From positions 127,243-191,242 of the forward strand of contig JAZQTD010000030.1 of NCBI GenBank assembly GCA_045630455.1: a DNA stretch of 64,000 nucleotides. The letters are read 5' to 3'. The notes beneath the pieces were generated by a model. It was not told the DNA's origin. It worked only from the letters and a program-made list of their open reading frames with translations, and searched no databases. Positions 1 through 64,000 of this stretch are shown piece by piece (positions within the stretch are counted from its first letter, which is position 1; each line of letters opens with the position of its first letter). The position numbers and the translations under genes were made by a program. Source of the stretch: Candidatus Enterousia sp. (GTDB lineage: Bacteria > Pseudomonadota > Alphaproteobacteria > Rs-D84).

Positions 1-232
1 GGATACAACACGCTGACAATCGCCTGCGTTGATTTCAGGGCCGTCAACATATACCACCTGGGGCATACGCTGGTTATATGGTCCGTTTGGATTCCAAAGT
101 GGATTTGATGAATAGTTTTGTACGTTTTGAATTTGACCATATTGTGAAAAGGGTGTGGATGTTACACCATGTGCCAAACTGCTAATAAATACGGCGCAAA
201 ATGCGAAAAATAATTTGTTGTACATTCTCATT
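1..232 (-). CDS. Partial secreted hypothetical protein; the start is in the window and the C-terminus runs off the left edge.
   Basis: Minus-strand translation from ATG at 232..230 gives MRMYNKLFFAFCAVFISSLAHG..., a signal-peptide-like N-terminus, and stays open to position 1. It is not in the ORF track because no stop lies in the window. Confidence 0.3.
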
Positions 233-254
233 TTTTTAGGTCCCTATGACTTCA

Positions 255-725
255 TTATAACAAAAACGTATTTGCAAGCAAAGCCAAAATTCCACCAATT
301 ATAAAGAATGGGCCAAATGGAATGTATTTTTGTTTTTTCTTGCGTGCCCATACTATTCCGCCAATACAGGCAATAATTAATGCTAGCCCCAGTCCGTTTG
401 CGCCCAGCCACAGTCCGCCGACACTTATCAGTTTTATGTCCCCCAGACCGATTGGTGCGGTGGCGTTTGGATTTTTTTTGCGAATGTGCCAATCAAATAC
501 AAAACCCACAAATGCTGACATTAAATATCCAAAAGTCGCGCCAATCGCGGCATTAGCAATTGATACAGGCCAATCAAAAAACGCAATTAGTAATAAGCCA
601 GTAAGTATTAATGGAAACAGGTATGCGTCTGGGATAATTCTGCGACGAAAATCTGCTATGGAAATAAAGATGGCGCAAATAGATGCCCATACTAATAAAC
701 CAATAAAAAAGATATTAAAAAACAT
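255..725 (-). CDS. Prepilin (type IV / Flp) leader peptidase, A24 family (CpaA/TadV-like).
   Basis: 156-aa polytopic membrane protein with an aspartate-containing motif (ISIADFRRRIIPD) and a hydrophobic profile typical of A24 prepilin peptidases. Confidence 0.55.
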   Translation of the reverse strand: MFFNIFFIGLLVWASICAIFISIADFRRRIIPDAYLFPLILTGLLLIAFFDWPVSIANAAIGATFGYLMSAFVGFVFDWHIRKKNPNATAPIGLGDIKLISVGGLWLGANGLGLALIIACIGGIVWARKKKQKYIPFGPFFIIGGILALLANTFLL

Positions 726-796
726 ATTTTTCCCCCTTGCCTTTCGAATCGGATTGGTGCTATACTTATTCTATAATATAACAAGGGTTTTGTAAA

Positions 797-1393
797 ATGA
801 GCAAGGGTTGGGATAATTCAATGCTGAAAAAATTAAAGGCATTGACTGGTAAAGGCTTGTCAACGTCTGAAATTGGTAAGCGTTTAGGGTTTAGTAAAAA
901 CGCCATTGTGGGTAAGTTGAACCGTCTGGGTTGGAATGCTAAGGCGGGTGGTGCTGCGACTGTTGAGGTTAAAGTAAAAGATTCTAAAAAGACGGCGGAT
1001 GCGGCAAAAACGGCGACTAAAAAGCCGGTATCGCCAAAAAAAACAGCGGCTACAAAGACTGTTGCAAAAAAGGTGCCTGCAAAAAAAGAAGTAACAACTA
1101 AAAAAGTTTCAACAAAGGCTACTGTCAAAAAAGAAAGTGCTAAGAAGTCGGATGTTGTAAAAACAGAAAAAAACTCAGCGACTGCAAACGCAAAAACATT
1201 GGCAATGCATCAGCGTATTGTTCAGCATGCGTTGGAAATGGCAAACTTGAAACCAAACCAATGTCGTTGGCCAATTGGTGACCCAGATTCTGAGCATTTC
1301 CATTTTTGTGGTGAAACTGTATTCGTTGGAAAGCCTTATTGCTATGAACACTGTAAGCAGGCATATCAATTTACGCCGCCAAAGAAAAAATAA
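797..1393 (+). CDS. gcrA: Cell-cycle transcriptional regulator GcrA.
   Basis: N-terminal motif LSTSEIGKRLGFSKNAIVGKLNRLGW, a Lys/Ala-rich linker, and the conserved C-terminal box CRWPIGDPDSEHFHFCG...YCYEHC typical of alphaproteobacterial GcrA. Confidence 0.8.
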   Translation: MSKGWDNSMLKKLKALTGKGLSTSEIGKRLGFSKNAIVGKLNRLGWNAKAGGAATVEVKVKDSKKTADAAKTATKKPVSPKKTAATKTVAKKVPAKKEVTTKKVSTKATVKKESAKKSDVVKTEKNSATANAKTLAMHQRIVQHALEMANLKPNQCRWPIGDPDSEHFHFCGETVFVGKPYCYEHCKQAYQFTPPKKK

Positions 1394-1415
1394 GTGCAAC
1401 GAGGGATAGAGCGAG

Positions 1416-3509
1416 ATGTCAAACGAGAGAGAGTCTTATTCAGTCTTGAATGCTAGCGATTATAACATCGCAGGGAATCTGTTGCGAGTGTTTAGCGATT
1501 CAGATGGTAGTGTTGTATTCGTACTTGATTTGATGGTTAATGAAACTAAGCCGAATGTTTTATTGATAATTAATCCAGATGATGATCGTAAGTGGGATGA
1601 TATTCTGGAAAATGATTATGGGATTGATTTAGAAACTATACGACCAAAAAAGGACAATAAATATCAAAAACTGGATATTGAATATAGTGGGTTGACCGTC
1701 TATCAAGATTTAATTAATGCGTACGTTGCAGGGGAAGATACAGCGGATAAATTGGCTTTGTTGAATGCATTTCGCAAAATAGCTGTTCGTCGTGCTGCAT
1801 CAGAACGTCTGGTTGTAGCTGAAACAGTCTCAGATAATGCGCGTGAAACAATTGATAGAGCGAACGATTCTATTGCCGAATTAAACAATCGTGTGCGTCA
1901 GTTGCGCGCTAAATTAACGGATTTGCGTAAAAATATTGGCAAAGAACCAACAAAACAATCTGCAGCCAAGATTTTGCGTACTGAATCCCAGATTGATGCA
2001 GTAAACGAAAAAATACGTCGCGCAAAAAAGCGTTTGGAAAATGCTCAAAAGCGTTTAGTTGTTGCAACCGAAGATGCAGAAAATGCGCGTGATATATTGA
2101 CCAAGATTGGGGAAAATATGGAATTACCTGCGGTAATTCAGGATATGCCACTTGTAACAATGCCAGATAATGAATTGGCAATCGTTCAAGATGCATCTGT
2201 GCCAATGGTGTATCCCAAAGAATCAGATTTAAATTTAACAATAACAAATGAAGCAAAGGCAGAATATATGGCTGACGAAGAAGTAAAACCCTTGTTTGAT
2301 ACAGACCCGGAAATTCTGGATGAAGAAATCGCGTTCAAGCCGATTGATTTCAGTGCGCCAGTGGTTGCATCTGATATGACACCAGTTCCTGTGGCAGAAC
2401 CTCAGTTGTCAGATGTGTACGAAGAAACACCTGTGGTGGCGCCGATATCGTTTACACCGCCGGTTGTCGAAGAGACGTACCAAGAAACAGATGTCCTGCC
2501 AAGTCAGGTTAAATCTGGCACAACGCCGATGCTGGATTCTATCACGTCTGTGGAAACACCAATCGGGATGGATGTTGTCGAACAGCAACAGACGGAGTTT
2601 ATTCCACAGCCGGTTGTGCCATCGTATGCGCCAGTTTTGGAGTCAAACCCAGAACCAGGTATAGTACAAGCATCGACTGATTCTGGATTTAGACCTGTGT
2701 CCCCATTGACGGGTGTTGCGCCAGTTGCGGTGGCTGATGCCCCAAAGCGCAAACAAAGTGTAGTTTATTACATAATGCTGGTTGCGTTGATTGTGATGTC
2801 TATATTTGTGCTATGGTTCTATCAGAAGACGACTGGTGGAAATGCAGTGCCAAATATTGGTGATGCCGTTATGCCAGAAGCGCTTGTGTCTGCAGAACCC
2901 GAAGAAGTCGCAGAACCAGAACCTGTTGTAGAAGAGGTTCTTGTGACAGAAATCGAAGAACCAGAACCTGTTGTAGAAGAGCCCGTGGTGGTTGAGCCTG
3001 TTGTACAGCCAGAGCCAGAACCTGAGCCAATGCCAGAACCCGTTGTGATAGAGGCTGAACCTGTGGTGGTCGAACCAACGGAAATTGTTGTTCCTGTGAC
3101 TGCGCCGGTGATAAATACTGTGCCGACCGTCGTCCCAGAACCAGAAGTTGTACAAGTAGTCGAGACCGAAGAAGAAATCTTGGCAAAAAAGCCTGCGTAT
3201 GGCGTTTCCCAGAAAGAAGCGATGTTTGTGGCGGATGACAAATTTGAAACAGACAGATTGGCGGCTGATACGAAGGTCGATATGTATGATACTCCGATTG
3301 TTCGTGTTCAAGATACGACACCAGTGATACAATATCAAGAGCCAGAAATTATCGAAGAATTTATAGGAGAAGATGTCCCAGCCTGTGAAGGTGGCGCATC
3401 ACCTGATCGATTTGGCTGCTGTCCGGGGGAATCATATACCCAGATTGATAATGGTGGATTTGTGTGCTGCCCAGATGCGGGTGGCGATTGTTTCCCGCCG
3501 TTGTTCTAA
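1416..3509 (+). CDS. Hypothetical bitopic membrane protein: N-terminal coiled-coil, one TM helix, a Pro/Glu/Val-rich repeat linker, and a C-terminal Cys-rich domain.
   Basis: 697-aa ORF. Coiled-coil-like region around aa 130-230. TM helix VVYYIMLVALIVMSIFVLWFY. Repeats of the form EPEPVVEE. C-terminus CEGGASPDRFGCCPGESYTQIDNGGFVCCPDAGGDCFPPLF. Tandem 42-bp DNA repeats around 2914-2984. Confidence 0.6.
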   Translation: MSNERESYSVLNASDYNIAGNLLRVFSDSDGSVVFVLDLMVNETKPNVLLIINPDDDRKWDDILENDYGIDLETIRPKKDNKYQKLDIEYSGLTVYQDLINAYVAGEDTADKLALLNAFRKIAVRRAASERLVVAETVSDNARETIDRANDSIAELNNRVRQLRAKLTDLRKNIGKEPTKQSAAKILRTESQIDAVNEKIRRAKKRLENAQKRLVVATEDAENARDILTKIGENMELPAVIQDMPLVTMPDNELAIVQDASVPMVYPKESDLNLTITNEAKAEYMADEEVKPLFDTDPEILDEEIAFKPIDFSAPVVASDMTPVPVAEPQLSDVYEETPVVAPISFTPPVVEETYQETDVLPSQVKSGTTPMLDSITSVETPIGMDVVEQQQTEFIPQPVVPSYAPVLESNPEPGIVQASTDSGFRPVSPLTGVAPVAVADAPKRKQSVVYYIMLVALIVMSIFVLWFYQKTTGGNAVPNIGDAVMPEALVSAEPEEVAEPEPVVEEVLVTEIEEPEPVVEEPVVVEPVVQPEPEPEPMPEPVVIEAEPVVVEPTEIVVPVTAPVINTVPTVVPEPEVVQVVETEEEILAKKPAYGVSQKEAMFVADDKFETDRLAADTKVDMYDTPIVRVQDTTPVIQYQEPEIIEEFIGEDVPACEGGASPDRFGCCPGESYTQIDNGGFVCCPDAGGDCFPPLF

Positions 3510-3514
3510 AATAA

Positions 3515-3541
3515 AAAGACCGCCAATGGCGGTTTTTTATT
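3515..3541. terminator. Bidirectional intrinsic terminator between the convergent 1416..3509 ORF and adk.
   Basis: GACCGCCAATGGCGGTT hairpin flanked by A/T runs on both sides. Confidence 0.55.
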
Positions 3542-3542
3542 A

Positions 3543-4106
3543 TTAATCCAGAGCTTTTACAATTCGAGCAAAGTTGGCGGATTCTTCTTCGGATGAATCT
3601 ATGTCCGAAAATACAATACCACCTGCCCCGCTAAGCCACCGGATTGCTGGCATGGTTATTTCGTGAAAGTTTTCAATACGATGATGAACTGTCTTGGTGG
3701 TGGCATCATCGGTGCGGGTTGAACCCTCGGCCTTGCGCTTATTAATGCGTTTAACCATTATATCATCCGACACATTTAGATATATGATGTGAATATCGTA
3801 TTTATCTGCATAATTTTTGACCAGCCATTGCGCCTGAATCAACGTGCGTGGAAACCCATCCAGAATTATATTGTTTGGGGTTTGTGCCAATGTATCCGCA
3901 ACCAAATCACAAACCGTATTATCAGGAATTAAGTTGCCATCCGCAATAATTTTGCAGATTTGTGAGCCGTCTGGCTGGGCACGCAGGATTGCGCCAACCT
4001 CGATATGTGTATAGTTCGGGCGCATATCGCGCAGCATACGGGAAAAAGTCCCCTTGCCCGTACCGGGGCCGCCCATCATAACAATCATTTGTTTTTTATC
4101 TGTCAT
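3543..4106 (-). CDS. adk: Adenylate kinase, short form.
   Basis: P-loop GGPGTGKGT, NMP-binding region, and overall adenylate kinase architecture; 187 aa. Confidence 0.8.
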   Translation of the reverse strand: MTDKKQMIVMMGGPGTGKGTFSRMLRDMRPNYTHIEVGAILRAQPDGSQICKIIADGNLIPDNTVCDLVADTLAQTPNNIILDGFPRTLIQAQWLVKNYADKYDIHIIYLNVSDDIMVKRINKRKAEGSTRTDDATTKTVHHRIENFHEITMPAIRWLSGAGGIVFSDIDSSEEESANFARIVKALD

Positions 4107-4174
4107 ACTTGTAATTATACCATAAAAAACACCGCCCGCAAAGCGGACGGTGAAATGATTTGTTGACTAACAAA

Positions 4175-5878
4175 TTATTTTTTGCTGTTTTCAATAGCAG
4201 CGCCCAAGATGTCACCCAAAACAGAGCCAGAATCAGCTTCGTTTGAGAATTCTTTAACCGCTTGCTTTTCCAGTGTTACCTGTAATGCACGAACAGACAA
4301 TTTAACTGTGTTGTCTTCAATCGAAACAACAGATGCTTCGACAGAGTCACCAATGTTAAATTTAGATGTGTCTTGTTCTGACTTTTCGCGTGACAGGTCT
4401 GTACGGCGGATAACACCACGTACATCGCCAGCCAATGTCAGAACCAGTTCGTCTGGTGTTACTTCGGAAACAGTACCGCATACAACTGCGCCTTTCTTTA
4501 AGGATACAGCGTTGTTTTCTGCGCTTTCTGTTAACTGTTTAATACCCAATGTAACACGTTCTTTTTCTGGATTGATGTCCAAGATTTTGGCTGTTACTTC
4601 TTGGCCACGAACGAATTTTTTCAATTCTTCTTCGTCCAATTTGTTCCAAGACAGGTCAGAAATGTGAACCATGCCGTCCAATTCTGGTGTCAAGGCAACG
4701 AACAAACCAAATTCAGTTGTGTTTTTGATTGGACCTGTGACAACGTCACCAACATTGTGGTTTTCTGCGAACTGTTTCCAAGGATTTGGTTGCAGTTGTT
4801 TGTAGCCCAATGAGATGCGGCGTTTGTCTTGGTCGATACCTAAAACTACAACATTGATATCTGCACCATTTTGCAAAACTTTGCTTGGGTGGATATTCTT
4901 GTTTGTCCAAGACAGTTCAGACATATGAACCAAGCCTTCGATATTATTGCCCAGATCAATGAATGCACCGTAATCTGTCAAAGAAGATACTTTACCAGAA
5001 ACTGTGTCGCCAACGTTGAATGCACGTGACGCTGTTTCCCATGGATCTTCTTCCAGTTGTTTCATACCCAATGAAATACGATGTGATTCAGCATCGAATT
5101 GGATAACTTTGACAGTGATTTTTTCACCAACGTGAACCAATTCGCGTGGGTGATTTACGCGTTTCCAAGACAAGTCTGTCACGTGTAACAAACCGTCAAT
5201 GCCACCCAAGTCTACGAATACACCATAGTCTGTGATGTTTTTAACGATACCTTCGACAACTGCGCCCAAAGAAATGTTTTTCATTGCTTCTTTCTGTGCA
5301 GCTGCGATTGTGTCAGACTGAATCGCGCGGCGAGATACGATTGCGTTTGTGCGCAAAGCATCCATTTTCAATACGCGGAATTTATCTTTCAAACCAATCA
5401 AAGATTTCGCATCACGGATAGGTTTATGATCAACCTGAGATGATGGCATAAATGCGAATACGCCATTGATGTCTACTGTGAAACCACCGCGAACAACATC
5501 GATAATTGTACCTTCTGGGTCAACGCCTTCGGCAACTGTCTTTTCCAATTCTTTCCATGCTTTTTCAGCACGTGCCTTGGCATAAGACAAGATTGCTGTA
5601 CCTTCGCGGGATTCATAGCGTTCAACAAAAACGTCAATGATATCTCCAACAGATGGAACAGATGCGCCGAATTCCTTTAATGGAACGCGACCTTCGGATT
5701 TCAGGCCAACGTCAACCATCGCGAAATCACCGCGAATGTCTTTGACTGTACCTTTGGTTGCATAACCCTGCAAAGTTTCTTGTGAGCCATAGTTCGCATC
5801 GAACATCTGGACAAAGTCTTCGCCGGATACTGGATTAAATAAGTCTTTGGATAAATCTTTCATGAAAAATTTAATCAA
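4175..5878 (-). CDS. rpsA: 30S ribosomal protein S1.
   Basis: 567 aa with six S1 repeats carrying recurrent GxV.G.V...GAFV.L motifs. Confidence 0.9.
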   Translation of the reverse strand: MIKFFMKDLSKDLFNPVSGEDFVQMFDANYGSQETLQGYATKGTVKDIRGDFAMVDVGLKSEGRVPLKEFGASVPSVGDIIDVFVERYESREGTAILSYAKARAEKAWKELEKTVAEGVDPEGTIIDVVRGGFTVDINGVFAFMPSSQVDHKPIRDAKSLIGLKDKFRVLKMDALRTNAIVSRRAIQSDTIAAAQKEAMKNISLGAVVEGIVKNITDYGVFVDLGGIDGLLHVTDLSWKRVNHPRELVHVGEKITVKVIQFDAESHRISLGMKQLEEDPWETASRAFNVGDTVSGKVSSLTDYGAFIDLGNNIEGLVHMSELSWTNKNIHPSKVLQNGADINVVVLGIDQDKRRISLGYKQLQPNPWKQFAENHNVGDVVTGPIKNTTEFGLFVALTPELDGMVHISDLSWNKLDEEELKKFVRGQEVTAKILDINPEKERVTLGIKQLTESAENNAVSLKKGAVVCGTVSEVTPDELVLTLAGDVRGVIRRTDLSREKSEQDTSKFNIGDSVEASVVSIEDNTVKLSVRALQVTLEKQAVKEFSNEADSGSVLGDILGAAIENSKK

Positions 5879-6054
5879 AGTTTGCCACCCTTCGCTGAGA
5901 CTTCGGGCGGCAAGCCACCTGAAAAACTCTCTGGGGGTCTTGTGGGGTTAATCGGACTGATTTTGCGCCCACCCGCAAAATCCGACAGATTATACAGGCT
6001 TTTTTGTCAAAATGCAAGTTTTTTCAACAAAATAAATCCCACCATTCGGTGGGC

Positions 6055-6510
6055 TTATTTAATCTTTTGTTGCGCCTTTTGTAACAGTTCTAGTGTACGT
6101 TCTGGATACAGTTTGAATGCGTTAATTGGCGTACCAGATATTGCACTGTTGTGATATACACCCATGATACGAGACTGTTGTAACAAAGCCGTGTTTTTTA
6201 TATTGCCACGAGTGTCAATTATACCGTTAATGTTGTCTGTACGAAAAGACCAGGCCAAATCCATAACTAAACTGTGATTGACGCGATCGTCCAAGTCGTA
6301 CTTTGTGTGAATCTTGTTATATTCTGGCAAGTCATGAAAATTCGTCCCCATGTACGACATATATTCACGTGATGCACCAGAAAAAATATAGTCCTGGGCG
6401 GCCAGTGCAGAACGGTGAATCAGATTTGCGTGTTTTGCAAAAAATGCAGGATTCACAACCGCTAAACATAATTCACGTAGCTTAAAAATTGGTGCCAGTT
6501 CTGTGTTCAT
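6055..6510 (-). CDS. Hypothetical protein.
   Basis: 151-aa ORF lying 15 nt downstream of, and likely co-transcribed with, the methyltransferase-like gene. A hairpin terminator overlaps its stop (CCCACCATTCGGTGGG). Confidence 0.45.
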   Translation of the reverse strand: MNTELAPIFKLRELCLAVVNPAFFAKHANLIHRSALAAQDYIFSGASREYMSYMGTNFHDLPEYNKIHTKYDLDDRVNHSLVMDLAWSFRTDNINGIIDTRGNIKNTALLQQSRIMGVYHNSAISGTPINAFKLYPERTLELLQKAQQKIK

Positions 6511-6525
6511 TGTTTTGTCCTTTTA

Positions 6526-7221
6526 TTATCTTTGCCTTTTTATATGGTCGTTTAATGCTTGTTTAGTTTTAGGGTTCTTCGGTGCCGTCCATTTTTCCCA
6601 ATGGCGTGATTCTGAGTCCAGTGTAGAATCGTGAGTGACCATATGGTGTGGTGGCAGTGTATATGGTAAAGAAAAGCTTTCTTCAATCTTCATATCCAGA
6701 ACTATGAAATTCATTTTGTCACGAACAAAATGTACTGGTGCCAGCAATGCGCCATTAACCCATTTAGGATGCCCCCCAACACGCAATGTGCCTCCAGGTT
6801 TCAAAGCAATCGCCGCACGTCTGTAAAAGTTGACGGCGTGCTGCCAATCAGGTGAATATAATGGCAACGAATATAGTGCCCAAATTTCATCAAATTCGTT
6901 TTCAAATGCTGTGTTAACGAAATCACTGTTTATGACTGTGCGTGCTGAACCAGAATCGTTAATAAATGGGTCAACGTTTGTGACGTCGCAATTAATCTTA
7001 GCAAAATCCAGGCTGCGTTGAATCTGGGAACGACCACCTCCCACCAGTAATAATTTTTTATTGTGCAACAGTTTTTTTATATCTCGATGAGAAATCTGGA
7101 ATATCTTCATGTATGTCAACAGTGAGCGTGCAGTTGTGACACACCCACCCCTGTTAAAGAAGGATGACATTTTATCAAAATCTGTTTTTTGCCAATACAT
7201 AGCGGAGTTATTATAGGACAA
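6526..7221 (-). CDS. Class I SAM-dependent methyltransferase-like protein.
   Basis: Motif I-like LLLVGGGRS, post-I acidic NCDVTNVDP, and motif II-like DEIWALYSLP; 231 aa. Confidence 0.45.
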   Translation of the reverse strand: MSYNNSAMYWQKTDFDKMSSFFNRGGCVTTARSLLTYMKIFQISHRDIKKLLHNKKLLLVGGGRSQIQRSLDFAKINCDVTNVDPFINDSGSARTVINSDFVNTAFENEFDEIWALYSLPLYSPDWQHAVNFYRRAAIALKPGGTLRVGGHPKWVNGALLAPVHFVRDKMNFIVLDMKIEESFSLPYTLPPHHMVTHDSTLDSESRHWEKWTAPKNPKTKQALNDHIKRQR

Positions 7222-7251
7222 AAGTACAGATTGTCAATATTTTTTGTTTTG

Positions 7252-8217
7252 CTATCGGGCGACTGCTCCGGTTAATTTTTCGTGACAGATATAGTCTTTT
7301 AATTTAAAGCCTCCATCCGCTGACCAGTTTAGCATACCGCGCCAATTGTCATCTGGGATTTCAACCGTTGGTAACGGATGTGGCGTGCGCTGTAATTGTT
7401 CGCGCACCTGATCCAGATGATTTGTATAAATATGCGCATCATGTAATTCGCCTTTTAGGATGCCCGGGGTTAGCCCCGTCTCTTTGGCGTACAGCAATAA
7501 TAACAACGCGTAACTGGCAATATTATACGGAATCCCAAGGAACATATCACATGAACGCTGGGTCCAGATAAGGTTTAATTTTCCGTCGCGTGCAATTAAC
7601 TGGTGCATCATATGGCACGGCGGTAATGCCATTTGCGGAAAGTCCACAGGATTCCACGCAGAAACAATAATACGACGGTCATTTGGATTGTTTTTTAATT
7701 TATCAATGGCGTTTGCGACTTGGTCAATACCTGGACGCTCTGGGTTAAAGTTATCTGTTGGGTCTTTTTCAATTCTTGCCTTGTCCCATTGGTATTCGCC
7801 ACCAAAATGTCGCCATTGGAATCCATAGATTGGCCCTAGATCGCATTCAGAATCCGCTACAGAATTACGAACGATTTGTTTTTGTGCGTCTGTCAATGGG
7901 CCACCCTGCTCTAACATTCCGACCTTGATATTATACGCCTGTTCTACCTTGATTGGATTTGCCCATTCGTTCCAGATTTTACATTTTCTGTCCGTTAGCC
8001 ATTTTTTATCAGTTATTCCACGAATAAAAAATTCCAACTCGGTCGCGATATTTTTCAATCCCATTTTTTTAGTGGTGATTAATGGAAAGCCATTTGCCAT
8101 ATCATGTACAAATGTTGCGCCATATCCGATACCAATGTCTGGAATGCCCGTGCGATTTTGACGTACATCTGTACAGTTCTTGTAAATGTCGCCTAATATG
8201 TCTAAGTATGCCTTCAT
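7252..8217 (-). CDS. thyA: Thymidylate synthase ThyA with an internal insertion of about 50 aa.
   Basis: Motifs RTG, GFPL.TTKK, IIVSAWNP and LPPCHMMHQ with the catalytic Cys, plus RSCD and NIASYALL. Start placed at MKAYLDIL, which is preceded by an AAGGAAG Shine-Dalgarno site; the ORF-track start at 8295 is probably too far upstream. Confidence 0.85.
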   Translation of the reverse strand: MKAYLDILGDIYKNCTDVRQNRTGIPDIGIGYGATFVHDMANGFPLITTKKMGLKNIATELEFFIRGITDKKWLTDRKCKIWNEWANPIKVEQAYNIKVGMLEQGGPLTDAQKQIVRNSVADSECDLGPIYGFQWRHFGGEYQWDKARIEKDPTDNFNPERPGIDQVANAIDKLKNNPNDRRIIVSAWNPVDFPQMALPPCHMMHQLIARDGKLNLIWTQRSCDMFLGIPYNIASYALLLLLYAKETGLTPGILKGELHDAHIYTNHLDQVREQLQRTPHPLPTVEIPDDNWRGMLNWSADGGFKLKDYICHEKLTGAVAR

Positions 8218-8235
8218 TATATCTTCCTTTGGTAC

Positions 8236-8263
8236 AAAAAACGCGCCAATTGGCGCGTTTAAT
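8236..8263. terminator. Intrinsic terminator downstream of tig.
   Basis: AACGCGCCAATTGGCGCGTT hairpin plus a T-run. Confidence 0.5.
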
Positions 8264-9571
8264 TTAGCGAACAGATGCTTGTTTGAACAATTCATCTGCT
8301 GGGACTGTTTTTTCTTTGGTCTTGACGTGTGTTAACATTGCATCCAGTGCTTTGCGTTCGAAAATCATACCACGCAACATTGCCAAAGCATTTTGATTCT
8401 TGTTATAGAATTCAAATACCTGTTTTGGGTCTGGATAACGTGCTGCTTCGGCCCAAATTGCTTGTTGCAGGTCTTCGCGTGTGACTTCTACTTTGTTCTG
8501 AGTGCCCCATTCTGCCAAGATTAAGCCCAATTTAACACGACGTTCTGCATCTTTGTGTTCTTGTTTTTCATCCCATTTGTGTTCGCATTTTGCGTCGCCA
8601 CAATGTGAATGCTGGTGATCAAATTCGGATTTTGCCATATTGTATTCTTGTTCGACCAATGTTTCTGGCAAATCTAGTTTGACTTTGTCAGCCAATACGT
8701 CCAGCAATTCGTTGCGCATATCGCGTTTTGCAGCTTCATCATACTGTTCATTGATGATTTTGCGGATGTGTTCACGCAATGCTTCGACAGATTCCTGGCC
8801 AACTTGTTTTGCCAAATCGTCATTTAATTCTGGCAAGATGTGTTTGCGGACTTCGTGTACTTTGACCGCGAAACGTGCATCTTTGCCCGCCAAGTTTTCT
8901 GCATGATAGTTTTCTGGGAATTTAACATTTACATCAAATTCATCGCCAACTTTATGACCGATGATTTGATCTTCGAAGCCTGGGATAAACGAGCCAGATC
9001 CCAAAATCAAATGATGTTTAGATGCTTCGCCACCCTCGAACGCTTCATCACCAATAAAGCCCTTGAAGTCAATAACAGCGGTATCACCATTGGCAGCTTT
9101 GTATTTAGCGTCTTGTTTTTCAGCAGTGCTGCGTGATTTGCGGATGTTTTCCAGCGCAGTTTCGACTTCTTTTTCGTCCAGTTTTGCAACCTTTTTCGTC
9201 ACTGTTATTTTTTCCAAATCAACCGCAGGCAATGTTGGCAGGATATCAAATTCCATTGAATATTCTGCATCTTTGCCGATTGTCCAACCTGCCAAGTCAA
9301 CCTTGGGTGTGCCAGCCAGACGGATCTTTTTATCTGCAACGTATGATTCCAAGTCGCGGTTCATTAATTTATCAATCGCTTCGCCGTATGCAGATGCATT
9401 ATATTTTTGGCGCAGGATGTTTAATGGAACTTTGCCCGTACGGAACCCCGGCATTTTAACCTTTTTGCCGTATTCTAATAAAATTTCATCGGCGACTTTC
9501 TGCAATTCGTCCGCAGAAATCAGACCATTTACGGAATAATGTAAATCTTTGATTTTTTCTTTTTTGAACAT
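8264..9571 (-). CDS. tig: Trigger factor.
   Basis: 435 aa. N-terminal ribosome-binding region containing GFRTGKVP, a central PPIase domain, and a C-terminal arm. Confidence 0.9.
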   Translation of the reverse strand: MFKKEKIKDLHYSVNGLISADELQKVADEILLEYGKKVKMPGFRTGKVPLNILRQKYNASAYGEAIDKLMNRDLESYVADKKIRLAGTPKVDLAGWTIGKDAEYSMEFDILPTLPAVDLEKITVTKKVAKLDEKEVETALENIRKSRSTAEKQDAKYKAANGDTAVIDFKGFIGDEAFEGGEASKHHLILGSGSFIPGFEDQIIGHKVGDEFDVNVKFPENYHAENLAGKDARFAVKVHEVRKHILPELNDDLAKQVGQESVEALREHIRKIINEQYDEAAKRDMRNELLDVLADKVKLDLPETLVEQEYNMAKSEFDHQHSHCGDAKCEHKWDEKQEHKDAERRVKLGLILAEWGTQNKVEVTREDLQQAIWAEAARYPDPKQVFEFYNKNQNALAMLRGMIFERKALDAMLTHVKTKEKTVPADELFKQASVR

Positions 9572-9635
9572 ATGTTTTCCCCTAATTAATTAGAATTGCC
9601 ACGTGATTATACACTGTTTTTATATGAAAGCAATA

Positions 9636-9662
9636 ATAAAAAAATCCCCAAATTGGGGATTT
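9636..9662 (-). terminator. Intrinsic terminator after the histidine kinase gene.
   Basis: ATCCCCAATTTGGGGAT hairpin followed by a T-run, read on the minus strand. Confidence 0.5.
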
Positions 9663-10942
9663 TATATTGGTAACGTAATGCGGACACGCAGACCGCCCAA
9701 ATCACTGTTTTCTAAAAACATTTGACCGCCATGGTTCTCGAACGCTGTTTGGGCAATAGATAGTCCCAGCCCTGTACCACCAGTGTCTGTGCCGCGGGCA
9801 TCGTCCAGACGCACAAATGGTCGCATTGCATCTTTCTTTTTATCATCTGGAATGCCTGGGCCGTCGTCTTCGACAATGACTTCTACGTGATCTTCGAAAT
9901 CTTGCTCAGATATTTTTATGGTCGTTCGGGCATAACGTGCCGCGTTTTCAATAATGTTCGCAAATGCACGTGCCAGTGCCATTGGACGGGCATAGAACTG
10001 TATTGGATTGTCTGGAAAATCTGTAATAATTTTCTTGTCAGGTGCTGCGTCGCGTACGGTGCGTGTTAAAATTGGTGGTAATTCTGTTGCCTGCTCTATT
10101 TCTGGCATTTCGCCCCGCGCGAACGCCAGATAACCGTTTACCATTTCTGTCATACGGTCTATGTCGCGTATCAGGTCGGCATCCGTTGCCCCGCCCGTCT
10201 CTATATTCAGACGCATACGAGTCAGTGGTGCTTTTAGGTCGTGACTGACCGCATTAAGCATATCTGTACGTGTGCGATTGTAACGATTTAGGCGTTCTTT
10301 CATTGTTATCATCGCAGCGGCGGCTTCGCGGATTTCCTTAGATCCAGTTGGTTTGAATCCAGGTGCATCCAGACCGCGACCAAAACGCCCCGCAGCACGT
10401 GCAATGCGCTTGATGCTGCGTGTGTGCATAATAATAAACGGTGCAACCAATATTGATACGATTATCATCGCACCAATCAACCACAATATAAATACTTCGG
10501 TGCTGGTCGAATAAATGCGATACAAAGACGTACCGAATGTTGCAATCTGGTTGTCGCGAGTAGGAATATCAATAAATACCAAGCGTTTGCTTTTGTCCAT
10601 ATATATACTGGCGGGTCGTTTTAGCAGTTTGGATAACTCGAATGCCAGTTGCCCTGTTTCGGTAGCGTTATTGTCATCGCGTTTTGGTCGGTTCAAACTG
10701 GGGTTGATAGAAACATTTATACCTATATCGCGTGCCATTTGCTGGGCAGAATCCATATTGCCACTGTCCATAAAGTTCATCATTGTGGCAACTTCGCCTG
10801 CCAGTGTGCGTGCCAACGTATTGTGGACGCGTGACCAGTGGTTGCCAAAAAATGCGTTAGCAACAATTACCTGGGCAATAACCAAGGGAATTAAAATCAT
10901 TAAAATTGTACGGGCCAAGAAACTGCGTGGTGTTAATCTCAT
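9662..10942 (-). CDS. Sensor histidine kinase (HAMP, HisKA, HATPase domains).
   Basis: Two TM segments. H-box SHDLKAPLTRM. N, G1 and G2 boxes (NIIENAARYA; DDGPGIP; GGTGLGLSI). Overlaps the response-regulator gene by 4 nt. Confidence 0.8.
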   Translation of the reverse strand: MRLTPRSFLARTILMILIPLVIAQVIVANAFFGNHWSRVHNTLARTLAGEVATMMNFMDSGNMDSAQQMARDIGINVSINPSLNRPKRDDNNATETGQLAFELSKLLKRPASIYMDKSKRLVFIDIPTRDNQIATFGTSLYRIYSTSTEVFILWLIGAMIIVSILVAPFIIMHTRSIKRIARAAGRFGRGLDAPGFKPTGSKEIREAAAAMITMKERLNRYNRTRTDMLNAVSHDLKAPLTRMRLNIETGGATDADLIRDIDRMTEMVNGYLAFARGEMPEIEQATELPPILTRTVRDAAPDKKIITDFPDNPIQFYARPMALARAFANIIENAARYARTTIKISEQDFEDHVEVIVEDDGPGIPDDKKKDAMRPFVRLDDARGTDTGGTGLGLSIAQTAFENHGGQMFLENSDLGGLRVRITLPI

Positions 10943-11589
10943 TTTTCGTCTCTGTTGTTGGCGACAGTGTCTATTAGTTTATATCCACGGCCGCGAATTG
11001 TTATAATGTCTATGTTAGATAATACTATATTTAATTTGCCACGCAAGCGTTTTGCAACCATTGGTGCCGCAGGTGCAATATTGCCAATTGGATGTGTTAA
11101 TGTATACAGTAACTTCTTTTCTTCGCCAGATAGCGCAAGTAAAAGTGATGTACCATCATGATTTACAAAAAATTCTTTGTCGGCGTATGCCAGGCCAATG
11201 GGCATAATGGAATTAATGCTGGTGCCGCGATTGCGCATTATGTTGTTCAAACGCAAGATCAATTCGCGCATTTGGAATGGCTTGCCTAGATAATCGTCAG
11301 CACCACTGGACAGACCATCGATTGTATTTTCTGTGCCTGTCATCGCAGTAAGCATCAGTACGGGTGTCGTATCGCCATTTTTACGTAGTTGCTGAAGCAG
11401 TGTCAGACCGTCCATACCCGTCATCATACGGTCCAGAATAATCGCGTCAACCGCCATACGTGACAGCATGTCTGTTGCAACTTCTGCGGACTGGGCGGTT
11501 AAAACGTTGAAGTTTTCGGTGCGTAACCCGCGAGCTAACGCCCCACGCAACACATCATCGTCATCAATAATAAGAATGGTTTTGTTCAT
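10939..11589 (-). CDS. OmpR-family response regulator.
   Basis: Receiver domain with IIDDDD and the phospho-acceptor Asp in ILDRMMTGMDG, plus a winged-helix C-terminus with ITIRGRGYKL. Confidence 0.85.
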   Translation of the reverse strand: MNKTILIIDDDDVLRGALARGLRTENFNVLTAQSAEVATDMLSRMAVDAIILDRMMTGMDGLTLLQQLRKNGDTTPVLMLTAMTGTENTIDGLSSGADDYLGKPFQMRELILRLNNIMRNRGTSINSIMPIGLAYADKEFFVNHDGTSLLLALSGEEKKLLYTLTHPIGNIAPAAPMVAKRLRGKLNIVLSNIDIITIRGRGYKLIDTVANNRDEK

Positions 11590-11646
11590 TTTTATGGTCT
11601 GTGTAAGTGTTTGTGGTACGTGTAAAGCCCCTACACATACCGTGGT

Positions 11647-12570
11647 TTATTTGTCCAATGGCTCAACCGCATATTCGCCTGGCTGAATCATCATATATGG
11701 ACTGTTAGCGCCGTTGTTGCTGTCTTCGCCCAACAAAGATGCGCGGAATTTCATGCCGCTGGTTGTAAACTCTGTTTTGAAAAGCGCGTATCCAGTGCCA
11801 CCACCGGTTGTAGGACCTTGCATTCCCAGTGAATAATATCCACCCAAGATGCCATAGTCCAAGTCGATATAGTCTAGACTGACAATTAAAGATACACTGC
11901 TGATGCCGTCGCTGGTCATATTGCACGCAAATTCACGGTTGGACAATACTGCCTCTGAATTAGCGGGGACCATTAAGTCCATAACAGTTGGTTCGCACAC
12001 ACGGTCGATACCGTTTACCAAGAAATCATATGTCATACCAACGGTTGCTTTGGATAGACCTGTTGAAACGCTGACCTGGGAAATCGTGGCCTTTGGTATT
12101 TTGACCATTGCGTTGGCAATGCCACTGCGAACAGGGAAAGAAATTCCAGACTGTAAGCAATCTCGTGAGAATGGGTCGGCTTCGCATATATAAAGGCGCG
12201 AATGTGCGTTCATCATAAACATATTTGCCAGACTGTTGAACAAGAATGTACGTGTAATACGGTCGTTCAGACGTGTGCAACCAAAATTGCGGCAAATAAC
12301 CATTGGGCGATTTGCAAACATAACACCAGGGTGTGCGGCCTCTTCTGCGGCGCGAGCATCCATAATATTCTGGTCATAGTCCAGGCTGTCTGCGCGATTC
12401 ATAAATTCTGTTTCTGGGATAAAATTAGGGTCGTCTGGGTACGCATAGTACGACTGAACCGGCGTTTCAGTGTAAATCGTTTGAAAATTATCCATTACAA
12501 TATCAGTGTTCGCGTACGCGTTTGGTGCGACTAAACCTAATAAGAAACCAGTTAAAAAGAGTCTTTTCAT
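11647..12570 (-). CDS. Secreted hypothetical protein.
   Basis: Signal peptide MKRLFLTGFLLGLVAPNAYA; 307 aa with several Cys; no recognised domain. Confidence 0.5.
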   Translation of the reverse strand: MKRLFLTGFLLGLVAPNAYANTDIVMDNFQTIYTETPVQSYYAYPDDPNFIPETEFMNRADSLDYDQNIMDARAAEEAAHPGVMFANRPMVICRNFGCTRLNDRITRTFLFNSLANMFMMNAHSRLYICEADPFSRDCLQSGISFPVRSGIANAMVKIPKATISQVSVSTGLSKATVGMTYDFLVNGIDRVCEPTVMDLMVPANSEAVLSNREFACNMTSDGISSVSLIVSLDYIDLDYGILGGYYSLGMQGPTTGGGTGYALFKTEFTTSGMKFRASLLGEDSNNGANSPYMMIQPGEYAVEPLDK

Positions 12571-12712
12571 TTTATTGTGCCTTTTTCTCTTATGACGAAT
12601 TTTAGAACATTTTATATAATTGTGTCAAAACAAAAATATTTTTATTGAAAATTGATGTCTGTTTGTTCTAAGTTTAATGCGAAAAGAACATTTTTACGAA
12701 AGGTGAAATCAA

Positions 12713-13372
12713 ATGGTTGATCTTATTATTGGCGGAGAATCTGGGAAAATACACGCGGTTTATCATAAGTCTGCAACACCGGGCGCGCCGTTGGCAGTGG
12801 TGCTGTCGGGGAATCCACGACAAAAGTATCATATGAATGACCGTGTCACATATGCTATGTTCCGCGCGTTTATGGATATTGGATTTTCAGTTGTGCGATT
12901 TAACTATCGTGGGGTCAATGATTCCGAAGGGGCATTGGGTACGACCGCTGAAAATATGCTGGATATTGCGACGGTGATTGACTGGATTCAAAATCATAAT
13001 GAAGACAGTGATCAAATCTGGCTGGCGGGGCATCAATTGGGGGCGTGGTATGTATTGCAGGCAATGATGCGCCGTCCAGAAGTGTCTGGGTTTGCGTTGG
13101 TGTCTCCGGATTCTGCTGTTTCTGATTTTGCTTTCTTGTCACCACGCCCAAATCGCGGGCTGTTGTTACAGGGGGCAAATGAATCCGAAGATGCGCGCTC
13201 GTTTGCAACTCATCTGACTCAGGTATTGAAAAAGCAAGCACAGATTGATTTGGAAACAATTCGTGTAAAAAATGCGGATGCTCATTACAGTCAGCCTGCT
13301 GACCTGCGCCAGATGTACAATGATTTGAAGGCCTATGTTGGTCGTGAAAGCGCAGAAGATAAGTTGTTATAA
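12713..13372 (+). CDS. Alpha/beta-hydrolase-fold protein with Gln in the nucleophile-elbow position (GHQLG).
   Basis: 219 aa. Resembles short esterase-like hydrolases, but the G-x-S-x-G elbow reads LAGHQLGAW, with codon CAA confirmed in the DNA. Its stop lies 3 nt before the ruvB start. Confidence 0.5.
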
Positions 13373-13374
13373 AT

Positions 13375-14364
13375 ATGATGAATAAAGAACGTTTTTTGGA
13401 TGCCAATGTGCCAGACGAATTTGGGGCGACTATTCGTCCACGAACTTTGTCGGATTTTATTGGACACGAAAGTTTAAAGCAAAATTTGTCGGTGTTTGTT
13501 TCGGGGGCGCGTAATCGTGGTGAAGCAATGGATCATGTTTTGCTGTATGGTCCTCCGGGACTGGGCAAGACAACATTGGCACATATTGTGGCAAATGAAC
13601 TGGGGACTAATTTTCGTGCAACAGCGGCGCCAATGCTGACCAAGCAAGGGGATTTGGCAGCGATTCTGACTGCGTTAGAGCCTATGGATGTGCTGTTTAT
13701 TGATGAAATTCACCGTTTGCCAACTGCAATCGAAGAAGTTCTTTATTCCGCAATGGAAGACTTCAAATTGGATATTATGCTGGGCGAAGGGCCTAGTGCA
13801 AAAAGTGTGCGGATTGACCTGCCTCCGTTTACGTTGGTGGGCGCGACAACCCGTACGGGATTGCTGTCTAATCCATTGCGCGATAGATTTGGTATTGATT
13901 TGCGTTTGACTTTTTATGGTCCAGAAGATTTGGCGAAAATTATTATGCGCAGTGCAAATATCTTAGGTACACCTATTGATAATGATGGGGCGTTGATGTT
14001 GGCACGATCTGCACGTGGTACACCACGTATTGCAAATCGCCTGTTAAAGCGTGCGCGTGACTTTGCGAGTGCGCTGTCCAAGAATCAAATTACCGCAGAC
14101 ATTATTAAAACTACTCTATTCCAGTTGCATATTGATGAATGTGGACTGGATGAAATTGACCGTGAATATATGAATACTGTTATTAAACATTACGCGGGTG
14201 GACCGGTTGGAATTGAAAATCTTTCTGCGGCATTGTCTGAGCCGGCAGATACAATCGAAGATGTTATTGAGCCGTATTTGATGCAACTGGGCTTTGTTCA
14301 GCGTACCCCACGTGGTCGCGTTATTACTGATGCGGGATATAAACATTTGGGACTGGAAAAATAG
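13375..14364 (+). CDS. ruvB: Holliday junction branch-migration ATPase RuvB.
   Basis: Walker [10 protein letters not shown], Walker [10 protein letters not shown], sensor motifs, and a winged-helix C-terminus. Confidence 0.9.
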
Positions 14365-14369
14365 TCGCT

Positions 14370-14744
14370 ATGAAAACGCATATATTCCCTTTTACAATCG
14401 CATATGCCGATACAGATGCCGAAGGTATTGTATATCACGCACGCTATCTGGAAATTGCAGAGCGCGCACGTATGAATTGGTTGCGTGGAAAGCTTAATAT
14501 CGGTAATGATGTTGGCTTTGTTGTTCGCGAATTGAATATCAAGTATCTGTCACCACTGCGGGTTGCAGATGACTTTGTTGTTGAAACGACTATGACAGAT
14601 GTTGGAATGGCGTCTGTGCGTGTGGAACAAAAGTTCGTGAAAGATGGGAATGTTTATGCTATAATAAATCTTAAGGTTGCATATTTGGGTGCTGATCTGC
14701 GTCCAAAAAAAATACCAGACGGATTTATAAAAAATTTAGTCTAA
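14370..14744 (+). CDS. ybgC: Tol-Pal-associated acyl-CoA thioesterase YbgC (4HBT fold).
   Basis: IAYADTDAEGIVYHARYLEIAERAR hotdog-fold signature; sits immediately upstream of tolQ. Confidence 0.75.
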   Translation: MKTHIFPFTIAYADTDAEGIVYHARYLEIAERARMNWLRGKLNIGNDVGFVVRELNIKYLSPLRVADDFVVETTMTDVGMASVRVEQKFVKDGNVYAIINLKVAYLGADLRPKKIPDGFIKNLV

Positions 14745-14771
14745 AAGTTTAGCAAAAAAAGGAAAGGAAAG

Positions 14772-15245
14772 ATGGAAAATAGTTTTTCGTTATTAAGTTT
14801 GTTCACGGGTGACTTGATGACATTGTTTGTGTCGTTGGTGCTGGTGGTGTTTAGTGTTATGTCTTGGGCGATTATTGTTGAAAAGTTTCGTCTGTGGCGT
14901 GGTCAAAAAAGAAATCCTGTTAAAATGAAGCCAAATGAAAATCTGGATGTATTTATTCGTCCGTTTGATAAGAACTTGTGGTTCTTGTCGATGGTGGCGT
15001 ATATTTCCCCGTTCATTGGGTTGTTTGGGACTGTTTGGGGTGTTATGGATTCTTTTGCGTCAATTGGTGTTAACCAGTCGGTCAGCATTGGCGTTATTGC
15101 CCCAGGGTTGGCGGTTGCGTTGGGTACAACTGCGTTGGGGTTAATTGCTGCGATTCCGGCGGCGATTGCACATCAGATTTATTCAAAGAAAGCAGACGAT
15201 TTGTATGAACGTTTGGAATGCGCCTGCAAAGAATTAAACAAATAA
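14772..15245 (+). CDS. tolQ: TolQ/ExbB-family proton channel, a short 157-aa form.
   Basis: MotA/TolQ/ExbB C-terminal TM pair (GLFGTVWGVM...ALGTTALGLIAAIPA); shorter than the canonical roughly 230 aa. Confidence 0.7.
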   Translation: MENSFSLLSLFTGDLMTLFVSLVLVVFSVMSWAIIVEKFRLWRGQKRNPVKMKPNENLDVFIRPFDKNLWFLSMVAYISPFIGLFGTVWGVMDSFASIGVNQSVSIGVIAPGLAVALGTTALGLIAAIPAAIAHQIYSKKADDLYERLECACKELNK

Positions 15246-15256
15246 TGGTGGGTTAA

Positions 15257-15655
15257 ATGTCCAGACTAAGACGCAGAAATAATGACTCTTCGATTCAATT
15301 AACGCCGATGATTGACGTTATGACGGTGTTGTTAGCGGTGTTTATGGTGACAACCCCGATGATGACGACTGGAATTGATTTGAATTTGCCGCGTGCGGGG
15401 GCTTCGGCTATGACGGGGGCAGATCACGCAATTCAAATTAGTGTGGACAAAGGCGGCAATTATTATCTGTCTGAAATGAAATTGTCACGCGATGAAATTG
15501 TAAAGCGTGCCATCGCGATGCGCAGCGAAAATCCTCAGTTGACGATTATGATAAGTGGTGATGCGGCTGCTGATTATGGTGCGGTTATGTCAATGATGGG
15601 TAAATTAAAAGACGCAGGTTTCCAGAAAGTTGGTCTGCGCACACAACCAGAATAA
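15257..15655 (+). CDS. tolR: TolR/ExbD.
   Basis: Single TM segment LTPMIDVMTVLLAVFMV with a biopolymer-transport ExbD/TolR periplasmic domain. Confidence 0.75.
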   Translation: MSRLRRRNNDSSIQLTPMIDVMTVLLAVFMVTTPMMTTGIDLNLPRAGASAMTGADHAIQISVDKGGNYYLSEMKLSRDEIVKRAIAMRSENPQLTIMISGDAAADYGAVMSMMGKLKDAGFQKVGLRTQPE

Positions 15656-16429
15656 TTGAACATTATGAAAGATAAGTATTTTAATCTTGAAAATATTTTA
15701 ATGTCTGTTGGTGGGCATTTGGTTGTGCTGGCAATTTTGGTGACGTCTGCAACAATTATTCTGAACCGTGCACAACTGATTACACCCGACAGGATTGAGA
15801 TAATAGAGATAGATTTAAATAATATCAAAATATCTGGTGATGAAACAAAATTGCAAAACGCAAATGCAGATGTTGCACCCGAAAAAGTCAAAGAAGAAAA
15901 GCCAGAACCTAAACCAAAGCCAGAGCCTGAAAAAGTAGAAGAAAAACCAATAGAAGAACCAACATTGGTTGAAGAGCCAGAACCAGAGCCTGAGCCCGAA
16001 AAGAAAGAGGAAAAAAAGCCAGAACCAGTCGAAGAGAAAAAGGTTGAGCCAGCACCTGCCCCGAAAAAGAAACGCGTTGTTCGTGTTAATCGAGAAGTGA
16101 TGAGCTTAGACAGGACTATGACTGTGTCGGTTGTTGATGCGCTACGTGTCGCGATGACTCGATGCTGGGTAATTGATACAACGCGCAATGATATTAGTGA
16201 TATTCGTGCAGTTGCACATTTGACTATGCGTTCTAATGGTACGGTGCGTGATGTTTGGTTTGAGTCCGAGGCACGCGCGGAAACAGACCCTGCATTTGCG
16301 TATGTATTGGAAACAATTCGTGATGCGATTAACACGTGCCAGCCATTAAATATGCTGCCCAAGAATGAATATAGCAAATGGGAAAAAATTCAATTAACAT
16401 TCTATCCAACCAGTGGTAAGGTTATGTAA
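15656..16429 (+). CDS. tolA: TolA-like protein.
   Basis: N-terminal TM anchor, a Lys/Glu/Pro-rich extended helical region (KPEPKPKPEPEKVEEKP...), and a C-terminal globular domain. Confidence 0.6.
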   Translation: MNIMKDKYFNLENILMSVGGHLVVLAILVTSATIILNRAQLITPDRIEIIEIDLNNIKISGDETKLQNANADVAPEKVKEEKPEPKPKPEPEKVEEKPIEEPTLVEEPEPEPEPEKKEEKKPEPVEEKKVEPAPAPKKKRVVRVNREVMSLDRTMTVSVVDALRVAMTRCWVIDTTRNDISDIRAVAHLTMRSNGTVRDVWFESEARAETDPAFAYVLETIRDAINTCQPLNMLPKNEYSKWEKIQLTFYPTSGKVM

Positions 16430-16469
16430 CACAAAGCCCGCGGGAGAGAGAATAACCAAAGGCAACACA

Positions 16470-17576
16470 ATGAAAAAATATTATTCTGAAAATTGGTATC
16501 AAGCAACTGACAAGTTTGTAAAAAATGCTGCAAATTTTAGTGATGTAAAGTGGTGTGTTGCAGACAATCATCAATTTGATATTCCGTATGTTTTGATTGG
16601 TGACGGACCAAACAAGATTGTTATAAATTCTGGTGTCCATGGGATTGAGGGCTATTTCGGCAGTGCAGCGCAAAATATGTTTTTGGATAAATTTGCGTGC
16701 AACTTATCACCCGAATTTTTGAAAAAGTATACAGTGTGCTTGATTCATATTATCAATGGTTGGGGAATGCAGAATCGTATGCGCGAAGTATTTGATACAA
16801 CACGTGGTGGCTTGGTAGATTTGAACCGTAATTTTGGTGTAGATTTTTCATCGCCAGATAAATTGCCACAAAATCCAAAGTATGAATTGGCGCACGATTT
16901 GTTGTTGTCAAAACCAGATGCGGTTAATAAAAAGAATGCTATAAAAGCATTTCGTGCAGAACATTTACACGATGGCGCGTGGGATGCGATAAGTTTTGGA
17001 CAATATACACACCCGTACGGCTTGTTTTATGGTGGTGCAGCACCAATGATTGAAAATAAAATGACTTTACATATTTATGACGATATTATGCGCGATGCAA
17101 AATCGTTAACTTCAATTGGTTTACATACTGGCTTAGGGCGTTTTGATAGAAAACGTGGGCGTGTAACAAGACAGTTGCTGGTGTCGCATCCGGCATCTCA
17201 TAAAAACACAGATTATTTTGCGGATATGCTGGTTGGAACCGCGGTTGTTTCAGACGAACGCGCTGTTAATGGCCCTGTGTTGTTGGGGGATTTGGTTGAT
17301 TGTTTAGAGGCGCGATATGGCACGAAAGAAATCCCAGTTTATACAGCCGATTTTGAAATCGGTACAGGTGAATTTCCAATTATGTCCCCTATTTACAAGC
17401 GTATGGATATGGGGGATGCACGATATGATTTGTTGAATCGTGGCGCAATTAGTCCACAAACACTGCAAAACTTAACAGAAAGTTGGTATCCGTCTGATCC
17501 AAAATGGCGTGATGCAGCACTGGATGGGGCAAACGTTTTATTTGCAGAGTTGATTAATGGGCATAAGCAACGATAA
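16470..17576 (+). CDS. M14 (zinc carboxypeptidase / succinylglutamate desuccinylase)-like protein in the position usually occupied by tolB.
   Basis: SGVHGIEG motif typical of M14-fold zinc hydrolases; start placed at MKKYYSENWYQ. Confidence 0.4.
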   Translation: MKKYYSENWYQATDKFVKNAANFSDVKWCVADNHQFDIPYVLIGDGPNKIVINSGVHGIEGYFGSAAQNMFLDKFACNLSPEFLKKYTVCLIHIINGWGMQNRMREVFDTTRGGLVDLNRNFGVDFSSPDKLPQNPKYELAHDLLLSKPDAVNKKNAIKAFRAEHLHDGAWDAISFGQYTHPYGLFYGGAAPMIENKMTLHIYDDIMRDAKSLTSIGLHTGLGRFDRKRGRVTRQLLVSHPASHKNTDYFADMLVGTAVVSDERAVNGPVLLGDLVDCLEARYGTKEIPVYTADFEIGTGEFPIMSPIYKRMDMGDARYDLLNRGAISPQTLQNLTESWYPSDPKWRDAALDGANVLFAELINGHKQR

Positions 17577-17580
17577 AAAA

Positions 17581-17600
17581 TCGCGCCCCCGTGGGGACGC
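17581..17600. terminator. Bidirectional terminator shared by the M14-like gene and rnpB.
   Basis: GCGCCCCCGTGGGGACGC hairpin with A/T runs on both sides. Confidence 0.6.
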
Positions 17601-17935
17601 GGTGCAGACACACGATAAGCCGGATTCTGTCCTGCCAAAAACCCAGATTCTTTCGAAACCCAAGTAATGGTAGTGGATATGATTAATCTGCAATTTGTGT
17701 TGCCACAATTGTCAAGCCTTCTACCCGCCCCCGATGTGGGACACATATAGGGGGCCTATTTGAAGTTGCTGCGCACAGAGATTGCCCGTTTCACTCGAAT
17801 TTAATCGTTTACGTCACTGTTGCTCTGATCGTCGGGTCGCCCCGCCCGGTATATTAGCCGGTGTGCTGTCCCAAGCAGTCCGGACTTTCCTCGTTCTGGC
17901 GAATGCCAGGCGCCATACCCTGTGTGTCGTACGTT
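17601..17935 (-). ncRNA. rnpB: RNase P RNA, type A.
   Basis: Minus strand contains the P3 hairpin GCCUGGCAUUCGCCAG, the P4 motif AGGAAAGUCCGGAC, the stretch GGGACAGCACACCGGCUAAUAUACCGGGCGGGGCGACCCGACGAUCAGAGCAACAG (a near match to the bacterial consensus), and the 3' segment GACAGAAUCCGGCUUAUCG. P1 pairs GACACAC with GUGUGUC. Confidence 0.8.
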
Positions 17936-17940
17936 CCCCT

Positions 17941-17968
17941 ATAATATCATGAATTTATAAAATGGCAA
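17941..17968 (-). promoter_or_regulatory. Sigma70-type promoter for rnpB.
   Basis: Minus strand TTGCCA, 16-nt spacer, TATTAT, about 7 nt before the RNA 5' end. Confidence 0.5.
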
Positions 17969-17969
17969 T

Positions 17970-18185
17970 TTATTTCTTGGCCCCTTGGGTGCGGGCAGAT
18001 TTTAATGCGTGATTTAATGCCGCACGGGCGATTTGACGAATTTTTGGGGCAAATGTGCGCATATTCATTGTGTCTGCCACAGTGTTGCCGAAAATGTTCG
18101 CAATGTAGTCCAACTGTGATGGTGCAATTGTGTAAATTTCACTGGTAATATCGTTAATGCTTAAATCTTGTACCGGTTCGCGCAT
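17970..18185 (-). CDS. Small hypothetical protein (71 aa).
   Basis: ORF ending right at the rnpB promoter; no recognised motif. Confidence 0.3.
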   Translation of the reverse strand: MREPVQDLSINDITSEIYTIAPSQLDYIANIFGNTVADTMNMRTFAPKIRQIARAALNHALKSARTQGAKK

Positions 18186-18310
18186 AGTAAAAATCCCTCT
18201 GTTTCACATATAATTTATCATATTTTTATGCCTGTTTCAGTCAATTTTTTCAAAAAAAGTTAAATTTAGTCCTTGCTTATTTCAAAATCCGTCACTATAT
18301 CATAAAGTAA

Positions 18311-18339
18311 CTTGACTGAAAGGTGCGAAATTGCTATAA
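18311..18339 (+). promoter_or_regulatory. Candidate sigma70 promoter for secA.
   Basis: TTGACT, 17-nt spacer, TATAAA. Confidence 0.4.
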
Positions 18340-18366
18340 ATTTCGTGATAAAATAAGGAAAGAAGT

Positions 18367-20979
18367 ATGTTAAAAAATGTAATTGGTAAATTGTTGGGTT
18401 CTGCAAATGACAGAATCATCAAAAACTATGATAAAACTGTATCTTTAATCAATGATTTAGAGCCAAAATATCACGCAATGAGTGATGATGAATTACGCGC
18501 ACAAACGGTTGCGTTGCGTGAACGTCTGGCAAATGGCGAAAAAGAAAAAGATATTTTGCCTGATGCGTTTGCTCTGGTACGAGAAGCATCAATTCGCACA
18601 ATCGGTCTGCGCCACTTTAATGTTCAGATGATTGGCGGTATGGTTTTGACCAATGGGCAAATTGCAGAAATGAAAACTGGCGAAGGTAAAACGCTGGTTG
18701 CAACATTGGCTATGTTCTTGAAAGCCCTGCACGGCAAAGGCGCGCATTTGATTACTGTTAATGACTATCTGGCATCGCGTGACGCTGACTGGATGGGACA
18801 GATTTATCGTTTCTTGGGGCTGTCGGTTGGTACAATCCAGCACGATATGACTGATGAAGAAAGACGTGCTGCGTATAATTGTGATATAACGTATGTGACT
18901 AATTCCGAATTGGGATTTGATTATCTGCGCGATAATATGAAGTTTTCAAAAGCACAACAAGTTTTGCGTCCGTTCTTTTACGCAATTGTTGACGAAGTGG
19001 ACAGTATTTTAATTGACGAAGCACGTACCCCACTGATTATTTCTGGGCCAGCCGAAGATACCAGTGAATTGTATGCGCACGTTGATGATGTTGTTGTTAA
19101 ACTGACAGAATCTGATTTTATCAAAGACGAAAAGGACAGACACGTTACACTGACTGAAAGTGGTGTTGACACTGCAACACGTTTGTTAAAAGAATCTGGA
19201 TTGCTGGTTGGCGATAATTTGTATGCATCTGAAAATGCAGCATTGGTTATGCATATTCAACAGTCTTTGTTGGCGCATCATTTGTATCAGAAAAATGTTA
19301 ACTATGTTGTGCGTGGTGGCGAAATCTTAATCGTTGATGAATTTACAGGTCGTGTTATGACTGGTCGCCGCTTTGGCAAGGGTTTGCATCAAGCAATCGA
19401 AGCCAAAGAACACGTTGCAGTTCAGCCCGAAAATCAAACTGTGTCCAGTATTTCATACCAGAATCTGTTCCGCTTGTATCCAACATTGTCTGGTATGACG
19501 GGTACTGCAATGACCGAAGCCGCAGAATTTGAAGAAATTTATAAGTTGCGCGTGGTTTCTATTCCAACAAATCGTCCAGTCGCACGTGTTGATCATCACG
19601 ATGAAATATATCGTAACAAAGATGAAAAAAATGATGCGATTATCAAACAAATTGAAGACTGTATGAAGCGCAAACAGCCTGTGTTGGTTGGTACTGTTTC
19701 AATTGAAAAGTCCGAAGAATTGGCGCAAATCGTTCGCAAAAAACTGGGGATTGAACCGGCGGTTTTGAATGCTAAACATCACGAATCTGAGGCAAAAATT
19801 GTTGCCCAAGCAGGTGCGCCAGGGGCGGTCACAATCGCAACAAATATGGCGGGTCGTGGTACTGACATTAAACTGGGTGGTAATGCCGAAGAACTGATTG
19901 CGAATTTGGATGCAGATGCCCCAGACTTTGAAGAAAAAAAGAAAGAAATTTATGCTACAATCGAAGCGAACAAGAAACAGGTTTTGGATGCGGGTGGCTT
20001 GTATGTTATCGGTACTGAACGTCACGAGTCGCGCCGTATTGATAACCAGTTGCGCGGTCGTTCAGGCCGTCAAGGCGACCCAGGCGATTCCAAATTCTTT
20101 TTGGCGTTGGATGACGATTTAATGCGTATCTTTGGCGCAGCGCGTTTACAGGGAATGTTAACTACGTTGGGCTTGAAAACAGGCGAAGCAATCACACATC
20201 CGTGGATTACAAAAGCGTTGGAAAAGGCTCAAAAACGCGTAGAAGCACGCTATTTCGAAGCTCGTAAAGAATTGCTGAAATACGATGACGTTGCAAACGA
20301 ACAGCGTACGGTTATTTACAAGCAACGCGACGACTTGATGGTGTCCGAAGACTTGTCGCCTTTGGCACACGAAATGATTGGCGATGTTGTTGAAATGATT
20401 TGCGAAAATAATATCCCAGAAAAAGCACACCAGATGGACTGGAATCTACAAGGGATTCACGATGCAATGTTGCGTGTGTTTGCGTTGGATATTACTGATA
20501 TTGAAAAATGGAAAACGGATGAAAATATTACTGAACGTAAAGCGTATGAAATACTTGTAAATTTGGCTGCGCGCCGTTATGAGCATCAGGCGACAAAGTA
20601 CGGTCCAGAATTAATGCAGATGGCATCACGTCAGATGATGTTGGGTGCATTGGATGCAGTGTGGAAAAAACATTTGCAACAGATGGACTATCTGCAAAGC
20701 GCAATTGGTTTGCGTGGTTATGCCCAGAAAAATCCGCTTTATGAATATAAAAACGAGGCATTGGATTTGTTCAAAAACACTGTGAATAATTTCAAAATCA
20801 TGTCTATATCTTATATCTGTCGTATGGAATTAACACGCGAAGATGTAAATGCCACAGAAAAACAACGCGCCGAACGTGATGCAGCGTTAAATCAGGCAAC
20901 CGGTGACAGTCGCCGTAACGCCCCGTGTCCGTGCGGTTCGGGTAAAAAATACAAGCATTGTTGTGGTAAATTAAACTAA
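18367..20979 (+). CDS. secA: Preprotein translocase ATPase SecA.
   Basis: 870 aa. DEAD-like motor domains, and a C-terminal zinc-binding tail CPCGSGKKYKHCCG. Confidence 0.95.
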   Translation: MLKNVIGKLLGSANDRIIKNYDKTVSLINDLEPKYHAMSDDELRAQTVALRERLANGEKEKDILPDAFALVREASIRTIGLRHFNVQMIGGMVLTNGQIAEMKTGEGKTLVATLAMFLKALHGKGAHLITVNDYLASRDADWMGQIYRFLGLSVGTIQHDMTDEERRAAYNCDITYVTNSELGFDYLRDNMKFSKAQQVLRPFFYAIVDEVDSILIDEARTPLIISGPAEDTSELYAHVDDVVVKLTESDFIKDEKDRHVTLTESGVDTATRLLKESGLLVGDNLYASENAALVMHIQQSLLAHHLYQKNVNYVVRGGEILIVDEFTGRVMTGRRFGKGLHQAIEAKEHVAVQPENQTVSSISYQNLFRLYPTLSGMTGTAMTEAAEFEEIYKLRVVSIPTNRPVARVDHHDEIYRNKDEKNDAIIKQIEDCMKRKQPVLVGTVSIEKSEELAQIVRKKLGIEPAVLNAKHHESEAKIVAQAGAPGAVTIATNMAGRGTDIKLGGNAEELIANLDADAPDFEEKKKEIYATIEANKKQVLDAGGLYVIGTERHESRRIDNQLRGRSGRQGDPGDSKFFLALDDDLMRIFGAARLQGMLTTLGLKTGEAITHPWITKALEKAQKRVEARYFEARKELLKYDDVANEQRTVIYKQRDDLMVSEDLSPLAHEMIGDVVEMICENNIPEKAHQMDWNLQGIHDAMLRVFALDITDIEKWKTDENITERKAYEILVNLAARRYEHQATKYGPELMQMASRQMMLGALDAVWKKHLQQMDYLQSAIGLRGYAQKNPLYEYKNEALDLFKNTVNNFKIMSISYICRMELTREDVNATEKQRAERDAALNQATGDSRRNAPCPCGSGKKYKHCCGKLN

Positions 20980-20984
20980 ATAAA

Positions 20985-21012
20985 ATTCCCCGATTTGGGG
21001 AATTTTTTGTTA
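20985..21012 (+). terminator. Intrinsic terminator after secA.
   Basis: TTCCCCGATTTGGGGAA hairpin plus a T-run. Confidence 0.5.
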
Positions 21013-21082
21013 TGTAAAAAATTTTATATTTTTGGCAAATATATGGTTGCCCCGCCCTGTGATTTTTTGCTATTGTGAGGGC

Positions 21083-24000
21083 ATGGAAAAACAATTCATT
21101 CATCTTAGAAATCATTCGCGGTTTTCTGTTGGGGCCAGCACCCTGAAAATCAAAGATTTTCCTAAACTTTGTGTTGCGGCGGGAATGTCTGCGTGCGCAT
21201 TAACAGATACGAATTTAATGTCAGGATGTGCTGAGTTTTCAGATGTGATGCCTAAGAATAAAGTGCAACCGATTATCGGTATTGAAATATCACTGAATCA
21301 TCACAGTGCAGACCCGAAAATTTTACGTTCAACATCACTGTCAAAAATTGTTTTGTTGGCGCAAAATCACACAGGGTATTTGAATCTGTGCGAATTAAAT
21401 CGAATTATGTATATGCGCGCTGAAAATCATCATCTGGGACCGTATATCTCGATGGATGAACTGCAATCACACAGCGATGGATTGATATGTTTGTCTGGGG
21501 CGCATTTGGGGCCGATTGGTATGGCGGTATTAAATAACCAAGATGCCCAGGCAAAAATATATGCCAAACAACTTTTGGAAATTTTTGGCAATCGGTTCTA
21601 TATGGAAGTCCAGCGACATGGTCTGGAAAATGAAATTAAAACAGAACCGACTTTTTTGAAAATTGCTCACGAATTAAATATCCCAATCGTTGCAACAAAT
21701 GATGTTTGTTTTGCATCTGATACTGATTACGAGCCAGCGGATGCATTGGGTTGTGTATTGGGTCAGACCAAGGTTATTGATCCAGAACGATCGCGCAAAT
21801 CTTCGGAACAGTATTTCAAATCAACAGAACAAATGTGGGAAATCTTTTCCGATTTGCCAGAGGCGTGCGAGAATACATATAAAATCGCACAGCGTTGCGG
21901 GTTTATGGTAAATGTTCATGAAAAGCCGCTGTTGCCACGTTTCGGTGATGACTTGGAAACAGAATGTCAAATGCTGCGTGACAATACGATGAATGGTTTG
22001 AAACGCCGTTTGGAACAGCACGGAATTACAGACACTGCGCCATATTATGAACAGGCTGAATTTGAATTAGGCGTTATTATTGGTATGGGATTCCCTGGCT
22101 ATTTCTTAATCGTTGCGGACTATATTGATTGGTGTAGAAACAATGATGTTTTGACGGGGCCTGGGCGTGGTTCGGGTGCCGGCTCTATTGTGGCGTGGGC
22201 GTTGGGGATTACCAATGTTGACCCGTTAAAATATGGTTTGCTGTTTGAACGTTTCTTGAATCCAGATCGTATTTCAATGCCGGACTTTGACGTTGACTTT
22301 GAGCCAACCGGTATCGAACGTGTGTTGGCGTATGTTTGCGATAAGTATGGGCACGATTCCGTATGTCGTATTATCACGTTTGGTTCGCTTCAGGCACGTG
22401 GTGCAATTCGTGATATTGGTCGTGTGTATGGGTTGCCCTATTCCAAGTCAGACAGACTTTCTAAACTGATACCACAAGATGCAAAAACACTAAAAGACGC
22501 GGTCAGTGTTTCGACTGAGATTCAAGACATATTGAATCAAGACGAAGATATGAACAAGGTTGTGACAGTTGCCGAAGAATTAGAAGGCAGTTTGCGCAAC
22601 TTGGGTCAGCATGCATGCGGTGTTGTTATTGGCGACCGACCAACGACTAAGATTGCGCCGGTTTATCGTGATCCTGCTAACCCGCTGCCATCGTGTCAGT
22701 ATGACGGAAAGTATTTGGAAAAATCTGGGTTGATTAAGTTCGACTTTTTGGGATTGGAAACGCTGGTTGTGTTAAAGTATGCAACGCGTTTAATTCAACA
22801 GACACGTGGCATTAATATCGATTTAGACCAGATTCCAACAGATGATGAAAAAACTATGCGTTTGTGGCAACAGGGTTTAACCGAAGGTATATTCCAATTC
22901 GATGCTCCGTTTGTTCAGCAGACTTTGCGCAAAATGCACCCGACCAGTTTCTTGGAAATATCTGCATTGAATGCGTTGAACCGTCCGGGGCCAATCGCGT
23001 TTATTCCCCAATTTATCGCACGTATGCATGGTGAAGAAAAAATTGAATACGTTCACCCCAAGGCAGAACCAATTCTAAAAGAAACGTATGGTATTATTGT
23101 TTATCAAGAACAGGTTATGCAATTAACGCGTGCGTTGGCGGGCTTTACACGTGGTCAATCTGATAATGTGCGTAAAGCGATGGGTAAAAAACTGATTGAA
23201 ATGCTGAACGAACTGGAAGGCAAGTTCTATGAAGGTTGTGAAAAAGAAGGCACTCTGGATCGTGCAACTGCAAAAGACCTGTGGGAAAAGTTCAAAGAAT
23301 TTGCAAAGTATGCGTTTAATAAATCTCATGCGATTGCCTATTCCATTGTTGCGAACCAGTGCGCGTATTTAAAAGCGAATTATACGCCCGAATTTTTAGC
23401 CGCATCTATGTCCAGTAATTTGAATGATACAGATCAACTGGCAATATTTGTTGATGATGCGAAAACTAATTTCAATATTCAAATTGTGCCACCAGATATT
23501 AATCAAAGTGAATCTTTGTTCACGGTGCGCGATGGTAAAATCGTCTATGGGTTGGCGGCGATTAAGGGTGTTGGAACGGCCGCGACTGATTTAATTGTTG
23601 CGGAACGTAATGCAAATGGGAAGTTCAAGAATCTGACCGATTTTGCAAAGCGTTGCGCACATATTATGAATAAACGAATTTTAGAAGCGTTTGCTAAGGT
23701 TGGCGTTCTGGATTCGCTTGAACCAAATCGCGCGGCAATATTTATGAATGCAGATGCGATATTGTTGTATGCAGCAAAATCTAAAGAAAGCGCAAGTGCG
23801 TTGTCGCTGTTTGCGAATACGGTCGAAGATGACGTTGCAGAAGATAGGTTGCATAAAAATCTGCCAAAAACTACGCCATGGACATTTAATCAGAAACTGG
23901 AAAACGAATTGTCTGCATTAGGATTTTATATCTCTGCCCACCCATTAGATCAGTACAAGGGGCTGATTGCACGATCCGGATTGGCAACCAGCGCAACTTT

Positions 24001-24493
24001 GGAATCTTTGGGGGATCGCAAGGCGGTTCAGATTGCCGCAACGGTTAATTCATTCAGTCGCCGCCGCACCAAGACGGGCAAAGAAATGATAACTATTAAT
24101 GCATCCGACAGTTATGGTAACATTGATGCGGTTTCATTCGGGGATTCTGCAATTGAATTCGCCCAGATTTTAAGCACAGAAACAGTTGTTGTTTTGGTGG
24201 GCAAGACGTCTGCACGTGATGATCGGGTTTCTATATTCGTAGATTCTATTATCCCATTGTCGCAATGGGTGGCGCGTATTGCACGTAAAATAACATTGGA
24301 CATTTGGGATGCGGGTGCATTGGCAGACGTTAAAAAAGCGATTGTTGCGTTGGCACCTGGACATACGCGTGTGGAGCTGAATTTGCACGGTGCAGACAAG
24401 GTCGCAACGATGATGTTGCCGGGGGGTGTGGAATTAGGAGCAACAACGGCGGCGGACATTGCGGCCCTGGGGGTCAAGGTAGAGGTGGAATAA
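21083..24493 (+). CDS. dnaE: DNA polymerase III alpha subunit.
   Basis: PHP domain start FIHLRNHS, polymerase core, and an OB domain. Start set at MEKQ; the ORF track begins 17 codons upstream. Confidence 0.9.
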   Translation: MEKQFIHLRNHSRFSVGASTLKIKDFPKLCVAAGMSACALTDTNLMSGCAEFSDVMPKNKVQPIIGIEISLNHHSADPKILRSTSLSKIVLLAQNHTGYLNLCELNRIMYMRAENHHLGPYISMDELQSHSDGLICLSGAHLGPIGMAVLNNQDAQAKIYAKQLLEIFGNRFYMEVQRHGLENEIKTEPTFLKIAHELNIPIVATNDVCFASDTDYEPADALGCVLGQTKVIDPERSRKSSEQYFKSTEQMWEIFSDLPEACENTYKIAQRCGFMVNVHEKPLLPRFGDDLETECQMLRDNTMNGLKRRLEQHGITDTAPYYEQAEFELGVIIGMGFPGYFLIVADYIDWCRNNDVLTGPGRGSGAGSIVAWALGITNVDPLKYGLLFERFLNPDRISMPDFDVDFEPTGIERVLAYVCDKYGHDSVCRIITFGSLQARGAIRDIGRVYGLPYSKSDRLSKLIPQDAKTLKDAVSVSTEIQDILNQDEDMNKVVTVAEELEGSLRNLGQHACGVVIGDRPTTKIAPVYRDPANPLPSCQYDGKYLEKSGLIKFDFLGLETLVVLKYATRLIQQTRGINIDLDQIPTDDEKTMRLWQQGLTEGIFQFDAPFVQQTLRKMHPTSFLEISALNALNRPGPIAFIPQFIARMHGEEKIEYVHPKAEPILKETYGIIVYQEQVMQLTRALAGFTRGQSDNVRKAMGKKLIEMLNELEGKFYEGCEKEGTLDRATAKDLWEKFKEFAKYAFNKSHAIAYSIVANQCAYLKANYTPEFLAASMSSNLNDTDQLAIFVDDAKTNFNIQIVPPDINQSESLFTVRDGKIVYGLAAIKGVGTAATDLIVAERNANGKFKNLTDFAKRCAHIMNKRILEAFAKVGVLDSLEPNRAAIFMNADAILLYAAKSKESASALSLFANTVEDDVAEDRLHKNLPKTTPWTFNQKLENELSALGFYISAHPLDQYKGLIARSGLATSATLESLGDRKAVQIAATVNSFSRRRTKTGKEMITINASDSYGNIDAVSFGDSAIEFAQILSTETVVVLVGKTSARDDRVSIFVDSIIPLSQWVARIARKITLDIWDAGALADVKKAIVALAPGHTRVELNLHGADKVATMMLPGGVELGATTAADIAALGVKVEVE

Positions 24494-24494
24494 C

Positions 24495-25412
24495 ATGAAA
24501 CATATACCTGTATTATTGAATGCGGTGCTGGATGCCTTGGGGGATATTCGAGGACTGCATATTGTGGACTGCACATTTGGTGCGGGTGGATATACGCGTG
24601 CATTTTTAGAGCGTGGAGCGCGTGTGACTGCGTTTGACCGCGATCCAAATGTCTTGGTTGATGTTGATGCGGTGCGTGCGGAATATGGCGACAGATTTAA
24701 CTTTATACCACGTGCGTTTTCGGCACTGAGGGAATTAGACGAGCGGTTTGATGCGATTGTGTTCGATCTGGGGATTTCGTCTATGCAGATAGACAATGGG
24801 GAACGTGGATTTTCTTTCCGTATGGATGCGCCATTGGATATGCGTATGGATAACAGAGAGAATGAGCAAAGAGCAAATAGCAAAGAGCAAATATTGACGG
24901 CTGCTCAATTGATAGAAAATTTGTCTGTTGTGGAACTGGCAACGATTTTACGCGACTATGGTGATGTGCGTAATGCGATGGGGGTTGCGCGGGCAATAAA
25001 AAATGCAGCACCCAAAACTACGTTTGAATTGCGTGATTTGATACATAATCCAAAGGATGTTGCACCGATATTTCAAGCGCTGCGCATTGCGGTTAATGAT
25101 GAGATGGGTGAAATCGAACTCGCTTTGGCGACTGTACCAGAACACTTAACCGATGGTGGCAAATGTATTTGTGTGACATTCCATTCAATCGAAGACCGAA
25201 TTGTAAAAAATACTTTTCGTGATTGGACAATTGCGCCCGGCGATCCAAGAATGCCAACGGTGGCGGCTGCGCCATTTGTATTAATAAAAACCGCCCTGCC
25301 CGATGAAGCGGAACTGGAAAATAATCCTCGCGCGCGGTCTGCGCATATGCGTGGTGTGATAAAAACAGCCCGAAAAGGGGGAATGGAATATGAAAAAGTC
25401 TGTAACAGATAA
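24495..25412 (+). CDS. rsmH: 16S rRNA m4C1402 methyltransferase RsmH (MraW).
   Basis: HIPVLL start, VDCTFGAGGY SAM-binding motif, FDLGISSMQ. Confidence 0.85.
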   Translation: MKHIPVLLNAVLDALGDIRGLHIVDCTFGAGGYTRAFLERGARVTAFDRDPNVLVDVDAVRAEYGDRFNFIPRAFSALRELDERFDAIVFDLGISSMQIDNGERGFSFRMDAPLDMRMDNRENEQRANSKEQILTAAQLIENLSVVELATILRDYGDVRNAMGVARAIKNAAPKTTFELRDLIHNPKDVAPIFQALRIAVNDEMGEIELALATVPEHLTDGGKCICVTFHSIEDRIVKNTFRDWTIAPGDPRMPTVAAAPFVLIKTALPDEAELENNPRARSAHMRGVIKTARKGGMEYEKVCNR

Positions 25413-25770
25413 AGTTATTCAGGCAGACAATGCCAAAAAGGTTAATCCGCGTGATTTATCAAGTGACCAAGATTTAACGATTGGTTTGATGAATTTGATT
25501 GCGATTGAAAATATTGTCTCAGGCAGTCAAATTGCTGAAATGGTCGCGAAGGTTCGTGAAAAGTTGATGTCACGGGTGGTTCTGGATATTAAGTTGATGA
25601 ACGAATCCTATAAAATGCTGGGGCGTGCGATGGCGTTGATTAATGATGGGATGCGCGCGTTACCAGATACCAGTCTGGCATATAAGCATTTTGATTCTGC
25701 GTACGTAATGTATTCTATGTTTTGGGGACTGAATATGGGATTTGTAAAAATTGAAGATATTTATAAATAA
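25390..25770 (+). CDS. Hypothetical protein (126 aa) overlapping the rsmH 3' end.
   Basis: ATG preceded by an AAGGGGGAA Shine-Dalgarno site; not a membrane protein, so unlikely to be ftsL. Confidence 0.4.
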   Translation: MKKSVTDKVIQADNAKKVNPRDLSSDQDLTIGLMNLIAIENIVSGSQIAEMVAKVREKLMSRVVLDIKLMNESYKMLGRAMALINDGMRALPDTSLAYKHFDSAYVMYSMFWGLNMGFVKIEDIYK

Positions 25771-25837
25771 GGTGTTGATTCAAATGTCAAAAAAATGTTA
25801 AAATATCTTTAAGAGAGAAGTGAAAGTGAAGAGTCCT

Positions 25838-28162
25838 ATGAATAAAATTTTCCGGTTTTCTGCGCTGATTGCGGCTGTTTTTGCCGCAAATTTGGCAAGT
25901 GCGATTGGTCCACAAAATTCACGTGCGACGACGGCGGGCAATGTCGCGCCGGCGCGTGCGGCGGGTCGTGAGGTACAACGTGTCGGAGAAGGCGCAAATG
26001 CACGTTCTATTGCTGCGCGTTCATCTACGGTTTCTCGTGCAGCAGCAACACCTGGCATCGCTTCGCGTGCAGATGTTGCAACCGCAGCACGAAATGCTCG
26101 TAATGCCAATACTATCTCGCGCAGTGCGGTTGCAGCGCGTAGTGCGCGAGTGGCTGCATCTCCTGTTCGTAGTGCAGTGAATACAAAACGTAGTAATGTG
26201 TCGCGTGCAGCACAGTCACGTGCGACAGCAATATTTGAAGACGTTTCTAAGATTGGTGGTGGTTATGCAAAATGTCGTGAAGCGTATGCGACATGTATGG
26301 ATCAATTTTGTGCCAAGGCAAGTGATACGTATCGCCGTTGTTTTTGCAGTGATCGTTTTACAGGTTTTCGTGAAACTGAGGACGCTCTTGATCAAGCGAA
26401 GATTTTGTTGCAACAATTTGAAGATAATAACTTGAATGCGGTTGATAAAACAGCAGCAGAAGTTAGTGCTATGTATTCTGCCACGGTTGGTGAGGCTGCT
26501 ATTAAAAATGATATCAGTGGTGCGGCATCTTTGTTGGCGGAAATTAGCGATTTGATGTCCGGCAAAAAGAAGGCGTTCAGTTCTTCATCATCTACATCGT
26601 TGGGGGTAATGTCATTGGATTTTTCGTCAGATATTGGTGATATTTGGGGTGGTTCTTCGTCTGTATCGTCGATATTCGGCGGAGGCAGTGGTGTAGACGT
26701 GACCAGTCTGGAAGGAGAAGCTTTGTTTAATCAGGTTCATAAACAGTGTTCAGCACTGGTGTCGGAAAACTGTCAAAGCAACGCGGTCGCGAATATGGCA
26801 AAAAGTGCGTACGGTATTATGATTACTCAAGATTGTAATGCTTATGAAAGAAGTATCGACACCAAGCGTCAACAAGTGCAAAATACAGTGCGTCAGGCAG
26901 AAAAAATTCTGCGAGAGGCACGTTTAGAGGAATATCGTGCTCATAATTCCCAAGATGTAAATGACTGTTTAGATAAGGTTCGTACGGCTATGTTGTCGGA
27001 TACTGCGTGTGGTGCGAATTATAAACGTTGTTTGGACTACACTGGTGCGTATATCAATCAGTCTACAGGAGAACCCATATATTCACAGCGTCTGTTTGAG
27101 TTGACTGATTTGATTTTGCTGGATGGTGCTAGTGGCGGTGGGGATGTTTTGACTAAAAACGAAAAGTTTAATCAGTTCCTTGAATCACGTAAAATGTTTG
27201 TGACGAGTGCTTTGGATTCTTGTCGTGATATTTCTGAATTGGTTTGGACGGAATTTAAGCGAGCAGCATTGATTGAAATCGCCCAGGCGCAAGATGAAAA
27301 AATAGAAAGTGTAAAGTCTTCTTGTTTGGAAGTTGTGCGTGAATGCTATGATACGCAGTCCGATGCATTGAAAAGTTTTGATGATACAACAGCAGATGCA
27401 GCTGGTGCGATGAGTGCGTATGTTGCACGTTCTATGTGTCAAGAGAAAGTCGTTGCCTGTGCATCGTTGTATGGTGAGACGGGTGATTGTAAGTTTGATG
27501 GTAATGGCAAATTATTAGATGGCGGTCGTTGTGGATTGTCCGCGTTGTTAGAATACGTAGATGCGGTTGATACTGTGAGAGCCGCAGAGGGATGTGAAGT
27601 TGCTTTAACAAATTATGTTACGGAAATGTGTACACCGACGACCGATTTTGGTGCATATCCACAGCCTTGTGCTACTTTGAGTCAGAAGGACTTGGAAGAA
27701 CAGATAAAAAAACGCGCATCGTTATATTGTATAGATGGTGCGGGTGTTAAATACGATAAGTATGAAGACGGAGCTCAAAATTTTAACGATACCGTTGTAG
27801 AAGATAAGATAACTTCTTTGATAAATCGTTTGATGTCTGATATTTCAAGTTATTTGAAGACGGAATGTGAGGCTGTGGGTGGTTTATGGTATGTAACACA
27901 ACCCGATGGTACGAATATATTAAGTGTTTTCTATCACAGTATTGCTGGGAAGATCGAAGATTTAAAAACTTACGGTGTTTGTGTGGAACAGACAGTCAAA
28001 CTGGCTTGCGAACGTCAAGATGAGTTAACTGGTAATAATGGATATGCAACATATAACTATGCTTTGGATACGTGTGAGCTTTCCGATGAATGGTATCAAT
28101 TCCAATGCACAGATGTGTTGGGTGGAACGTGGAGTAATGATGTATGTTCATGGGTGTATTAG
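25838..28162 (+). CDS. Secreted protein with an Ala/Arg/Ser low-complexity N-region and a large Cys-rich domain; unknown family.
   Basis: Signal peptide MNKIFRFSALIAAVFAANLASA. ARS-rich region around aa 30-140. More than 30 Cys, including CREAYATCMDQFC...CFC. The motif is shared with the ORF at 39123..40364. Confidence 0.6.
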   Translation: MNKIFRFSALIAAVFAANLASAIGPQNSRATTAGNVAPARAAGREVQRVGEGANARSIAARSSTVSRAAATPGIASRADVATAARNARNANTISRSAVAARSARVAASPVRSAVNTKRSNVSRAAQSRATAIFEDVSKIGGGYAKCREAYATCMDQFCAKASDTYRRCFCSDRFTGFRETEDALDQAKILLQQFEDNNLNAVDKTAAEVSAMYSATVGEAAIKNDISGAASLLAEISDLMSGKKKAFSSSSSTSLGVMSLDFSSDIGDIWGGSSSVSSIFGGGSGVDVTSLEGEALFNQVHKQCSALVSENCQSNAVANMAKSAYGIMITQDCNAYERSIDTKRQQVQNTVRQAEKILREARLEEYRAHNSQDVNDCLDKVRTAMLSDTACGANYKRCLDYTGAYINQSTGEPIYSQRLFELTDLILLDGASGGGDVLTKNEKFNQFLESRKMFVTSALDSCRDISELVWTEFKRAALIEIAQAQDEKIESVKSSCLEVVRECYDTQSDALKSFDDTTADAAGAMSAYVARSMCQEKVVACASLYGETGDCKFDGNGKLLDGGRCGLSALLEYVDAVDTVRAAEGCEVALTNYVTEMCTPTTDFGAYPQPCATLSQKDLEEQIKKRASLYCIDGAGVKYDKYEDGAQNFNDTVVEDKITSLINRLMSDISSYLKTECEAVGGLWYVTQPDGTNILSVFYHSIAGKIEDLKTYGVCVEQTVKLACERQDELTGNNGYATYNYALDTCELSDEWYQFQCTDVLGGTWSNDVCSWVY

Positions 28163-28180
28163 GAGAATGGTATTGTATAA

Positions 28181-28218
28181 AACCAAGGGGCACATCATAA
28201 AGTTGTGCCCCTTTTTGT
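28181..28218 (+). terminator. Intrinsic terminator after the Cys-rich protein gene.
   Basis: AAGGGGCACATCATAAAGTTGTGCCCCTTTTTG. Confidence 0.55.
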
Positions 28219-28244
28219 ATTAAAAATTTGATTGTATTTTTCTC

Positions 28245-28272
28245 TTGCGTGTTTTTTTAAATAATATATAAT
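28245..28272 (+). promoter_or_regulatory. Sigma70-type promoter for tRNA-Met.
   Basis: TTGCGT, 16-nt spacer, TATAAT, about 9 nt before the tRNA 5' end. Confidence 0.45.
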
Positions 28273-28281
28273 AGTCGGCGT

Positions 28282-28357
28282 GGGTTAGTAGCTCAGTGGT
28301 TAGAGCGGAGCGCTCATAACGCTTTGGTCGTGGGTCCAAGTCCTACCTAACCCACCA
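28282..28357 (+). tRNA. tRNA-Met (anticodon CAT), elongator type or possibly the lysidine-modified tRNA-Ile2; CCA is encoded.
   Basis: Cloverleaf with acceptor GGGUUAG/CUAACCC, anticodon loop CUCAUAA, and a G1-C72 pair, which rules out an initiator tRNA. Confidence 0.9.
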
Positions 28358-28367
28358 AGTAAATAAA

Positions 28368-28392
28368 AAAACCGGCGAAGCCGGGTTTTTTT
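28368..28392. terminator. Bidirectional terminator serving tRNA-Met and the convergent regulator gene.
   Basis: ACCGGCGAAGCCGGGT hairpin with flanking A/T runs. Confidence 0.6.
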
Positions 28393-28813
28393 ATTCGATT
28401 CCATTCATGGATTTTAATAATTTCAGGACTGCTTCGCGTTTGTTGTCGTCAGATAATTTCCAGTACAGTTTGATAATTTCTAGCGTTTCATTTTTTCCCA
28501 TTGGGTCATCGCTATTTTTGGCGCTAACACGCAGTATGGGCTGGGAACGCGTGGTCTTGTTTTCATCTGGCAAATTGCCGGGTAAACCCATAAAGAAAAA
28601 TGACACAGGGGTATCCATCACACGTCCAATATCAAATAATCTTGATGCAGATACACGGTTGCTCGCAGTTTCATATTTCTGAACCTGTTGAAATGTAACA
28701 CCACATGCATCAGCCAAATCTTTCTGGGACAACCCTAACATATTACGGCGCAATTGAATACGACGACCAATATGTTCATCGACAAATGTTGGTGTGTACG
28801 GTTTTCCAGCCAT
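28391..28813 (-). CDS. XRE-family helix-turn-helix transcriptional regulator.
   Basis: HTH LGLSQKDLADACGVTFQQVQKYE. Start placed at MAGKPY, which is preceded by a perfect AGGAGG Shine-Dalgarno site; the ORF track begins 28 codons upstream. Confidence 0.7.
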   Translation of the reverse strand: MAGKPYTPTFVDEHIGRRIQLRRNMLGLSQKDLADACGVTFQQVQKYETASNRVSASRLFDIGRVMDTPVSFFFMGLPGNLPDENKTTRSQPILRVSAKNSDDPMGKNETLEIIKLYWKLSDDNKREAVLKLLKSMNGIE

Positions 28814-28915
28814 ATTAAATCCTCCTGTGAATCTTATACAATCTGCAATTGTATAAAAATTCTGTTCTTTTGCAATTAAAAAACGTGTATAATACAAACA
28901 AAATATGGAGTTGAT

Positions 28916-30391
28916 ATGAAAAAACCATTAGTTCTATGTATTATGGATGGTGTTGGTATTAATTCAGATGTACATAACAACGCTATCGCAATGGCAAATA
29001 TGCCGTTTTTTAGTAAACTGTTAAATAAATACCCGCATTCGCAATTGAATGCCAGTGGTGTTGCGGTGGGGTTGCCCGATGGAACTATGGGTAATTCAGA
29101 GGTTGGGCACATTACAATCGGGGCTGGGCGTGTAGTTAATCAATTCTTGCGCCGGTTCGAAGTAGAAGACTGGAATAAAAATGTCGCATTAAATACCTTT
29201 GTCGCAGATGTGCGGGCGACGGGTGGAATTGTTCATGTCGCTGGTCTGATGAGTGATGGTCGTGTTCATTCTGATGTTAACGATATTATGGTAATTGCAA
29301 AGCGTGTTTTGGATTCTGGGTTGCGTGTGTGCGTGCATTTTATTGCGGACGGTCGTGATACGTCGCCACAGTCTGCGCAAAAATATATTGATTTGGTCAA
29401 AGATAGATTAGCACCATATTTTGCCGATGGTCGTGCATTTTGGGGAACTTTGACAGGACGTTATTATGCGATGGACCGCAACCATAATCTGGACCGTACA
29501 GAAATGGCATTTGATGCAATTGCAAAAGCACGTGCGGAATATACTGCAAATACTATTGATGACGCATTGCGTGATGCATATGCGCGTGGTGAAACTGATG
29601 AATTTATAAAACCAACGGTTATTGATGGTGATGTTGCAATCGATAAAAAAGACGGCTTTATATTCGGCAACTATCGCAGTGACCGCGCCCGCCAGATTAT
29701 GCGTGAAATTATCAAGACGGGTGTGCGGGTGCTGTGTTTTTCACAATATGGCGAAGGGTTGAATGAATTGTGCCCTGCACTGCTGGATGATGTGGTGGTT
29801 GAAAATACACTTGGGGATGTGTTGGCGGAAAATGGACTGTCGCAACTGCGTATTGCTGAGACTGAAAAGTATAATCACGTGACGTACTTTATGGATGCAG
29901 AACGCAATGTTGATTTCGTGGGCGAAAAAAAGATTCTGATTCCGTCGCCAGATGTCGCAACGTTTGATATGAAGCCCGAAATGTCGGCGGCGGAAATTAC
30001 AGACGCGCTGTTGCCGCTGCTGGGTGAATATGACGTAGTAATTCTAAACTGGGCAAATGGCGATATGGTCGGGCATACTGGCAAAATGGATGCAGCGGTT
30101 CGTGCGATGGAAACACTGGATACCCAGTTGGCACGTTTGGTGCCAGCGGTGCTGAATTTGGATGGCACTGTTTTAATTACCGCAGATCACGGAAACGCAG
30201 AAAAAATGTGGGATGATAAAAATAATTCCCCGTGGACTGCGCATACGACAAATCCAGTAAACTTTATAGTGGTGTCAAATAATCCGCCCGCCAGTGTGCG
30301 TGACGGTGGTTTAAGTGATGTTGCACCAACAATGTTAAATTTATTAGGGATAAAACAGCCCAAAGATATGACAGGTACATCGTTGATATAA
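28916..30391 (+). CDS. gpmI: 2,3-bisphosphoglycerate-independent phosphoglycerate mutase.
   Basis: 491 aa with an iPGM N-terminus (LCIMDGVG...SEVGHITIGAGR) and the metal-binding C-terminal ADHGN. Confidence 0.9.
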   Translation: MKKPLVLCIMDGVGINSDVHNNAIAMANMPFFSKLLNKYPHSQLNASGVAVGLPDGTMGNSEVGHITIGAGRVVNQFLRRFEVEDWNKNVALNTFVADVRATGGIVHVAGLMSDGRVHSDVNDIMVIAKRVLDSGLRVCVHFIADGRDTSPQSAQKYIDLVKDRLAPYFADGRAFWGTLTGRYYAMDRNHNLDRTEMAFDAIAKARAEYTANTIDDALRDAYARGETDEFIKPTVIDGDVAIDKKDGFIFGNYRSDRARQIMREIIKTGVRVLCFSQYGEGLNELCPALLDDVVVENTLGDVLAENGLSQLRIAETEKYNHVTYFMDAERNVDFVGEKKILIPSPDVATFDMKPEMSAAEITDALLPLLGEYDVVILNWANGDMVGHTGKMDAAVRAMETLDTQLARLVPAVLNLDGTVLITADHGNAEKMWDDKNNSPWTAHTTNPVNFIVVSNNPPASVRDGGLSDVAPTMLNLLGIKQPKDMTGTSLI

Positions 30392-30411
30392 AAAATCCGG
30401 CAAGTGCCGGA

Positions 30412-30858
30412 TTATTTGTTGCGACGGACGCGGAAAAATTCACGTAATAATTCGGCAGATTCATCCGCAAATTCTGGTATCTGGTGCACGTTTGGTTTCC
30501 ATAAATGGCGGTCGGTGTCATAAATGCGCGCATTCGAAGTTATTCCCCCGCCCTTTTCGTCCGTGGCGGCAAAATACACATTACGAAGACGGGCAAAAGA
30601 TATTGCTGTAGCGCACATGGCGCACGGCTCAAGCGATACATAAATATCACAATCGTCCAAGAATTTTGTCCCAAGTTTTTTACACGCACGATTTATTGCC
30701 ACAATTTCAGCATGCAATGTTGGGTTCTTTTTCTTTTGCACTTGATTTTCGCCACGAGCGATGATTTTTCCGTCACGCACAATCACCGCCCCGATTGGAA
30801 CGTCTTCGTGATTATAGGCACGGCGTGCTAAATTTAATGCTTGTTTCATAAATTTCAT
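30412..30858 (-). CDS. tadA: tRNA-specific adenosine deaminase TadA.
   Basis: HAE...PCAMC zinc deaminase motifs. Start placed at MKFMKQAL; 30885 is an alternative start. Confidence 0.75.
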   Translation of the reverse strand: MKFMKQALNLARRAYNHEDVPIGAVIVRDGKIIARGENQVQKKKNPTLHAEIVAINRACKKLGTKFLDDCDIYVSLEPCAMCATAISFARLRNVYFAATDEKGGGITSNARIYDTDRHLWKPNVHQIPEFADESAELLREFFRVRRNK

Positions 30859-30875
30859 AGGATATACTTTATCGT

Positions 30876-31436
30876 ATGAATTCAAATTTGCAAATTATTT
30901 CCGGACAATTTCGTGGGCGCAAGTTGCGCCTGCCGCCGGATGCGCGTCCGACCCAGAATCGCGCACGAATTGCGCTGTTTAATATGCTGGAATCTGGGAT
31001 TGTTGATGCAAATGCAAATATGAATGTGTGGGATGTTTTTGCGGGTTCGGGTGCTTTTGGTCTGGAATGTGTGTCGCGATATCCCAATACCAAGGTTACG
31101 TTTACAGATGTTGCCCCGACATCAATAAAAACAGTGCGTGATAATTTAAGCCTTTTAGGTGTAGGTGCGCGTGCATCTGTATTCCAAAATGATGCAATTG
31201 CAGCAGTTGGTAGATTTGGTGCAGAAGCAGATGTTGTTTTTGTAGATGCACCATATGACAATCCAGAACTGGGGCGAGTATTTGTAAAAAAAATTGGCGG
31301 AGTCGCAAAAAGTGGCACAATTTTAATCTGGGAACAAGAATCTGTGAACTTTATTGTAGCAGATGAAGCACAATGGGAGATGTTGCGCGACAAAACGTAT
31401 GGACGCGCCCGTTTCTTGATTTTAGAAAAAAAGTAA
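30876..31436 (+). CDS. rsmD: 16S rRNA m2G966 methyltransferase RsmD.
   Basis: RPTQNRARIALFN, DVFAGSGAFGLE, and the VFVDAPY signature. Confidence 0.8.
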   Translation: MNSNLQIISGQFRGRKLRLPPDARPTQNRARIALFNMLESGIVDANANMNVWDVFAGSGAFGLECVSRYPNTKVTFTDVAPTSIKTVRDNLSLLGVGARASVFQNDAIAAVGRFGAEADVVFVDAPYDNPELGRVFVKKIGGVAKSGTILIWEQESVNFIVADEAQWEMLRDKTYGRARFLILEKK

Positions 31437-31608
31437 AATCCTTGCTTATTTTGTCCTTGTAGCATTTTTCTGATTTTTCTATACTTATATTAGTGATATC
31501 CTGGGAAAGGATGTTAACGTATTGTTTGAACGGCATTTTTTGTATTCAGTCTAGTGTGCAAGTTACTGGACTGTTTTTGGAATGCTCTTTTGGGCATGTG
31601 GGAGGAAT

Positions 31609-31806
31609 ATGAGGCGTATAGTGCTGATTATTTGTATATTGTCTACTGGAAACGCGTTCGCGGATCTGGCGTCGACCACATATGTTCAAAGTGTTTCAGA
31701 AACAAAAGTCGATGTTACAGCAAATGCGAATCAAATAATGCAGGGAACATACCATGTTAGTGGGGTGATGACGGTAGAAACGCCGCCATTACCACCAATG
31801 CCATAA
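31609..31806 (+). CDS. Small secreted protein (65 aa) upstream of the giant repeat protein.
   Basis: GGGAGGAA Shine-Dalgarno site, then MRRIVLIICILSTGNAFA signal peptide; ends 16 nt before the next gene. Confidence 0.45.
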   Translation: MRRIVLIICILSTGNAFADLASTTYVQSVSETKVDVTANANQIMQGTYHVSGVMTVETPPLPPMP

Positions 31807-31821
31807 TCCAAACGGCATAAA

Positions 31822-34683
31822 ATGAAACGCGTATTGTGTTTTTTGTTTAGTGTTTTTCTTGGCTGGACCGCGTATGCAGCCCAGGCTGTTAATGTTGAAT
31901 ATATTCATGATTTAATACTGCAAAAATGGAATATTTCTGTGCCATATAATTCCGCACTAAATAATATGCAGGCTGTGGCTAACATGAAATATTTATTAAC
32001 ATCAGTTGATGTAGCGAATGCTATGTTAAATGGGGGCGCGATTACAGATTGGGGAAACAGCACATATGCAACAAACCAAGTGGCAGATACCGTTGCCGCT
32101 AACCAGGTGATTGCAAATCTGATTAAATTGCCGGTTGGCGAATATCCGTTTGAAATAAAAACGACCAAGGATACCATATACTTCAGTTTTAGTATGTCGG
32201 CAAAAGGAAGCTTTGTTGTAAACTGGGGGGATGGCAATATAGAAGTAATAACCAACCCAGATACCAGTACTGTTACATATGATCATACGTATAATGTTGC
32301 AAAAAATTATACTATTGGCATAAAGGGAACTGCGACCGCATACAGTAATGGTTCTTCTATACCGGTGATTAGTTTTGATGGAAATGAAAACATTTCGATG
32401 ATATTTGGTTCTGTTGGCCAAGTCTTTCCAACATTAGCAAATGGTACGAATCCAAAATTTTATTACACATTTGCAAATTTGCCCAATATATCTGGTGGAA
32501 TTCCAAGTACATTGTTTAGCGGTATAACGGGTGTACCCGCAAAAAATATGTTTTATGGAACTTTTTATGGTTCTGCTGGATTAACCGGTGGCATTCCCGG
32601 GACATTGTTTTCAGGACTGGATGGCGCGCCAACCGAAGGAATATTTTATCGTACGTTCGAAAAATGTACGGGCTTAAGTGGTCCTATCCCATCCGATTTA
32701 TTCGCTGGGATTCATGGTACACCGGCACGTGATATGTTTCACAGCACGTTTTCTGGGTGCAAGGGACTGACAGCGATACCAGATGGACTGTTTGCCGGTA
32801 TAAATGGCGCGCCCGCACAACGTATGTATAATGCTACTTTTTATGAATGTTCGGGCATAACAAGTAATATCCCAGACAAGCTATTTGGTACATTTAATGG
32901 TGCTCCTCAAGAATTGATGTTTGGTAACACGTTTCATGGGTGTACTAACCTAACGGGGAAAATCCCTGTTGATTTGTTTGCTGGGATAACTGGGGCGCCA
33001 ATACAGCGTATGTTTGAAGGCACGTTCAGTATGTGTTCTGGATTAACGGGGCAAATACCGGCGAATTTATTTTCAAGCATGGGGGGGACGCCAGCCGCCA
33101 GTATGTTTTATAATACATTTACAGGATGTTCTGGGTTGACCGGCACTGTGCCAGCGGGACTGTTTGCAACATTTAGTGGTGCGCCAGCACAGCGTATGTT
33201 TAATAAAACGTTTTATAACTGTAATCAGCTGACAGGAATTGATAGTGGCGTGTTTGGTGAGTTGTCCGGTGATGCTCAAGCTGGAATGTTTGAAGAAATG
33301 TTTAATCGTGCAACCGCTTTGCGTGGTCCTTCTGCTAAGATTGGGAGTAAGTATTTGTATGAAATATGGCCCGATGCGACCAGCGCCCAGGTTGGAAAAA
33401 TGTATTCTGAGGCAACAGGTTTGTCAGATTATGAATATATACCAATTGTATGGGGGGGGCTGGGACAGCAACGACCAGATTATAAACTGTATTTAGATCA
33501 TTATTATCAGCGGGTGGGAAGCAATGGAGATGTCCGTGATTCTGATTATTTGCTAATGATTTCAGCAGCCGGTAAGTACAACATTGATTGGGGAGATGGA
33601 ACAGAAGAAGTTATTGAAAAAAATACAGTTGGAGAGCAATGGTTTGGACATGATTATGCTAATGATGGCGAATATCTTGTTCGTATTGGAGGACGGGCCA
33701 CAGAGTATGCCAGTGATCCTGATTTATCAACTGTAATATTAGGTAGCAGTATAGCGTGCATAGATGAGTGGAATCGTCCGGGTGGAAAATGTCCCCTTGC
33801 ATTAACACATATTGATGGATGTTTAGGGTGCGTTTTCCCAACATTGGAAAATGGCTCGCAACCACGATTTATTGACACATTTGCAGATGCAATGGATTTT
33901 TATAACATACCAGCCGGACTGTTTTCGGATATTAATGGTGCACCCGTGAAAAATATGTTTCAACGAACTTTTTCCTTTACATCTTTGTCAACGGTGCCGG
34001 CGGGTTTATTCGCAGGAATCCAGGGGGCGCCAGCGGAATATATGTTTAGCAGCACTTTTGCTGGTACCTATTTAGAATCAATACCAGAAGGATTGTTTGC
34101 GGGGATTAAAGGACCTCCGGCAAAAGGGATGTTTAAAGGAACGTTTACTGAAGCCGCAATAGAATCAATACCAGAAGGATTGTTTGCAGGAATCAAAGGA
34201 CCTCCGGCCGAGGATATGTTTAATGCTACATTTTCGGCTAACTGGGGACTAGAATCAATCCCCGAAGATTTATTTGCGGGCATTCAAGGTCCACCTGCCG
34301 CAGGTATGTTCGCCGGTACTTTTAGATTTGCACCAATAACATCCCTACCGTCGGGCTTATTCGCCGGGATTCAGGGACCGCCGGCCGAGGATATGTTTAA
34401 TAGTACATTTGCGAATAATTGGGGACTGGAATCAATACCTGAAAACTTATTTGCGGGGATTGATACCACCGCGCCATCTGCACGGTATATGTTTGCAGAA
34501 ACATTTAGGGACTGCTTTAACTTGACTGGACCGTCCGCACGTATTAATGGACGATACCTGTATAATATTTGGCCCGATGGATACGATATGTATTCAGGAT
34601 GCGAAGGGCTGACTGATTATAATTGTATCCCAAGTGCATGGGGCGGTGGTGGCCATAATTGCCTATGGACCGATCCTACATGA
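31822..34683 (+). CDS. Giant secreted modular repeat protein built from two modules, each a PKD-like domain followed by 7-8 novel 29-31-aa repeats (LRR-like) and a conserved C-cap.
   Basis: Signal peptide MKRVLCFLFSVFLGWTAYA. PKD-like segments VNWGDGNIEV...YDHTY and IDWGDGTEEV...GHDY. Repeat consensus LFAGIxGAPAxxMFxxTFxxCxGLTGxIPxx. Caps YLYEIWPD...GLSDYEYIPIVWGG and YLYNIWPD...GLTDYNCIPSAWGG. Confidence 0.7.
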   Translation: MKRVLCFLFSVFLGWTAYAAQAVNVEYIHDLILQKWNISVPYNSALNNMQAVANMKYLLTSVDVANAMLNGGAITDWGNSTYATNQVADTVAANQVIANLIKLPVGEYPFEIKTTKDTIYFSFSMSAKGSFVVNWGDGNIEVITNPDTSTVTYDHTYNVAKNYTIGIKGTATAYSNGSSIPVISFDGNENISMIFGSVGQVFPTLANGTNPKFYYTFANLPNISGGIPSTLFSGITGVPAKNMFYGTFYGSAGLTGGIPGTLFSGLDGAPTEGIFYRTFEKCTGLSGPIPSDLFAGIHGTPARDMFHSTFSGCKGLTAIPDGLFAGINGAPAQRMYNATFYECSGITSNIPDKLFGTFNGAPQELMFGNTFHGCTNLTGKIPVDLFAGITGAPIQRMFEGTFSMCSGLTGQIPANLFSSMGGTPAASMFYNTFTGCSGLTGTVPAGLFATFSGAPAQRMFNKTFYNCNQLTGIDSGVFGELSGDAQAGMFEEMFNRATALRGPSAKIGSKYLYEIWPDATSAQVGKMYSEATGLSDYEYIPIVWGGLGQQRPDYKLYLDHYYQRVGSNGDVRDSDYLLMISAAGKYNIDWGDGTEEVIEKNTVGEQWFGHDYANDGEYLVRIGGRATEYASDPDLSTVILGSSIACIDEWNRPGGKCPLALTHIDGCLGCVFPTLENGSQPRFIDTFADAMDFYNIPAGLFSDINGAPVKNMFQRTFSFTSLSTVPAGLFAGIQGAPAEYMFSSTFAGTYLESIPEGLFAGIKGPPAKGMFKGTFTEAAIESIPEGLFAGIKGPPAEDMFNATFSANWGLESIPEDLFAGIQGPPAAGMFAGTFRFAPITSLPSGLFAGIQGPPAEDMFNSTFANNWGLESIPENLFAGIDTTAPSARYMFAETFRDCFNLTGPSARINGRYLYNIWPDGYDMYSGCEGLTDYNCIPSAWGGGGHNCLWTDPT
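34081..34470 (+). repeat. Tandem 87-bp coding repeats (about 4.5 copies, high DNA identity) inside the repeat-protein gene.
   Basis: ATACCAGAAGGATTGTTTGC(G/A)GG...GGACCTCCGGC... recurs with an 87-bp period at about 34081, 34168, 34255, 34342 and 34429. Confidence 0.6.
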
Positions 34684-34684
34684 T

Positions 34685-35041
34685 ATGTTTCATGGTACGT
34701 TTTACGGTTGTTCAAAACTGCGTAGCAATATTCCAACGGGGCTGTTTGCCGGTATAAGTGGCGCGCCCGCCCAGGGTATGTTTAGCCAAACATTTTATCA
34801 GTGCACAAAAATAACCGGTATTGATGCCAATGTTTTTGGTGATTTAACAGGTGCCGCACAAACAGATATGTTTAAGCAAACGTTTTATGGCAATAATAAA
34901 ATGTATGGATATTCACCACAAATAAATGGGCAATATTTGTATGAGATATGGCCAAATGCGATCCAGGCTCAGGTTGGGGGTGCTTTCTATAAATGTCAAA
35001 AGCTGTCTGACTATCGTTCTATCCCCAGTGCATGGCGATAA
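34685..35041 (+). CDS. Mini-paralog or possibly frameshifted extension of the repeat protein, with two repeats plus a C-cap.
   Basis: MFHGTFYGCSKLRSNIPTGLFAGISGAPAQGMF...YLYEIWPNA...LSDYRSIPSAWR. The ATG lies 1 nt after the upstream stop. No Shine-Dalgarno site. Reads in a different frame from the 953-aa ORF. Confidence 0.35.
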   Translation: MFHGTFYGCSKLRSNIPTGLFAGISGAPAQGMFSQTFYQCTKITGIDANVFGDLTGAAQTDMFKQTFYGNNKMYGYSPQINGQYLYEIWPNAIQAQVGGAFYKCQKLSDYRSIPSAWR

Positions 35042-35142
35042 AAAACACTTGATTTTATGTTGTTTTTAGGTAATAATGTAGCCCGCGCAGCACCCTTGGA
35101 GGCTGGGCAAAGTTAAACTAATGCTATAAAAAGGATATAAAA

Positions 35143-35760
35143 ATGGCAATTAATATTAATGCAGAAATTCGCAATGTTGCTGGCAAGGGGGCCGCACGTA
35201 GCATCCGCAATAACAAAAATATTCCGGCTGTTATCTATGGTGAAAAGAAAGCCCCAGTTGCAATTGAACTGAACGGTCGTGAATTTGAAATGCTGGTAAA
35301 AGTTCCAGGTTTGCGGACAAAATTGTTCCAAATCGCAACTGCAAACGGCACAGAAGATGCAATGTTGATGGATATTCAATATCATCCAGTCTCTGATGCG
35401 GTTATTCACGCAGATTTCAAACGTATTGACGTTAAAAAACCAGTTAACGTGGTTGTGCCGGTTGAAGTTATCAATGCTGAAACTTCTAAGGGCTTGAAAT
35501 TGGGCGGCACATTGAACTTTGCAGTGCGTAAGGTTGCATTGCGTGGTTTGGTTGACGTTATCCCAGAAAAAATCATTATTGATTTAGCAAACTTGACAAT
35601 CGGTGACGTAGTTCATGGTTCTGACTTGGCGTTGCCAGCGGGTGTTGAATTGGGCCTGCACCAGGCAGAATTGGCGTTCGCGACAATCGGCGGTAAAATG
35701 CCAATGGAAGAAGATGAAAAGGCTAAAGCCGCTGCAATGGCCGCCTCTAAGAAAAAATAA
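35143..35760 (+). CDS. rplY: 50S ribosomal protein L25 / general stress protein Ctc.
   Basis: 205 aa with N-terminus MAININAEIRNVAGKGAARSIRNNKNIPAVIYG. Confidence 0.85.
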   Translation: MAININAEIRNVAGKGAARSIRNNKNIPAVIYGEKKAPVAIELNGREFEMLVKVPGLRTKLFQIATANGTEDAMLMDIQYHPVSDAVIHADFKRIDVKKPVNVVVPVEVINAETSKGLKLGGTLNFAVRKVALRGLVDVIPEKIIIDLANLTIGDVVHGSDLALPAGVELGLHQAELAFATIGGKMPMEEDEKAKAAAMAASKKK

Positions 35761-35774
35761 ACCTTTGAATTTAT

Positions 35775-35804
35775 TTACCGCCCGCTCGGGCGGTTTTTTT
35801 TATA
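35775..35804 (+). terminator. Intrinsic terminator after rplY.
   Basis: ACCGCCCGCTCGGGCGGT followed by T8. Confidence 0.6.
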
Positions 35805-35896
35805 TGTTTTTTTAAGAAAAAGTGTCTATTGCCTCTTGAAATGCTTTTATGATTAACTATATGGTGGTTAAGCGAAAAATTTAAGGAGTGAATAAA

Positions 35897-37789
35897 ATGG
35901 GAAAAGTAATTGGTATCGACTTGGGTACAACTAATTCCGCCATGGCTTTTATGGACGGGTCAGATCCAAAAATTATCGAAAATTCTGAGGGTCAGCGAAC
36001 AACTCCATCGGTTGTTGCATTGACTTCGAACGGTGAACAGTTGGTTGGTATTACCGCCAAGAATCAGGCTGTCACAAATCCTGAAAATACAATCTATGAA
36101 ATCAAACGTTTGATGGGCTTGCGTTTTGACAGCCCTGCGGTGCGTGAAATTGCAGCACGTGTGCCATATAAAATCGTGGCGGGCGACAATGGTGACGCAT
36201 GGGTTGAAATGGATGGTAAAAAATATGCTCCATCCCAGATTTCTGCAATGATTTTGGCTAAATTGAAAAAAGATGCAGAATCCTATTTGGGCGAAACTGT
36301 GACCGATGCAGTTATCACCGTTCCTGCATACTTTAATGATTCACAACGTCAGGCAACAAAAGATGCGGGTCGTATCGCAGGTTTGAACGTTTTGCGTATT
36401 GTTAATGAACCAACTGCCGCTGCATTGGCGTACGGTCTGGACAAAGGCAAAGACGGTGTTATCGCGGTTTATGACTTGGGCGGTGGTACGTTTGACGTTT
36501 CTATTCTGGAAATCGTAGACGGTGTATTCGAAGTAAAATCAACCAACGGTGATACTGCGTTGGGTGGTTCGGACTTTGACGCACGTATCTTGGAACATTT
36601 AATTGCGGAATTTAAATCTCAGACGGGTATTGATTTGTCAGGCGATAAATTGGCGTTGCAACGCTTGAAAGAAGCCGCAGAAAAGGCAAAAATTGAATTG
36701 TCGTCCAAGACAACAACTGATATCAACCTGCCTTTCTTGACAGCAGACGCATCAGGCCCAAAGCACTTTAACACAACATTAACACGTGCAAAATTGGAAT
36801 CTTTGGTTGCGGACTTAATCGAACGCACAATCGAACCATGCAAAAAAGCATTAAAAGATGCGGGCTTGGAAAAATCTCAGATTAACGAAGTTATCTTGGT
36901 CGGCGGTCAGACACGTATGCCAAAGGTCGCAGAGACAGTTAAAGAATTCTTTGGTCGTGAACCACACAAGGGTGTTAATCCAGACGAAGTTGTTGGTATG
37001 GGTGCTGCAATTCAGGGAGGTGTTCTGAAAGGCGATGTCAAAGACGTTCTGTTGCTGGACGTGACACCATTATCATTGGGTATTGAAACATTGGGTGGTG
37101 TGTTCACACGTTTAATCGATCGCAATACTACAATTCCAACTAAAAAATCACAGGTGTTTAGTACCGCAGAAGATAATCAATCAGCTGTGACAATTCGCGT
37201 ATTCCAAGGCGAACGTGATATGGCGGCAGATAACAAATTACTGGGCCAGTTTAATCTGGAAGGTATTGCCCCTGCCCCACGTGGTATGCCACAAATTGAA
37301 GTGTCTTTTGATATTGATGCGAACGGTATCGTTCACGTGTCTGCAAAAGATAAAGGTACCGGCAAAGAACAAGCGATTTCTATTAAATCAGACGGTGGTT
37401 TAAGCGAAGACGAAATCAAACGTATGGTTGATGAAGCTGCAGCCAACGCCGAAGCGGATAAAAAGAAACGTGAATTAGCCGAAGCGAAAAATACCGCCGA
37501 GACTGCTATATTCAGTATTGAAAAATCACTGAAAGAACATGGCGATAAAATCAGCGAAGAAGAAAAGAAAACAATCGAAGAAGCAAAGAAAGAATTGGCC
37601 GATGAGTTAACTAAGGCAGAAGCCACCGCAGAATCATTAAAAGCCAAGACAGATGCATTGTCTGAAAAGGCTATGAAACTGGGCGAAGCGGTCTATAAAG
37701 CCGCCCAGGCAGAACAAGCCGCACAGGGTGCCGAAGAAAAGAAAAATGATGACGGCACGGTCGATGCAGACTTTTCTGAAAAGAAATAG
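35897..37789 (+). CDS. dnaK: Chaperone DnaK (Hsp70).
   Basis: [16 protein letters not shown], and a substrate-binding domain plus lid with an EEKK tail. AAGGAG Shine-Dalgarno site 8 nt upstream of MGKVIG. No dnaJ follows. Confidence 0.85.
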
Positions 37790-37802
37790 TTAGAAAAAAG
37801 AA

Positions 37803-37832
37803 AAATCCCCCAGACGGGGGATTTTTTTTTTG
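37803..37832 (+). terminator. Intrinsic terminator after dnaK; one member of a recurring AATCCCCCAGACGGGGGATTTTTT element.
   Basis: ATCCCCCAGACGGGGGAT hairpin followed by T10. Confidence 0.65.
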
Positions 37833-37870
37833 CACAGTACGGAAGCTTGTAATGCGCGAAATATGGTTGG

Positions 37871-39052
37871 TTAGACATCAAAATTGTAGTTCTTGACCGA
37901 TTTTACAATTGCAGCAACCAATTTGTCTTGGTGTGATGATGTTTTAAGTAGTTTTTCTTCGGCAGCATTGGACAAGTGTCCCAATTCCAACAATGCCCCA
38001 GGAACAGTTGAGCGCAACACCGCAAATGGTGCGTGACGTACGTCTGGACCGGGTTGTTGAGCAATTGAATTTTTCTTGAACGCACGAGCGGCTCCGTTGG
38101 CGTATTCTTCACTCATCTCTGCAACAGCGTGTTGTTGCAATGAAGACAACGCAATACGAATATTTTCTTCGAATTCTGTAAAACCTTCTACCCCGATTTT
38201 GTCGGCAGCATTTTCAGCCTCGGCCAGTTTTTTAGCCTCTTCGTCTGAAGCCTTTTCGGAAAGTGTGTAAACCGAAAAACCCTTCATCGCGCGACTGGGG
38301 TTTGCGTTCGCGTGCAAGGATATAAATAAATCAGCCTTTTTCCGTTCTGCAATCGCGGCACGTTCTGCCAATTTTAAATACGTGTCACCGCCGCGCGTCA
38401 AATAGGTCTGAAATCCATTGGCATCCAGTTGAGTCTTTAATTTTTTCGCAACTGATAAAACTACGTCTTTTTCGCGTGTTCCACCCTTACCAATACATCC
38501 AGGATCTTTGCCACCGTGTCCTGCGTCAACAACAACAATGTATTTTTTTGTGGGTGTGGTTGACTTTTTATTTGTCATGGTGGTGGTCGCCGCAGTACCA
38601 GCAGACTGAGATGCCGCACCTGTGCCGGCTACAAAATCCAAGACCAGGCGATAATCATTATCACCATTTGGTTCCAGGATCATAATTTGTGACTTTTGAA
38701 TTTGGGCGATTGATTGATTTAGATTAACAATAATTTGTAGTGTATCCCCAGATTGAGCCTGAACTAGGGATTTTACCAACGTTCCCGATGCTAGTTTCGG
38801 ATTTAAACCTGTATTGGCTGCTGTGTTCGACAATGTCACAACTAATTGGTTTGCTGGATATGACAAAGTATAAGAGGGGCGCGTTGAGGTTTCGATTACC
38901 AAACGCGTTTTTCCACCGGGTTGCATACCGGTGCGCAAAGAACGCAATGAATTACGTGCTGCGAACGCCATACGTGGCAATGCTGTTAGCACCAAGACAC
39001 CCAACCCTGTTGTTTTCAAAACACTGCGACGAGATATTTTCATAAGGAACAT
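37871..39052 (-). CDS. amiC: N-acetylmuramoyl-L-alanine amidase (Amidase_3, AmiC-like), Tat-exported.
   Basis: Twin-arginine signal MKISRRSVLKTTGLGVLVLTALP. Amidase_3 core VVDAGHGGKDPG...ISLHAN. The internal start avoids overlap with the neighbouring gene; the ORF track extends to 39280. Confidence 0.75.
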   Translation of the reverse strand: MFLMKISRRSVLKTTGLGVLVLTALPRMAFAARNSLRSLRTGMQPGGKTRLVIETSTRPSYTLSYPANQLVVTLSNTAANTGLNPKLASGTLVKSLVQAQSGDTLQIIVNLNQSIAQIQKSQIMILEPNGDNDYRLVLDFVAGTGAASQSAGTAATTTMTNKKSTTPTKKYIVVVDAGHGGKDPGCIGKGGTREKDVVLSVAKKLKTQLDANGFQTYLTRGGDTYLKLAERAAIAERKKADLFISLHANANPSRAMKGFSVYTLSEKASDEEAKKLAEAENAADKIGVEGFTEFEENIRIALSSLQQHAVAEMSEEYANGAARAFKKNSIAQQPGPDVRHAPFAVLRSTVPGALLELGHLSNAAEEKLLKTSSHQDKLVAAIVKSVKNYNFDV

Positions 39053-39122
39053 TATATCAAAAAAACACCTGTTATTCAAGCGTATTGATGGGAATAAAAA
39101 TCCCGCACGTGGCGGGCTTCGT

Positions 39123-40364
39123 TTATTTGCTGATGCAGCTGGCGAACGTTTGTGCCAAAAGAGATGTTTCAGACTGAGATAATTGTGCCACAGGAATAGT
39201 ATAGCATCGTGCACTGTCGCGGATAACAAAAACCTTGGTGCCACGTTTGTATGCAGTTTGCATATTATCCATTTGAGCACTTGTTAAAAATGCGTTTTGG
39301 GTCAGTGCGTTATTCGTCAAGCCTGCCTGAACTACTTGGTACGCAGTTGCATAGTCCCATAATTCAGAACGCGATTCGATTTCCATAAAAACAGACTGTG
39401 TTTCATATGGATTTTCAAGCTTTACATTAGTTGTTGGAAAAGCTGTCCCAATCGCCAGTGCAGCGACAGTTTGCAGAGCTGTAGGCTCGTTTGAAGAAGC
39501 AACTGTGCCAGTTGTGTTGATTTGCAAATTATCGCCACATGCTAAATTCATGCGATTTGTATAGCCTGCCAAAACAGCATCAACAGCCGCTTGCCAATCT
39601 GCACCTTTTTCATTCAGATTCAGGCTTACGATTTTTTCAGCCCAGCCCCAAATATTTGCACCTACGTTGCCAGCACTAGCGAAACGCGATACCATTTCAG
39701 CACTGCCCCCAGGAACGCCCGAGCCACAGTAATCTGTCAAATAAGAATTAAGTTTACTAGATGTTTCGTTGCTATATGCAAGTGCAACCGAATGGCATGC
39801 CATTGCTGCTTCTAATTCTTGGCGACGTTGGATACATAAATCAGAATTAGACTTAGATAACAGGGTTGCCATATTTGCCATAGATAAGTAGGACATTAGT
39901 TCCTGTTGCACATAGGATGGGCACAGACGTGCGGCCGTATTCATGCCACCTGGACTGGTGCGAGTGTTCGTGTTATATTGGGGCAATAATACTGAATTGT
40001 CTTTCTGTAGACACAATAATGTATAGTTGTACAATTCGGATTCCGTAGCATATTGACACTTAGATGTGCGCTGACCTGGGACGGTTGTTATATCCCCGCA
40101 ATATTCGGATAAACACGCATAAATCTTTTCGCGACACGCCGTATCAACATCTGGCTGGGTTACCATATAGTATGTATTACGCTGGTTAGCCTTGTACGCG
40201 TTGGCCAACCCTTGGTTGCCACGTGCGCCGTCTGTGCTGGGCGTATACATAGAAACACTGCGCGAATTAGATGCGGAATTTGCAGCATTTACAGTTCCCA
40301 TAGTTGCAGCATTGGCACCAAAACACAGGCTAAACAAGCCAAAATATATTAGAACTTTATTCAT
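39123..40364 (-). CDS. Secreted Cys-rich protein, paralogous to the 25838..28162 product.
   Basis: Signal peptide MNKVLIYFGLFSLCFGANA. Low-complexity N-region. Shared motif DTACREKIYACLSEYC, compare AKCREAYATCMDQFC. Confidence 0.6.
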   Translation of the reverse strand: MNKVLIYFGLFSLCFGANAATMGTVNAANSASNSRSVSMYTPSTDGARGNQGLANAYKANQRNTYYMVTQPDVDTACREKIYACLSEYCGDITTVPGQRTSKCQYATESELYNYTLLCLQKDNSVLLPQYNTNTRTSPGGMNTAARLCPSYVQQELMSYLSMANMATLLSKSNSDLCIQRRQELEAAMACHSVALAYSNETSSKLNSYLTDYCGSGVPGGSAEMVSRFASAGNVGANIWGWAEKIVSLNLNEKGADWQAAVDAVLAGYTNRMNLACGDNLQINTTGTVASSNEPTALQTVAALAIGTAFPTTNVKLENPYETQSVFMEIESRSELWDYATAYQVVQAGLTNNALTQNAFLTSAQMDNMQTAYKRGTKVFVIRDSARCYTIPVAQLSQSETSLLAQTFASCISK

Positions 40365-40481
40365 TAGAATCCCTCTCGATGTTCTGATTGTATCATATTA
40401 TGCAAAAAAACGCAAACATTGTTTTGGATAAAAATCCAAATTTTAATTGATTCAAATAAAATCCGTGCTAGAATCACTACT

Positions 40482-41553
40482 ATGATGATGGTTAACGAAG
40501 TTTTATCGCAAATTTCCGACGACATTTCTGCCGTCAGGGGGTTTCTTTGACCCTGACAAATTACAATCCCAAATAGACGAATTAAACATTCAAGTAAACA
40601 CCCCAAATTTATGGAATAAGCCGGATGTGGCACGTGCAATTTTGCAGAAAAAGTCTAGCTTAGAAAAATCACTGGGGGAATTAAATCATTTGGAATCTGA
40701 ATACAAAAATCTAAGCGAACTGTATCAGATTGCGCCAGATGACGCGGATGTTATCGCGGGCATTGAGTCTTTGGCAGATGCCGCGCATCGCGCAAAATTT
40801 ATTACCCTATTCCGCGAACCAGCCGACAACAATGGTGCGTTTCTTTTTATCCAGGCTGGTGCGGGTGGGACCGAGGCACAAGATTGGGCGCAAATGCTGT
40901 CGCGCATGTATGCGCGCTGGGCGGAACGTCACGGTTTTTCAATAGAAGTCATTGAAGAACACGAAGGTGATACCGCAGGTATAAAGAATGTTACATATCG
41001 TATTTCGGGCGACCGTGCGTATGGATGGCTAAAAAATGAAATCGGCGTTCATCGACTGGTTCGCATTTCACCGTTTAATGCTAATGGCAAACGTCAGACT
41101 AGCTTTGCATCTGTTGACGTATGGCCAGACGTTGATGACGCAATTGAAATTGAAATTAATGACAAAGATTTGCGTATTGATACGTATCGCTCGTCTGGCG
41201 CGGGTGGTCAGCATGTCAATAAAACGGATAGCGCGGTTCGTATTACCCATATTCCGACAAACACTGTTGTAACATGCCAGAATGAACGCAGTCAGATTCA
41301 AAATCGTGAGATGGCGATGAAAATGTTGCGTAGCAAACTGTACGAACTGGAAATGCAAAAGCGCGCCGAAGAAGAAAATGCCGCACTGGCACAACAAAAG
41401 AAAATCGAATGGGGCAGTCAGATAAGAAATTATGTCTTGTATCCGTATCAATTGGTCAAAGATGTGCGTACAGGGGTTGAAAAGACGGATTCTGACGCGG
41501 TTCTGGATGGGGATTTGGACGATTTTATGTTAAGCCTATTGCAGCGTTCATAA
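40482..41553 (+). CDS. prfB: Peptide chain release factor 2, requiring a programmed +1 ribosomal frameshift.
   Basis: Frame 0 reads MMMVNEVLSQISDDISAVRGFL then TGA at 40548. The internal Shine-Dalgarno AGGGGG and CTT TGA C slippery site match the canonical prfB recoding signal. The +1 frame continues DPDKLQ... through SPF and GGQHVNKTDSAVR motifs. Confidence 0.9.
40533..40551 (+). other. prfB +1 programmed frameshift site.
   Basis: gtcAGGGGGtttCTTTGAC; the in-frame UGA sits at 40548-40550. Confidence 0.85.
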
Positions 41554-41606
41554 CCGCTTGACATAGCGAACAATCGGTCTAGAATATACTTCTCAAGGCA
41601 ATCAAT

Positions 41607-42410
41607 ATGGACGCTGATAGTAACTCTAATTTCTTTCATACAGCAATCAAAAGTGGTTTCCCGCATGCGGCGAATATTCGTACACCACGGGGGTGTTTGC
41701 CGCATAAGCCTATTTTTTTAGTAGATACTCGCAAGCGCGGTCCAATAATTTGCAAATTTGTCGATTCTCGTATCGCAGTACGTGACAAGCATCTGTCAGA
41801 AAGACTGGTCGCAAACGGTATGCCTGTGCCAAAAATTCATCTTGGCGGATACTTGGCGCAATTGTACGAAGTATATAACTATAACCCTAAGCATACTTTG
41901 GCAGAACATATAAAAAATCACTTGGATGACGACAAAATTTTTGAAACCTATAAGCAGGTCTTGGATATTCAGGCAAAGCTGGCCGAATCCAGCTTGGACG
42001 ATATTTATCCTTCAACAGGAAAATATTTTCATGAGGTTTATAAGATTTCACAAACAACCGCGCGTCCCAAAGTGCTGTTTGACGCTATTATAAAAGTTAT
42101 ATCATTGTATCGCAATGTGCGCTTGGTGCATTGTGATTTACATCCAGAAAATATTATTTGCAACGATGATGGTAGTTTGAATCAGATAATCGATATTGCT
42201 GGAATCGCGTTGGCATCCGAAGAGTTTGCAATGCTGTCATTGCTTGACAACTTTCCTTTGCCGGATTTATCAGAAGAACTGATGGATTATTATGATAAAA
42301 TCACACATCGTAAATTAGATCGTGAATTTATACGTGCAGGTTTGAAGTTTAGAAGACTGCAAAAAAGAGTACGTAACCATAAAGCGTTTATGACGAATAA
42401 AACTAAATAG
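41607..42410 (+). CDS. Protein-kinase-like fold phosphotransferase (APH / choline-kinase / Kdo-kinase-like).
   Basis: Catalytic loop VHCDLHPENIIC and downstream IIDIAG, a Brenner-type HxDxxxxN...D motif; 267 aa. Confidence 0.45.
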   Translation: MDADSNSNFFHTAIKSGFPHAANIRTPRGCLPHKPIFLVDTRKRGPIICKFVDSRIAVRDKHLSERLVANGMPVPKIHLGGYLAQLYEVYNYNPKHTLAEHIKNHLDDDKIFETYKQVLDIQAKLAESSLDDIYPSTGKYFHEVYKISQTTARPKVLFDAIIKVISLYRNVRLVHCDLHPENIICNDDGSLNQIIDIAGIALASEEFAMLSLLDNFPLPDLSEELMDYYDKITHRKLDREFIRAGLKFRRLQKRVRNHKAFMTNKTK

Positions 42411-42423
42411 CATTTGTGTGGAC

Positions 42424-42452
42424 TTGCAATTTTTTATAAAAATATTTATAAT
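42424..42452 (+). promoter_or_regulatory. Sigma70-type promoter for tRNA-Arg.
   Basis: TTGCAA, 17-nt spacer, TATAAT, about 10 nt before the tRNA 5' end. Confidence 0.5.
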
Positions 42453-42462
42453 GTTGCTTGCT

Positions 42463-42539
42463 GTGCCCATTGCATAATTGGATAATGCGCCACCCTCCGA
42501 AGGTGGAGATTGTGGGTTCGACTCCCGCTGGGCACGCCA
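42463..42539 (+). tRNA. tRNA-Arg (anticodon CCG); CCA is encoded.
   Basis: Acceptor GUGCCCA/UGGGCAC, anticodon loop CUCCGAA, T-arm GUGGGUUCGACUCCCGC. Confidence 0.9.
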
Positions 42540-42544
42540 GATAT

Positions 42545-42576
42545 AGCAAAAACCGCCATTGGCGGTTTTTATAGAA
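42545..42576 (+). terminator. Intrinsic terminator after tRNA-Arg.
   Basis: AAAAACCGCCATTGGCGGTTTTTAT; a near-identical palindrome (CCGCCAATGGCGG) also serves as terminator at 3518. Confidence 0.55.
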
Positions 42577-42635
42577 TTTGAATACTGGAAAATAGTAAAT
42601 TGACATTATGTAGTGTGGGCGGTAAAATGTGTGTT

Positions 42636-42995
42636 ATGAAAAAAATTGTCGCTTTTTTAGTGTTGTTTTGTGCCCTGCCCGATGTGGCGTGCGCATATAT
42701 TGATCGTGATGTCGCCAATGTGCGCGTTATGAACAAGGCAGCTGGCAAGGTTTATGATTTAAATATTTCTGTTGGAAATTCTGCACAGTTTGAAAAACTG
42801 GATATCACTGTACGTGCATGTAAACAAAGCGACCCGTTTGATGCAGAGGATTTCTTTGCATTTTTGGAAATTTCAACAGCAACAGACGGTTTGGTGTTTA
42901 GTAACTGGATGTCACGGAACGAGCCTGGGGTGCGCCCGCTGCAAAATGCAGACTATGATTTATGGTTGGTTAGTTGTGAAAGCGAAGAGAGGTAA
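42636..42995 (+). CDS. Small secreted protein.
   Basis: Signal peptide MKKIVAFLVLFCALPDVACA; start chosen at the internal Met of the 131-aa ORF. Confidence 0.45.
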   Translation: MKKIVAFLVLFCALPDVACAYIDRDVANVRVMNKAAGKVYDLNISVGNSAQFEKLDITVRACKQSDPFDAEDFFAFLEISTATDGLVFSNWMSRNEPGVRPLQNADYDLWLVSCESEER

Positions 42996-42998
42996 TTT

Positions 42999-43397
42999 AT
43001 GAAAATTAGTCAATTAACCGGTTTTATGCTAGGGACTTCAAAGCGCAGAGCAAAAAAAGGCGAAGCGTGGTTACCATTTGATGTAGAAGTTTATGTTTGT
43101 GCCGATATGCCGACTGCTATGAAAATACTTGCAAATTCTCATAGTGGCACAATAGAGCCGAATCCAGTTTGGACAACAATATATCGTGTTAAGGCTGATA
43201 ATATTGATTGTACCAAGATTGAGGGCGCTTTGATATGGACTAATCAGCCCACAAGGCTGATTGTTGATGCACCTGTTTATTATGCTGCATCAAAAGAATT
43301 ATCTGAATCACAGTTATTAAAAAATGCAAAAAAAATTTTGCCACGCATATCGACACTAATGAATAACGCTTTTTATCAAAAGGAGAATGTAAAATGA
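42999..43397 (+). CDS. Hypothetical protein (132 aa).
   Basis: ORF tightly packed with its neighbours and in the same orientation. Confidence 0.4.
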   Translation: MKISQLTGFMLGTSKRRAKKGEAWLPFDVEVYVCADMPTAMKILANSHSGTIEPNPVWTTIYRVKADNIDCTKIEGALIWTNQPTRLIVDAPVYYAASKELSESQLLKNAKKILPRISTLMNNAFYQKENVK

Positions 43398-43699
43398 ATT
43401 TTATGAAAAAATATTTCAAGATTTTTATTGGTGCAGGTGTTTTGGTGCTGGCGTTATTTGTGTTTACAATGTCTTTGCGGTCCAAAGACTTAAGCACGGG
43501 GACGTTAAAGGGCTGGCTGTCTGCAAATAATGACGAGCGCGTGTCCACCGTTCAGACGTTAGTTGGTGGCGATAAAAATATTGATATCATTGTTGCGTGT
43601 GTTGGCAAAATTGCAACATTGCCAGATTCTGGAGAAATGACAATCGCAGATGCGGCACGTTTGTGTAATTTGGGGATGCAATTAAAAGAAAGCCTGTAA
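43394..43699 (+). CDS. Membrane-anchored small protein (101 aa).
   Basis: N-terminal TM IFIGAGVLVLALFVFTM; overlaps the upstream ORF by 4 nt. Confidence 0.4.
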   Translation: MNFMKKYFKIFIGAGVLVLALFVFTMSLRSKDLSTGTLKGWLSANNDERVSTVQTLVGGDKNIDIIVACVGKIATLPDSGEMTIADAARLCNLGMQLKESL

Positions 43700-43705
43700 T
43701 CTAAA

Positions 43706-44392
43706 ATGAAGTGGTTAGTCGCATTGTTTTTACTGACTGGGTGTGTGGGTGTACCAGGAATCCCATCGGGCGAGAACTATCTGGGGGCAAAATATATTCG
43801 AGACCCGTTGGGCGAAGAAAAAGCACCTGACAAAGACCCCTTGATTCGCACAGATGCGTTTGATTGCACTACGTTCGTTGAAACCGTTATGGCGGGTGGC
43901 GATGTAAGTAACCTGAACCAAATTCGATATAAAGATGGCGAAATCGACTTTATGAACCGTAATCATTTTATTGAAACAGACTGGCTAAAAAACAATTCAA
44001 ATCGCGTTGAAAATGTTAGCGCACAATACGGAAAAACCAAAACGCGCAGACTGACAATTGACAAAGCAAAATGGCTAAAAAAAGTCCATAAAATCGATAC
44101 AGATATTGCGCCAGAATTTGTGACACTGGAATATGTGCCATATAAAAATTTAAGTCTGCCAAACAATACAGAAACTATGATTGTTTTGTTCATTAGTGCA
44201 AATTCAAACAGCGCTGATACAATTGGCACGGAACTGGCGGTCACGCATATGGGGTTATTGTTGCCGGGGGGCGAAACATTACGCCACGCGTCTTCGGCGG
44301 CGGGTCATGTGGTTGATGCAGACTTTATGAAATATTCTTCGCGCCGTCGCCAGATGGGCGAAATGGGGGTTGCTTTTATCGCAATAAAATAA
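43706..44392 (+). CDS. Lipoprotein with conserved Cys/His residues, possibly a thiol-hydrolase fold (speculative).
   Basis: Lipobox LLTGC. FDCTTFVE Cys motif and downstream His residues (VTHMG, AGHVVD). Stop lies 2 nt before the tsaD start. Confidence 0.45.
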   Translation: MKWLVALFLLTGCVGVPGIPSGENYLGAKYIRDPLGEEKAPDKDPLIRTDAFDCTTFVETVMAGGDVSNLNQIRYKDGEIDFMNRNHFIETDWLKNNSNRVENVSAQYGKTKTRRLTIDKAKWLKKVHKIDTDIAPEFVTLEYVPYKNLSLPNNTETMIVLFISANSNSADTIGTELAVTHMGLLLPGGETLRHASSAAGHVVDADFMKYSSRRRQMGEMGVAFIAIK

Positions 44393-44393
44393 A

Positions 44394-45518
44394 ATGAGTA
44401 ACGAAAAAATGATTCATATGGATATGGGAACGTTAAAGGGTGATGACAAAACAGATGTGTGCCCCACCCTGTGTCTGGGGATTGAGTCGTCCTGCGACGA
44501 AACGTCTGCGGCGATTGTGGATTCAAATCACAATATCTTGGCGCATATAGTTTACTCTCAAATCCCAGAGCATCAAAAGTATGGTGGCGTTGTGCCAGAA
44601 CTGGCAGCGCGTGCGCATATTTTGGCAATTGATGACGTTATTAGTCAGACTTTGAGCAAAGCCGGCAAAACAATTGATGATATTGATGTTATTGCGGCAA
44701 CGGCGGGTCCGGGGCTGATTGGTGGGGTTTTGGTTGGATGGATGGCGGCGACTGGTATTGCCCAAGCGACAGGCAAACCACTGGTTGCAGTGAATCATTT
44801 GGAGGGGCACGCACTGGTTCCACGTCTGTGTGCAACCACCGCCAACGGTAATAATGGTGCAAGTTCTGTAGAGTTTCCGTATTTATTGATGCTGGCATCG
44901 GGTGGACACTGTCAGATTTTATTGGTACGCGGTGTTGGGCAATATGAATTAATTGGTCAGACCTTGGACGACAGTGCTGGCGAAGCCTTTGACAAGGTTG
45001 CGAAAATGCTGGGGCTGGGGTATCCAGGTGGTCCGGTTGTGGACACACGTGCAAAAAGCGGCGATGCAAAAGCCTTTAAGTTTCCGCGTCCATTGTGCGA
45101 CAAGCCTGGGTGTGACTTTTCGTTCAGTGGCATAAAAACTGCTGCACGAACATTTTTAGACAAGAATCCTGCGCCACACAGTGATGAATTTATAAATGAT
45201 TTTTGCGCATCATTCCAAGCATCTGTGGTGGACTGTATTGTAAACCGTCTGGGCAATGCAATGAATGATGAGCGTGTTATGGTGACGGCACCAAAAACAT
45301 TGGTTGTGGCGGGCGGCGTTGCGAAAAACAGTGCAATTCGTATGGCGTTGGAAAACCTGGCGGCAAAAAACGATATGATTTTTGCTGCACCACCGATGAA
45401 TCTGTGTACAGATAATGGCGCAATGATTGCGTGGGCAGGGATTGAAAATTATCGTGTGGGCAAATTTGTTAAATCACCTATTGCGCCACGTCCACGCTGG
45501 CCATTGACCGAGTTGTAA
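44394..45518 (+). CDS. tsaD: tRNA N6-adenosine threonylcarbamoyltransferase TsaD (Kae1/YgjD family).
   Basis: LGIESSCDETSAAIV start of the conserved core, H..GH metal-binding motifs, 374 aa with a roughly 20-aa N-terminal extension. Confidence 0.85.
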   Translation: MSNEKMIHMDMGTLKGDDKTDVCPTLCLGIESSCDETSAAIVDSNHNILAHIVYSQIPEHQKYGGVVPELAARAHILAIDDVISQTLSKAGKTIDDIDVIAATAGPGLIGGVLVGWMAATGIAQATGKPLVAVNHLEGHALVPRLCATTANGNNGASSVEFPYLLMLASGGHCQILLVRGVGQYELIGQTLDDSAGEAFDKVAKMLGLGYPGGPVVDTRAKSGDAKAFKFPRPLCDKPGCDFSFSGIKTAARTFLDKNPAPHSDEFINDFCASFQASVVDCIVNRLGNAMNDERVMVTAPKTLVVAGGVAKNSAIRMALENLAAKNDMIFAAPPMNLCTDNGAMIAWAGIENYRVGKFVKSPIAPRPRWPLTEL

Positions 45519-45540
45519 AAAAATGGCATAATACCGAAGT

Positions 45541-46002
45541 ATGGGCAATAAACTAAAATCTTATGACAAAGCGACCGAAAACCTGATGCGCCAGGCGATG
45601 AACTTGGACGTCCAGACAGATGGTCGTTTTTCGTTGCCGGAAATGGTTTTTTTGTTGCGAAATGCGTTCAAGCAACATCTTACATATCGCCGTGTTTTTG
45701 CCGAAGATCCAATTGGGGTTAAACGTGGCGACCCATCCGAAGGCTTTTGCCTGGTCAGTAGTTATTATATATACGAGCATACCGGCGGCGACCAAGTGTG
45801 GCGTCTTATGAAATCTCCATTGCATTGGTGGTTGGAACATAAACAGACCGGTGCTGTGTTTGATATTACATATACACAATTTAACGAACCGTTCCCGTAT
45901 TCTGTGGGTACAATTGAACAAAGAATCAAAAAAGACCCTCAGTTCGCAGATGTGTTGCACGCAAAATCTGCAATATTGGGGCGATATGCAGGTATGGAAT
46001 AG
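45541..46002 (+). CDS. Hypothetical protein (153 aa).
   Basis: ORF between tsaD and xseA; no recognised motif. Confidence 0.4.
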   Translation: MGNKLKSYDKATENLMRQAMNLDVQTDGRFSLPEMVFLLRNAFKQHLTYRRVFAEDPIGVKRGDPSEGFCLVSSYYIYEHTGGDQVWRLMKSPLHWWLEHKQTGAVFDITYTQFNEPFPYSVGTIEQRIKKDPQFADVLHAKSAILGRYAGME

Positions 46003-46005
46003 AAT

Positions 46006-47241
46006 ATGCAAAAGCCAGAACCATTTGTAAAACCAGATACAGTGTTTAGCGTAACAGATGCAGCAACACTGTTAAAGGGTGTTGTAGAAACCGCATTTCC
46101 ACGCATTAAAATCCGTGGCGAATTGTCACAGATTACGCGTGCCTCATCTGGGCATATCTATATGACGGTCAAAGATGCCGGTGCGGCAATTTCTGCGATT
46201 ATTTGGCGTGGTACACCCATTGCGTTTAAGCTTGAAGAAGGGATGGAGGTGGTCGTCACTGGTCGCTTTACCACGTATCCGGCACGCAGCAATTATCAAA
46301 TTATTATCAATGAAATTGAAATGGCGGGCGTTGGTGCAATCCTGAAAATGCTAGAAGAGCGCAAACAGAAATTAGCCACCGAGGGACTATTTGACCAGTC
46401 GCGTAAAAAGCCACTGCCCGCGTTGCCGACACGCATTGGTGTAGTCACCAGTCCAACTGGTGCAGCATTCCAAGACATTCAAAACCGTCTGCGTGAACGT
46501 TTCCCTGTTCAAGTTTTACTGTATCCTGCGACTGTCCAAGGCGCAACTGCCGCAGCCGAGGTTGCGGCCGGCATCGAATACTTTAACACAATGAATAATG
46601 TTGATGTGATTATTGTAGCGCGTGGCGGTGGAAGCCTGGAAGATTTACTGCCTTTTTCCGAAGAGATTGTTGTGCGTGCAGCCGCAGCCAGTCGCATTCC
46701 ATTAATTTCGGGGGTTGGACATGAACCGGACTGGATGTTGATTGACTTTGCAGCCGACGTTCGTGCCCCAACACCAACAGGCGCTGCAGAAATGGTTGTG
46801 CCAACAAAATTGGCACTGTTTCAAGAACTGGATAATATGTGGGTGCGATTATCTACTACGTTTATGACACGGTTGACGAATGCAAAACAGCGCATTGAAT
46901 CCATTAATATCAAAAGCCCAAAACAGGTTGTTATGGAACACACCCAGCGACTGGATGACATTGGGCGCACAATGAATATTGTTATTACAAATAAATTAAA
47001 TCTGGCGCACCAGCGTATGGATGTTGTGGCGGGGTTGCCGATGGTTTTGAAAAATCGTATGAATACATTAAACCAAAGTATCGCGCACCTGGGGCAAATG
47101 TTGCAATCGCTGTCGTATAAAAGCGTACTTAGTCGTGGTTATGCAATTGTACGTGATGCGGATAATAAAATTATTAGTCGCACCGATGTGGGTAAGCCTG
47201 CAACCATTGAATTTGCAGATGGAATTGTTTCGCTGACTTGA
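46006..47241 (+). CDS. xseA: Exodeoxyribonuclease VII large subunit.
   Basis: N-terminal OB fold (VKGELSQITRASSGHIYMTVKD) and the catalytic domain with GGGSLEDL motif. Confidence 0.85.
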   Translation: MQKPEPFVKPDTVFSVTDAATLLKGVVETAFPRIKIRGELSQITRASSGHIYMTVKDAGAAISAIIWRGTPIAFKLEEGMEVVVTGRFTTYPARSNYQIIINEIEMAGVGAILKMLEERKQKLATEGLFDQSRKKPLPALPTRIGVVTSPTGAAFQDIQNRLRERFPVQVLLYPATVQGATAAAEVAAGIEYFNTMNNVDVIIVARGGGSLEDLLPFSEEIVVRAAAASRIPLISGVGHEPDWMLIDFAADVRAPTPTGAAEMVVPTKLALFQELDNMWVRLSTTFMTRLTNAKQRIESINIKSPKQVVMEHTQRLDDIGRTMNIVITNKLNLAHQRMDVVAGLPMVLKNRMNTLNQSIAHLGQMLQSLSYKSVLSRGYAIVRDADNKIISRTDVGKPATIEFADGIVSLT

Positions 47242-47266
47242 CATTATAGTGTTTTCGTACTATAAT
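47238..47266 (+). promoter_or_regulatory. Perfect-consensus sigma70 promoter (TTGACA, 17 nt, TATAAT) for the 47294 gene.
   Basis: TTGACAttatagtgttttcgtacTATAAT, overlapping the xseA stop codon. Confidence 0.55.
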
Positions 47267-47293
47267 AATAGTAACAACAAAAAGGATAAATAA

Positions 47294-47683
47294 ATGGAAA
47301 ATAAAAAATTGAACCCTATGATTGCGGCTCAGTTGAAAGTCGTACTGAAGCGCAATGATATTCGTATCAACTTAAAGCGCGAACCAGGCGTAGACACATG
47401 GACGGTGGAAGACCCAGAAGGCAAACAATTGATTACTTATGTAAACGGTTGGGATTATGGGCTTTATTCCCTGTCTGCCTTTGGTCGCACTGTTGCTTCG
47501 ATGGAGTGGCGCGAAAGTGCTAACAAAACAACTCCTGAACAGGCGGCTGTTTTTGAAATCGGCGACTTGATATTTAAAAAATACGAAGAACAATCACGAA
47601 TGGAACGTGCGATGGCTAGTATGTCCGAAGAAGATAGACTTACATTAGAAATGTTGCAAGCTGCCGCAAAAAAAGAAAAATAA
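47294..47683 (+). CDS. Hypothetical small protein (129 aa), apparently strongly expressed.
   Basis: Consensus promoter upstream and a strong intrinsic terminator downstream (CGCCCCAAACGGGGCG followed by T7). Confidence 0.5.
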   Translation: MENKKLNPMIAAQLKVVLKRNDIRINLKREPGVDTWTVEDPEGKQLITYVNGWDYGLYSLSAFGRTVASMEWRESANKTTPEQAAVFEIGDLIFKKYEEQSRMERAMASMSEEDRLTLEMLQAAAKKEK

Positions 47684-47689
47684 ATAAAA

Positions 47690-47715
47690 ATCGCCCCAAA
47701 CGGGGCGTTTTTTTA
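47690..47715. terminator. Bidirectional terminator between the 47294 gene and recN.
   Basis: CGCCCCAAACGGGGCG hairpin with flanking A/T runs. Confidence 0.6.
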
Positions 47716-49368
47716 AGAATCTTTTAAAAGTGTTTTTGCCATTGTGATGGATTCTGGGGTGATTTCAGCACCGCTGATTATGCGGGCGATTTCATTGATG
47801 CGGTCTGAGCCCCCTATTTCATTAACAGAAGTAATAGTCTTGTCATCAGTCACAGACTTAGAAATCTTGAAATGACGGTCTGCGAATCCAGCAACCTGGG
47901 CCGAGTGCGTAATAACCAATGCCTGAGATTCGGCTGCTAATCGGCTCAAGCGATTACCAACCGCCGATGCAGTTGCGCCCGATATACCAGTATCAATTTC
48001 ATCAAACACAAACGTTTGTGTGTTTTCGTTACCCGCCAACACCACACGCAGTGCCAGCATCAATCGCGCCAATTCGCCGCCCGATGCTGCACGATGCAAT
48101 GGTGCAAATGGCGAGCCTGGGTTTGTTTTTATCATAAATGTTATTTCATCCATACCGGCACCGGTTGACTGACATTCAGAACACTCAACCGCAAAATCAG
48201 CCGACCCCAATTTCAAATCAGGCAATTCGACCAATATAGATTCACGCATTTTTTTCGCCGCTGTATGGCGTGCATCCGATAGCCGCCGCGCCATATCACA
48301 GAATTTGGCATATGCACTATCACGCAAGGTCTTTGTGCGCTTTAATTCGGCATCTGAATTATCAATTGCCGTCAACTGTTCGGACATTTCCGTCAATTTA
48401 GCAGGCAATTCATCCGCAGACACGCGATGTTTACGCGCAGCGGCACGGATTGCGAACAAGCGTTCTTCGATAGCGTCCATGTCATCCATATCGGTAGATT
48501 CTGGTTCCAACGCATCCATAACCTGAGAAACGATTTCCGCCGCATTGTACAATTTGTCAATTTGGTCGGAATATGGATTTGGCTCGGTCTTGATGCGCTG
48601 TAAAATATGTGCTGCATTAAATATTTGCGCATCCAGCGAATTGCCACGACCGTTCAAGGTATCCATAGCCTCTGTCAAAATAGCAGCGTTTTTTTCGGCA
48701 TTCATCATGGTCGCACGCTTGGTGGATAATTCTTCTTCTTCGCCGGGTTGAGGGTTCAGTTTTTGCAATTCCGCAACATTATGCGCCAAGAATTCACGTT
48801 CGCTTTCTGCACGGGATAATAAATCAGTTAATTCAGCCAATCGTTTATCCGCCAAATAGTATTCAGTATACGCCGCGCGTGTCGCATTTAATAATTCACC
48901 AAAGTTGCTTATATTTTTATCTGCAAACGAATCCAGTGTTGGGCGGTGTGCAGACTGATTCAAAAGCGTATGATTTGCAAACTGACCATGAATTTCAACC
49001 AATGCGTCACCGACCGCCTTTAATGTTTTAACAGACACAGGTGTATCATTTATCCATGCACGACTTTTACCATCAACCGATAGCGTGCGGCGCAGAATTA
49101 CACCATCGGAACAATCTATGTCAAATTCACGCAATATGTCACGCACTGTATCGTTTACATAGTCAAATTCCGCCGTCACAGATGCCATATCACAACCGTG
49201 GCGTATTAACCCAACGTCAGAACGTGCCCCCAGTGCCAGTGACAGCGCATCCATTAAAATGCTTTTACCTGCTCCCGTTTCTCCCGTCAGCACGTTTAGT
49301 CCACGTCCAAATTCCAGATTCAGGCGCTCAATCAATACAATATTTGAAATGTTTAATCCAACTAACAT
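47713..49368 (-). CDS. recN: DNA repair protein RecN.
   Basis: SMC-like ATPase with N-terminal Walker A GETGAGKS, coiled-coil, and C-terminal signature/Walker B (LSGGELARLMLAL...FDEIDTG). Confidence 0.9.
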   Translation of the reverse strand: MLVGLNISNIVLIERLNLEFGRGLNVLTGETGAGKSILMDALSLALGARSDVGLIRHGCDMASVTAEFDYVNDTVRDILREFDIDCSDGVILRRTLSVDGKSRAWINDTPVSVKTLKAVGDALVEIHGQFANHTLLNQSAHRPTLDSFADKNISNFGELLNATRAAYTEYYLADKRLAELTDLLSRAESEREFLAHNVAELQKLNPQPGEEEELSTKRATMMNAEKNAAILTEAMDTLNGRGNSLDAQIFNAAHILQRIKTEPNPYSDQIDKLYNAAEIVSQVMDALEPESTDMDDMDAIEERLFAIRAAARKHRVSADELPAKLTEMSEQLTAIDNSDAELKRTKTLRDSAYAKFCDMARRLSDARHTAAKKMRESILVELPDLKLGSADFAVECSECQSTGAGMDEITFMIKTNPGSPFAPLHRAASGGELARLMLALRVVLAGNENTQTFVFDEIDTGISGATASAVGNRLSRLAAESQALVITHSAQVAGFADRHFKISKSVTDDKTITSVNEIGGSDRINEIARIISGAEITPESITMAKTLLKDS

Positions 49369-49409
49369 ACCTGAATTATAGCGACTTAGAGCGCCCTATT
49401 TCAAGCCTT

Positions 49410-49853
49410 TTATATGCTTTCTAGCGACCAGTTATGCGTCCACAGAATAAAACAACATATTTTATATTCTGGATAAATTTGGCGCAACAATGCTGCATAT
49501 TCATGCAACTGGGCTATATAGTGTTCCCGAAAGTTATCTGGGGTCGTATCTGTTTTATAGTCCAAGACATAAACAGTTTTGGCTTTATCATCAACTAACA
49601 ATCTGTCTATGCGGCGACTGGCAAAGCGACCATTGATATTGCCGGCAATTGGCACTTCGACCATAGAGTCGGCGGAAAACAATTCAGCCAGTTTTGGCAC
49701 AGATTTTATCTTGGCTATTAAATCTGGGTCGCCGCGCTCTGCATCATAAGAAATTACAATATGTCCCAGACGGTTATGCATATCTATTCCAACGTCTGTG
49801 GCGAATTTAACTGCATCGTGTGCGCATAAGATTTCTTTGATATTATTTGGCAT
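49410..49853 (-). CDS. RecB-family (PD-(D/E)xK) nuclease domain, the C-terminal part of AddA encoded as a separate ORF.
   Basis: Motifs RIDRLLVDD, VYVLDYKTD and HYIAQLHEYAALL. The ATG overlaps the stop of the upstream helicase ORF by 11 nt. Confidence 0.6.
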   Translation of the reverse strand: MPNNIKEILCAHDAVKFATDVGIDMHNRLGHIVISYDAERGDPDLIAKIKSVPKLAELFSADSMVEVPIAGNINGRFASRRIDRLLVDDKAKTVYVLDYKTDTTPDNFREHYIAQLHEYAALLRQIYPEYKICCFILWTHNWSLESI

Positions 49854-52467
49854 CTGTTATCCTGATTGTGTCTGAATTCCCGTCTTGCGCTGCACTAAAC
49901 ACCCGCCACAGTTGGTTATGCCACGAGATATCGGGTGCAGACGAATTGTTTGTAAAGCCGTAAATATAAAGATTATCACGGGCACGTGTCATCGCAACAT
50001 ACAGTAAACGATAATACTCTGCGATACGAGTGTTTTTGAGTTCATCCACAGCCACACGACAGCGCGCCGAGTTATTGCTACGTGGAACCCACAGCCAGAC
50101 CGGCATATTAATATCATCTACGGTCGGAACTGGTAATATCTTTTCTGCGTTTGGCGTACCTACAGTGTCGATTAAGAATACAGCGGGTGCTTCCAATCCT
50201 TTGCTTCCATGAACTGTCACAACGCGAACACCACTGGACGCATCCATATCGCGCTTAATCTGACTATTGCCGGCAATAAAGTATCTTAAAAAATCTTTTA
50301 GCGTACCAGGCATTGTGCGTTCATATGCCAAGCATATTGTCATAAATTCTTCGATTGGATCTATGACCTGGGCACCTAGTGCAGAAATCATCTGGGCGCG
50401 CATACCATTATTATTCAAAAACGCATCAAAAAATGAATATGGCGCCATTGTTTTTGACCACTCCAGAACGGTATTCAGATCGTTATAAATGCCTGGGTGC
50501 GCTGACTGTAAAACCTCAAAAACAGTCGTTGGCGTAAAGTCTGGAATTTGCAATTTGCGCGATTTATTTTCATTATTTTTAATTTCGCACAAATTAAAAA
50601 TATCGCGTTCTTTCAAACGATAAAACGGACTTTTTAATACGCAGCACAAACTGTAGTCGTCTGCCGGATTCAGACAAAACCGAACCAGGTTTAACAAGTC
50701 ACGAATTGCTGGAAAGTTCGGCAAAACAATACGATCACTGCCAGCAACATCAACCGACAGGCGCTTTAATTCGCGAACTAATTTTGGCGCAAGCGGATGA
50801 CGATTTTGAACTAGCACCATTATGTCGCTGGGCTTGAATTTACCAGAATCTATTAACGTTTTTATATTTGCCGCAATATCTTTTACATATTCATCAACCG
50901 TTGATTCGTCTTGTTTTTTGGAAACCAGTTTATGTAATTCAACCAAACCATCTGCATTTTGGCGGAAACATTTATGTGAATTGTTTACAAAACCGCTTAT
51001 TTCGTGCACTGTTTCGTCTGCAAAAAAGCAGTCCACTGCGTGTAAAATCTGGGGTGAAGAACGAAAACTTTGTTCCAGCGGAATTTCGCGTATGTCGCGC
51101 AAATTCTGCTTTATTTGTTGAGCGATTGCGTCGCGGCTGAATGTAAAAGCACGCGGATCTGCGCCCTGAAAGCCGTAGATAGACTGCTTGCTATCGCCTA
51201 CCACAAACAAAGAGTGCGGATTTTGCGTTGTGTCGCCATCTACAAAAAACTCACCCGACAACATACGCAAAATATCCCACTGGGCGGGTGATGTGTCTTG
51301 GGCTTCGTCCACCAAGATATGTGACAGCGACAAATCCAACTGAGACAATACCCATCCCATTGTTTCAGGATTTGAAAACAGTTTACGCGTATACAAAATC
51401 ATATCTTCAAAATCAAGAACGTTTAGCGCGGTTTTAGATTCACGATAAATCTGGGTAAATGCAGCCGCCAAATCAAACATTGCGACCGTATCATCGAATA
51501 TCAACTTATTTATAGCATACTGGTTAAGTGCATTTATACGCGCCAGCTCTTCGGAAACAAAATCCAGTTTAGCAACATTCACAATTGGCGTCTCTTTGTC
51601 TGTTAGATATGCTGTTTTGTATTTTTCAAAATCTATCGTTTTATCAATATATTGTTTCGTTAAATTAATAATTTTATTTAGATATTCTGCCGGCTTTTTT
51701 CGACTTTTTTGCGCTTCTTCTGCCAAATCGATAATTTTTTGCAGCTTTTTAGCATCAAAATCACATTCGACCGGATTATTAAGTTCTAAAAATTTATACG
51801 TTGTATCAATAAAGTATTCGCGATACTTAACAAGATTTTCAATGCCAAAAAAGTGCTTATACTGGTTGCTTAATTCCGCCAATAAGTCCGGCATAGAGTA
51901 TTCAGATATGCGATTAACAATATGCGCGAATGCCGCCCCAACCCGCCCATCATTAGACGGCGAATTTATCAATTTATCGAATGTGTCTTGCAATAAAATA
52001 CGCTGGGCATCATCGGATATTAACGACCATGCCGGCGACAGGGTGGCCTCGGTCGGAAAACGATGTAAAATCTCTTCACAGAATCCGTGAATGGTTTTTA
52101 TTTTCAAAATATCTGGATTATCGATATAGCGAAAGAATATTTCTCGTGCACGCAAAACATCATCAGTGGTCGCAGGCTTGTTTTCCGAAACGCCATCCAG
52201 CAATTCAACCAAATCTGCATCGGACGAACCCGCCCATTCACGCAGCGCCGCCAAAATACGGTTGCGCATTTCGCCCGCCCCCGCATTGGTATAGGTTAAG
52301 CACAAAATACCATCACCCACCGTATCCGATGTACGAAACAAAATACGCAGCAAACGCTGGACCAGAACACTGGTTTTACCGGTGCCTGCATTGGCCTGAA
52401 CCCAGACGTTTTCACGTGGGTTTGCCGCCATATCTTGCTCGTGTGATAAAGTGCGTTTTTTTACCAT
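49843..52467 (-). CDS. addA: UvrD/AddA-like helicase, the helicase part of an AddA-type helicase-nuclease.
   Basis: Walker A ANAGTGKTSVL, UvrD motifs (LCLTYTNAGAGEM, VDEAQDTSP, VGDSKQSIYGF, VTVHGSKGLE), 874 aa. No addB adjacent. Confidence 0.75.
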   Translation of the reverse strand: MVKKRTLSHEQDMAANPRENVWVQANAGTGKTSVLVQRLLRILFRTSDTVGDGILCLTYTNAGAGEMRNRILAALREWAGSSDADLVELLDGVSENKPATTDDVLRAREIFFRYIDNPDILKIKTIHGFCEEILHRFPTEATLSPAWSLISDDAQRILLQDTFDKLINSPSNDGRVGAAFAHIVNRISEYSMPDLLAELSNQYKHFFGIENLVKYREYFIDTTYKFLELNNPVECDFDAKKLQKIIDLAEEAQKSRKKPAEYLNKIINLTKQYIDKTIDFEKYKTAYLTDKETPIVNVAKLDFVSEELARINALNQYAINKLIFDDTVAMFDLAAAFTQIYRESKTALNVLDFEDMILYTRKLFSNPETMGWVLSQLDLSLSHILVDEAQDTSPAQWDILRMLSGEFFVDGDTTQNPHSLFVVGDSKQSIYGFQGADPRAFTFSRDAIAQQIKQNLRDIREIPLEQSFRSSPQILHAVDCFFADETVHEISGFVNNSHKCFRQNADGLVELHKLVSKKQDESTVDEYVKDIAANIKTLIDSGKFKPSDIMVLVQNRHPLAPKLVRELKRLSVDVAGSDRIVLPNFPAIRDLLNLVRFCLNPADDYSLCCVLKSPFYRLKERDIFNLCEIKNNENKSRKLQIPDFTPTTVFEVLQSAHPGIYNDLNTVLEWSKTMAPYSFFDAFLNNNGMRAQMISALGAQVIDPIEEFMTICLAYERTMPGTLKDFLRYFIAGNSQIKRDMDASSGVRVVTVHGSKGLEAPAVFLIDTVGTPNAEKILPVPTVDDINMPVWLWVPRSNNSARCRVAVDELKNTRIAEYYRLLYVAMTRARDNLYIYGFTNNSSAPDISWHNQLWRVFSAAQDGNSDTIRITDAK

Positions 52468-52557
52468 TTATGCCCTTGCTTTATTGTTTAGATTCTAGTA
52501 TAAATCCAAAAGAACTGCAAGGTTATAAAATTTGCATTTGTACTAGGGAGAAAAGGA

Positions 52558-54483
52558 ATGGAATTCAATCAATTGGTTATGTGGGGCGGCGCAATATTGG
52601 GCGGACTATTGTTTATCACACTAATGGTGCTGTTTTTTGTATCGCGCAAATCACAAAAAGTGATGCAGTCGCTGCTGGACATTATGCTGCAACCAGAGCG
52701 CGCTAAAATTACCGATGCAACACGCGTATTAAGCACAATTCTAAAAGACGAAATCAGCAAGATTGAATCCAGCTTTGTCACAATGCGTAATACACTAAAC
52801 GCACAAATCGCGTCTGCAAAAGAGCTGCAACACATACTAGATGAACAGAATGAAAAATTAATATCACTGGCCGATGAGGCAACCAAAAAAATATCAAATA
52901 TGTCGGGCAGATTAGACAATACTGTACACGGATTAAACGATGTGGTAGAGTCTGAAAAGTGGCACGATGTAGAAATCGCAACTGACAAATTTAGCAATAC
53001 TGTCAATCAGTTATTGAATGAAATTAACAACACAACTGAAGAAACCGCAAACCGCACCGCCCAGATACAATCACAAATTGTTTCATGGGTTGCGACCAGT
53101 GAAAGTTTATCGGAACACTTGGGGGCCGAATTCAATAAAAACACCGAACAGATGAAAAATCTGACTGGCGAATCTGAAACTATGATAGGCAAGATTTCAG
53201 AACTGGCACAGTCAACCGCAGATGGTTTCAGCAACGTTAAAAGTTCTGCAGTTAACTATGAAGAAATAATGATACGCAATGACAGACTGTTGGACGGATA
53301 TCTGGACAAGATGGATACATTTAGCAAGCAGTCCAAGAAACAATTAACTAGCCAGATGAATACACTGACCAATACAGCCAATGTTGTTGGGGGTCAGGTG
53401 CGCCTGGCTGAATCATCAATAGATAAACAAATCAAAAAATTAACCGATGCGGTTGAAAAGCTGATGGCATCCGCTACAGAAACCGAAGGGGCAGTACGTG
53501 GCATATCAGGCGAAATCGCGACACTGACCAAGCATTTTGATGGTGAAATCAAAGAATTTGCAACTGGTGTTGTATCAGAACTGAAAACCGTTTCTGGGGT
53601 TGCTAATATCACACTGGAAAACACACGTGGTGCGGCGAATGCGTTTTCAGACTCGGTCAAAGCAATGGCGACTGGCGTGCGCGAAACACTTATCGAAATG
53701 AATACAGCGCATACACAACTGTCTGGACAGTCTGAAAACCTGATTAAAATGTCAGCCGAGACAACCGCCCAGTTGCAACCGCTGTCAGAACTTATTGAAA
53801 AATATTATGCTGCCCTGCCCGATTTGAGTAAAGACTCGGTCGAGACAAGTGAAAAGCTGGAAAAGATTGTCGCAAGCCTGACAGAAAAAGTTAACCAGAT
53901 GAAGGCGGCCGTCAACGAATCTACGAATGCAGTATCTGAATCCGCTATTAAACTGGAAGATTTGGCCGGCACGTCACGCCAGCAAATGATTGATTTGATG
54001 TCTGATTATGCTAAAGCCGTGAATACAATGCAGACGCTGAACAAGCAAATGATGGTGGCACGCGCAACCGCACCAATGGATGCAATCAAGGCCGCACCTG
54101 CGGAATCTTTTGGCAAAATTAGCTCTGCTGACTTTTTAGCGCAAGCAGAAAAGATGTTTGAAAAGTTGCACGAACAGTCACAAGACCTGACCCGGGCGAC
54201 CGGTGCTGATATACCAGACGTAGTGCTGAATAAATATCATGCAGGCGACAAAACTATATTCTCTAAGTGGCTGGCTAAAATGATGAATGCAGCAGACAAA
54301 AAACAAATCCGCAGTATGATTAAGTCTGATGCAGTTTTCCGTTCCCAGGCAACACAATTCATGCGCAGTTTCGACAAAATTATGAATGGCGCACGCGAAG
54401 CGGATAATTCGGATAAACTGATGACGACACTGCTTAAAACTGATTTGGGACAGATATACACAGCACTTAAAAACAATATGTAA
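52558..54483 (+). CDS. Membrane-anchored, long alpha-helical/coiled-coil protein.
   Basis: N-terminal TM GGAILGGLLFITLMVLFFV, then about 600 aa that are Gln/Glu/Thr/Ala-rich with heptad-like periodicity; no enzymatic motif. Confidence 0.55.
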   Translation: MEFNQLVMWGGAILGGLLFITLMVLFFVSRKSQKVMQSLLDIMLQPERAKITDATRVLSTILKDEISKIESSFVTMRNTLNAQIASAKELQHILDEQNEKLISLADEATKKISNMSGRLDNTVHGLNDVVESEKWHDVEIATDKFSNTVNQLLNEINNTTEETANRTAQIQSQIVSWVATSESLSEHLGAEFNKNTEQMKNLTGESETMIGKISELAQSTADGFSNVKSSAVNYEEIMIRNDRLLDGYLDKMDTFSKQSKKQLTSQMNTLTNTANVVGGQVRLAESSIDKQIKKLTDAVEKLMASATETEGAVRGISGEIATLTKHFDGEIKEFATGVVSELKTVSGVANITLENTRGAANAFSDSVKAMATGVRETLIEMNTAHTQLSGQSENLIKMSAETTAQLQPLSELIEKYYAALPDLSKDSVETSEKLEKIVASLTEKVNQMKAAVNESTNAVSESAIKLEDLAGTSRQQMIDLMSDYAKAVNTMQTLNKQMMVARATAPMDAIKAAPAESFGKISSADFLAQAEKMFEKLHEQSQDLTRATGADIPDVVLNKYHAGDKTIFSKWLAKMMNAADKKQIRSMIKSDAVFRSQATQFMRSFDKIMNGAREADNSDKLMTTLLKTDLGQIYTALKNNM

Positions 54484-54510
54484 GAATCCCCCAAACGGGG
54501 GATTTTTTAG
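54484..54510 (+). terminator. Intrinsic terminator; a copy of the AATCCCCCA(A/G)ACGGGGGATTTTTT element.
   Basis: ATCCCCCAAACGGGGGAT followed by T6. Confidence 0.6.
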
Positions 54511-54531
54511 TGGTGGGTGTAAGTATTTATA

Positions 54532-54560
54532 TTGATTTTTGGGGTGATTTGTGATATAAT
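54532..54560 (+). promoter_or_regulatory. Strong sigma70-type promoter (TTGATT, 17 nt, TATAAT).
   Basis: Sequence-based call; a terminator follows within about 55 nt. Confidence 0.45.
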
Positions 54561-54567
54561 ACTTTCT

Positions 54568-54621
54568 ATTGACGGGGCAGTAGTGCACCGTTTTTTTAAT
54601 CCTGCACACGCAGGATTTTTT
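54568..54621 (+). ncRNA. Short promoter-to-terminator transcript of about 54 nt, a possible leader/attenuator or small RNA.
   Basis: Predicted transcription start about 7 nt after the TATAAT box. CCUGCACACGCAGG hairpin followed by U7 ends it before the gene at 54669. Confidence 0.3.
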
Positions 54622-54623
54622 TA

Positions 54624-54647
54624 TTCAAACAACTGGGGCGACATAAT
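54624..54647 (+). repeat. Copy A of the direct repeat TTCAAACAACTGGGG(C/T)GAC(A/T)TA, at the left boundary of the glycan island.
   Basis: About 20 of 24 positions identical to copy B at 57560; the core AACAACTGGGG is shared with the intergenic hairpin at 55327. Confidence 0.6.
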
Positions 54648-54668
54648 AAAAAACAAAAGGAAAAAATT

Positions 54669-55328
54669 ATGTCTTTACCAAAATCAGAAATATCAGAAAT
54701 TCTAAGCGTGTTTAGCAATGTGCTGACCCGTTTGATTGACTGCGTTGAAAATGATGCACTCTTTCAACCACACGAACGCCGCGCCCTTCTGAACACGATG
54801 TATGAAAAAATGTGTGGTGTACAAATGGATAAAATACTGAATCAGGCGAACGCAAACCACAAACTGCAATTAAAGCGCGGTAATGCAAGCGCAAACGACG
54901 CCTATGTGGGACTGAGTGGTGAAATAACAATAGATACAGATGCAAATACATTGCGCGTACACGACGGCGAAAATGCTGGCGGCGTGGCACTGGCGCGTAC
55001 ATCAGACACAATTGGCGACTGGGTCGTTGAAAGCCAGTTACCAACCGCTGAAAACAATTATACATGGTACAGAAAATATAAATCTGGCTGGGTTGAGCAA
55101 GGCGGCATATTCGATACCCCAGGCAAAGGTTATCAAAGTATAATATTGCCAGTCGAAATGGCGGACACGGGTTTTTCCGCCCAGGTAACACGCGCCGCCG
55201 GCACATCAACCAGCGCAATTGATTGCTGGATACAATCGCCAGGCGCTTCCCTGTCAACAACGACATTGGTGTATTATGTCGCCACACAAACTGGGTTATC
55301 TTGGTTTGTTTGCGGAATAGCTAAATAA
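54669..55328 (+). CDS. Hypothetical protein with a phage-tail-fibre-like segment.
   Basis: Segment KLQLKRGNASANDAYVGLSGEITIDTDANTLRVHDGENAGG resembles the Gly-rich beta-repeats of phage fibre/spike proteins; 219 aa, normal GC content. Confidence 0.4.
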   Translation: MSLPKSEISEILSVFSNVLTRLIDCVENDALFQPHERRALLNTMYEKMCGVQMDKILNQANANHKLQLKRGNASANDAYVGLSGEITIDTDANTLRVHDGENAGGVALARTSDTIGDWVVESQLPTAENNYTWYRKYKSGWVEQGGIFDTPGKGYQSIILPVEMADTGFSAQVTRAAGTSTSAIDCWIQSPGASLSTTTLVYYVATQTGLSWFVCGIAK

Positions 55329-55353
55329 TAACTGGGGCATTGTCCCAGTTGTT
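55327..55353. other. Intergenic inverted-repeat hairpin built from the AACTGGGG core motif; likely a bidirectional terminator or protein-binding site.
   Basis: AACTGGGGCATTGTCCCAGTT; the reverse complement of the right arm reads AACAACTGGGAC. Confidence 0.5.
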
Positions 55354-56539
55354 ATTTAGAAATAATTTCATACAAGTGCTTGCAAATATCTGAACGTTCC
55401 CAAAATATATTATTATTGATTTCTTTGTTTTTGTGTTCCAATTCAAAATTGTTTTTTATATAGAATTCGATTTTATCAATGACATCATCTTTGTTATAGA
55501 AACAATTATACAACTGATTGTCTTTCGCTTTAGCAGAAAGTGCATTCTGATTGTCTCGTTCGTCCGGATATATCACATGACTATCAAATCGATAGAACAC
55601 AACTGGTATATCAAGATACATAAAATCAAATATTATGCTTGAATAGTCTGTTACGCACAAATCTGATTCTTTGATAGCTTGTGATATTTTGCTTGTAGAT
55701 ATTATATTAACATTTGTAGGCACTTGTATTTTTGCATGATTGCGCAACATCGCATGATGCATAGCAATATTAAGCTTTACATTGTTTTCTGACAGTAATT
55801 TGTTTAATTTCTCATCACACAAAAAATCGAAAATTTTATCTAAATATACACTTTGAGATTCTGGATACTTTTCTATACTCATACGCCATGTAAAGAAAAC
55901 AAATATACTTTTAGCATCATGAGGTTTTTTATACAACAAATCCCAACGAGGCAAACCACATTTAATTTGTTTGTCACCCTGCCACACCCCACGAGTATCG
56001 TATAATTCCGACTCTTTCTTTGTAGCAGATATTATATAATTATAGATATTTTCGTTATACAATTCTATAACTGATTCTTTCAAGAAAATACTGCCATGCT
56101 GTGCAAAAATGTATTTGATGTCTGGATTGTTAGCTAACATGGTACTAAATTTTTTATTTAATCCAAAGCTACCCATTACAACTTTTGCCCGGCTAATATA
56201 TTTTCGACACTTAGTAAACAATTGTTCCATACGTGTTACAACAATAATATTTTGCAAAGCATTAGAACTTTTCAACTCTTTATATAGTTTATTATGTCGT
56301 AGCAACACGTATTTAGAAGGAATGTTATTACGTTGTAGATACAAGAAGAAAGAAAACATGTCTATAGCTTCTGCCGTAGCAGAATTTAAACAGTCATAAC
56401 ATATGATTAAATCTCTTGCCCCTGTGTTATGCATAAAGAAAGGCATACTCCACCAAAACACCCTAATACCAAACAAATAATATTGCACTTGCAACTTTGA
56501 TTGATTTTTTATTTCATAACTTCGTACAAAAGGTTTCAT
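55352..56539 (-). CDS. CDP-glycerol glycerophosphotransferase family protein (TagB/TagF-like).
   Basis: C-terminal motif TDYSSIIFDFMYLDIPVVFYRFD typical of Glyphos_transf. Very AT-rich gene. Confidence 0.6.
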   Translation of the reverse strand: MKPFVRSYEIKNQSKLQVQYYLFGIRVFWWSMPFFMHNTGARDLIICYDCLNSATAEAIDMFSFFLYLQRNNIPSKYVLLRHNKLYKELKSSNALQNIIVVTRMEQLFTKCRKYISRAKVVMGSFGLNKKFSTMLANNPDIKYIFAQHGSIFLKESVIELYNENIYNYIISATKKESELYDTRGVWQGDKQIKCGLPRWDLLYKKPHDAKSIFVFFTWRMSIEKYPESQSVYLDKIFDFLCDEKLNKLLSENNVKLNIAMHHAMLRNHAKIQVPTNVNIISTSKISQAIKESDLCVTDYSSIIFDFMYLDIPVVFYRFDSHVIYPDERDNQNALSAKAKDNQLYNCFYNKDDVIDKIEFYIKNNFELEHKNKEINNNIFWERSDICKHLYEIISK

Positions 56540-56547
56540 GTTTATGC

Positions 56548-57528
56548 CTATAATTCCATCGTTGATTTTTCTGGGAACAACTTTTCTAAGATTTTATGGT
56601 TATTTTGTCTAATGTCAGCGGTACTATTTTCTGTATCATTAACACAAAACAGCGACGGCTTAACCGACATAATGTTGGATTTGGCTAAATCAGTACAGTA
56701 AACAGGAGAGTCTGAAAAAAACTTTCTATAAACTAAGTTATACAACCAACGGTTTGGGGACTTTTTATTACGTACACGCTTTAAGATATTTTTACCATGA
56801 ATATTATCATACAAATTAAATACCCAACGCTGCGCATCTTGCTCAGTTCTAAATCTTGTGTAAACAGTTTTCTCTATGTAATCTTTTAATTCCGGATGAG
56901 ATTTCGCCGCATTCATAGAAGATTTTACATACGCATCTATGTTGTGGGATGGAAAACAATGAGTATAATCGCGCCCAAACACCCGCAATATCTTTTGTGT
57001 CGCCAAGACTAGGGTTTTCATATATGCGCTTAGCAGTCGTCTGGCAATAGAGTATCTTCTTTTTTTCCCATACCATACAATTGCGCGCCCCTGTGAATCA
57101 AAAAAGAAACTTGGTTCCAGGGGTCTGAAAAAGAAACAATCATCATTAGCCAATAAAAAATACTCGGATAAGCCAGGTATGTTTGATACGCACATTTCAA
57201 TCGCATTTGAATTAAATGTCGGCAACGCATCGGCAGGAAAAATAGCTTCGTGTGGAACAATAGTAACCTTGGGATGATTGGTATTTAACCATTTGGGCAC
57301 CTGGTTAAAGCCTGTGACAATATAAATATGATTAATCCACGGAACGTTCTTTTCGGCACTGCGCAAGGAATATCTTAACTCATTATTATCGCGCCAACGA
57401 TTGTCGCCAGATATTTCTGCATTTGTCTTGGTTTCGTGTCCCGCCAATGCCAGGTAATGCTTTTTTATTTTTTGCCATTCTGGATCGTTGCCATCAACCC
57501 ACAGATAAACCAAATCTATTTTGCGCAT
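56548..57528 (-). CDS. Stealth-family hexose-1-phosphoryltransferase (capsule/glycan phosphotransferase; CR1-CR4 conserved regions present).
   Basis: CR1 DLVYLWVDGNDPEW, CR2 LRYSLRS...IYIVTGFNQVPKWL, CR3 IFPADALPTFNSNAIE, CR4 LANDDCFF. Start placed at MRKIDL; AT-rich gene. Confidence 0.7.
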   Translation of the reverse strand: MRKIDLVYLWVDGNDPEWQKIKKHYLALAGHETKTNAEISGDNRWRDNNELRYSLRSAEKNVPWINHIYIVTGFNQVPKWLNTNHPKVTIVPHEAIFPADALPTFNSNAIEMCVSNIPGLSEYFLLANDDCFFFRPLEPSFFFDSQGRAIVWYGKKRRYSIARRLLSAYMKTLVLATQKILRVFGRDYTHCFPSHNIDAYVKSSMNAAKSHPELKDYIEKTVYTRFRTEQDAQRWVFNLYDNIHGKNILKRVRNKKSPNRWLYNLVYRKFFSDSPVYCTDLAKSNIMSVKPSLFCVNDTENSTADIRQNNHKILEKLFPEKSTMEL

Positions 57529-57559
57529 ATCGCCCCCATAGCAATTTTGTTGGGTGGGG

Positions 57560-57583
57560 TTCAAACAACTGGGGTGACTTATA
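57560..57583 (+). repeat. Copy B of the direct repeat TTCAAACAACTGGGGTGACTTATA, at the right boundary of the glycan island, about 30 nt upstream of the Stealth gene start.
   Basis: See copy A. Confidence 0.6.
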
Positions 57584-57689
57584 TGAGTTATAAGATTCCA
57601 ATTATGGCGGTCTTGCGATGCGCCACACCCACCCACGATTTTGTAGGAACTTAACACGGAAAATTGGAATAAAAAAAGCCACAATAAAA

Positions 57690-57790
57690 GTGACCGGGAA
57701 GTTAAGAAAAGCTATCTACGAGTCGCCCCCGACGGTCTTTGGTGGAAACCTATTGTATAACCGGCGGCTTCCCGGTCCAAAGTACCAAGA
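57690..57790. other. Candidate structured RNA or regulatory element in a 460-nt divergent intergenic region.
   Basis: A 10-bp long-range stem GACCGGGAAG/CUUCCCGGUC encloses about 75 nt containing GUCG-CCCC-CGAC and GGU-GGAA-ACC hairpins; a further stem GGCGCAAGU/ACUUGCGCC lies downstream. Confidence 0.2.
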
Positions 57791-57987
57791 AAGGCGCAAG
57801 TGTGTCGCAACCTTTTATGGATAACAACGCAACTTGCGCCGCGTAGATTGGGCTTTCTTATGGCCCTGAACCCAATTCCCATTAAGTTCAATGTGAATCA
57901 TACAGGATAGAAATCCTTTTAGCAAGTATTTTTTAACTTGTTTTATCCACTGTGGCATTTTAGAATCAAAACAAAAGGATCTAGAAT

Positions 57988-58452
57988 ATGTTTCGTAATG
58001 TTTTTATCGGAATAATGCTGGTTGGGCTGACGGCCTGTAACCACGTGCATATAAAACCCGGAACGTTGGATAAAAATGATGTTTTCTATGTCGATTCTGG
58101 TGGCGGCTTGATGCAACTTGGGACAAAACAACTTATGGAAGAACGTGGATATAACCTAACTGTTGGGCACAAACGCGCAAGCATTTCAAGCACGTACATT
58201 ACAGCTGAAGGCGCAGATTCCAGGACATCTGCATCCGAAGTCGGCAAAGCAAAATATATCGTTTTTGTTTCTGAATCTGCAAGTAAGTTTAGACCGATTT
58301 GGTGCTCACTGAATGGTTTTTGGTGGCTGCGCTTTAATATATCTATTGCAGATAATGCCACCGGACAAGAATTATTACACTGGACGGGTCGTGGGTGCGC
58401 AAATAGTTCTGTACGTAAATTAGACAGAATTTTAGATAAGCTTGAAAAATAA
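57988..58452 (+). CDS. Lipoprotein, hypothetical.
   Basis: Lipobox LTAC after MFRNVFIGIMLVG; 154 aa. Confidence 0.5.
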   Translation: MFRNVFIGIMLVGLTACNHVHIKPGTLDKNDVFYVDSGGGLMQLGTKQLMEERGYNLTVGHKRASISSTYITAEGADSRTSASEVGKAKYIVFVSESASKFRPIWCSLNGFWWLRFNISIADNATGQELLHWTGRGCANSSVRKLDRILDKLEK

Positions 58453-58481
58453 AAATCCCGCAAGCGCGGGATTTTTTTAGT

Positions 58482-59105
58482 TTAGTCTTCGATGATACTG
58501 TATTCACAGAAACCTTCGTTCGTGTCACAGCGAGATGTTGTACCTTCGCTGATGAAATAGCCTTGTTCGTGCAGGCATGCTGGGCAAACTTTTGGCGCCT
58601 CTGTTCCAATGTGCCACATACCGCAATTTGTGCAACGCCACATAACAATATTATCCTGTTTGAATAATGTGCCGTCTTCAATTGCTTCGGCCAGCGCACG
58701 GAAACGAGATTCGTGATAGCGTTCTGCCAAGCCGATATTTTTCAAGATTTCTGCAATTGCTGGGAAACCTTCTTGGGCTGCAATTTGTGCAAACTTTGGA
58801 TACATTTCTGTGTTTTCTTCGTGTTCGCCGTATGCAGCAGCCTGTAAATTTTCCAGCGTTGTGCCGATTTTGCCTGCTGGGAAAGAAGCTGTGATTTCCA
58901 AATCGCCCCCTTCTAAGAATTTGAACAAACGTGATGCGTGTTCTTTTTCTTGTTCGGCTGTTTCTAAAAAGATTTTAGAAATTGCCTGATAGCCTTCTTT
59001 CTTAGCTGCACTTGCAAAAAATGTGTAACGATTACGTGCCTGGGATTCACCAGCAAATGCAATTAACAGATTCTTTTCTGTCTGTGTACCTTTTAATGAT
59101 ACCAT
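58482..59105 (-). CDS. Rubrerythrin with a C-terminal rubredoxin-like domain.
   Basis: Diiron ferritin-like motifs E..ARNRY and EQEKEH, E..E..H, and a C-terminal CTNCG...CPAC. AAGGAG Shine-Dalgarno site. Confidence 0.8.
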   Translation of the reverse strand: MVSLKGTQTEKNLLIAFAGESQARNRYTFFASAAKKEGYQAISKIFLETAEQEKEHASRLFKFLEGGDLEITASFPAGKIGTTLENLQAAAYGEHEENTEMYPKFAQIAAQEGFPAIAEILKNIGLAERYHESRFRALAEAIEDGTLFKQDNIVMWRCTNCGMWHIGTEAPKVCPACLHEQGYFISEGTTSRCDTNEGFCEYSIIED

Positions 59106-59180
59106 TTTGTACTTCTCCTTATGTTTTTTGTTTTGTTCGCAGGAAAAATTCTAGCAGAGAAAGTACTAAAAATCAAAAAA

Positions 59181-60666
<1,486 letters not shown>

Positions 60667-60699
60667 TTATCCTCTTGAAACTTATTATAATCTAAAAAC

Positions 60700-60728
60700 T
60701 TGCAATTTCCAGTCTAAAAGACTATAAT
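60700..60728 (+). promoter_or_regulatory. Sigma70-type promoter for ssrA.
   Basis: TTGCAA, 17-nt spacer, TATAAT. Confidence 0.5.
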
Positions 60729-60734
60729 CTTAGG

Positions 60735-61075
60735 GTCGTGAAAACGATGATGATTCTGAATCCGTTGTGAAATAGTCATTTTGGACTGGGGGGCGGTACC
60801 CCACAGCTCCACCATTACTTAATATGATTTTCGGTCATATTTGGTTATGGGGCTGACATAGATTCGACAGGTGATGAAAGACAAACTGGGTGAATCCGAC
60901 GTGGTGTCGTTAAAAGCCAACTAAAAACTGAATGGCGATAGAATCGCTGCGAACGACAATGTTCGCCTTGCAATGGCTGCCTAATGTGGCGCTGAATATG
61001 GTTGGCGATTGTTGACCGTATTCGTTTAAGCAATTGCGGTGTCCGCCGGGTACATGGCACCAGAAACCCGGCATT
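60735..61075 (+). ncRNA. ssrA: tmRNA (ssrA), a permuted two-piece gene: the acceptor piece ending in CCA at 60814 comes first, then the coding piece starting GGGGCUGA at 60849.
   Basis: Acceptor 3' strand CAGCUCC-ACCA at 60804-60814 is complementary to the 5' GGGGCUG at 60849. The coding piece has the UUCGAC D-analogue and a tag reading frame GCU GCG AAC GAC AAU GUU CGC CUU GCA AUG GCU GCC UAA, encoding (A)ANDNVRLAMAA. A terminator-like hairpin lies near 61040-61070. Confidence 0.65.
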
Positions 61076-61110
61076 AATTTATTATAAAAAACGGAACATA
61101 AGGACAAAAA

Positions 61111-61347
61111 ATGTTTGGAAAAGTAAAAAAAGTATTCTTTACCGGCGTATTCGGTGTTTTATACATTTCTTTTGTTGCCCAGTTGGTTTACGTATTGGGT
61201 TGGATGAACGGTATTGAAAATAAATTATTCGGCTTGGCCGCACTGTCTTTGGAATGGTTGGTTTTGATTGCTGCACGCTATTTATCAAAACGTTCCAGCA
61301 ACAGTGCTCAGCACGGTGGATTCGGCGGACACAACCGTCGTCGTTAA
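61111..61347 (+). CDS. Small membrane protein (78 aa).
   Basis: Two hydrophobic helices; weak AAGGA Shine-Dalgarno site; strong terminator immediately downstream. Confidence 0.35.
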   Translation: MFGKVKKVFFTGVFGVLYISFVAQLVYVLGWMNGIENKLFGLAALSLEWLVLIAARYLSKRSSNSAQHGGFGGHNRRR

Positions 61348-61352
61348 TAGAA

Positions 61353-61378
61353 ATCCCCCAGACGGGGGATTTTTTTCG
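61353..61378 (+). terminator. Intrinsic terminator; the third copy of the AATCCCCCAGACGGGGGATTTTTTT element.
   Basis: ATCCCCCAGACGGGGGAT followed by T7. Confidence 0.6.
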
Positions 61379-61438
61379 TTTTCATATGCTTTCATATTTC
61401 TTGAAAAGTTATTAAAATGTATTATATTTAAGTCTGCT

Positions 61439-63196
61439 ATGAAAGAATATATTTTACCTTTTCGGGATTTTGTGGTGCATCCGGGGCTAACTGTACCGGT
61501 GTATATTGATAATAAAACTTCTATTACATGTATTGAATCTGCGGGCAAAACGGGGCAAAAACTGGTCTTGGTGGCACAGCGCACGTGGAACTATCCAAAC
61601 ACCCCAAATGATATTTATAGTGTTGGGACAATTGGCGATATTGTTCAAATCTTGCGTATGCCAGACGGTGCATTGCACGCAATTGTACGCACAACCGATG
61701 CGGTAAAAATTAGTAACATTGTTATCGAAGACGGCATCTTTGTCGGGGATGTAGAACCAATCGCAATCCAAGACGACACAAACCATGAACAAACAATTGC
61801 GCTGCGCGATAAAATCGCAGACAATATGCAGTTCTTGGCGGGGATTAAAAAGTTTAAGCTAGAAAAGTTGCGCAATGTTGCAACAAACTATCCATTGCCT
61901 GCGTTTATTGACTATGTTGTCCAGACGATTGAAATGGATGTAGAGCCGGCGTTGAAAATATTGTCTGCGACATCGTGGCGAGAAAAGTTGATTATTTTAT
62001 TAGAACAGGTGAATCTGGTCGCGGAAACAGCAAAAATAGAAGAGTCTATTAACAAGCGTATTCATCAGCAAATGGAAAAGGGTCGGCGCGAAGCAATCTT
62101 ACAGGAAAAAATGCGTGCGATTCAGCGTGAGATGGGTGACGATGATTTAGAGATGGATACTGAAAACATTCGCAAGCGGATTGAAAAATCAGCCCTGCCC
62201 CGTGATGCAAAAGAAAAGGCAATGAACGAGTGGAAACGCATGAAGTCTATGTCACCAATGTCAAACGAAGGCGGATTGTTAAAGACTTATCTGGATGAAT
62301 TGCTGGCGATGCCGTGGGGCAAATCTGACAAATCACAAATTGATTTGAAGGTGGCACGTGATGTTTTGGATTCTGAACATTCTGGTATGCGTGGGGTCAA
62401 GGAACGTATTCTGGAACATATTGCAGTTATGAAAAAAACCAAATCCAATCAGGGGTCAATTTTGTGCTTTGTTGGCGCGCCGGGGGTTGGCAAGACTTCG
62501 TTGGGCAAATCTATAGCAACAGCGTTGGGTCGTAAATATCAGCGCATATCGCTGGGTGGCGTATCGGATGAGTCTCATTTCCGGGGTCATCGCAAAACAT
62601 ATATTGGCGCACAGACGGGACGTATTATGGATGCGCTGAAACGCTGTAAATCAAACAACCCTGTTATTGTATTGGATGAAATCGATAAGATGGGGCGTGA
62701 TTGGCGTGGAGATCCAGAATCCGCGTTGCTGGAAATCTTGGACCCAGAACAAAACAAGTCCTTCCGTGATCATTATCTGGAAGTTGACTTTGATTTATCC
62801 AATGTCTTGTTTATCGCAACTGCAAACAGTTTGAATATGTCAAGTGCGCTAAAAGACCGTATGGAAATTATCGAAATCCCGGGCTATGCAATCGATGACA
62901 AAGTACAGATTGCACGCGAACACCTAATCAAACGTGCGGCACATGATACGGGCTGGGATATTGAAAATGTTATTTTGGAAGATGATGCGATAAAGCATAT
63001 CATTCAAAACTATACTTCTGAACAGGGTGTACGCCAATTACAGCGTGAAATAACTGCAATTCTGCGGCGTGCATTATTGGAAAACAACTGCGCGGATATC
63101 AAGACAGAATTTACGTGCGACAAAATTGATGAACTGTTGGCGATGCGTAAGATATTAAACAGCAGCAAAAAAATCGGATTTGGGGTACGGGTATGA
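61439..63196 (+). CDS. lon: Lon-like protein with the LON N-terminal domain and AAA+ ATPase but no S16 peptidase domain.
   Basis: N-domain ILPFRDFVVHPGLTVPVYI. Walker A GAPGVGKTS, Walker B VIVLDEIDKM, and sensor/lid through YTSEQGVRQLQREI. The ORF stops at about the AAA/protease boundary. None of the three frames continues, and no GPSAG or catalytic Ser-Lys motif appears downstream. Confidence 0.75.
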   Translation: MKEYILPFRDFVVHPGLTVPVYIDNKTSITCIESAGKTGQKLVLVAQRTWNYPNTPNDIYSVGTIGDIVQILRMPDGALHAIVRTTDAVKISNIVIEDGIFVGDVEPIAIQDDTNHEQTIALRDKIADNMQFLAGIKKFKLEKLRNVATNYPLPAFIDYVVQTIEMDVEPALKILSATSWREKLIILLEQVNLVAETAKIEESINKRIHQQMEKGRREAILQEKMRAIQREMGDDDLEMDTENIRKRIEKSALPRDAKEKAMNEWKRMKSMSPMSNEGGLLKTYLDELLAMPWGKSDKSQIDLKVARDVLDSEHSGMRGVKERILEHIAVMKKTKSNQGSILCFVGAPGVGKTSLGKSIATALGRKYQRISLGGVSDESHFRGHRKTYIGAQTGRIMDALKRCKSNNPVIVLDEIDKMGRDWRGDPESALLEILDPEQNKSFRDHYLEVDFDLSNVLFIATANSLNMSSALKDRMEIIEIPGYAIDDKVQIAREHLIKRAAHDTGWDIENVILEDDAIKHIIQNYTSEQGVRQLQREITAILRRALLENNCADIKTEFTCDKIDELLAMRKILNSSKKIGFGVRV

Positions 63197-63561
63197 AAAC
63201 ACAAACAGTAATGCTTAACGGCAAACCAATCGAAGCCGTCGTGTTTGGCGACGGCCAACAACAGATTGATTTATTTAATGCGGTTGCCGAATATGCGCAG
63301 AATCATAAATTGGAATTCAAAACAGCCCAATTAACACCTATGATAAAAGGCATGCAGAAAACAATGATTGTGGGAAAAGACAATAGGTACGATGTGCGCG
63401 TCACAGAAACAAAAATCCCAGGAATCGAACCACCTTTTCATTGTCCAAGTTATACATCGTTTGTGATTGATAAGGGAACTGGCAAAACATCTATGCATTA
63501 TGGTACGATTTCACATTGTTTTTGGGATTTGCTGCACGAATTAAAGGGAAAACAAAAATGA
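63193..63561 (+). CDS. Hypothetical protein (122 aa), overlapping the lon-like stop (ATGA).
   Basis: No similarity to the Lon peptidase domain; translationally coupled to its neighbours. Confidence 0.4.
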   Translation: MKTQTVMLNGKPIEAVVFGDGQQQIDLFNAVAEYAQNHKLEFKTAQLTPMIKGMQKTMIVGKDNRYDVRVTETKIPGIEPPFHCPSYTSFVIDKGTGKTSMHYGTISHCFWDLLHELKGKQK

Positions 63562-64000
63562 TTCTGATAATCAATACATCGGGGCAAAATTTAGAATTTG
63601 TATTGGATGATAAATACAAGTCTGTTGTGGTGGAAAAGCAATCAGTTGCCCTGCCTGTGGAATGTGAAAATTTTATATCTGAATGTGGCGCAAAATGGTC
63701 AGACTTAACCGCCATCGGTATTATTGTTGGACCGGGCAGTTTTACTGGGATTCGCCTTGGCATCGCGTACGCCAAAGGACTTGCAATGGGGTTAAACATT
63801 CCAGTTGTCGGGATTAGTTTGTTTGACTTGTATCTGGCGGCGACACCAGATGCATTTGTTGCAATTGATTCATATCGTGGGGACTTCTTTGTTGCGGCAA
63901 ATGGATTAGAACCCCAGACAATGAAAATAGAAGAATTAGAGACAAAGCAAATGGCGTGGCCACGGACAGTCGGTCACAAGCCTTTTGATTTGAGGCTGGG
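63558..64000 (+). CDS. tsaB: tRNA threonylcarbamoyladenosine biosynthesis protein TsaB (YeaZ), partial; runs off the right edge.
   Basis: MILIINTSG...LTAIGIIVGPGSFTGIRLGIAYAKGLA is characteristic of TsaB. Not in the ORF track because no stop lies in the window. Confidence 0.7.
   Translation, partial: MILIINTSGQNLEFVLDDKYKSVVVEKQSVALPVECENFISECGAKWSDLTAIGIIVGPGSFTGIRLGIAYAKGLAMGLNIPVVGISLFDLYLAATPDAFVAIDSYRGDFFVAANGLEPQTMKIEELETKQMAWPRTVGHKPFDLRL

Follow-up and report, generated by a model that had tools for sequence, protein, structure and literature searches.

Two described systems come closest to the protein considered here. The Hcp proteins of Helicobacter (Sel1-like repeat proteins) are Sec-exported and helical, with helices stapled by disulfides and cysteines at a short, fixed spacing. 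Chlamydial OmcB and OmcA, from a small-genome bacterium, combine a signal peptide with a basic N-terminal stretch and numerous cysteines, and are thought to stiffen the envelope through disulfides. The gene analyzed in this study lies in a 64,000-nucleotide stretch of Candidatus Enterousia DNA (the window) and encodes a 413-aa protein, here called family A. The likeness to Hcp, which is a lead only, consists of Sec export, helical structure and, by extension to family A, probable disulfide stapling; unlike Hcp, family A showed no Sel1 match in Pfam, no internal repeat and no Foldseek match to a solved structure. The resemblance to OmcB and OmcA is a functional analogy only, with no similarity of sequence or fold: the family A model is helical, no Pfam family was matched and no Foldseek match to the PDB fell below E 0.87, which places family A outside the OmcB type. 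Also in contrast to the chlamydial case, Enterousia keeps peptidoglycan genes, namely amiC in the window and genes for a Mur ligase and Ddl at locus L085, and MrdA has been reported in Enterousia (PMC12306168). Candidatus Enterousia and its order, Rs-D84, occur widely in the guts of humans and animals, and no member has ever been cultured. Their genomes are about 0.75–1.0 Mb, without a respiratory chain; the lineage, with genomes below 1 Mb, lacks numerous biosynthetic pathways and standard transporters, and has been proposed to depend on partners, with hypothetical envelope proteins mediating the contacts (PMC12306168).

The family A ORF runs on the minus strand from an ATG at 40364 to a TAA at 39125–39123 (Table 1). 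By eye, the N-terminus (MNKVLIYFGLFSLCFGANA, followed by A as the first residue of the predicted mature protein) comprises a basic n-region, a 13-residue hydrophobic core and an A-x-A at −3/−1, and both the core and the A-x-A were kept across homologs (alignment A1). A lipoprotein reading of the segment LCFG was dropped, because C14 varies among the A1 homologs and hence no lipobox is present. With an n/h/c-type signal peptide, an A-x-A and no conserved lipobox Cys on inspection, the product is, as far as its sequence can tell, a Sec-type, Cys-rich exported protein that is not a lipoprotein. The polar linker that follows ends in the conserved segment RGNQGLANAYKxNQRNTYYMVTQPDVD; residues 20–73 had a pLDDT below 50 in both AF2 models, and values below 50 were recorded at aa 15–50 in the model built from a diverse alignment. 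The motif CREKIYACLSEYC was found in the same ORF, so that all three features that an earlier note had described there (N-terminal signal-like segment, polar region of low complexity, Cys motif) were confirmed. Upstream, a Shine–Dalgarno sequence (GAGAGGG, 40377–40371) was read by eye within the same region as the TTGCGT/TACAAT site, which is probably the gene's own promoter; its −35 hexamer matches the consensus at only 3/6 positions, and the promoter scan did not report the site.

Table 1. Positions in the window of the family A gene, the parts of its product and the neighboring or related features.
Feature	Position	Strand	Basis or remark
Family A CDS, exported Cys-rich protein	39123..40364	(-)	ORF, stop codon included
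Signal peptide MNKVLIYFGLFSLCFGANA, aa 1-19	40308..40364	(-)	Predicted cleavage after A-N-A, read from sequence
Polar low-complexity linker, aa 20-73	40146..40307	(-)	63% S/T/N/Q/A/G, net charge +1
Four-Cys motif C77-x6-C84-x4-C89-x13-C103, family A	40056..40136	(-)	Only stretch that aligns with the 774-aa protein
Helical domain with 10 conserved Cys, aa 74-280	39525..40145	(-)	Profile search, domain alignment, Cys table, AF2
Variable inter-domain linker, aa 281-322	39399..39524	(-)	Least conserved A1 block; low pLDDT
C-terminal alpha/beta domain, aa 323-413, with C387 and C410	39126..39398	(-)	AF2, alignment A3
Probable family A promoter, TTGCGT (40415-40410)-17-TGaTACAAT (-10 at 40392-40387)	40370..40415	(-)	Read by eye
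prfB, divergent neighbor	40482..41553	(+)	117-nt intergenic region to family A; +1 frameshift site CTT TGA C at 40545
Intrinsic-terminator-like hairpin CCCGCCACGTGCGGG then ATTTTTATT	39093..39116	(-)	6 nt after the family A stop
amiC promoter-like site TTGAAT-17-TATAAT (with TG)	39051..39079	(-)	Sequence scan
amiC (AMIN + Amidase_3), twin-arginine signal MKISRRSVLK	37871..39043	(-)	Pfam, sequence, ortholog lengths
774-aa Cys-rich exported protein (family B)	25838..28162	(+)	Motif and conserved context

A first AF2 model of family A, built on close homologs alone, reached a pLDDT of 48.7 and was set aside as unusable; the model from the diverse alignment had a mean pLDDT of 66.6 and a pTM of 0.36, which corresponds to medium confidence. 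In this model, disordered linkers connect two predicted folded parts of family A, a helical domain of ~200 aa with 10 Cys and an alpha/beta domain of ~90 aa with 2 Cys. Helices span aa 51–276, and the block from residue 73 to 276 had a pLDDT mostly of 70–83 with two dips; the helical-domain cysteines are C77, C84, C89, C103, C118, C148, C177, C190, C213 and C276. The inter-domain linker is probably disordered, having a pLDDT below 50 at aa 285–318 and 320–322. The C-terminal domain was modeled with a block pLDDT of 83–90 from about aa 331 and with strands at 326–330, 378–382 and 387–391, and its two cysteines were invariant in alignment A3. Columns invariant across the whole superfamily comprised the 10 Cys together with L85, A186, G214, F228 and Y268; since no conserved acid, His or Ser constellation was found among them, family A is likely to be non-enzymatic. 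Pfam and NCBIfam scans of the 413-aa and 774-aa window proteins and nine relatives matched no family, with nothing at E ≤ 1 for family A in Pfam, and a sequence search of the PDB with the profiles of families A and B gave 0 matches at E ≤ 10. Foldseek with the better family A model likewise gave no match (best E 0.87 in the PDB and 0.019 in BFVD, TM-scores about 0.1). In the literature on Enterousia, Rs-D84 and three signature peptides, no paper mentioning the family A or B proteins was found.

Homology searches retrieved 958 family A homologs at E ≤ 1e-3, the best 120 of which were full length and 69–100% identical, and relatives were present in 281 GTDB species-representative genomes. By these searches, family A is restricted to Candidatus Enterousia and the order Rs-D84 of the Alphaproteobacteria, where it is a real, strongly conserved core gene. 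In the loci examined, a single clear member of the superfamily was detected per locus by HMM, and prfB lay divergently upstream in 83/83 related loci. Identity of family A to its relatives in these loci (67–89%) tracked that of periplasmic AmiC (61–88%) and was below that of PrfB (80–95%), which argues for ordinary purifying rather than diversifying selection; the hosts are as varied as chicken, human, sheep and deer, and conservation resembles that of a housekeeping periplasmic enzyme. Distant orthologs, 19–24% identical in alignment A3, likewise adjoin prfB (P0272 and P0321; loci L084 and L085/L086), so that adjacency to prfB marks the ortholog subgroup from the window outward.

An exhaustive profile search showed that the helical domain is common to uncharacterized proteins of 400–845 aa from Rickettsiales/Alphaproteobacteria MAGs (such as P0272, P0293, P0276 and P0289), which matched it with profile E-values of 1e-5 to 1e-18 at 15–26% identity. 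As judged by these alignments, they are the true homologs of family A, and together they form what we define here as the 10-Cys helical-domain superfamily of Rs-D84; all ten domain cysteines are present and alignable in family A. The 400–490-aa relatives adjoin prfB as family A does. The long relatives (660–845 aa), in contrast, carry large, variable Cys-rich extensions in place of the C-terminal alpha/beta domain, and the one long relative whose context was viewed lay beside bamE rather than prfB. These long proteins, found among the 69 representatives of the exhaustive search, were also considered as members of family B and rejected, being A-like with other C-termini. One subgroup (six representatives) differs from family A in having lost C84 and C118 jointly while keeping all other Cys, a paired loss that was probably a single evolutionary event.

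The earlier note had proposed that the 413-aa protein and the 774-aa protein encoded elsewhere in the window are paralogs, on the basis of a common Cys motif. The motif occurs as DTACREKIYACLSEYCGD at aa 74–91 of family A (C77 at nt 40136) and as AKCREAYATCMDQFCAK in the 774-aa protein (C146 at nt 26273), where it reads C146-x6-C153-x4-C158-x9-C168-x-C170 (nt 26273–26347). Its cysteines were invariant within family A (alignment A1) and within family B, and the four of family A were present in nearly all superfamily members. In a six-frame translation of the window, a loose form of the motif matched the family A and 774-aa ORFs only, and a tighter form (C-x6-C-[LFIMV]-x2-[FYHW]-C) matched these two and one spurious 78-aa ORF; across ORFs totaling 530,000 aa, taken from the window and from 89 related loci, the tight form was confined to families A, B and B2 (see below) and that same spurious ORF. 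When the mature 774-aa protein was shuffled 20,000 times, the tight form appeared in 0.05% of the sequences and the version extended to four Cys in 0.01%; the pattern had been fixed post hoc, after the match had been seen. Together, these comparisons of sequence indicate that the shared C-x6-C-x4-C motif, with its conserved hydrophobic and aromatic positions, is real and conserved.

Beyond the motif, similarity between the two proteins was not of domain size. The best BLASTP segments outside the signal peptide had E-values of 0.25–0.31 over 12–13 aa, the motif itself scoring 0.31 over 13 residues. Profile–profile comparison (hhalign, A1 against A2) aligned the signal peptide alone, and with more diverse profiles on both sides it aligned only 24–26 motif columns (E 0.067 and 0.0046, probability 0.8% and 7.6%). 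The HMMs of families A and B did not match each other with all filters off (hmmsearch --max), and an HMM of the motif region of the family A superfamily retrieved neither family B nor B2. Cys intervals after the fourth Cys were 15, 30, 29, 13, 23 and 63 in family A against 2, 134, 8, 21, 44 and 14 in the 774-aa protein (Cys at 146, 153, 158, 168, 170, 304, 312, 333, 377 and 391). With about 26 alignable residues and different Cys spacing thereafter, which is what the earlier note itself had named as weakening its claim, paralogy was not upheld, and on present alignments family A is a family separate from that of the 774-aa protein, with only an N-terminal layout in common. It is still conceivable, if rather unlikely, that the two are highly divergent paralogs of which the motif is the last remnant of common ancestry. 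The spacing C-x6-C-x4-C is identical, the hydrophobic and aromatic residues correspond, and in both proteins the motif opens the series of Cys clusters that follows the signal peptide and polar linker; some distant family A relatives even share the exact four-Cys spacing of the 774-aa protein and have two basic residues ahead of the fourth Cys (compare CAYQIRVCLDEFCTDEFDGYKKC with CREAYATCMDQFCAKASDTYRRC). The rarity of the motif in shuffles and in the real proteins of the 90 loci, and the choice of this segment by hhalign as the best local match every time, point the same way. Against this reading stand the shortness of the alignment, hhalign probabilities of 7.6% at most, the silence of the filter-free HMMs, the divergent spacing after the fourth Cys, the post hoc choice of the pattern and the ease with which a short Cys-spaced helix can converge.

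By the same methods, the 774-aa protein has its true paralog in a third family, B2 (about 820–860 aa, for example P0333), which is encoded outside the window, elsewhere in the same genomes, and matched the 774-aa protein with a BLASTP E of 4e-24 over 407 aa starting at the motif and an HMM E of 6.5e-19. B and B2 are thus clearly homologous to each other, whereas family A is not demonstrably homologous to either. Families B/B2 occur in the lineage and genomes that carry family A, and resemble it in the MAG locus-tag prefixes that recur among the matches (IJX89, IJD69, IJX43, IKW57 and E7011), in the succession of signal peptide, polar and mostly basic linker and C-x6-C-(L/M)-x2-(F/Y)-C-x9..13-C, and in having no Pfam match; they differ in that similarity ends beyond about 26 residues and in later Cys spacing, length and gene neighborhood. 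Family B has its own conserved context (secA-dnaE-rsmH-(small ORFs)-B). Since families A and B are each a single conserved ortholog with a fixed neighborhood, recent local expansion is not indicated. The suggestion of an expanded secreted family specific to the lineage was borne out in part: several Cys-rich exported families are restricted to Rs-D84, and the window pair was not supported as members of a single one. Two other secreted ORFs of the window, of 953 aa and 307 aa, were checked as possible further members and proved unrelated.

At least four exported groups of Rs-D84 that are otherwise unalignable (family A, the long A-like proteins, B/B2 and a 460-aa protein in L087) carry the same layout of signal peptide, polar or basic disordered linker and C-x6-C-(L/M)-D/S-x-(F/Y)-C helix. 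We speculate, with little confidence, that this layout is a lineage-specific module that directs or anchors exported proteins into a shared, possibly disulfide-cross-linked envelope layer, in the manner of SLH or other anchoring domains common to unrelated surface proteins. If this were true, gut alphaproteobacteria with very small genomes would build an unusual Cys-rich envelope. Family A, the 774-aa protein, B2 and the other Cys-rich exported proteins mark a secretome that lies beyond existing annotation resources.

All examined members of this reduced lineage retain the gene, the 12 Cys are invariant, and no curated family or solved structure contains a recognizable relative; the gene is therefore very likely to be important for the envelope. 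In Enterousia, family A represents a core exported protein of the whole order, and we consider it somewhat probable that it is a disulfide-stapled, non-catalytic envelope component; a disulfide-stabilized, non-enzymatic envelope protein is the most likely role that we infer. After Sec export and cleavage of the signal peptide, the 12 Cys would pair into six intramolecular disulfides that staple the helices, and the protein would serve as a structural or binding part of the cell envelope, periplasmic by default. It may have been retained because it is needed by the envelope of very small-genome, probably partner-dependent bacteria. Display on the surface or release, with a role in attaching to a partner organism or the host or in exchange with it, appears improbable. 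The genomes below 1 Mb and the proposed partner-dependent lifestyle with envelope-protein contacts (PMC12306168) would suit such a role, as would the many Cys-rich exported proteins of related genomes and the long, variable Cys-rich C-terminal extensions of the 660–845-aa relatives; however, no outer-membrane anchor, lipobox, autotransporter or known secretion-system signal was visible in family A, and housekeeping-like conservation across such different hosts is unusual for proteins facing a host or partner.

In Enterousia, which are gut anaerobes, respiratory chains are reportedly missing (PMC12306168), so the usual DsbA/DsbB–quinone route of disulfide formation may be absent, and no Dsb or VKOR system was found in the 64-kb window; the Cys of family A could then bind metal or stay reduced. 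Metal binding (Zn or Fe-S) in place of disulfides would fit the four closely spaced invariant Cys that open the helical domain, but we regard it as very improbable, as the Cys spacing corresponds to neither an Fe-S nor a zinc-finger family of Pfam or NCBIfam, the Cys are dispersed over 200 residues of helices rather than clustered, their number is even in both domains, and C84 and C118, 34 residues apart, were lost together as expected of a disulfide pair.

On the other side of family A from prfB, amiC lay downstream within 600 bp in 48/83 loci and within about 3.3 kb in 70/83. A long amiC ORF from a GTG (to 39280) overlaps the family A gene by 158 nt. The ATG at 39043 removes the overlap, as the earlier note had stated of an internal start: the product then begins MKISRRSVLKTTGLG with a twin-arginine motif, matches Pfam AMIN and Amidase_3 (codon 2 onward), and is separated from family A by a 79-nt gap, in keeping with the called products of relatives (382–390 aa, gaps about 75 nt). 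Within this gap lie a promoter-like site and a hairpin that resembles a terminator. In 74/86 related loci, the stop is likewise followed within 70 nt by a hairpin (−8 kcal/mol or stronger) that leads straight into a T run, with stems that differ in sequence, and CTTGAA...TGATATAAT occurred at the equivalent spot before amiC in relatives. Co-transcription with amiC is argued against by the conserved hairpin (39116–39093) and the separate promoter-like site, and a family A–amiC operon was rejected on these sequence predictions. In E. coli, the LytM-type activators NlpD and EnvC serve amidases; that family A plays such a part in the periplasm, as a partner of AmiC (the cell-separation amidase) or as its regulator, is scarcely probable, because, despite the common strand, the frequent proximity, the export of both proteins and their similar divergence across species, family A has no LytM or other known activator domain in Pfam, the predicted signals oppose co-transcription, more than 20 loci have other genes inserted between the two, and the distant orthologs in L084 and L085/L086 keep prfB with no amiC nearby. 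For annotation, the disulfide-stapled envelope protein proposed here and the 774-aa protein should not be entered as one family, and the start of amiC should be set at 39043.

The ORF that the earlier note described was present on the minus strand, running from ATG to TAA and encoding a 413-aa protein, which together with its orthologs is referred to as family A. Its N-terminus (MNKVLIYFGLFSLCFGANA) is organised into n, h and c regions as in a Sec-type signal peptide, with A-x-A preceding the predicted cleavage site. This layout was kept across the homologs in A1, an alignment of close family members. The proposed signal peptide was upheld, and by its sequence features the protein is exported through a Sec-type signal. 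A lipobox reading of the N-terminus was ruled out, since Cys14 was not conserved in the homologs. The region described as low-complexity (aa 20–73) is polar (63% S/T/N/Q/A/G), and the motif DTACREKIYACLSEYCGD occupies aa 74–91; its proposed counterpart, AKCREAYATCMDQFCAK, was found in the 774-aa Cys-rich exported protein of family B. The internal start suggested for amiC also agreed with the data: the long ORF (GTG 39280) overlaps the family A gene by 158 nt, and initiation at ATG 39043 abolishes the overlap and opens a gap of 79 nt; the product then carries the twin-arginine signal MKISRRSVLKTTGLG... ahead of AMIN and Amidase_3 domains. The called amiC products of relatives are 382–390 aa, with similar gaps.

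Coordinates of the features discussed (positions in the window, unless a related locus, L, is named)
Feature	Position	Strand	Basis or remark
413-aa family A gene	39123-40364	-	ORF reading
CCCGCCACGTGCGGG hairpin, then ATTTTTATT	39116-39093	-	six nt past family A stop
Promoter-like TTGAAT-17-TATAAT	39079-39051	-	after hairpin, directly before amiC
prfB (frameshift site 40545-40551)	40482-41553	+	sequence reading
DUF2155 protein	42636-42995	+	
AmiA-like protein	43706-44392	+	
774-aa family B gene	25838-28162	+	ORF reading
rsmH to 774-aa gene	24495-28162	+	
126-aa ORF	25390-25770	+	
mraZ-rsmH-ftsI region	L084 1-1723		
B2-founding ORF	L034 1-2421		upstream of prfB
Motif-less Cys-rich ORFs	L037 483-1673, L041 429-1817, L005 7655-9247, L015 7519-9237, L055 7506-9242, L071 7479-9230, L087 1486-3216, L089 10428-11993		
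953-aa ORF	31822-34683	+	
307-aa ORF	11647-12570	-	
ORF	1416-3509	+	
ORF with hydrophobic N-terminus	52558-54483	+	
Mtd_N protein	54669-55328	+	
Mtd_N protein	L001 439-933		related genome

Database searches returned 958 family A homologs at E ≤ 1e-3, the best 120 of which were full length (69–100% identity) and were all unnamed “hypothetical proteins” from uncultured gut Alphaproteobacteria. When one genome per GTDB species was scanned, relatives occurred in 281 contigs; the 80 that were retrieved are labelled as Candidatus Enterousia, Alphaproteobacteria or Rickettsiales MAGs of human, chicken, ruminant, horse and rabbit guts. Two contigs with the prfB/family A locus, L026 and L030 (the latter also with amiC), were deposited as Muribaculaceae and Bacteroides fragilis genomes and are probably mis-binned. 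Enterousia belongs to the order Rs-D84, has genomes of about 0.75–1.0 Mb without the TCA cycle and respiratory chains, and has been proposed to lead a partner-dependent lifestyle (PMC12306168). In 83 of 83 loci the prfB gene lies divergently upstream of the family A gene; downstream of it, on the same strand, amiC is found no more than 600 bp away in 48 of these loci and no more than about 3.3 kb away in 70; two distant orthologs, P0272 and P0321 (19–24% identity in A3, the wider superfamily alignment), also directly adjoin prfB. Relatives share 67–89% identity with the window protein for family A, 61–88% for AmiC and 80–95% for PrfB. Since its identity tracks that of AmiC and lies below that of PrfB, evolution of the family A gene resembles that of an ordinary envelope protein with a housekeeping role. 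Family A is a real, well-conserved and functionally uncharacterised exported protein family, unannotated in curated resources. Within prfB, a Shine-Dalgarno-like AGGGGG stands ahead of a classical programmed +1 frameshift (MMMVNEVLSQISDDISAVRGFL, then CTT TGA C); the two parts together encode 356 aa, and a plain ORF list gives only the 308-aa downstream part. Two other envelope-related genes lie nearby, one for a DUF2155 protein that carries a signal peptide and one for a candidate AmiA-like (PF07313) amidase-like lipoprotein.

A stable hairpin ahead of a T run was detected within 70 nt of the family A stop in 74 of 86 related loci; its stem sequences vary between species, and a CTTGAA...TGATATAAT element recurs 3′ of it. 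Given the conserved hairpin and the promoter-like site, the family A gene seems to form a monocistronic unit, linked to amiC by conserved gene order and not as part of an operon. The gene is separated from prfB by 117 nt of upstream intergenic sequence, and a putative weak promoter (TTGCGT-17-TGnTACAAT) and Shine-Dalgarno sequence (GAGAGGG) precede it.

Twelve Cys were invariant in A1 (77, 84, 89, 103, 118, 148, 177, 190, 213, 276, 387 and 410), ten of them within aa 74–280, which an exhaustive profile search identified as a domain common to several groups of homologs: about 400 aa (P0265, P0267 and P0272), about 425–490 aa (the P0293 group) and, at the longest, 660–845 aa (P0276, P0279, P0289 and others). 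Source-named carriers were “Rickettsiales bacterium” or “Alphaproteobacteria bacterium” MAGs. AlphaFold2 gave a poor model with close homologs only (pLDDT 48.7) and reached 66.6 when distant relatives were added, with helices across aa 51–276 (block means mostly 70–83), disorder at aa 15–50 and 285–322, and a compact C-terminal alpha/beta domain (83–90). The protein thus has two domains, and it is conserved order-wide. Invariance across the superfamily was confined to the Cys and L85, A186, G214, F228 and Y268, among which no catalytic-looking constellation was found. C84 and C118 were replaced jointly, probably in a single evolutionary event, in one subgroup that kept all remaining Cys, as would be expected if the two formed a disulfide. 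Neither the 413-aa protein nor nine relatives matched Pfam/NCBIfam; the protein had no match in a PDB sequence search at E ≤ 10, nor its model in Foldseek searches of PDB and BFVD.

We suggest that the 12 Cys would form six disulfides stapling the helical bundle and the small alpha/beta domain, and that the protein may have a structural or binding role in the envelope, without catalytic activity, with the periplasm as its default location because it has no anchor or known secretion signal. A role as a partner of AmiC, or one in surface or partner contact, is possible and less well supported. Metal binding by the conserved Cys is a minor alternative to the six-disulfide model, for which the main caveat is that the bacterium itself is anaerobic and reportedly has no respiratory chains, so that the usual quinone-linked route of thiol oxidation may be absent.

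The motif common to the 413-aa and 774-aa proteins is real and specific. When the mature 774-aa sequence was shuffled 20,000 times, the pattern C-x6-C-[LFIMV]-x2-[FYHW]-C arose in 0.05% of cases and its extension to four Cys in 0.01%, and in about 530,000 ORF residues (the window and 89 related loci) the pattern occurred only in families A, B and B2 and one spurious 78-aa ORF, figures that are upper bounds on significance because the pattern was set after the match had been seen. No Cys cluster precedes the motif in either mature protein, and the motif Cys are invariant inside each family. The earlier note had taken the two proteins as paralogs, a claim that no alignment-based test favored. 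BLASTP gave the signal peptide as the top segment and the motif at E 0.31 over 13 residues, and hhalign of A1 (34 sequences) against the family B alignment A2 (35 sequences) aligned only signal peptides (probability 4.8%). Family A was broadened by an exhaustive A1 profile search to 69 representatives (diverse domain alignment, Neff 4.3) and family B by adding its paralog B2; just 24–26 motif columns then aligned (E 0.067, probability 0.8%; E 0.0046, probability 7.6%). With all filters off, hmmsearch linked A and B neither in the window nor among the representatives, and a motif-only HMM of the A superfamily did not retrieve B or B2 among 3,372 ORFs. Cys spacing differs beyond the fourth Cys, the outcome named beforehand as weakening the claim. 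Some distant A relatives have exactly the spacing and basic pair of B (CAYQIRVCLDEFCTDEFDGYKKC versus CREAYATCMDQFCAKASDTYRRC), and we regard remote homology as unlikely. From these comparisons, a relationship between the two proteins is not demonstrable beyond the short N-terminal Cys motif and layout.

Family B is itself a conserved ortholog (938 database matches) in a fixed context, secA-dnaE-rsmH-(small ORFs)-B-...-iPGM-...-L25-dnaK. In the window, only a 126-aa ORF of no assigned function separates rsmH (mraW) from the 774-aa gene downstream. The corresponding region of L084, from a more distant relative, keeps the usual order mraZ-rsmH-(97-aa ORF)-PBP/ftsI; ftsL and ftsI of Enterousia must be located elsewhere. 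A Cys-rich ORF starting ...CMDQFC in a related locus (L034) founds B2 (P0333–P0452), a third conserved family of Cys-rich exported proteins, which is present in the same MAGs and has 1,299 database matches, 820–861 aa among the 120 listed, the motif CYDAYYGCMDQFC...C-x-CSD and no gene in the 64-kb window. By sequence, B and B2 are clear paralogs (BLASTP E 4e-24, 24% identity over 407 aa, beginning exactly at the motif; HMM E-value 6.5e-19).

The same MAG locus-tag prefixes recur among A, B and B2 matches, and these families and a 460-aa L087 protein (C-x6-C-MDAQ) share one layout, in which a signal peptide is followed by a polar linker (22–143 aa, net charge 0 to +16) and the Cys motif. It seems improbable that this shared N-terminal region joins several families in one envelope layer. 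The suggestion of a lineage-specific secreted family is right as regards a Cys-rich secretome, but not as regards specific paralogy of the two window proteins. Related loci carry more Cys-rich ORFs with signal-like N-termini (e.g. 48 Cys in 397 aa and 60 Cys in 463 aa), none with C-x6-C-x4-C, including a family of ~530–580 aa a few kb downstream of amiC.

Three other sizeable window ORFs matched no significant Pfam family: one encodes 307 aa with a signal peptide and 6 Cys, and a hydrophobic N-terminal segment may tether the product of another to the membrane. A 953-aa ORF, also without a Pfam match, combines a signal peptide with some 20 tandem units (LFAGIxGAPAxxMFxxTFxxCxxLTG), and by its sequence looks like a leucine-rich-repeat surface protein; its position is a variable spot, as L088 and L089 hold other genes there. 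Mtd_N is the N-terminal domain of the major tropism determinant of diversity-generating retroelements, and small proteins with this domain are encoded in the window and in a related genome.

Follow-up and report, generated by a model that had tools for sequence, protein, structure and literature searches.

The DNA analysed here is a stretch of 64 kb (the window), and it was found that a region in it is one allele of a module present throughout the Rs-D84/Enterousia group of uncultured small-genome gut Alphaproteobacteria, not a fresh insertion. The module consists of two convergent units, a tail-fibre-type gene of phage origin and a low-GC operon of polysaccharide genes. The architecture of the module, two RNA structures, a motif co-varying between the two units, and the co-occurrence of the window's fibre tip with a Stealth enzyme were directly observed. 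I propose, at about even chances, that a module-specific RNA-RNA link couples the expression of the fibre to that of the glycan genes. The features are listed in Table 1.

Table 1. Features of the two convergent units in the window
Feature	Position	Strand	Basis
Promoter-like site of the fibre gene, TTGATT-17 nt-TATAAT with TG extension	54532..54560	+	10/12 consensus, best in the region
Two intrinsic-terminator-like hairpins with U-runs, between promoter and start codon	54572-54597, 54598-54623	+	First read from the sequence, second from a scan
Repeat copy 1, 24 nt 5′ of the ATG in the 5′ UTR of the fibre gene	54624..54645	+	Position conserved in relatives
Tail-fibre-like receptor-binding protein, 219 aa	54669..55328	+	Pfam Mtd_N, family alignment, AlphaFold2, Foldseek
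Bidirectional terminator hairpin, common to the convergent fibre gene and glycan operon	55330..55350	.	Also in related loci
TagF/TarL-like CDP-polyol phosphotransferase, 395 aa	55352..56539	-	Pfam PF04464
Stealth-family hexose-1-phosphate transferase, 326 aa, first gene of the operon	56548..57528	-	Pfam CR1 and CR2
E2, three-way-junction RNA of ~80-90 nt in the operon leader	57549..57638	-	Consensus fold, covariance model
Structured leader RNA of ~230 nt	57666..57895	-	10-species alignment, covariation
Promoter-like site of the leader and glycan operon, TTGCTA-17 nt-TATGAT	57897..57925	-	Conserved in 10-species alignment

Direct repeats and a conserved module

The sequence TTCAAACAACTGGGGYGACWTA occurs exactly twice in the 64 kb (54624-54645 and 57560-57581), both times on the + strand. 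The two 22-nt copies are identical at 20 positions, with an identical 15-nt core, while 100 shuffles of the sequence gave no match. Thus, the original prediction of two direct repeats around three genes was confirmed, and Pfam and ORF searches agreed with its gene calls (ORFs of 219, 395, and 326 aa). The ORFs between 52.5 and 59.1 kb encode a coiled-coil protein, the fibre, the TagF-like enzyme, Stealth, a lipoprotein, and a rubrerythrin.

In representative genomes of the group, 73 of 78 loci have a fibre gene and, no more than about 30 bp behind it, a convergent run of two to eight low-GC, unrelated polysaccharide genes. The fibre homologues of these loci share an Mtd_N collar and a conserved stalk and end in a hypervariable tip resembling gp53 or R-pyocin fibres. 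A Pfam scan of 122 genes from the runs revealed GT2, GT1/4, GT8, and GT11 glycosyltransferases, hexapeptide acyltransferases, pyruvyl transferases, GDP-mannose dehydratase, epimerases, RmlD, RgpF, and WbsX. At the syntenic site, between the fibre gene and the lipoprotein and rubrerythrin genes, unrelated gene sets were found in 14 loci. The module is also found elsewhere in the chromosome, such as downstream of a portal/Bbp19 cluster beside dnaB.

Are the repeats the scars of an insertion, as was originally supposed? A horizontally acquired island of 2.9 kb, with the 22-bp repeats as target-site duplications or att-type scars, would fit repeats that are direct, significant, and enclose all three genes, a TagF-like gene that is a strong compositional outlier, and gene content that varies between the repeats among relatives. 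It would also fit the proximity of tRNA and tmRNA genes, classic integration sites, to the module, both in the window and in relatives. I consider this explanation very improbable. At least 18 related modules, completely different in gene content, have the motif at both positions, and copy 2 is built into an RNA structure as a covarying arm. In the family alignment, the fibre gene itself contains the left edge of the variable segment, which follows the conserved ...KSGWVE(Q/M)GG stalk, so that copy 1 is about 500 bp outside this edge. No integrase, transposase, or recombinase gene was found in or beside the segment. With no recombinase gene, repeats away from the boundary between variable and conserved sequence, and no empty site among the 14 syntenic loci, an att-type genomic island is largely refuted. 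The same block without repeats, which the original prediction had named as the sign of a regulatory motif, was not seen in relatives; they instead show different gene blocks with the repeats retained, and this likewise argues for a regulatory motif.

The claim of recent horizontal acquisition also failed. Low GC characterises the glycan genes in this position throughout the relatives, and another species has a colinear cassette (Stealth, TagF-like enzyme, and fibre tip) whose DNA is only 74% identical to that of the window. Thus, the Stealth and TagF-like allele is old, 26% diverged from its counterpart. The GC profile supported the reported AT-richness in part. With the other 53 ORFs as a reference (mean 0.428, sd 0.025), the TagF-like gene is strongly AT-rich (GC 0.303, the lowest of 56 ORFs; z = -5.0) and the Stealth gene modestly so (0.379, z = -2.0; 0.402 in the 5′ half and 0.356 in the 3′ half), whereas the fibre gene is normal (0.461, z = +1.3), which also speaks against an island. 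Since the three genes differ in GC, the supposed island is compositionally heterogeneous. This case cautions that short direct repeats flanking AT-rich genes should not be taken for insertion scars.

The fibre gene and its leader

The 219-aa protein, originally called fibre-like, proved to be a true tail-fibre-type protein. It consists of N-terminal helices, an Mtd_N collar (PF18454, 31.9 bits, cut-off 26.3), a conserved stalk (...DWVVESQLPTAENNYTWYRKYKSGWVEQGG), and a tip of about 74 aa; in the family alignment this C-terminus is hypervariable. A Foldseek search with its AlphaFold2 model (pLDDT 81.7) retrieved the R2/R1 pyocin fibre (6ct8, 6cl6, and 6cxb; R2 at E = 7e-5), Mtd (1yu0-4), and viral gp53-like tail fibres (E down to 6e-8). 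Relatives of the fibre are present in IMG/VR viral contigs, and at other loci a fibre paralogue comes after a cluster of portal, Bbp19, and terminase-like genes. No virion, tailocin, or GTA structural genes were found in the 64-kb window.

The site upstream of the fibre gene is a putative promoter. An extended -10 box (TGnTAnWAT) was found 5′ of 50 of 80 fibre genes in relatives, and a promoter followed by at least one terminator-like hairpin in 46 of the 80 (two hairpins in 22 of the 46). Terminator hairpins ahead of the fibre ATG would imply conditional read-through. Copy 1 of the repeat, next in the leader, consists of a constant UUCAAACAAC and a module-specific extension CUGGGGCGAC, which co-varies with copy 2. 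At the other end of the gene, the arms of the convergent terminator (55327-55353) are a weaker third look-alike of the motif; they do not co-vary with it in relatives.

The glycan genes

The two enzyme assignments of the original prediction stand. The 395-aa protein matches PF04464 (Glyphos_transf) at residues 110-372 (64.9 bits, cut-off 22.1) and TarL (8va1) weakly, and homologues 66-72% identical to it are encoded in other fibre modules. It is of the TagF/TarL type, and glycerol- or ribitol-phosphate transfer is its predicted activity from the family match. The Stealth protein is similar to the PDB sequences of the GNPTAB catalytic domain (GlcNAc-1-phosphotransferase) and CpsY (E about 1e-30). 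It was reported that all four Stealth regions, CR1 to CR4, are recognisable. CR1 (PF17101, residues 3-26, 42.6 bits, cut-off 27.2) and the catalytic core CR2 (PF11380, residues 44-148, 138.2 bits, cut-off 39.4) are indeed present, but CR4 scores below the cut-off (PF17103, residues 293-326, 14.7 bits against 27.4; some close homologues have a precomputed CR4 match), and CR3 gave no PF17102 match even at E<=10, where HMMER filters may hide very weak matches. Stealth orthologues with 96% and 78-79% identity were found in loci L001, L002, L086, and L090.

With Stealth and a TagF-like enzyme so assigned, a phosphodiester-linked surface glycan is a reasonable expectation; the operon product is probably such a polymer, teichoic-acid-like or capsule-like. 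It had been called unexpected here. Rather, there are more than 2000 Stealth homologues, the best of them mostly from uncultured Alphaproteobacteria, and every relative has a variable polysaccharide cluster at the site.

Structured RNAs in the operon leader

The operon is preceded by a putative promoter and a long leader with three mutually exclusive helices: an anti-antiterminator, an antiterminator (P1 of an sRNA-Xcc1-like fold, 57684-57777), and a terminator (57677-57695, followed by U7). In the alignment of 10 species, 94% of the cells are paired, with 25-27 compensatory pairs, and each of the three helices is 91-100% paired. Columns 143, 144, and 235 show covariation with two alternative partners each. 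The 5′ arm of the terminator pairs alternatively in the antiterminator helix, with covariation for both pairings, which is the mark of an attenuation leader. The transcription and termination behaviour ascribed to both units is a prediction from sequence.

Behind this leader lies E2, which ends about 20 nt before the Stealth ATG, just 5′ of the first glycosyltransferase gene. Copy 2 of the repeat forms the 3′ arm of P2 and a joining strand of E2, and its complement reads ...GUCACCCCAGUUGUUUGAA. The covariance model R1 has 26 E2 instances, in which 93.7% of the cells are paired, versus 75% in shuffles, and 17 of 22 pairs show compensatory changes. No Rfam family matched E2, a previously undescribed structured RNA. 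Its orientation is always that of the downstream glycosyltransferase gene, including the flipped loci L040, L075, and L072. The strand call rests on this orientation, on the better P2 helix, and on a ratio of G-U to A-C cells of only about 2:1 (39 versus 19, on an alignment fitted to the operon strand). The composite of leader and E2 is also found in non-syntenic modules. Whatever the relation between fibre and glycan, the leader and E2 are both candidates for new RNA regulators of alphaproteobacterial polysaccharide operons.

Co-variation of the two motif copies

The nine nucleotides after AACAA are identical at 7.5 of 9 positions on average between the two copies of one module, versus 4.0 of 9 between modules. 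None of 100,000 permutations was as high, and an exact test with eight lineage representatives gave p = 2.5e-5. In the genome BRZ_EC__bin9, which has two modules, the matched pairs differ (CTGGTC in L032, TCAGAAAAC in L036); this is hard to reconcile with a single genome-wide factor. The pairing is not universal: L035, L081, and L082 have E2 without the motif in the fibre leader, and in the fetched DNA of L004, L011, and L027 the fibre motif is found without a detectable E2. Here, clearly, complementary sequences in the leaders of two convergent transcription units have evolved together.

Since the transcript of copy 2 is complementary to copy 1, the fibre leader can pair with E2. The cognate duplex of the window has an energy of -31.2 kcal/mol, versus -19.5 +/- 3.8 for shuffles. 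A comparison of duplexes across modules gave noisy energies, with means of -31.0 kcal/mol on the diagonal and -25.7 kcal/mol off it. In the proposed mechanism, the phage-derived fibre gene would be transcribed from its own strong promoter and blocked by the terminators in its leader, and the hypervariable low-GC operon (Stealth and TagF-like) would be transcribed towards it from the conserved promoter, through the ~230-nt leader and then E2, next to the ribosome-binding site of the operon. Copy 1 would lie in the fibre mRNA leader, and copy 2 would appear on the operon transcript as the reverse complement, as one arm of E2. The fibre leader would base-pair with E2 over 15-20 nt and displace the P2 helix, and this contact would couple fibre expression to the adjacent operon, in either direction. 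That the two RNAs meet in vivo is a supposition from their complementarity.

The motif may instead be the recognition site of a trans-acting factor that co-regulates both leaders without mutual pairing, for example a DNA-binding regulator, a phage-type promoter, a + strand antiterminator loading site, an RNA-binding protein, or a small RNA. The copies agree in DNA orientation, and both are found in leader regions, directly behind a terminator. The fibre genes look antitermination-controlled, and phage-derived genes (portal, terminase-like, and Bbp19) accompany some modules; the motif may also loosely resemble promoters of single-subunit RNA polymerases. I regard such a factor as unlikely, since the two modules in one genome have different matched extensions and would need a separate factor each. 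None is encoded in the modules, and no candidate regulator gene is linked to them. Moreover, the extension in E2 is also constrained by the covarying P2 pairing, which points to an RNA role on the operon strand.

Fibre tips and neighbouring glycan genes

When two loci have tips of at least 60% identity, 44% of their operon genes are shared, versus 2.7% in other pairs of loci. The tip of the window is 92-93% identical in L002 and L090, where the fibre stalk is only 59% identical, and this tip was found on at least four fibre backbones. It is always accompanied by Stealth (Stealth and TagF, or Stealth and GT8) where the far end of the operon is visible. An operon with TagF and GT2 but without Stealth has an unrelated tip (29% identical). 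On the other hand, L045 and L053 share 83% of their operon genes while their tips are unrelated, and L089, with phage-like surroundings and no glycan genes, has a fibre whose tip is related (77% identity in the tip region). Physical linkage and common ancestry could also account for the association.

Surface-glycan loci are known hot spots of diversity, and so are phage receptor-binding genes. It was considered whether the module is simply a surface-glycan cluster beside a phage-remnant fibre, each hypervariable independently of the other, in a recombination-prone flexible region, without a functional link, where occasional gene conversion keeps the motif. Locus pairs that share operon genes without sharing tips would fit this explanation, which I nonetheless find rather improbable. 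The same arrangement is seen in 73 of the 78 loci, and it turns up at several unrelated positions on the chromosome. Where the middle gene has been swapped, the tip still goes with the distal Stealth gene. Also, a tract of 15-22 bp is a poor substrate for gene conversion, yet the matching has been kept across deep divergence. Furthermore, these genomes of about 0.75-1.0 Mb are not expected to retain non-functional DNA (PMC12306168).

Along with the RNA-RNA link, I propose that the fibre tip binds the glycan of the adjacent operon or is otherwise matched to it; this binding, like the glycan chemistry, is predicted from the genes. As an extension, I tentatively suggest a polymorphic 'lock-and-key' locus, a possibility of low probability. 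A domesticated phage fibre and the enzymes for its cognate glycan would be inherited and exchanged as one cassette, with their leaders wired by a module-specific antisense 'address'. If so, the locus would set who recognises whom in small-genome gut Alphaproteobacteria, and it may serve kin-directed recognition (GTA-like particle delivery) or self-protection against the cell's own fibre-bearing particles. Surface-glycan expression would then be under two new RNAs, a terminator/antiterminator switch and a three-way junction. In gut bacteria, strain-variable surface glycans govern phage susceptibility, cell-cell contact, and recognition by the immune system. A fibre coupled genetically and by regulation to the glycan genes would make a compact self/non-self system in genome-reduced bacteria.

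Comparison with known systems

The R-type pyocin fibres (6ct8, 6cl6, and 6cxb), whose swappable C-terminal tips read surface lipopolysaccharide sugars, are the best solved-structure matches for both stalk and tip. In contrast, the identity is 17-21%, the 219-aa protein is much shorter, and no sheath, tube, or baseplate genes were found near the fibre gene of the window. In another alphaproteobacterium, Rhodobacter capsulatus, the head-spike and tail-fibre proteins of the gene transfer agent RcGTA bind the capsular polysaccharide of the recipient (PMC10218006). There, as is proposed here, a phage-derived fibre recognises a surface polysaccharide of its own species, and the fibre genes are found away from the main structural cluster. 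However, the fibre and capsule genes of RcGTA are not described as adjacent co-varying cassettes, and no GTA structural cluster was found in the window.

The glycan enzymes resemble the Stealth and TagF-like capsule polymerases of Gram-negative pathogens, GlcNAc-1-phosphotransferase, and mycobacterial CpsY in having Stealth CR1 and CR2 and the PF04464 domain, and Stealth and PF04464 enzymes together fit the synthesis of a phosphodiester-linked polymer. They differ in CR3, undetected here, and in CR4, which is below threshold; unlike group-2 capsule loci, the operon has no adjoining ABC-transporter export genes.

Variable O-antigen and capsule loci have read-through leaders in several bacteria: JUMPstart/ops with RfaH in Enterobacteria, the EAR RNA in Bacillus eps operons, and UpxY in Bacteroides. 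The present module resembles them in its low-GC, strain-variable polysaccharide genes at a fixed site with conserved flanks, and in a long conserved 5′ leader with implied terminator control. Here, in contrast, a covarying switch leader of ~230 nt is followed by a three-way junction, neither of them at an Rfam threshold, no NusG/RfaH-type gene was seen nearby, and a tail-fibre-type gene is always paired with the operon. The RfaH/ops system is not known from Alphaproteobacteria.

Is the leader a member of a known RNA family? sRNA-Xcc1 (RF02221) is a small RNA of Xanthomonas associated with integrons and mobile elements (PMC2996969). The two align end to end over the full length of the model and share the closing stem, two inner hairpins, the conserved AUACAA loop, and the U-rich 3′ tail. 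Membership was rejected, since the window scores 38.9 bits, below the gathering score of 53, and none of eight related loci reaches that score. Moreover, in the present module the fold makes up only the 3′ domain of a leader that is longer; a covarying long-range helix connects it to upstream sequence, and it competes with a terminator.

Repeat copies and the genes between them

The repeat TTCAAACAACTGGGGYGACWTA occurs exactly twice in the window, where none is expected by chance, and both copies are on the + strand. The original prediction took the copies for insertion scars flanking a horizontally acquired glycan island. The repeats are real, and the enzymes and the fibre were named essentially correctly. 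For the Stealth protein, in which all of CR1-CR4 had been called recognisable, CR1 and CR2 were confirmed, while the CR4 match is sub-threshold and CR3 gave no match in the 326-aa ORF. The 53 remaining ORFs of the window have a GC of 0.428 +/- 0.025. By that measure the marked AT-richness of the TagF-like gene stands, its 0.303 (z = -5) making it the extreme outlier; the Stealth gene deviates mildly downwards (0.379, z = -2), and the fibre gene slightly upwards (0.461). The window is an alphaproteobacterial chromosome segment with a permuted tmRNA, RNase P, and housekeeping genes, and only housekeeping genes, such as those for SecA, DnaE, DnaK, and S1, are found elsewhere in it.

A 641-aa protein is encoded 5′ of the fibre gene. 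It combines a single transmembrane helix at the N-terminus with a long coiled-coil, and no Pfam family scores above threshold. It is 75% identical in the related locus L024 (loci of other genomes are numbered with L, and fibre homologues with P) and is kept 5′ of the fibre gene in L084 and L085, while a short transmembrane and coiled-coil protein (78 aa) takes the equivalent position in other modules. It could be a partner or an anchor of the fibre.

Positions of features in the window and in related loci
Feature	Locus	Position	Strand	Basis or remark
641-aa coiled-coil gene	window	52558-54483		
Extended -10 promoter, putative	window	54532-54560		sequence match
Two terminator-like hairpins with U-runs	window	54572-54623		sequence-predicted
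Repeat copy 1	window	54624-54645	+	in fibre 5′ UTR
Fibre ORF, 219 aa	window	between repeat copies	+	Mtd_N motif
Convergent terminator	window	55327-55353		common to fibre and operon
TagF-like ORF, 395 aa	window	between repeat copies	-	PF04464 match (TagF family)
Stealth ORF, 326 aa	window	between repeat copies	-	CR1 and CR2 match
E2 RNA	window	57549-57638		~20 nt 5′ of Stealth start
Repeat copy 2	window	57560-57581	+	inside E2
Small ORF 3′ of copy 2, 23 codons	window	57584-57655		rejected; not conserved in L006 or L005
Intrinsic terminator, then U7	window	57695-57677	-	predicted leader end
Leader RNA, ~230 nt	window	57895-57666	-	between promoter-like site and E2; conserved in ten species
Promoter-like site	window	57925-57897	-	conserved
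Leader upstream hairpin	leader alignment	columns 124-133 with 141-150		covariation
Leader P1, closing stem of Xcc1-like fold	leader alignment	columns 142-151 with 228-237		covariation
Leader terminator helix	leader alignment	columns 234-240 with 250-256		covariation
tmRNA gene	window	60696-61075		
tRNA gene	L005	7439-7512		
tRNA gene	L006	7420-7493		
tRNA gene	L007	7565-7638		
tRNA gene	L032	7433-7506		
tRNA gene	L034	7774-7847		
tRNA gene	L035	7928-8001		
tRNA gene	L056	7795-7868		
Xcc1-like elements, tandem	L034	11328-11415, 11562-11644		in glycan leader
Xcc1-like element, further copy	L034	3591-3679		followed by own terminator
Mini-cluster adjoining dnaB	L076	5365-8489		
Mini-cluster adjoining dnaB	L092	7163-10203		
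228-aa hexapeptide-repeat gene	L002	8930-9616		
228-aa hexapeptide-repeat gene	L090	3928-4614		
136-aa tip protein	L089	342-752		
Distant Stealth gene	L093	7001-8011		
Distant Stealth gene	L094	4826-5815		
Distant Stealth gene	L095	7001-8002		

A polymorphic module shared by relatives

One genome per species was scanned, giving 80 loci. Many of these carry the label Candidatus Enterousia, from the order Rs-D84, in which genome size is ~0.75-1.0 Mb (PMC12306168). In 73 of the 78 analysable loci, a convergent run of 2-8 genes, usually lower in GC than its locus, lies within ~30 bp 3′ of the fibre gene, and the 122 run genes submitted to a Pfam scan were overwhelmingly polysaccharide-synthesis enzymes. 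Fourteen loci syntenic with the window (from the fibre gene to a 154-aa lipoprotein and rubrerythrin) carry unrelated polysaccharide gene sets. The module also occurs at other sites, for example 3′ of a terminase-like, portal, and Bbp19 cluster beside dnaB, and several genomes have at least two modules. Since the relatives share the layout and differ in content, the window carries one allele (Stealth and TagF-like) of a clade-wide module that sets a fibre gene against a convergent, variable glycan operon. The best support goes to a fibre-glycan module that is both conserved and polymorphic and has an elaborate system of RNA leaders; its architecture and RNA structures can be stated with high confidence. 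No paper describing such a module was found in a literature search.

The Stealth and TagF-like allele is old. In L001 and L084, from one sample, the arrangement is as in the window, with 96% identity for Stealth (L001), 88% for the L001/L084 fibre, and 98-99.5% for the TagF-like fragments. In another species group, L002 and L086 have a Stealth of 78-79% identity and a GT8 enzyme replacing TagF, while L090 and L091 have Stealth (78%) with a TagF-like protein (72%). Between the first codon of Stealth and the middle of the fibre gene, a span of 2.6 kb, the cassettes of the window and L090 align colinearly with 74% DNA identity. This divergence indicates that low GC is a standing property of these operons and that the allele is not a recent import.

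Among these bacteria, genes for Stealth proteins are common. An exact-sequence search with the Stealth protein of the window returned no record. Distant homologues (50-55% identity) in L093-L095 are single genes in housekeeping neighbourhoods of other gut Alphaproteobacteria, one adjoining a GT8 gene, which suggests a core, non-cassette role in this lineage. A search for fibre neighbours around them found stand-alone genes in housekeeping contexts, leaving the link between fibre tip and Stealth (see below) unaffected.

The 641-aa coiled-coil gene of the window takes the place where many syntenic relatives have a tRNA gene, 150-550 nt 5′ of the fibre gene. In the window, L006, L024, and L034, the tmRNA gene is found a few kb past the module. 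The module sits between classic recombination landmarks, yet is not an integrated element. The conserved mini-cluster adjoining dnaB in several species is ordered terminase-like (280-299 aa, T7 RNaseH-like domain only), T7/BPP-1-type portal (PF12236), 67-aa Bbp19-like, 78-aa membrane/coiled-coil, and fibre gene, with no capsid or tail genes adjoining; it is possibly a remnant, either dispersed and GTA-like or of a domesticated podovirus, in these ~1 Mb genomes. In the second species group, the lipoprotein gene and the leader RNA are separated by an additional gene for a 228-aa hexapeptide-repeat (acyltransferase-like) protein, which the window lacks. Some module-bearing contigs are filed under unrelated taxa, namely L047, L063 (as Bacteroides fragilis), L067 (Muribaculaceae), and P0025 (Lachnospiraceae), most likely through binning contamination.

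Structured leaders on both sides

Copy 1 lies in a fibre leader ordered as promoter, two hairpins, motif, ribosome-binding site, and ATG; the layout of promoter, terminator(s), and gene recurs in 46 of the 80 fibre genes. In the convergent terminator common to fibre and operon (window, L005, L006, L056, L034), the arms, AAACUGGG(G)C, look similar to the motif. The terminator was rejected as a third copy, since it is kept as a terminator with no co-variation with the motif (e.g., L056, L034), and the likeness is probably coincidental.

Copy 2 lies in E2, a conserved three-way-junction RNA of ~80-90 nt whose P3 is a hairpin. A search with a covariance model made from six species gave 26 instances. 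In the alignment 93.7% of cells pair, compared with 75% in shuffles and 32-51% with partners slid, and 17 of the 22 pairs show compensatory changes; P1 covaries from GGGUGGG/CCCACCC to GGGCGGA/UCCGCCC and similar. The complement of the repeat forms the 3′ arm of P2 and the strand joining P2 to P1. The orientation of E2 tracks its downstream glycosyltransferase gene even when that is inverted with respect to the fibre (L040, L075, L072), and P2 is longer on the operon strand (6 vs 3 pairs) and contains many G-U pairs. Over the whole of E2 the G-U:A-C ratio is 39 to 19, in an alignment itself fitted to the operon strand. E2 was therefore assigned, with moderate confidence, to the operon mRNA. 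Neither E2 nor the leader RNA upstream of it matched any Rfam 15 family at threshold.

The 3′ domain of that leader aligns end-to-end with Rfam sRNA-Xcc1 at 38.9 bits, below the threshold of 53, which was reached in no relative checked. Its pair counts give 94% pairing and 25-27 compensatory pairs, and a long-range helix changes from UAAGAA/UUCUUA to UAGACA/UGUCUA in L024 and L002. Three of its helices are mutually exclusive, the same columns covarying with different partners; judged by these patterns, the leader has the predicted anatomy of a terminator/antiterminator switch. The composite of switch and E2 is also found 5′ of glycan operons in the non-syntenic modules L022, L036, L052, L081, and L082. 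In L034, an Xcc1-like element occurs in tandem in the glycan leader and once more elsewhere; it may also exist as a free-standing unit.

An integron, attC, or IS110-type bridge RNA, as the sRNA-Xcc1 match might imply, was rejected because no integrase or transposase is nearby, the motif misfits the GTTRRRY core, and the papers found draw no such link. Complementarity of the motif to the Xcc1-like RNA was rejected as well. Only the window shares GGGGCGAC, in the same sense and not as the complement, and it is absent in L002 and L024.

Co-variation of the two copies

The motif consists of a constant (U)UCAAACAA(C/U) and a variable extension: CUGGGG(C/U)GAC in the window, L005, and L006; CCGGNGCAC in L002, L024, and L058; UUGGUGAC in L056; CUGGUGCAG in L015; CCGAC in L055, L069, and L078; UCAGAAAAC in L036 and L052; and CUGGUC in L032. 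In the nine bases that follow AACAA, the copy in the fibre leader and the copy in E2 agree at a mean of 7.5 positions if they belong to one module and at 4.0 if they come from different modules. None of 100,000 permutations reached the within-module agreement, and an exact test on eight lineage representatives gave p = 2.5e-5. Copies of common origin that drifted independently would not have stayed alike, so they very probably evolve in concert. The reading as an island with scars is unsupported; the repeats are a co-evolving complementary pair across two transcription units.

BRZ_EC__bin9 has two modules (L032, L036) with different matched pairs, which argues against a single genome-wide factor. 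On the operon strand, copy 2 reads as the reverse complement of copy 1, so that base-pairing of the fibre mRNA leader with E2 would be the simplest mechanism. The fibre leader would mimic the 5′ arm of P2, with complementarity extended to 15-20 nt, and the pairing would link the two transcription units. The cognate duplex of the window is predicted at -31.2 kcal/mol, compared with -19.5 +/- 3.8 for shuffles. The duplex-energy matrix across modules is too noisy for a stand-alone test, and several modules have one pairing partner only. On these sequence comparisons, direct RNA-RNA pairing is a tentative reason for the concerted evolution, somewhat short of an even chance.

Fibre tip and glycan

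Relatives of the fibre protein number in the thousands and come almost entirely from uncultured gut and rumen Alphaproteobacteria; among them, P0121 shows 100% identity and identifies the source contig. Members share a collar and a stalk conserved up to ...KSGWVE(Q/M)GG, followed by a tip of ~70 aa that is essentially unalignable among them. For an AlphaFold2 model (pLDDT 81.7), the matches include Mtd, the fibres of R-type pyocins, and many gp53-like tail-fibre tips from viruses; the distal module is also present on IMG/VR viral contigs. The idea that a diversity-generating retroelement acts on this Mtd-like fibre was rejected, as there is no reverse transcriptase or template repeat and the tips differ wholesale, not by adenine-specific changes.

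Among all pairs of loci, those with tips at least 60% identical share 44% of operon genes, and other pairs 2.7%. The tip of the window (IFDTPGKGYQS...AIDCWIQSPGASLSTTTLVYYV...) is found on at least four different fibre backbones and is accompanied by Stealth in every locus with a visible operon: with TagF in the window, L084 with L001, and L090, and with GT8 in L002 and L086 (L087 shows a partial GT8 only). Its identity is 92-93% despite 59% stalk identity and a swapped middle gene. L092, with a TagF and GT2 operon without Stealth, has an unrelated tip (29%). This pattern would be expected if the tip were matched to a Stealth-dependent glycan feature. Linkage and ancestry are a possible source of the same association, and counter-examples to it exist among the locus pairs. 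Functional matching of tip and glycan is a doubtful reading of these sequences. A precedent is known in RcGTA, whose head-spike and tail-fibre proteins bind the capsule of the producer species (PMC10218006). In R-pyocins, the fibres recognise sugars of the lipopolysaccharide.

L089 encodes a 136-aa protein with a different N-terminus and a tip 77% identical to that of the window over the tip region. Its gene belongs to a same-strand series of small genes among which there are none for glycan synthesis, and L089 is possibly a phage with the same receptor-binding tip.

Follow-up and report, generated by a model that had tools for sequence, protein, structure and literature searches.

A LonA-derived AAA+ ATPase of Candidatus Enterousia that probably acts without a peptidase domain and ends in a conserved IGF-type tail

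In Candidatus Enterousia, gut bacteria with very small genomes, the gene here called lon' probably encodes a functional, anciently truncated orthologue of LonA, i.e. an ATP-driven unfoldase/translocase with an RpoH-type promoter. Lon is the textbook AAA+ protease, with motor and peptidase fused in one chain; the S16 peptidase domain is the defining catalytic part of LonA and forms a ring that is believed to stabilise the hexamer. The window (the whole stretch of DNA that was analysed, 64 kb in length) contains a lon' that encodes the motor and lacks this domain, and what appears to be new, judging from the sequences compared, is, first, the invariant IGF motif in the tail of this protease-less Lon and, second, its conserved RpoH-type promoter. 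A literature search for natural protease-less LonA proteins found nothing relevant, and proteases go unmentioned in the paper on the Enterousia genomes (PMC12306168).

The original prediction, made from the letters of the window, held that the N-terminal domain, the AAA+ domain and the lid are intact and that the open reading frame stops at the boundary between AAA+ and peptidase domains, and both statements were borne out. Specifically, all three parts are matched by Pfam (Table 1), and the full set of ATPase and pore motifs is present: Walker A GAPGVGKTS (G346-S354, including K352 and T353), Walker B LDEIDK (D413 and E414), sensor-1 N463, the Arg finger R474, sensor-2 R532 and the pore-loop residue Y388. 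These eight residues (K352, T353, Y388, D413, E414, N463, R474 and R532) are invariant in an alignment of lon' with full-length Lons, and residues 340-480 show 95-100% column conservation in 81 Enterousia sequences. Past the lid the likeness to Lon ends. The Pfam family Lon_C (PF05362; the S16 Ser-Lys dyad, PKDGPSAG) is absent from the 585-aa protein, and the match to NCBIfam TIGR00763 (endopeptidase La) covers only model positions 2-563 of 795, with a score of 555.2 bits that misses the equivalog threshold of 608.05. The best NCBIfam matches are nevertheless lon models, as opposed to a weak match to ClpA (E = 6.8e-10, 37.8 bits) and no match to the NCBIfam ClpX model, which by sequence places the protein outside the ClpX/ClpA/ClpC families. 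An AF2 model (pLDDT 84.7) has full-length LonA structures as its top Foldseek matches (7p6u, 7fd4) and superposes on the AAA+ domain of E. coli Lon (6n2i) with a TM score of 0.92.

Table 1. Features of the lon' locus, in window coordinates
Feature	Position	Strand	Basis or remark
Two-piece alphaproteobacterial tmRNA (ssrA)	60696..61075	+	Rfam RF01849, 146 bits; conserved upstream neighbour
Conserved 78-aa hydrophobic small ORF and intrinsic terminator (61349-61374)	61111..61374	+	ORF list, terminator scan
RpoH/sigma-32-type promoter (best reading), CTTGAA-N15-ATTATAT(T)	61400..61428	+	Roughly 10 nt ahead of the lon' start codon
lon' CDS, 585-aa LonA-derived AAA+ ATPase without peptidase domain	61439..63196	+	ATG start, TGA stop
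Lon N-terminal substrate-binding domain, aa 5-191	61451..62011	+	Pfam PF02190 (LON_substr_bdg), E = 5.5e-25
AAA+ core, aa 342-478	62462..62872	+	Pfam PF00004, E = 7e-22
Lon lid (small AAA+ subdomain), aa 505-547, with sensor-2 R532	62951..63079	+	PF22667, E = 5.3e-13
Predicted disordered C-terminal tail, aa 571-585	63149..63193	+	pLDDT <50 for residues 571-585
IGF-type motif K577-K578-I579-G580-F581-G582	63167..63184	+	Conservation across 81 sequences
orf122 (orfX), 122 aa, fast-evolving accessory small protein	63193..63561	+	Overlaps lon' and tsaB
tsaB, runs off the window	63558..64000	+	TIGR03725, E = 1.7e-24

An ending at a domain boundary, together with a score under the endopeptidase La cut-off, can also be the mark of a normal lon that has recently been truncated, has become a pseudogene or has been damaged by sequencing or assembly, and a recent truncation or pseudogenisation was one of the two options that the original prediction left standing. 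The comparison with other genomes makes this option negligible. A search of GTDB species genomes gave about 261 matching loci, and the 80 best matches were taken for comparison; all 80 belong to Candidatus Enterousia (order Rs-D84) or to alphaproteobacterial gut MAGs. In 79 of these best 80 of about 261 loci, which are independent species-level assemblies, the frame is intact, 584-587 aa long and closed by the same stop, the sole exception carrying one in-frame stop, and the genomes with lon' include a complete chromosome of 958,618 bp (OZ007020.1). The same length and stop recur in hundreds of contigs from separate metagenome projects, and the proteins fall into more than 120 clusters at the 90% identity level, nearly all of exactly 585 aa and 76-100% identical to Lon'. 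Even P0132 (593 aa) and P0133 (580 aa), two clusters as distant as about 50% identity, have the same end point, with [KR]KIGF. The dN/dS ratio is 0.03-0.11 (with dS above 1, i.e. saturated), and no remnant of a peptidase is seen; the usual signs of a pseudogene (frame breaks, variable length and relaxed selection) are thus missing. The other option, a protease-less Lon-like unfoldase, gains support from this fixation, from the purifying selection and from the intact ATPase and pore motifs, as far as sequence can tell.

The origin of the gene is illuminated by a full-length Lon of 769 aa (P0136), 48.5% identical to Lon' and with an intact PKDGPSAG and catalytic Lys, whose gene has the order lon-tsaB-rimI and is preceded by the promoter motif seen at lon'. 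The shared synteny (it is kept with lon or lon' in loci L001-L007 and L009) makes lon' the orthologue, by position, of a true lon. In the truncated lineages no peptidase DNA is left at the locus, and a full-length lon in the same place in close relatives, only an indel apart, was not found, the full-length orthologue P0136 being no closer than 48.5% identity. The fused S16 peptidase domain would have been lost by a clean deletion in an ancestor of the Rs-D84/Enterousia lineage; the N domain that binds substrates, the long helical stretch and an AAA+ translocase that should be fully competent were kept.

It might be argued that lon' is an accessory paralogue, i.e. that a canonical Lon is also present in these organisms and that Lon' acts as a regulatory or dominant-negative subunit or as a competitor for substrates. 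Two Lon homologues do occur in some bacteria (Borrelia; PMC2777506), but lon' occupies the locus at which a related lineage has its full-length lon, and lies behind the same promoter motif, which points to an orthologue and not to an extra copy. Moreover, the Enterousia genomes are small (0.75-1.0 Mb, about 800-1200 genes; PMC12306168), which would make a second Lon unlikely, and the usual tig-clpP-clpX-lon position is vacant in the window, where Pfam scans of the large ORFs revealed no second Lon. Such a role for lon' is accordingly regarded as unlikely.

The stretch directly downstream of lon' was described by the original prediction as an unrelated 122-aa ORF without protease motifs, which overlaps lon' by ATGA and replaces the peptidase domain. 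The overlap is real (the same ATGA arrangement joins the stop of orf122 to the start of tsaB), and so is the lack of protease motifs; the replacement is the part that has to be given up. That orf122 supplies a peptidase of a new kind, or a subunit that Lon' cannot do without, could be read from the overlap with the lon' stop, from the strand, which is always the same, and from the confidently predicted fold (AF2 pLDDT 88). Yet among the best 80 of about 261 loci lon' and tsaB are separated by 100 nt or more in only 44, where the insert in most cases holds an ORF of the one orfX family, while in the other 36 tsaB comes directly after lon'; orfX is also missing from the deeper truncated and from the full-length relatives, and is decaying in locus L036. 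Just one near-invariant column was found among 39 distinct members of the family, so no catalytic residues are conserved. Searches with orf122 gave no match in Pfam or NCBIfam, 11 homologues in a collection of 5.8 billion proteins, nothing significant among PDB folds (best E = 0.037, and no PDB protease) and a probability of 0.2% against the Lon peptidase domain in hhalign. A diverged peptidase was therefore rejected, having no family, fold or profile match to a protease, and the replacement of the domain by orf122 in any form is highly improbable. On the sequence record, orf122 is an unrelated and dispensable accessory gene that evolves rapidly and has been inserted between lon' and tsaB; it may serve as an adaptor or regulator.

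Upstream of the gene, a possible sigma32-like element, CTTGAAA at 61400-61406, had been suspected, and this suspicion was strengthened. The pattern CTTGAAN{13,17}YTATAT has two matches in the window (0.08 expected), and these lie in the upstream regions of lon' and of dnaK (35835-35862); the motif is found at -37/-38 in nearly all Enterousia lon' loci, as well as in L007, L008 and L009. The lon' site, CTTGAA-N15-ATTATAT, fits the consensus of alphaproteobacterial RpoH1, CTTGAA-N15-16-CCTATAT (PMC4843759). The best reading is that lon' is under RpoH-type heat-shock control, in which case it would be transcribed from a heat-shock promoter as dnaK would. Further upstream lies ssrA, with the tag peptide AANDNVRLAMAA (ARAGORN), which is separated from the lon' promoter by the small ORF and an intrinsic terminator; relatives have a 76-aa gene at the same place. 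A simple promoter scan also reads the lon' site as a sigma-70-like TTGAAA-16-TATATT.

The few residues beyond the lid deserve as much attention as the missing domain. The tail motif, K-[KR]-I-G-F-G, is nearly invariant in the 81 Enterousia sequences (K in 79, K/R in all 81, I, G and F in 80 each, and the last G in 76), and every synonymous codon is used for it. A cause at the nucleotide level, for instance a ribosome-binding site serving the next gene, was considered and rejected: synonymous codons vary freely, and the motif persists in loci where tsaB overlaps lon', where it lies 10-18 nt away and where orfX comes first. Since the codons vary and the motif is independent of the downstream arrangement, its conservation acts on the protein. 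In alignments with full-length Lons the tail falls on the [VI]G of peptidase strand beta1, and it is, by this alignment, the remnant of the linker and of the first residues of that strand, about 7 of which remain. A Phe at the position of F581 occurs in none of 76 full-length Lon representatives; the I-G is inherited from the ancestral beta1, and only the Phe and the basic residues before it are derived. The tails of P0132 (RKIGF) and P0133 (KKIGF) are variants of the motif, as is HVGF in P0204, an independently truncated Lon that ends in HVGFSVRAQ and whose nearest relatives are full length. P0204 comes from one 7-kb contig of one sequencing run and remains a singleton, because its best match in JGI metagenomes is 48% identical and 79 of 80 matches there are full length. 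Other short representatives were rejected as clean truncations, namely P0216 (a fragment at a contig end), P0233 (a split gene with Lon_C adjacent) and several that end inside the peptidase domain.

A tail that is homologous to the start of peptidase strand beta1, and strongly conserved, could in principle betray a split Lon, in which the peptidase is encoded elsewhere and the tail re-attaches it by beta1 strand complementation, so that a two-piece protease is rebuilt. Genes of this general appearance are seen elsewhere (the P0233 locus L175, L090 and L091), where an ORF of about 577 aa likewise ends after the lid. However, these have a Lon_C ORF directly downstream, stand in the canonical tig-clpP-clpX-lon cluster and lack the IGF tail, whereas lon' keeps no P domain; given this position of Lon_C in a canonical cluster, they are more readily explained by pseudogenisation or assembly error, and they resemble frameshifted canonical genes. 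More specifically for lon', when the peptidase domain of P0136 was compared by tblastn with the 64 kb in all six reading frames, the best E was 0.67, from which it follows that the lon' frame does not continue and that the window holds no separate S16 gene; the original prediction had likewise seen no frame continuing into the peptidase. Next to lon' in 89 related loci there is no Lon_C ORF either, and tsaB or orfX comes next. The approximately seven beta1 residues that are left have, in addition, diverged at packing positions (the Phe above). Used as a query against proteins, the same P0136 domain brought up no close stand-alone relative and nothing but generic fragments of Lon at 53-60% identity; as this search missed P0136 itself, it says little on the existence of a split-off peptidase. 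Two proteins from this search (P0294 and P0324) come from frameshifted canonical tig-clpP-clpX-lon loci of unrelated organisms and have no bearing on a split or second Lon. Taken together, a rebuilt two-piece protease is very unlikely.

The reading preferred here is that the tail would tether the Lon' ring to a compartmental peptidase with a gene of its own, and we infer that it is a short linear docking motif. The Clp ATPases dock on ClpP through (L/I/V)-G-(F/L) motifs on flexible loops (PMC8745299; PMC9035409), and I579-G580-F581 fits this pattern, in a C-terminal tail as opposed to an internal loop; E. coli ClpX has GSGIGFGA at this motif. ClpP is the best candidate partner for this reason, and HslV is a second candidate. 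What speaks against docking is that the motif of the Clp ATPases is internal and that the I-G of the tail is ancestral. Searches by tblastn with approximate E. coli query sequences gave no match to ClpP, ClpX or HslV in the window or in the 89 related loci, a result that is uninformative for the genome as a whole; the gene after tig in the window is thyA and not clpP-clpX, and ClpP could thus have been relocated or lost. That Lon' works with some peptidase in trans, whichever it may be, is conceivable but has somewhat less than an even chance; docking on ClpP in particular, argued from the tail sequence, is a tentative proposal. The full scenario, where the stump of the peptidase became a C-terminal IGF docking tail and Lon' delivers substrates to ClpP (or HslV), is slightly more doubtful again; it would be a natural hybrid of the two main bacterial AAA+ protease systems. 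The lineage of P0204, in which the tail reads VGF, may have arrived at this solution on its own. Alternatively, Lon' could be a stand-alone chaperone/unfoldase, the tail of which would serve ring assembly or adaptor binding. Whether tethered or free, Lon' would most likely be a hexameric unfoldase/translocase in protein quality control; that it forms hexamers in spite of the missing peptidase ring is an assumption, and we infer the threading of substrates.

Comparison with known systems shows how far each of them can serve as a guide. Lon' shares with typical LonA (37-41% identity) a homologous N domain, long helix, AAA+ domain and lid, all ATPase and pore-loop residues, the heat-shock-type promoter and the locus of the full-length gene, but in place of the entire S16 Ser-Lys peptidase domain it has a disordered tail of about 15 residues with KKIGFG. 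Like ClpX, ClpA and ClpC it is predicted to be a stand-alone AAA+ unfoldase with no peptidase of its own, and it has (L/I/V)-G-(F/L) after basic residues in a flexible element on the exit side of the ring (PMC8745299, PMC9035409). It differs from them in belonging to the Lon clade of AAA+ proteins and not to the ClpX/HCLR Clp proteins, in lacking the zinc finger of ClpX and in bearing the motif at the extreme C-terminus, whereas that of the Clp ATPases sits on an internal loop. In HslU (ClpY), a hexameric AAA+ unfoldase, the C-terminal tail inserts into the separate peptidase HslV and activates it, an aromatic residue being critical (PMC4106860); Lon' also has an aromatic residue near the C-terminus, but its tail is otherwise without sequence similarity to that of HslU. 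As a precedent in the Lon family itself, the chaperone-like, anti-aggregation action of LONP1 needs ATPase and not protease activity (PMC8368198). As in LONP1 and catalytically dead Lon mutants, a physiological function can rest on the N domain and the AAA+ parts by themselves; those examples, however, are full-length proteins or laboratory point mutants, whereas in lon' the peptidase has been deleted naturally and throughout a clade.

In one clade, more than 250 species have kept only the Lon motor, under strong selection and with a heat-shock-type promoter, and this clade-wide retention indicates that the N domain and AAA+ part of Lon have a selectable function of their own. The relatives of Lon' carry the NCBI name 'AAA family ATPase' and nothing more specific, which is an annotation issue in itself. 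For the Lon family, lon' provides a natural system in which the chaperone/unfoldase role can be separated from proteolysis. If the IGF tail docks ClpP or another peptidase, the choice of partner by an AAA+ motor would be evolvable through a few residues; in the case of ClpP, Lon' would represent a new class of ClpP activator, and docking on any peptidase would bear on how very small genomes rearrange their protein quality control.

The 585-aa Lon-like ORF of the window (lon'; its protein, Lon') is LonA by descent, although it was left without the S16 peptidase part of full-length Lon (Lon_C, or P domain). Specifically, Pfam recognizes the N domain, the AAA core and the lid but returns no Lon_C match in the 585-aa protein, and the ATPase motifs from Walker A to sensor-2 are present and invariant in an alignment with full-length Lons. 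Of the 795 positions in the NCBIfam model for endopeptidase La (TIGR00763), only 2-563 are aligned, for a score of 555 bits against a cut-off of 608. A tblastn search of the six frames of the 64-kb window with a peptidase-domain query, taken from the nearest full-length relative, produced chance matches only (best E = 0.67). The AF2 model of Lon' (mean pLDDT 84.7) has full-length LonA as its best structural matches, with a TM of 0.92 to the AAA+ domain of E. coli Lon. The original prediction was thus right that a Lon homologue with intact N and AAA+ domains ends here at the AAA+/peptidase boundary, that no frame carries the peptidase onward, and that the stop overlaps (ATGA) a downstream 122-aa ORF (orf122). 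Because the defining catalytic feature is missing and the curated equivalog threshold is failed, Lon' should not be called endopeptidase La; its relatives are labelled 'AAA family ATPase' by NCBI.

Features of the lon' region and related loci (window positions or Lon' residues unless another locus is named)
Feature	Position	Strand	Remarks
tig, then thymidylate synthase (thyA)	7255-9571	-	not the usual clpP-clpX(-lon) cluster
Large orphan ORFs	25820-28162, 31822-34683, 1416-3509, 52558-54483		780, 953, 697, 641 aa; genome only ~0.9 Mb
RpoH-type motif CTTGAA-N15-ACTATAT	35835-35862	+	directly upstream of dnaK; sole other occurrence in 64 kb
Two-piece (permuted) alphaproteobacterial tmRNA	60696-61075	+	between obg and lon', directly upstream of lon' unit; tag peptide AANDNVRLAMAA
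Small hydrophobic ORF, then strong intrinsic terminator	61111-61374	+	76-78 aa, conserved; between tmRNA and lon' promoter
CTTGAA-N15-ATTATAT	61400-61427	+	includes the predicted CTTGAAA
lon'	61439-63196	+	ATG 61439; TGA 63194-63196
Lon substrate-binding N domain	aa 5-191		Pfam
AAA core	aa 342-478		Pfam
Lon lid	aa 505-547		Pfam
Walker A	G346-S354		invariant
Pore-loop Tyr	Y388		invariant
Walker B	D413, E414		invariant
Sensor-1	N463		invariant
Arg finger	R474		invariant
Sensor-2	R532		invariant
orf122	63193-63561	+	122 aa; overlaps lon' stop (ATGA); own stop overlaps tsaB start (ATGA)
P0204 gene	L093 2905-4752		Logan SRR28895798; different Lon subfamily

This gene is the orthologue of true lon. 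Its closest full-length relative (P0136, 769 aa, 48.5% identity) keeps an intact serine motif (PKDGPSAG) and catalytic lysine region, and the order lon-tsaB-rimI on that contig, with a 4-nt lon/tsaB overlap, is also the order in the window and the Enterousia loci; tsaB directly follows the gene of a truncated homologue, P0133, too. The peptidase-coding part of an ancestral lon was therefore removed cleanly here, with no remnant. A second Lon elsewhere in Enterousia genomes would be unlikely, as these hold only ~800-1200 genes each (PMC12306168).

The truncation might have been recent, or lon a pseudogene, as was originally considered. In a large protein collection, however, more than 120 clusters at 90% identity, 76-100% identical to the query and from many independent source projects, are nearly all exactly 585 aa long, and a scan in which each GTDB species was represented by one genome gave ~261 matching loci, with an ORF of 584-587 aa in 79 of the best 80. 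The exception (L050, 6001-7599) is interrupted by one in-frame stop, at codon 533, in a frame otherwise intact to KKIGFGVRL and its stop; the interruption reflects a sequencing error or else a nonsense mutation of very recent date. Pairwise dN/dS is 0.03-0.11 (dS >1), with 95-100% conservation over residues 340-480 in the ATPase core. Two more truncated clusters, ~50% identical, came out of an exhaustive search of 50%-identity clusters; P0132 has 593 aa and P0133 has 580 aa, and both stop at the same alignment position. Fixed length, low dN/dS and this shared endpoint rule out a recent truncation, a pseudogene or an artefact, and the other reading put forward, a protease-less Lon-like unfoldase, is supported by the intact motifs, the dN/dS values and the length fixed in 79/80. 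On one 24-kb MAG contig (JAIDWS010000009.1; L032 and L034) the lon' locus is present twice with identical protein tails, probably an assembly duplication.

The suggestion that orf122 replaces the peptidase domain did not survive comparison. Among the same best 80 loci, tsaB directly follows lon' (-4 to +59 nt) in 36, and in the other 44 the two genes are separated by 100 nt or more, in most cases by 300-385 nt occupied by a single + strand ORF (93-130 aa). BLASTP and HMM join these ORFs into one family (orfX) that evolves very fast: at loci whose Lon' proteins still share 75-81% identity, its members are down to 24-36% identity with orf122. As a glycine alone is near-invariant across 39 distinct members, the family has no catalytic constellation; the confident AF2 model of orf122 (pLDDT 88) has no significant neighbour in the PDB (best E = 0.037), and profile-profile comparison with Lon P domains gave a probability of 0.2%. 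Neither the deeper truncated lineage P0133 nor the full-length P0136 locus carries the gene, and at L036 (7761-7909) it is visibly decaying, caught being lost as a 144-nt remnant with a 40-aa ORF 45% identical to the orf122 N-terminus. It is therefore a dispensable accessory gene, possibly encoding a putative adaptor or regulator, given the overlap with the lon' stop codon.

Lon' ends in a tail (residues 571-585) with pLDDT below 50 in the AF2 model, which indicates disorder. Its pattern in Enterousia is K-[KR]-I-G-F-G-[VIL]-R-x, with K, I, G and F each found in 79-80 of 81 sequences, and it is retained in each downstream context, be it an overlapping gene, a gene 10-18 nt off or orfX; every synonymous codon is in use for these residues, so that selection acts on the peptide and not on overlapping translation signals. 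P0132 ends in ...GRKIGFRTTSVRI and P0133 in ...GKKIGFSERF. The tail I-G aligns to the [VI]-G opening strand beta1 of the peptidase domain; in 76/76 full-length representatives that position is followed by V, L, I, Q or a similar residue, and never by Phe. Short 'Lons' were examined among the 150 closest representatives. P0204 (615 aa, ending ...GHVGFSVRAQ) is a fourth clean truncation at the same boundary, with convergent genes 146 nt downstream and full-length nearest relatives (P0281 at 47%; 79/80 metagenomic relatives), and this one contig suggests an independent origin of the same tail type (VGF/IGF). Others were rejected as clean truncations, being (i) a contig-end fragment (P0216), (ii) a split gene with Lon_C adjoining (P0233) or (iii) several proteins that end inside the peptidase domain. 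The P0233 locus (L175, 4001-6312, ENA ERZ26051663 contig_3) belongs to a very AT-rich organism with a canonical tig-clpP-clpX-lon cluster; its lon is in two pieces, an N+AAA ORF of 577 aa and a Lon_C ORF of 156 aa, which makes it a genuine case of recent truncation or split, in contrast to Enterousia.

Clp ATPases dock in the hydrophobic H-pockets of ClpP via a flexible element with (L/I/V)-G-(F/L), namely IGF in ClpX, IGL in ClpA and VGF or LGF in others (PMC8745299; PMC9035409), and the Lon' tail (...SKKIGFGVRV) is similar to this element in PDB sequences of E. coli ClpX (...GSGIGFGATVK). HslV, according to PMC4106860, is activated by the C-terminal tail of HslU, in which an aromatic residue is critical. 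The Lon' tail leaves the ring at the translocation-channel exit, where the peptidase ring was once joined, and could tether the hexamer to a separately encoded peptidase, ClpP being the best candidate. Such tethering is a plausible mechanism; docking to any trans-encoded peptidase is a tentative proposal, and docking to ClpP in particular is rather doubtful. Alternatively, the tail may make up for the lost peptidase ring by stabilising the hexamer, or it may bind an adaptor. Neither the window nor the fetched loci contain ClpP, ClpX or HslV.

MAGs from the guts of ruminants, humans, mice and chickens make up the closest genomic relatives; they bear the name Candidatus Enterousia or 'Alphaproteobacteria bacterium', and the relatives include one complete circular chromosome (OZ007020.1, 958,618 bp, L026). 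Enterousia, a member of the uncultured order Rs-D84, has genomes of ~0.75-1.0 Mb without TCA cycle or respiratory chains (PMC12306168). With tig next to thyA, the genome of the window has a rearranged or reduced version of the canonical AAA+ protease cluster, and the placement of the tmRNA between obg and lon' is conserved in relatives. The tmRNA tag has the classical ...AMAA end, which ssrA-tag recognition links to a ClpX-type reader; this is compatible with, and a weak pointer to, a retained reader of that type. Four large window ORFs have no Pfam match at E <= 1e-5. In relatives, giant Flg_new-repeat proteins (2100-2400 aa; L001 15759-21758; L004 14259-20681), which may be surface or adhesion proteins of these reduced-genome gut bacteria, are encoded a few kb beyond lon' on its downstream side.

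The predicted sigma32-like CTTGAAA proved to be part of an RpoH-type motif shared with dnaK. The 64 kb hold two copies of CTTGAAN{13,17}YTATAT, where 0.08 are expected. Almost every Enterousia locus has the motif ~37-38 nt ahead of the lon' start codon, and it recurs upstream of P0133, P0132 and full-length P0136. It agrees with the RpoH1 consensus of another alphaproteobacterium, Sinorhizobium (CTTGAA-N15-16-CCTATAT; PMC4843759). The same hexamers could also be read as a sigma-70 promoter (TTGAAA-16-TATATT). From the motif's conservation, its match to RpoH1 and its sharing with dnaK, lon' appears to have remained a member of the heat-shock regulon, as would suit a gene of protein quality control. 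Literature searches turned up no account of a LonA that lacks its peptidase by nature. PMC8368198 documents a chaperone-like activity of LONP1 that is independent of the protease, a precedent for the role predicted here. It is likely that lon' encodes a functional, ancient, heat-shock-regulated and protease-less Lon unfoldase to which orf122 is unrelated, and its sequence suggests that Lon' works like a stand-alone AAA+ unfoldase.
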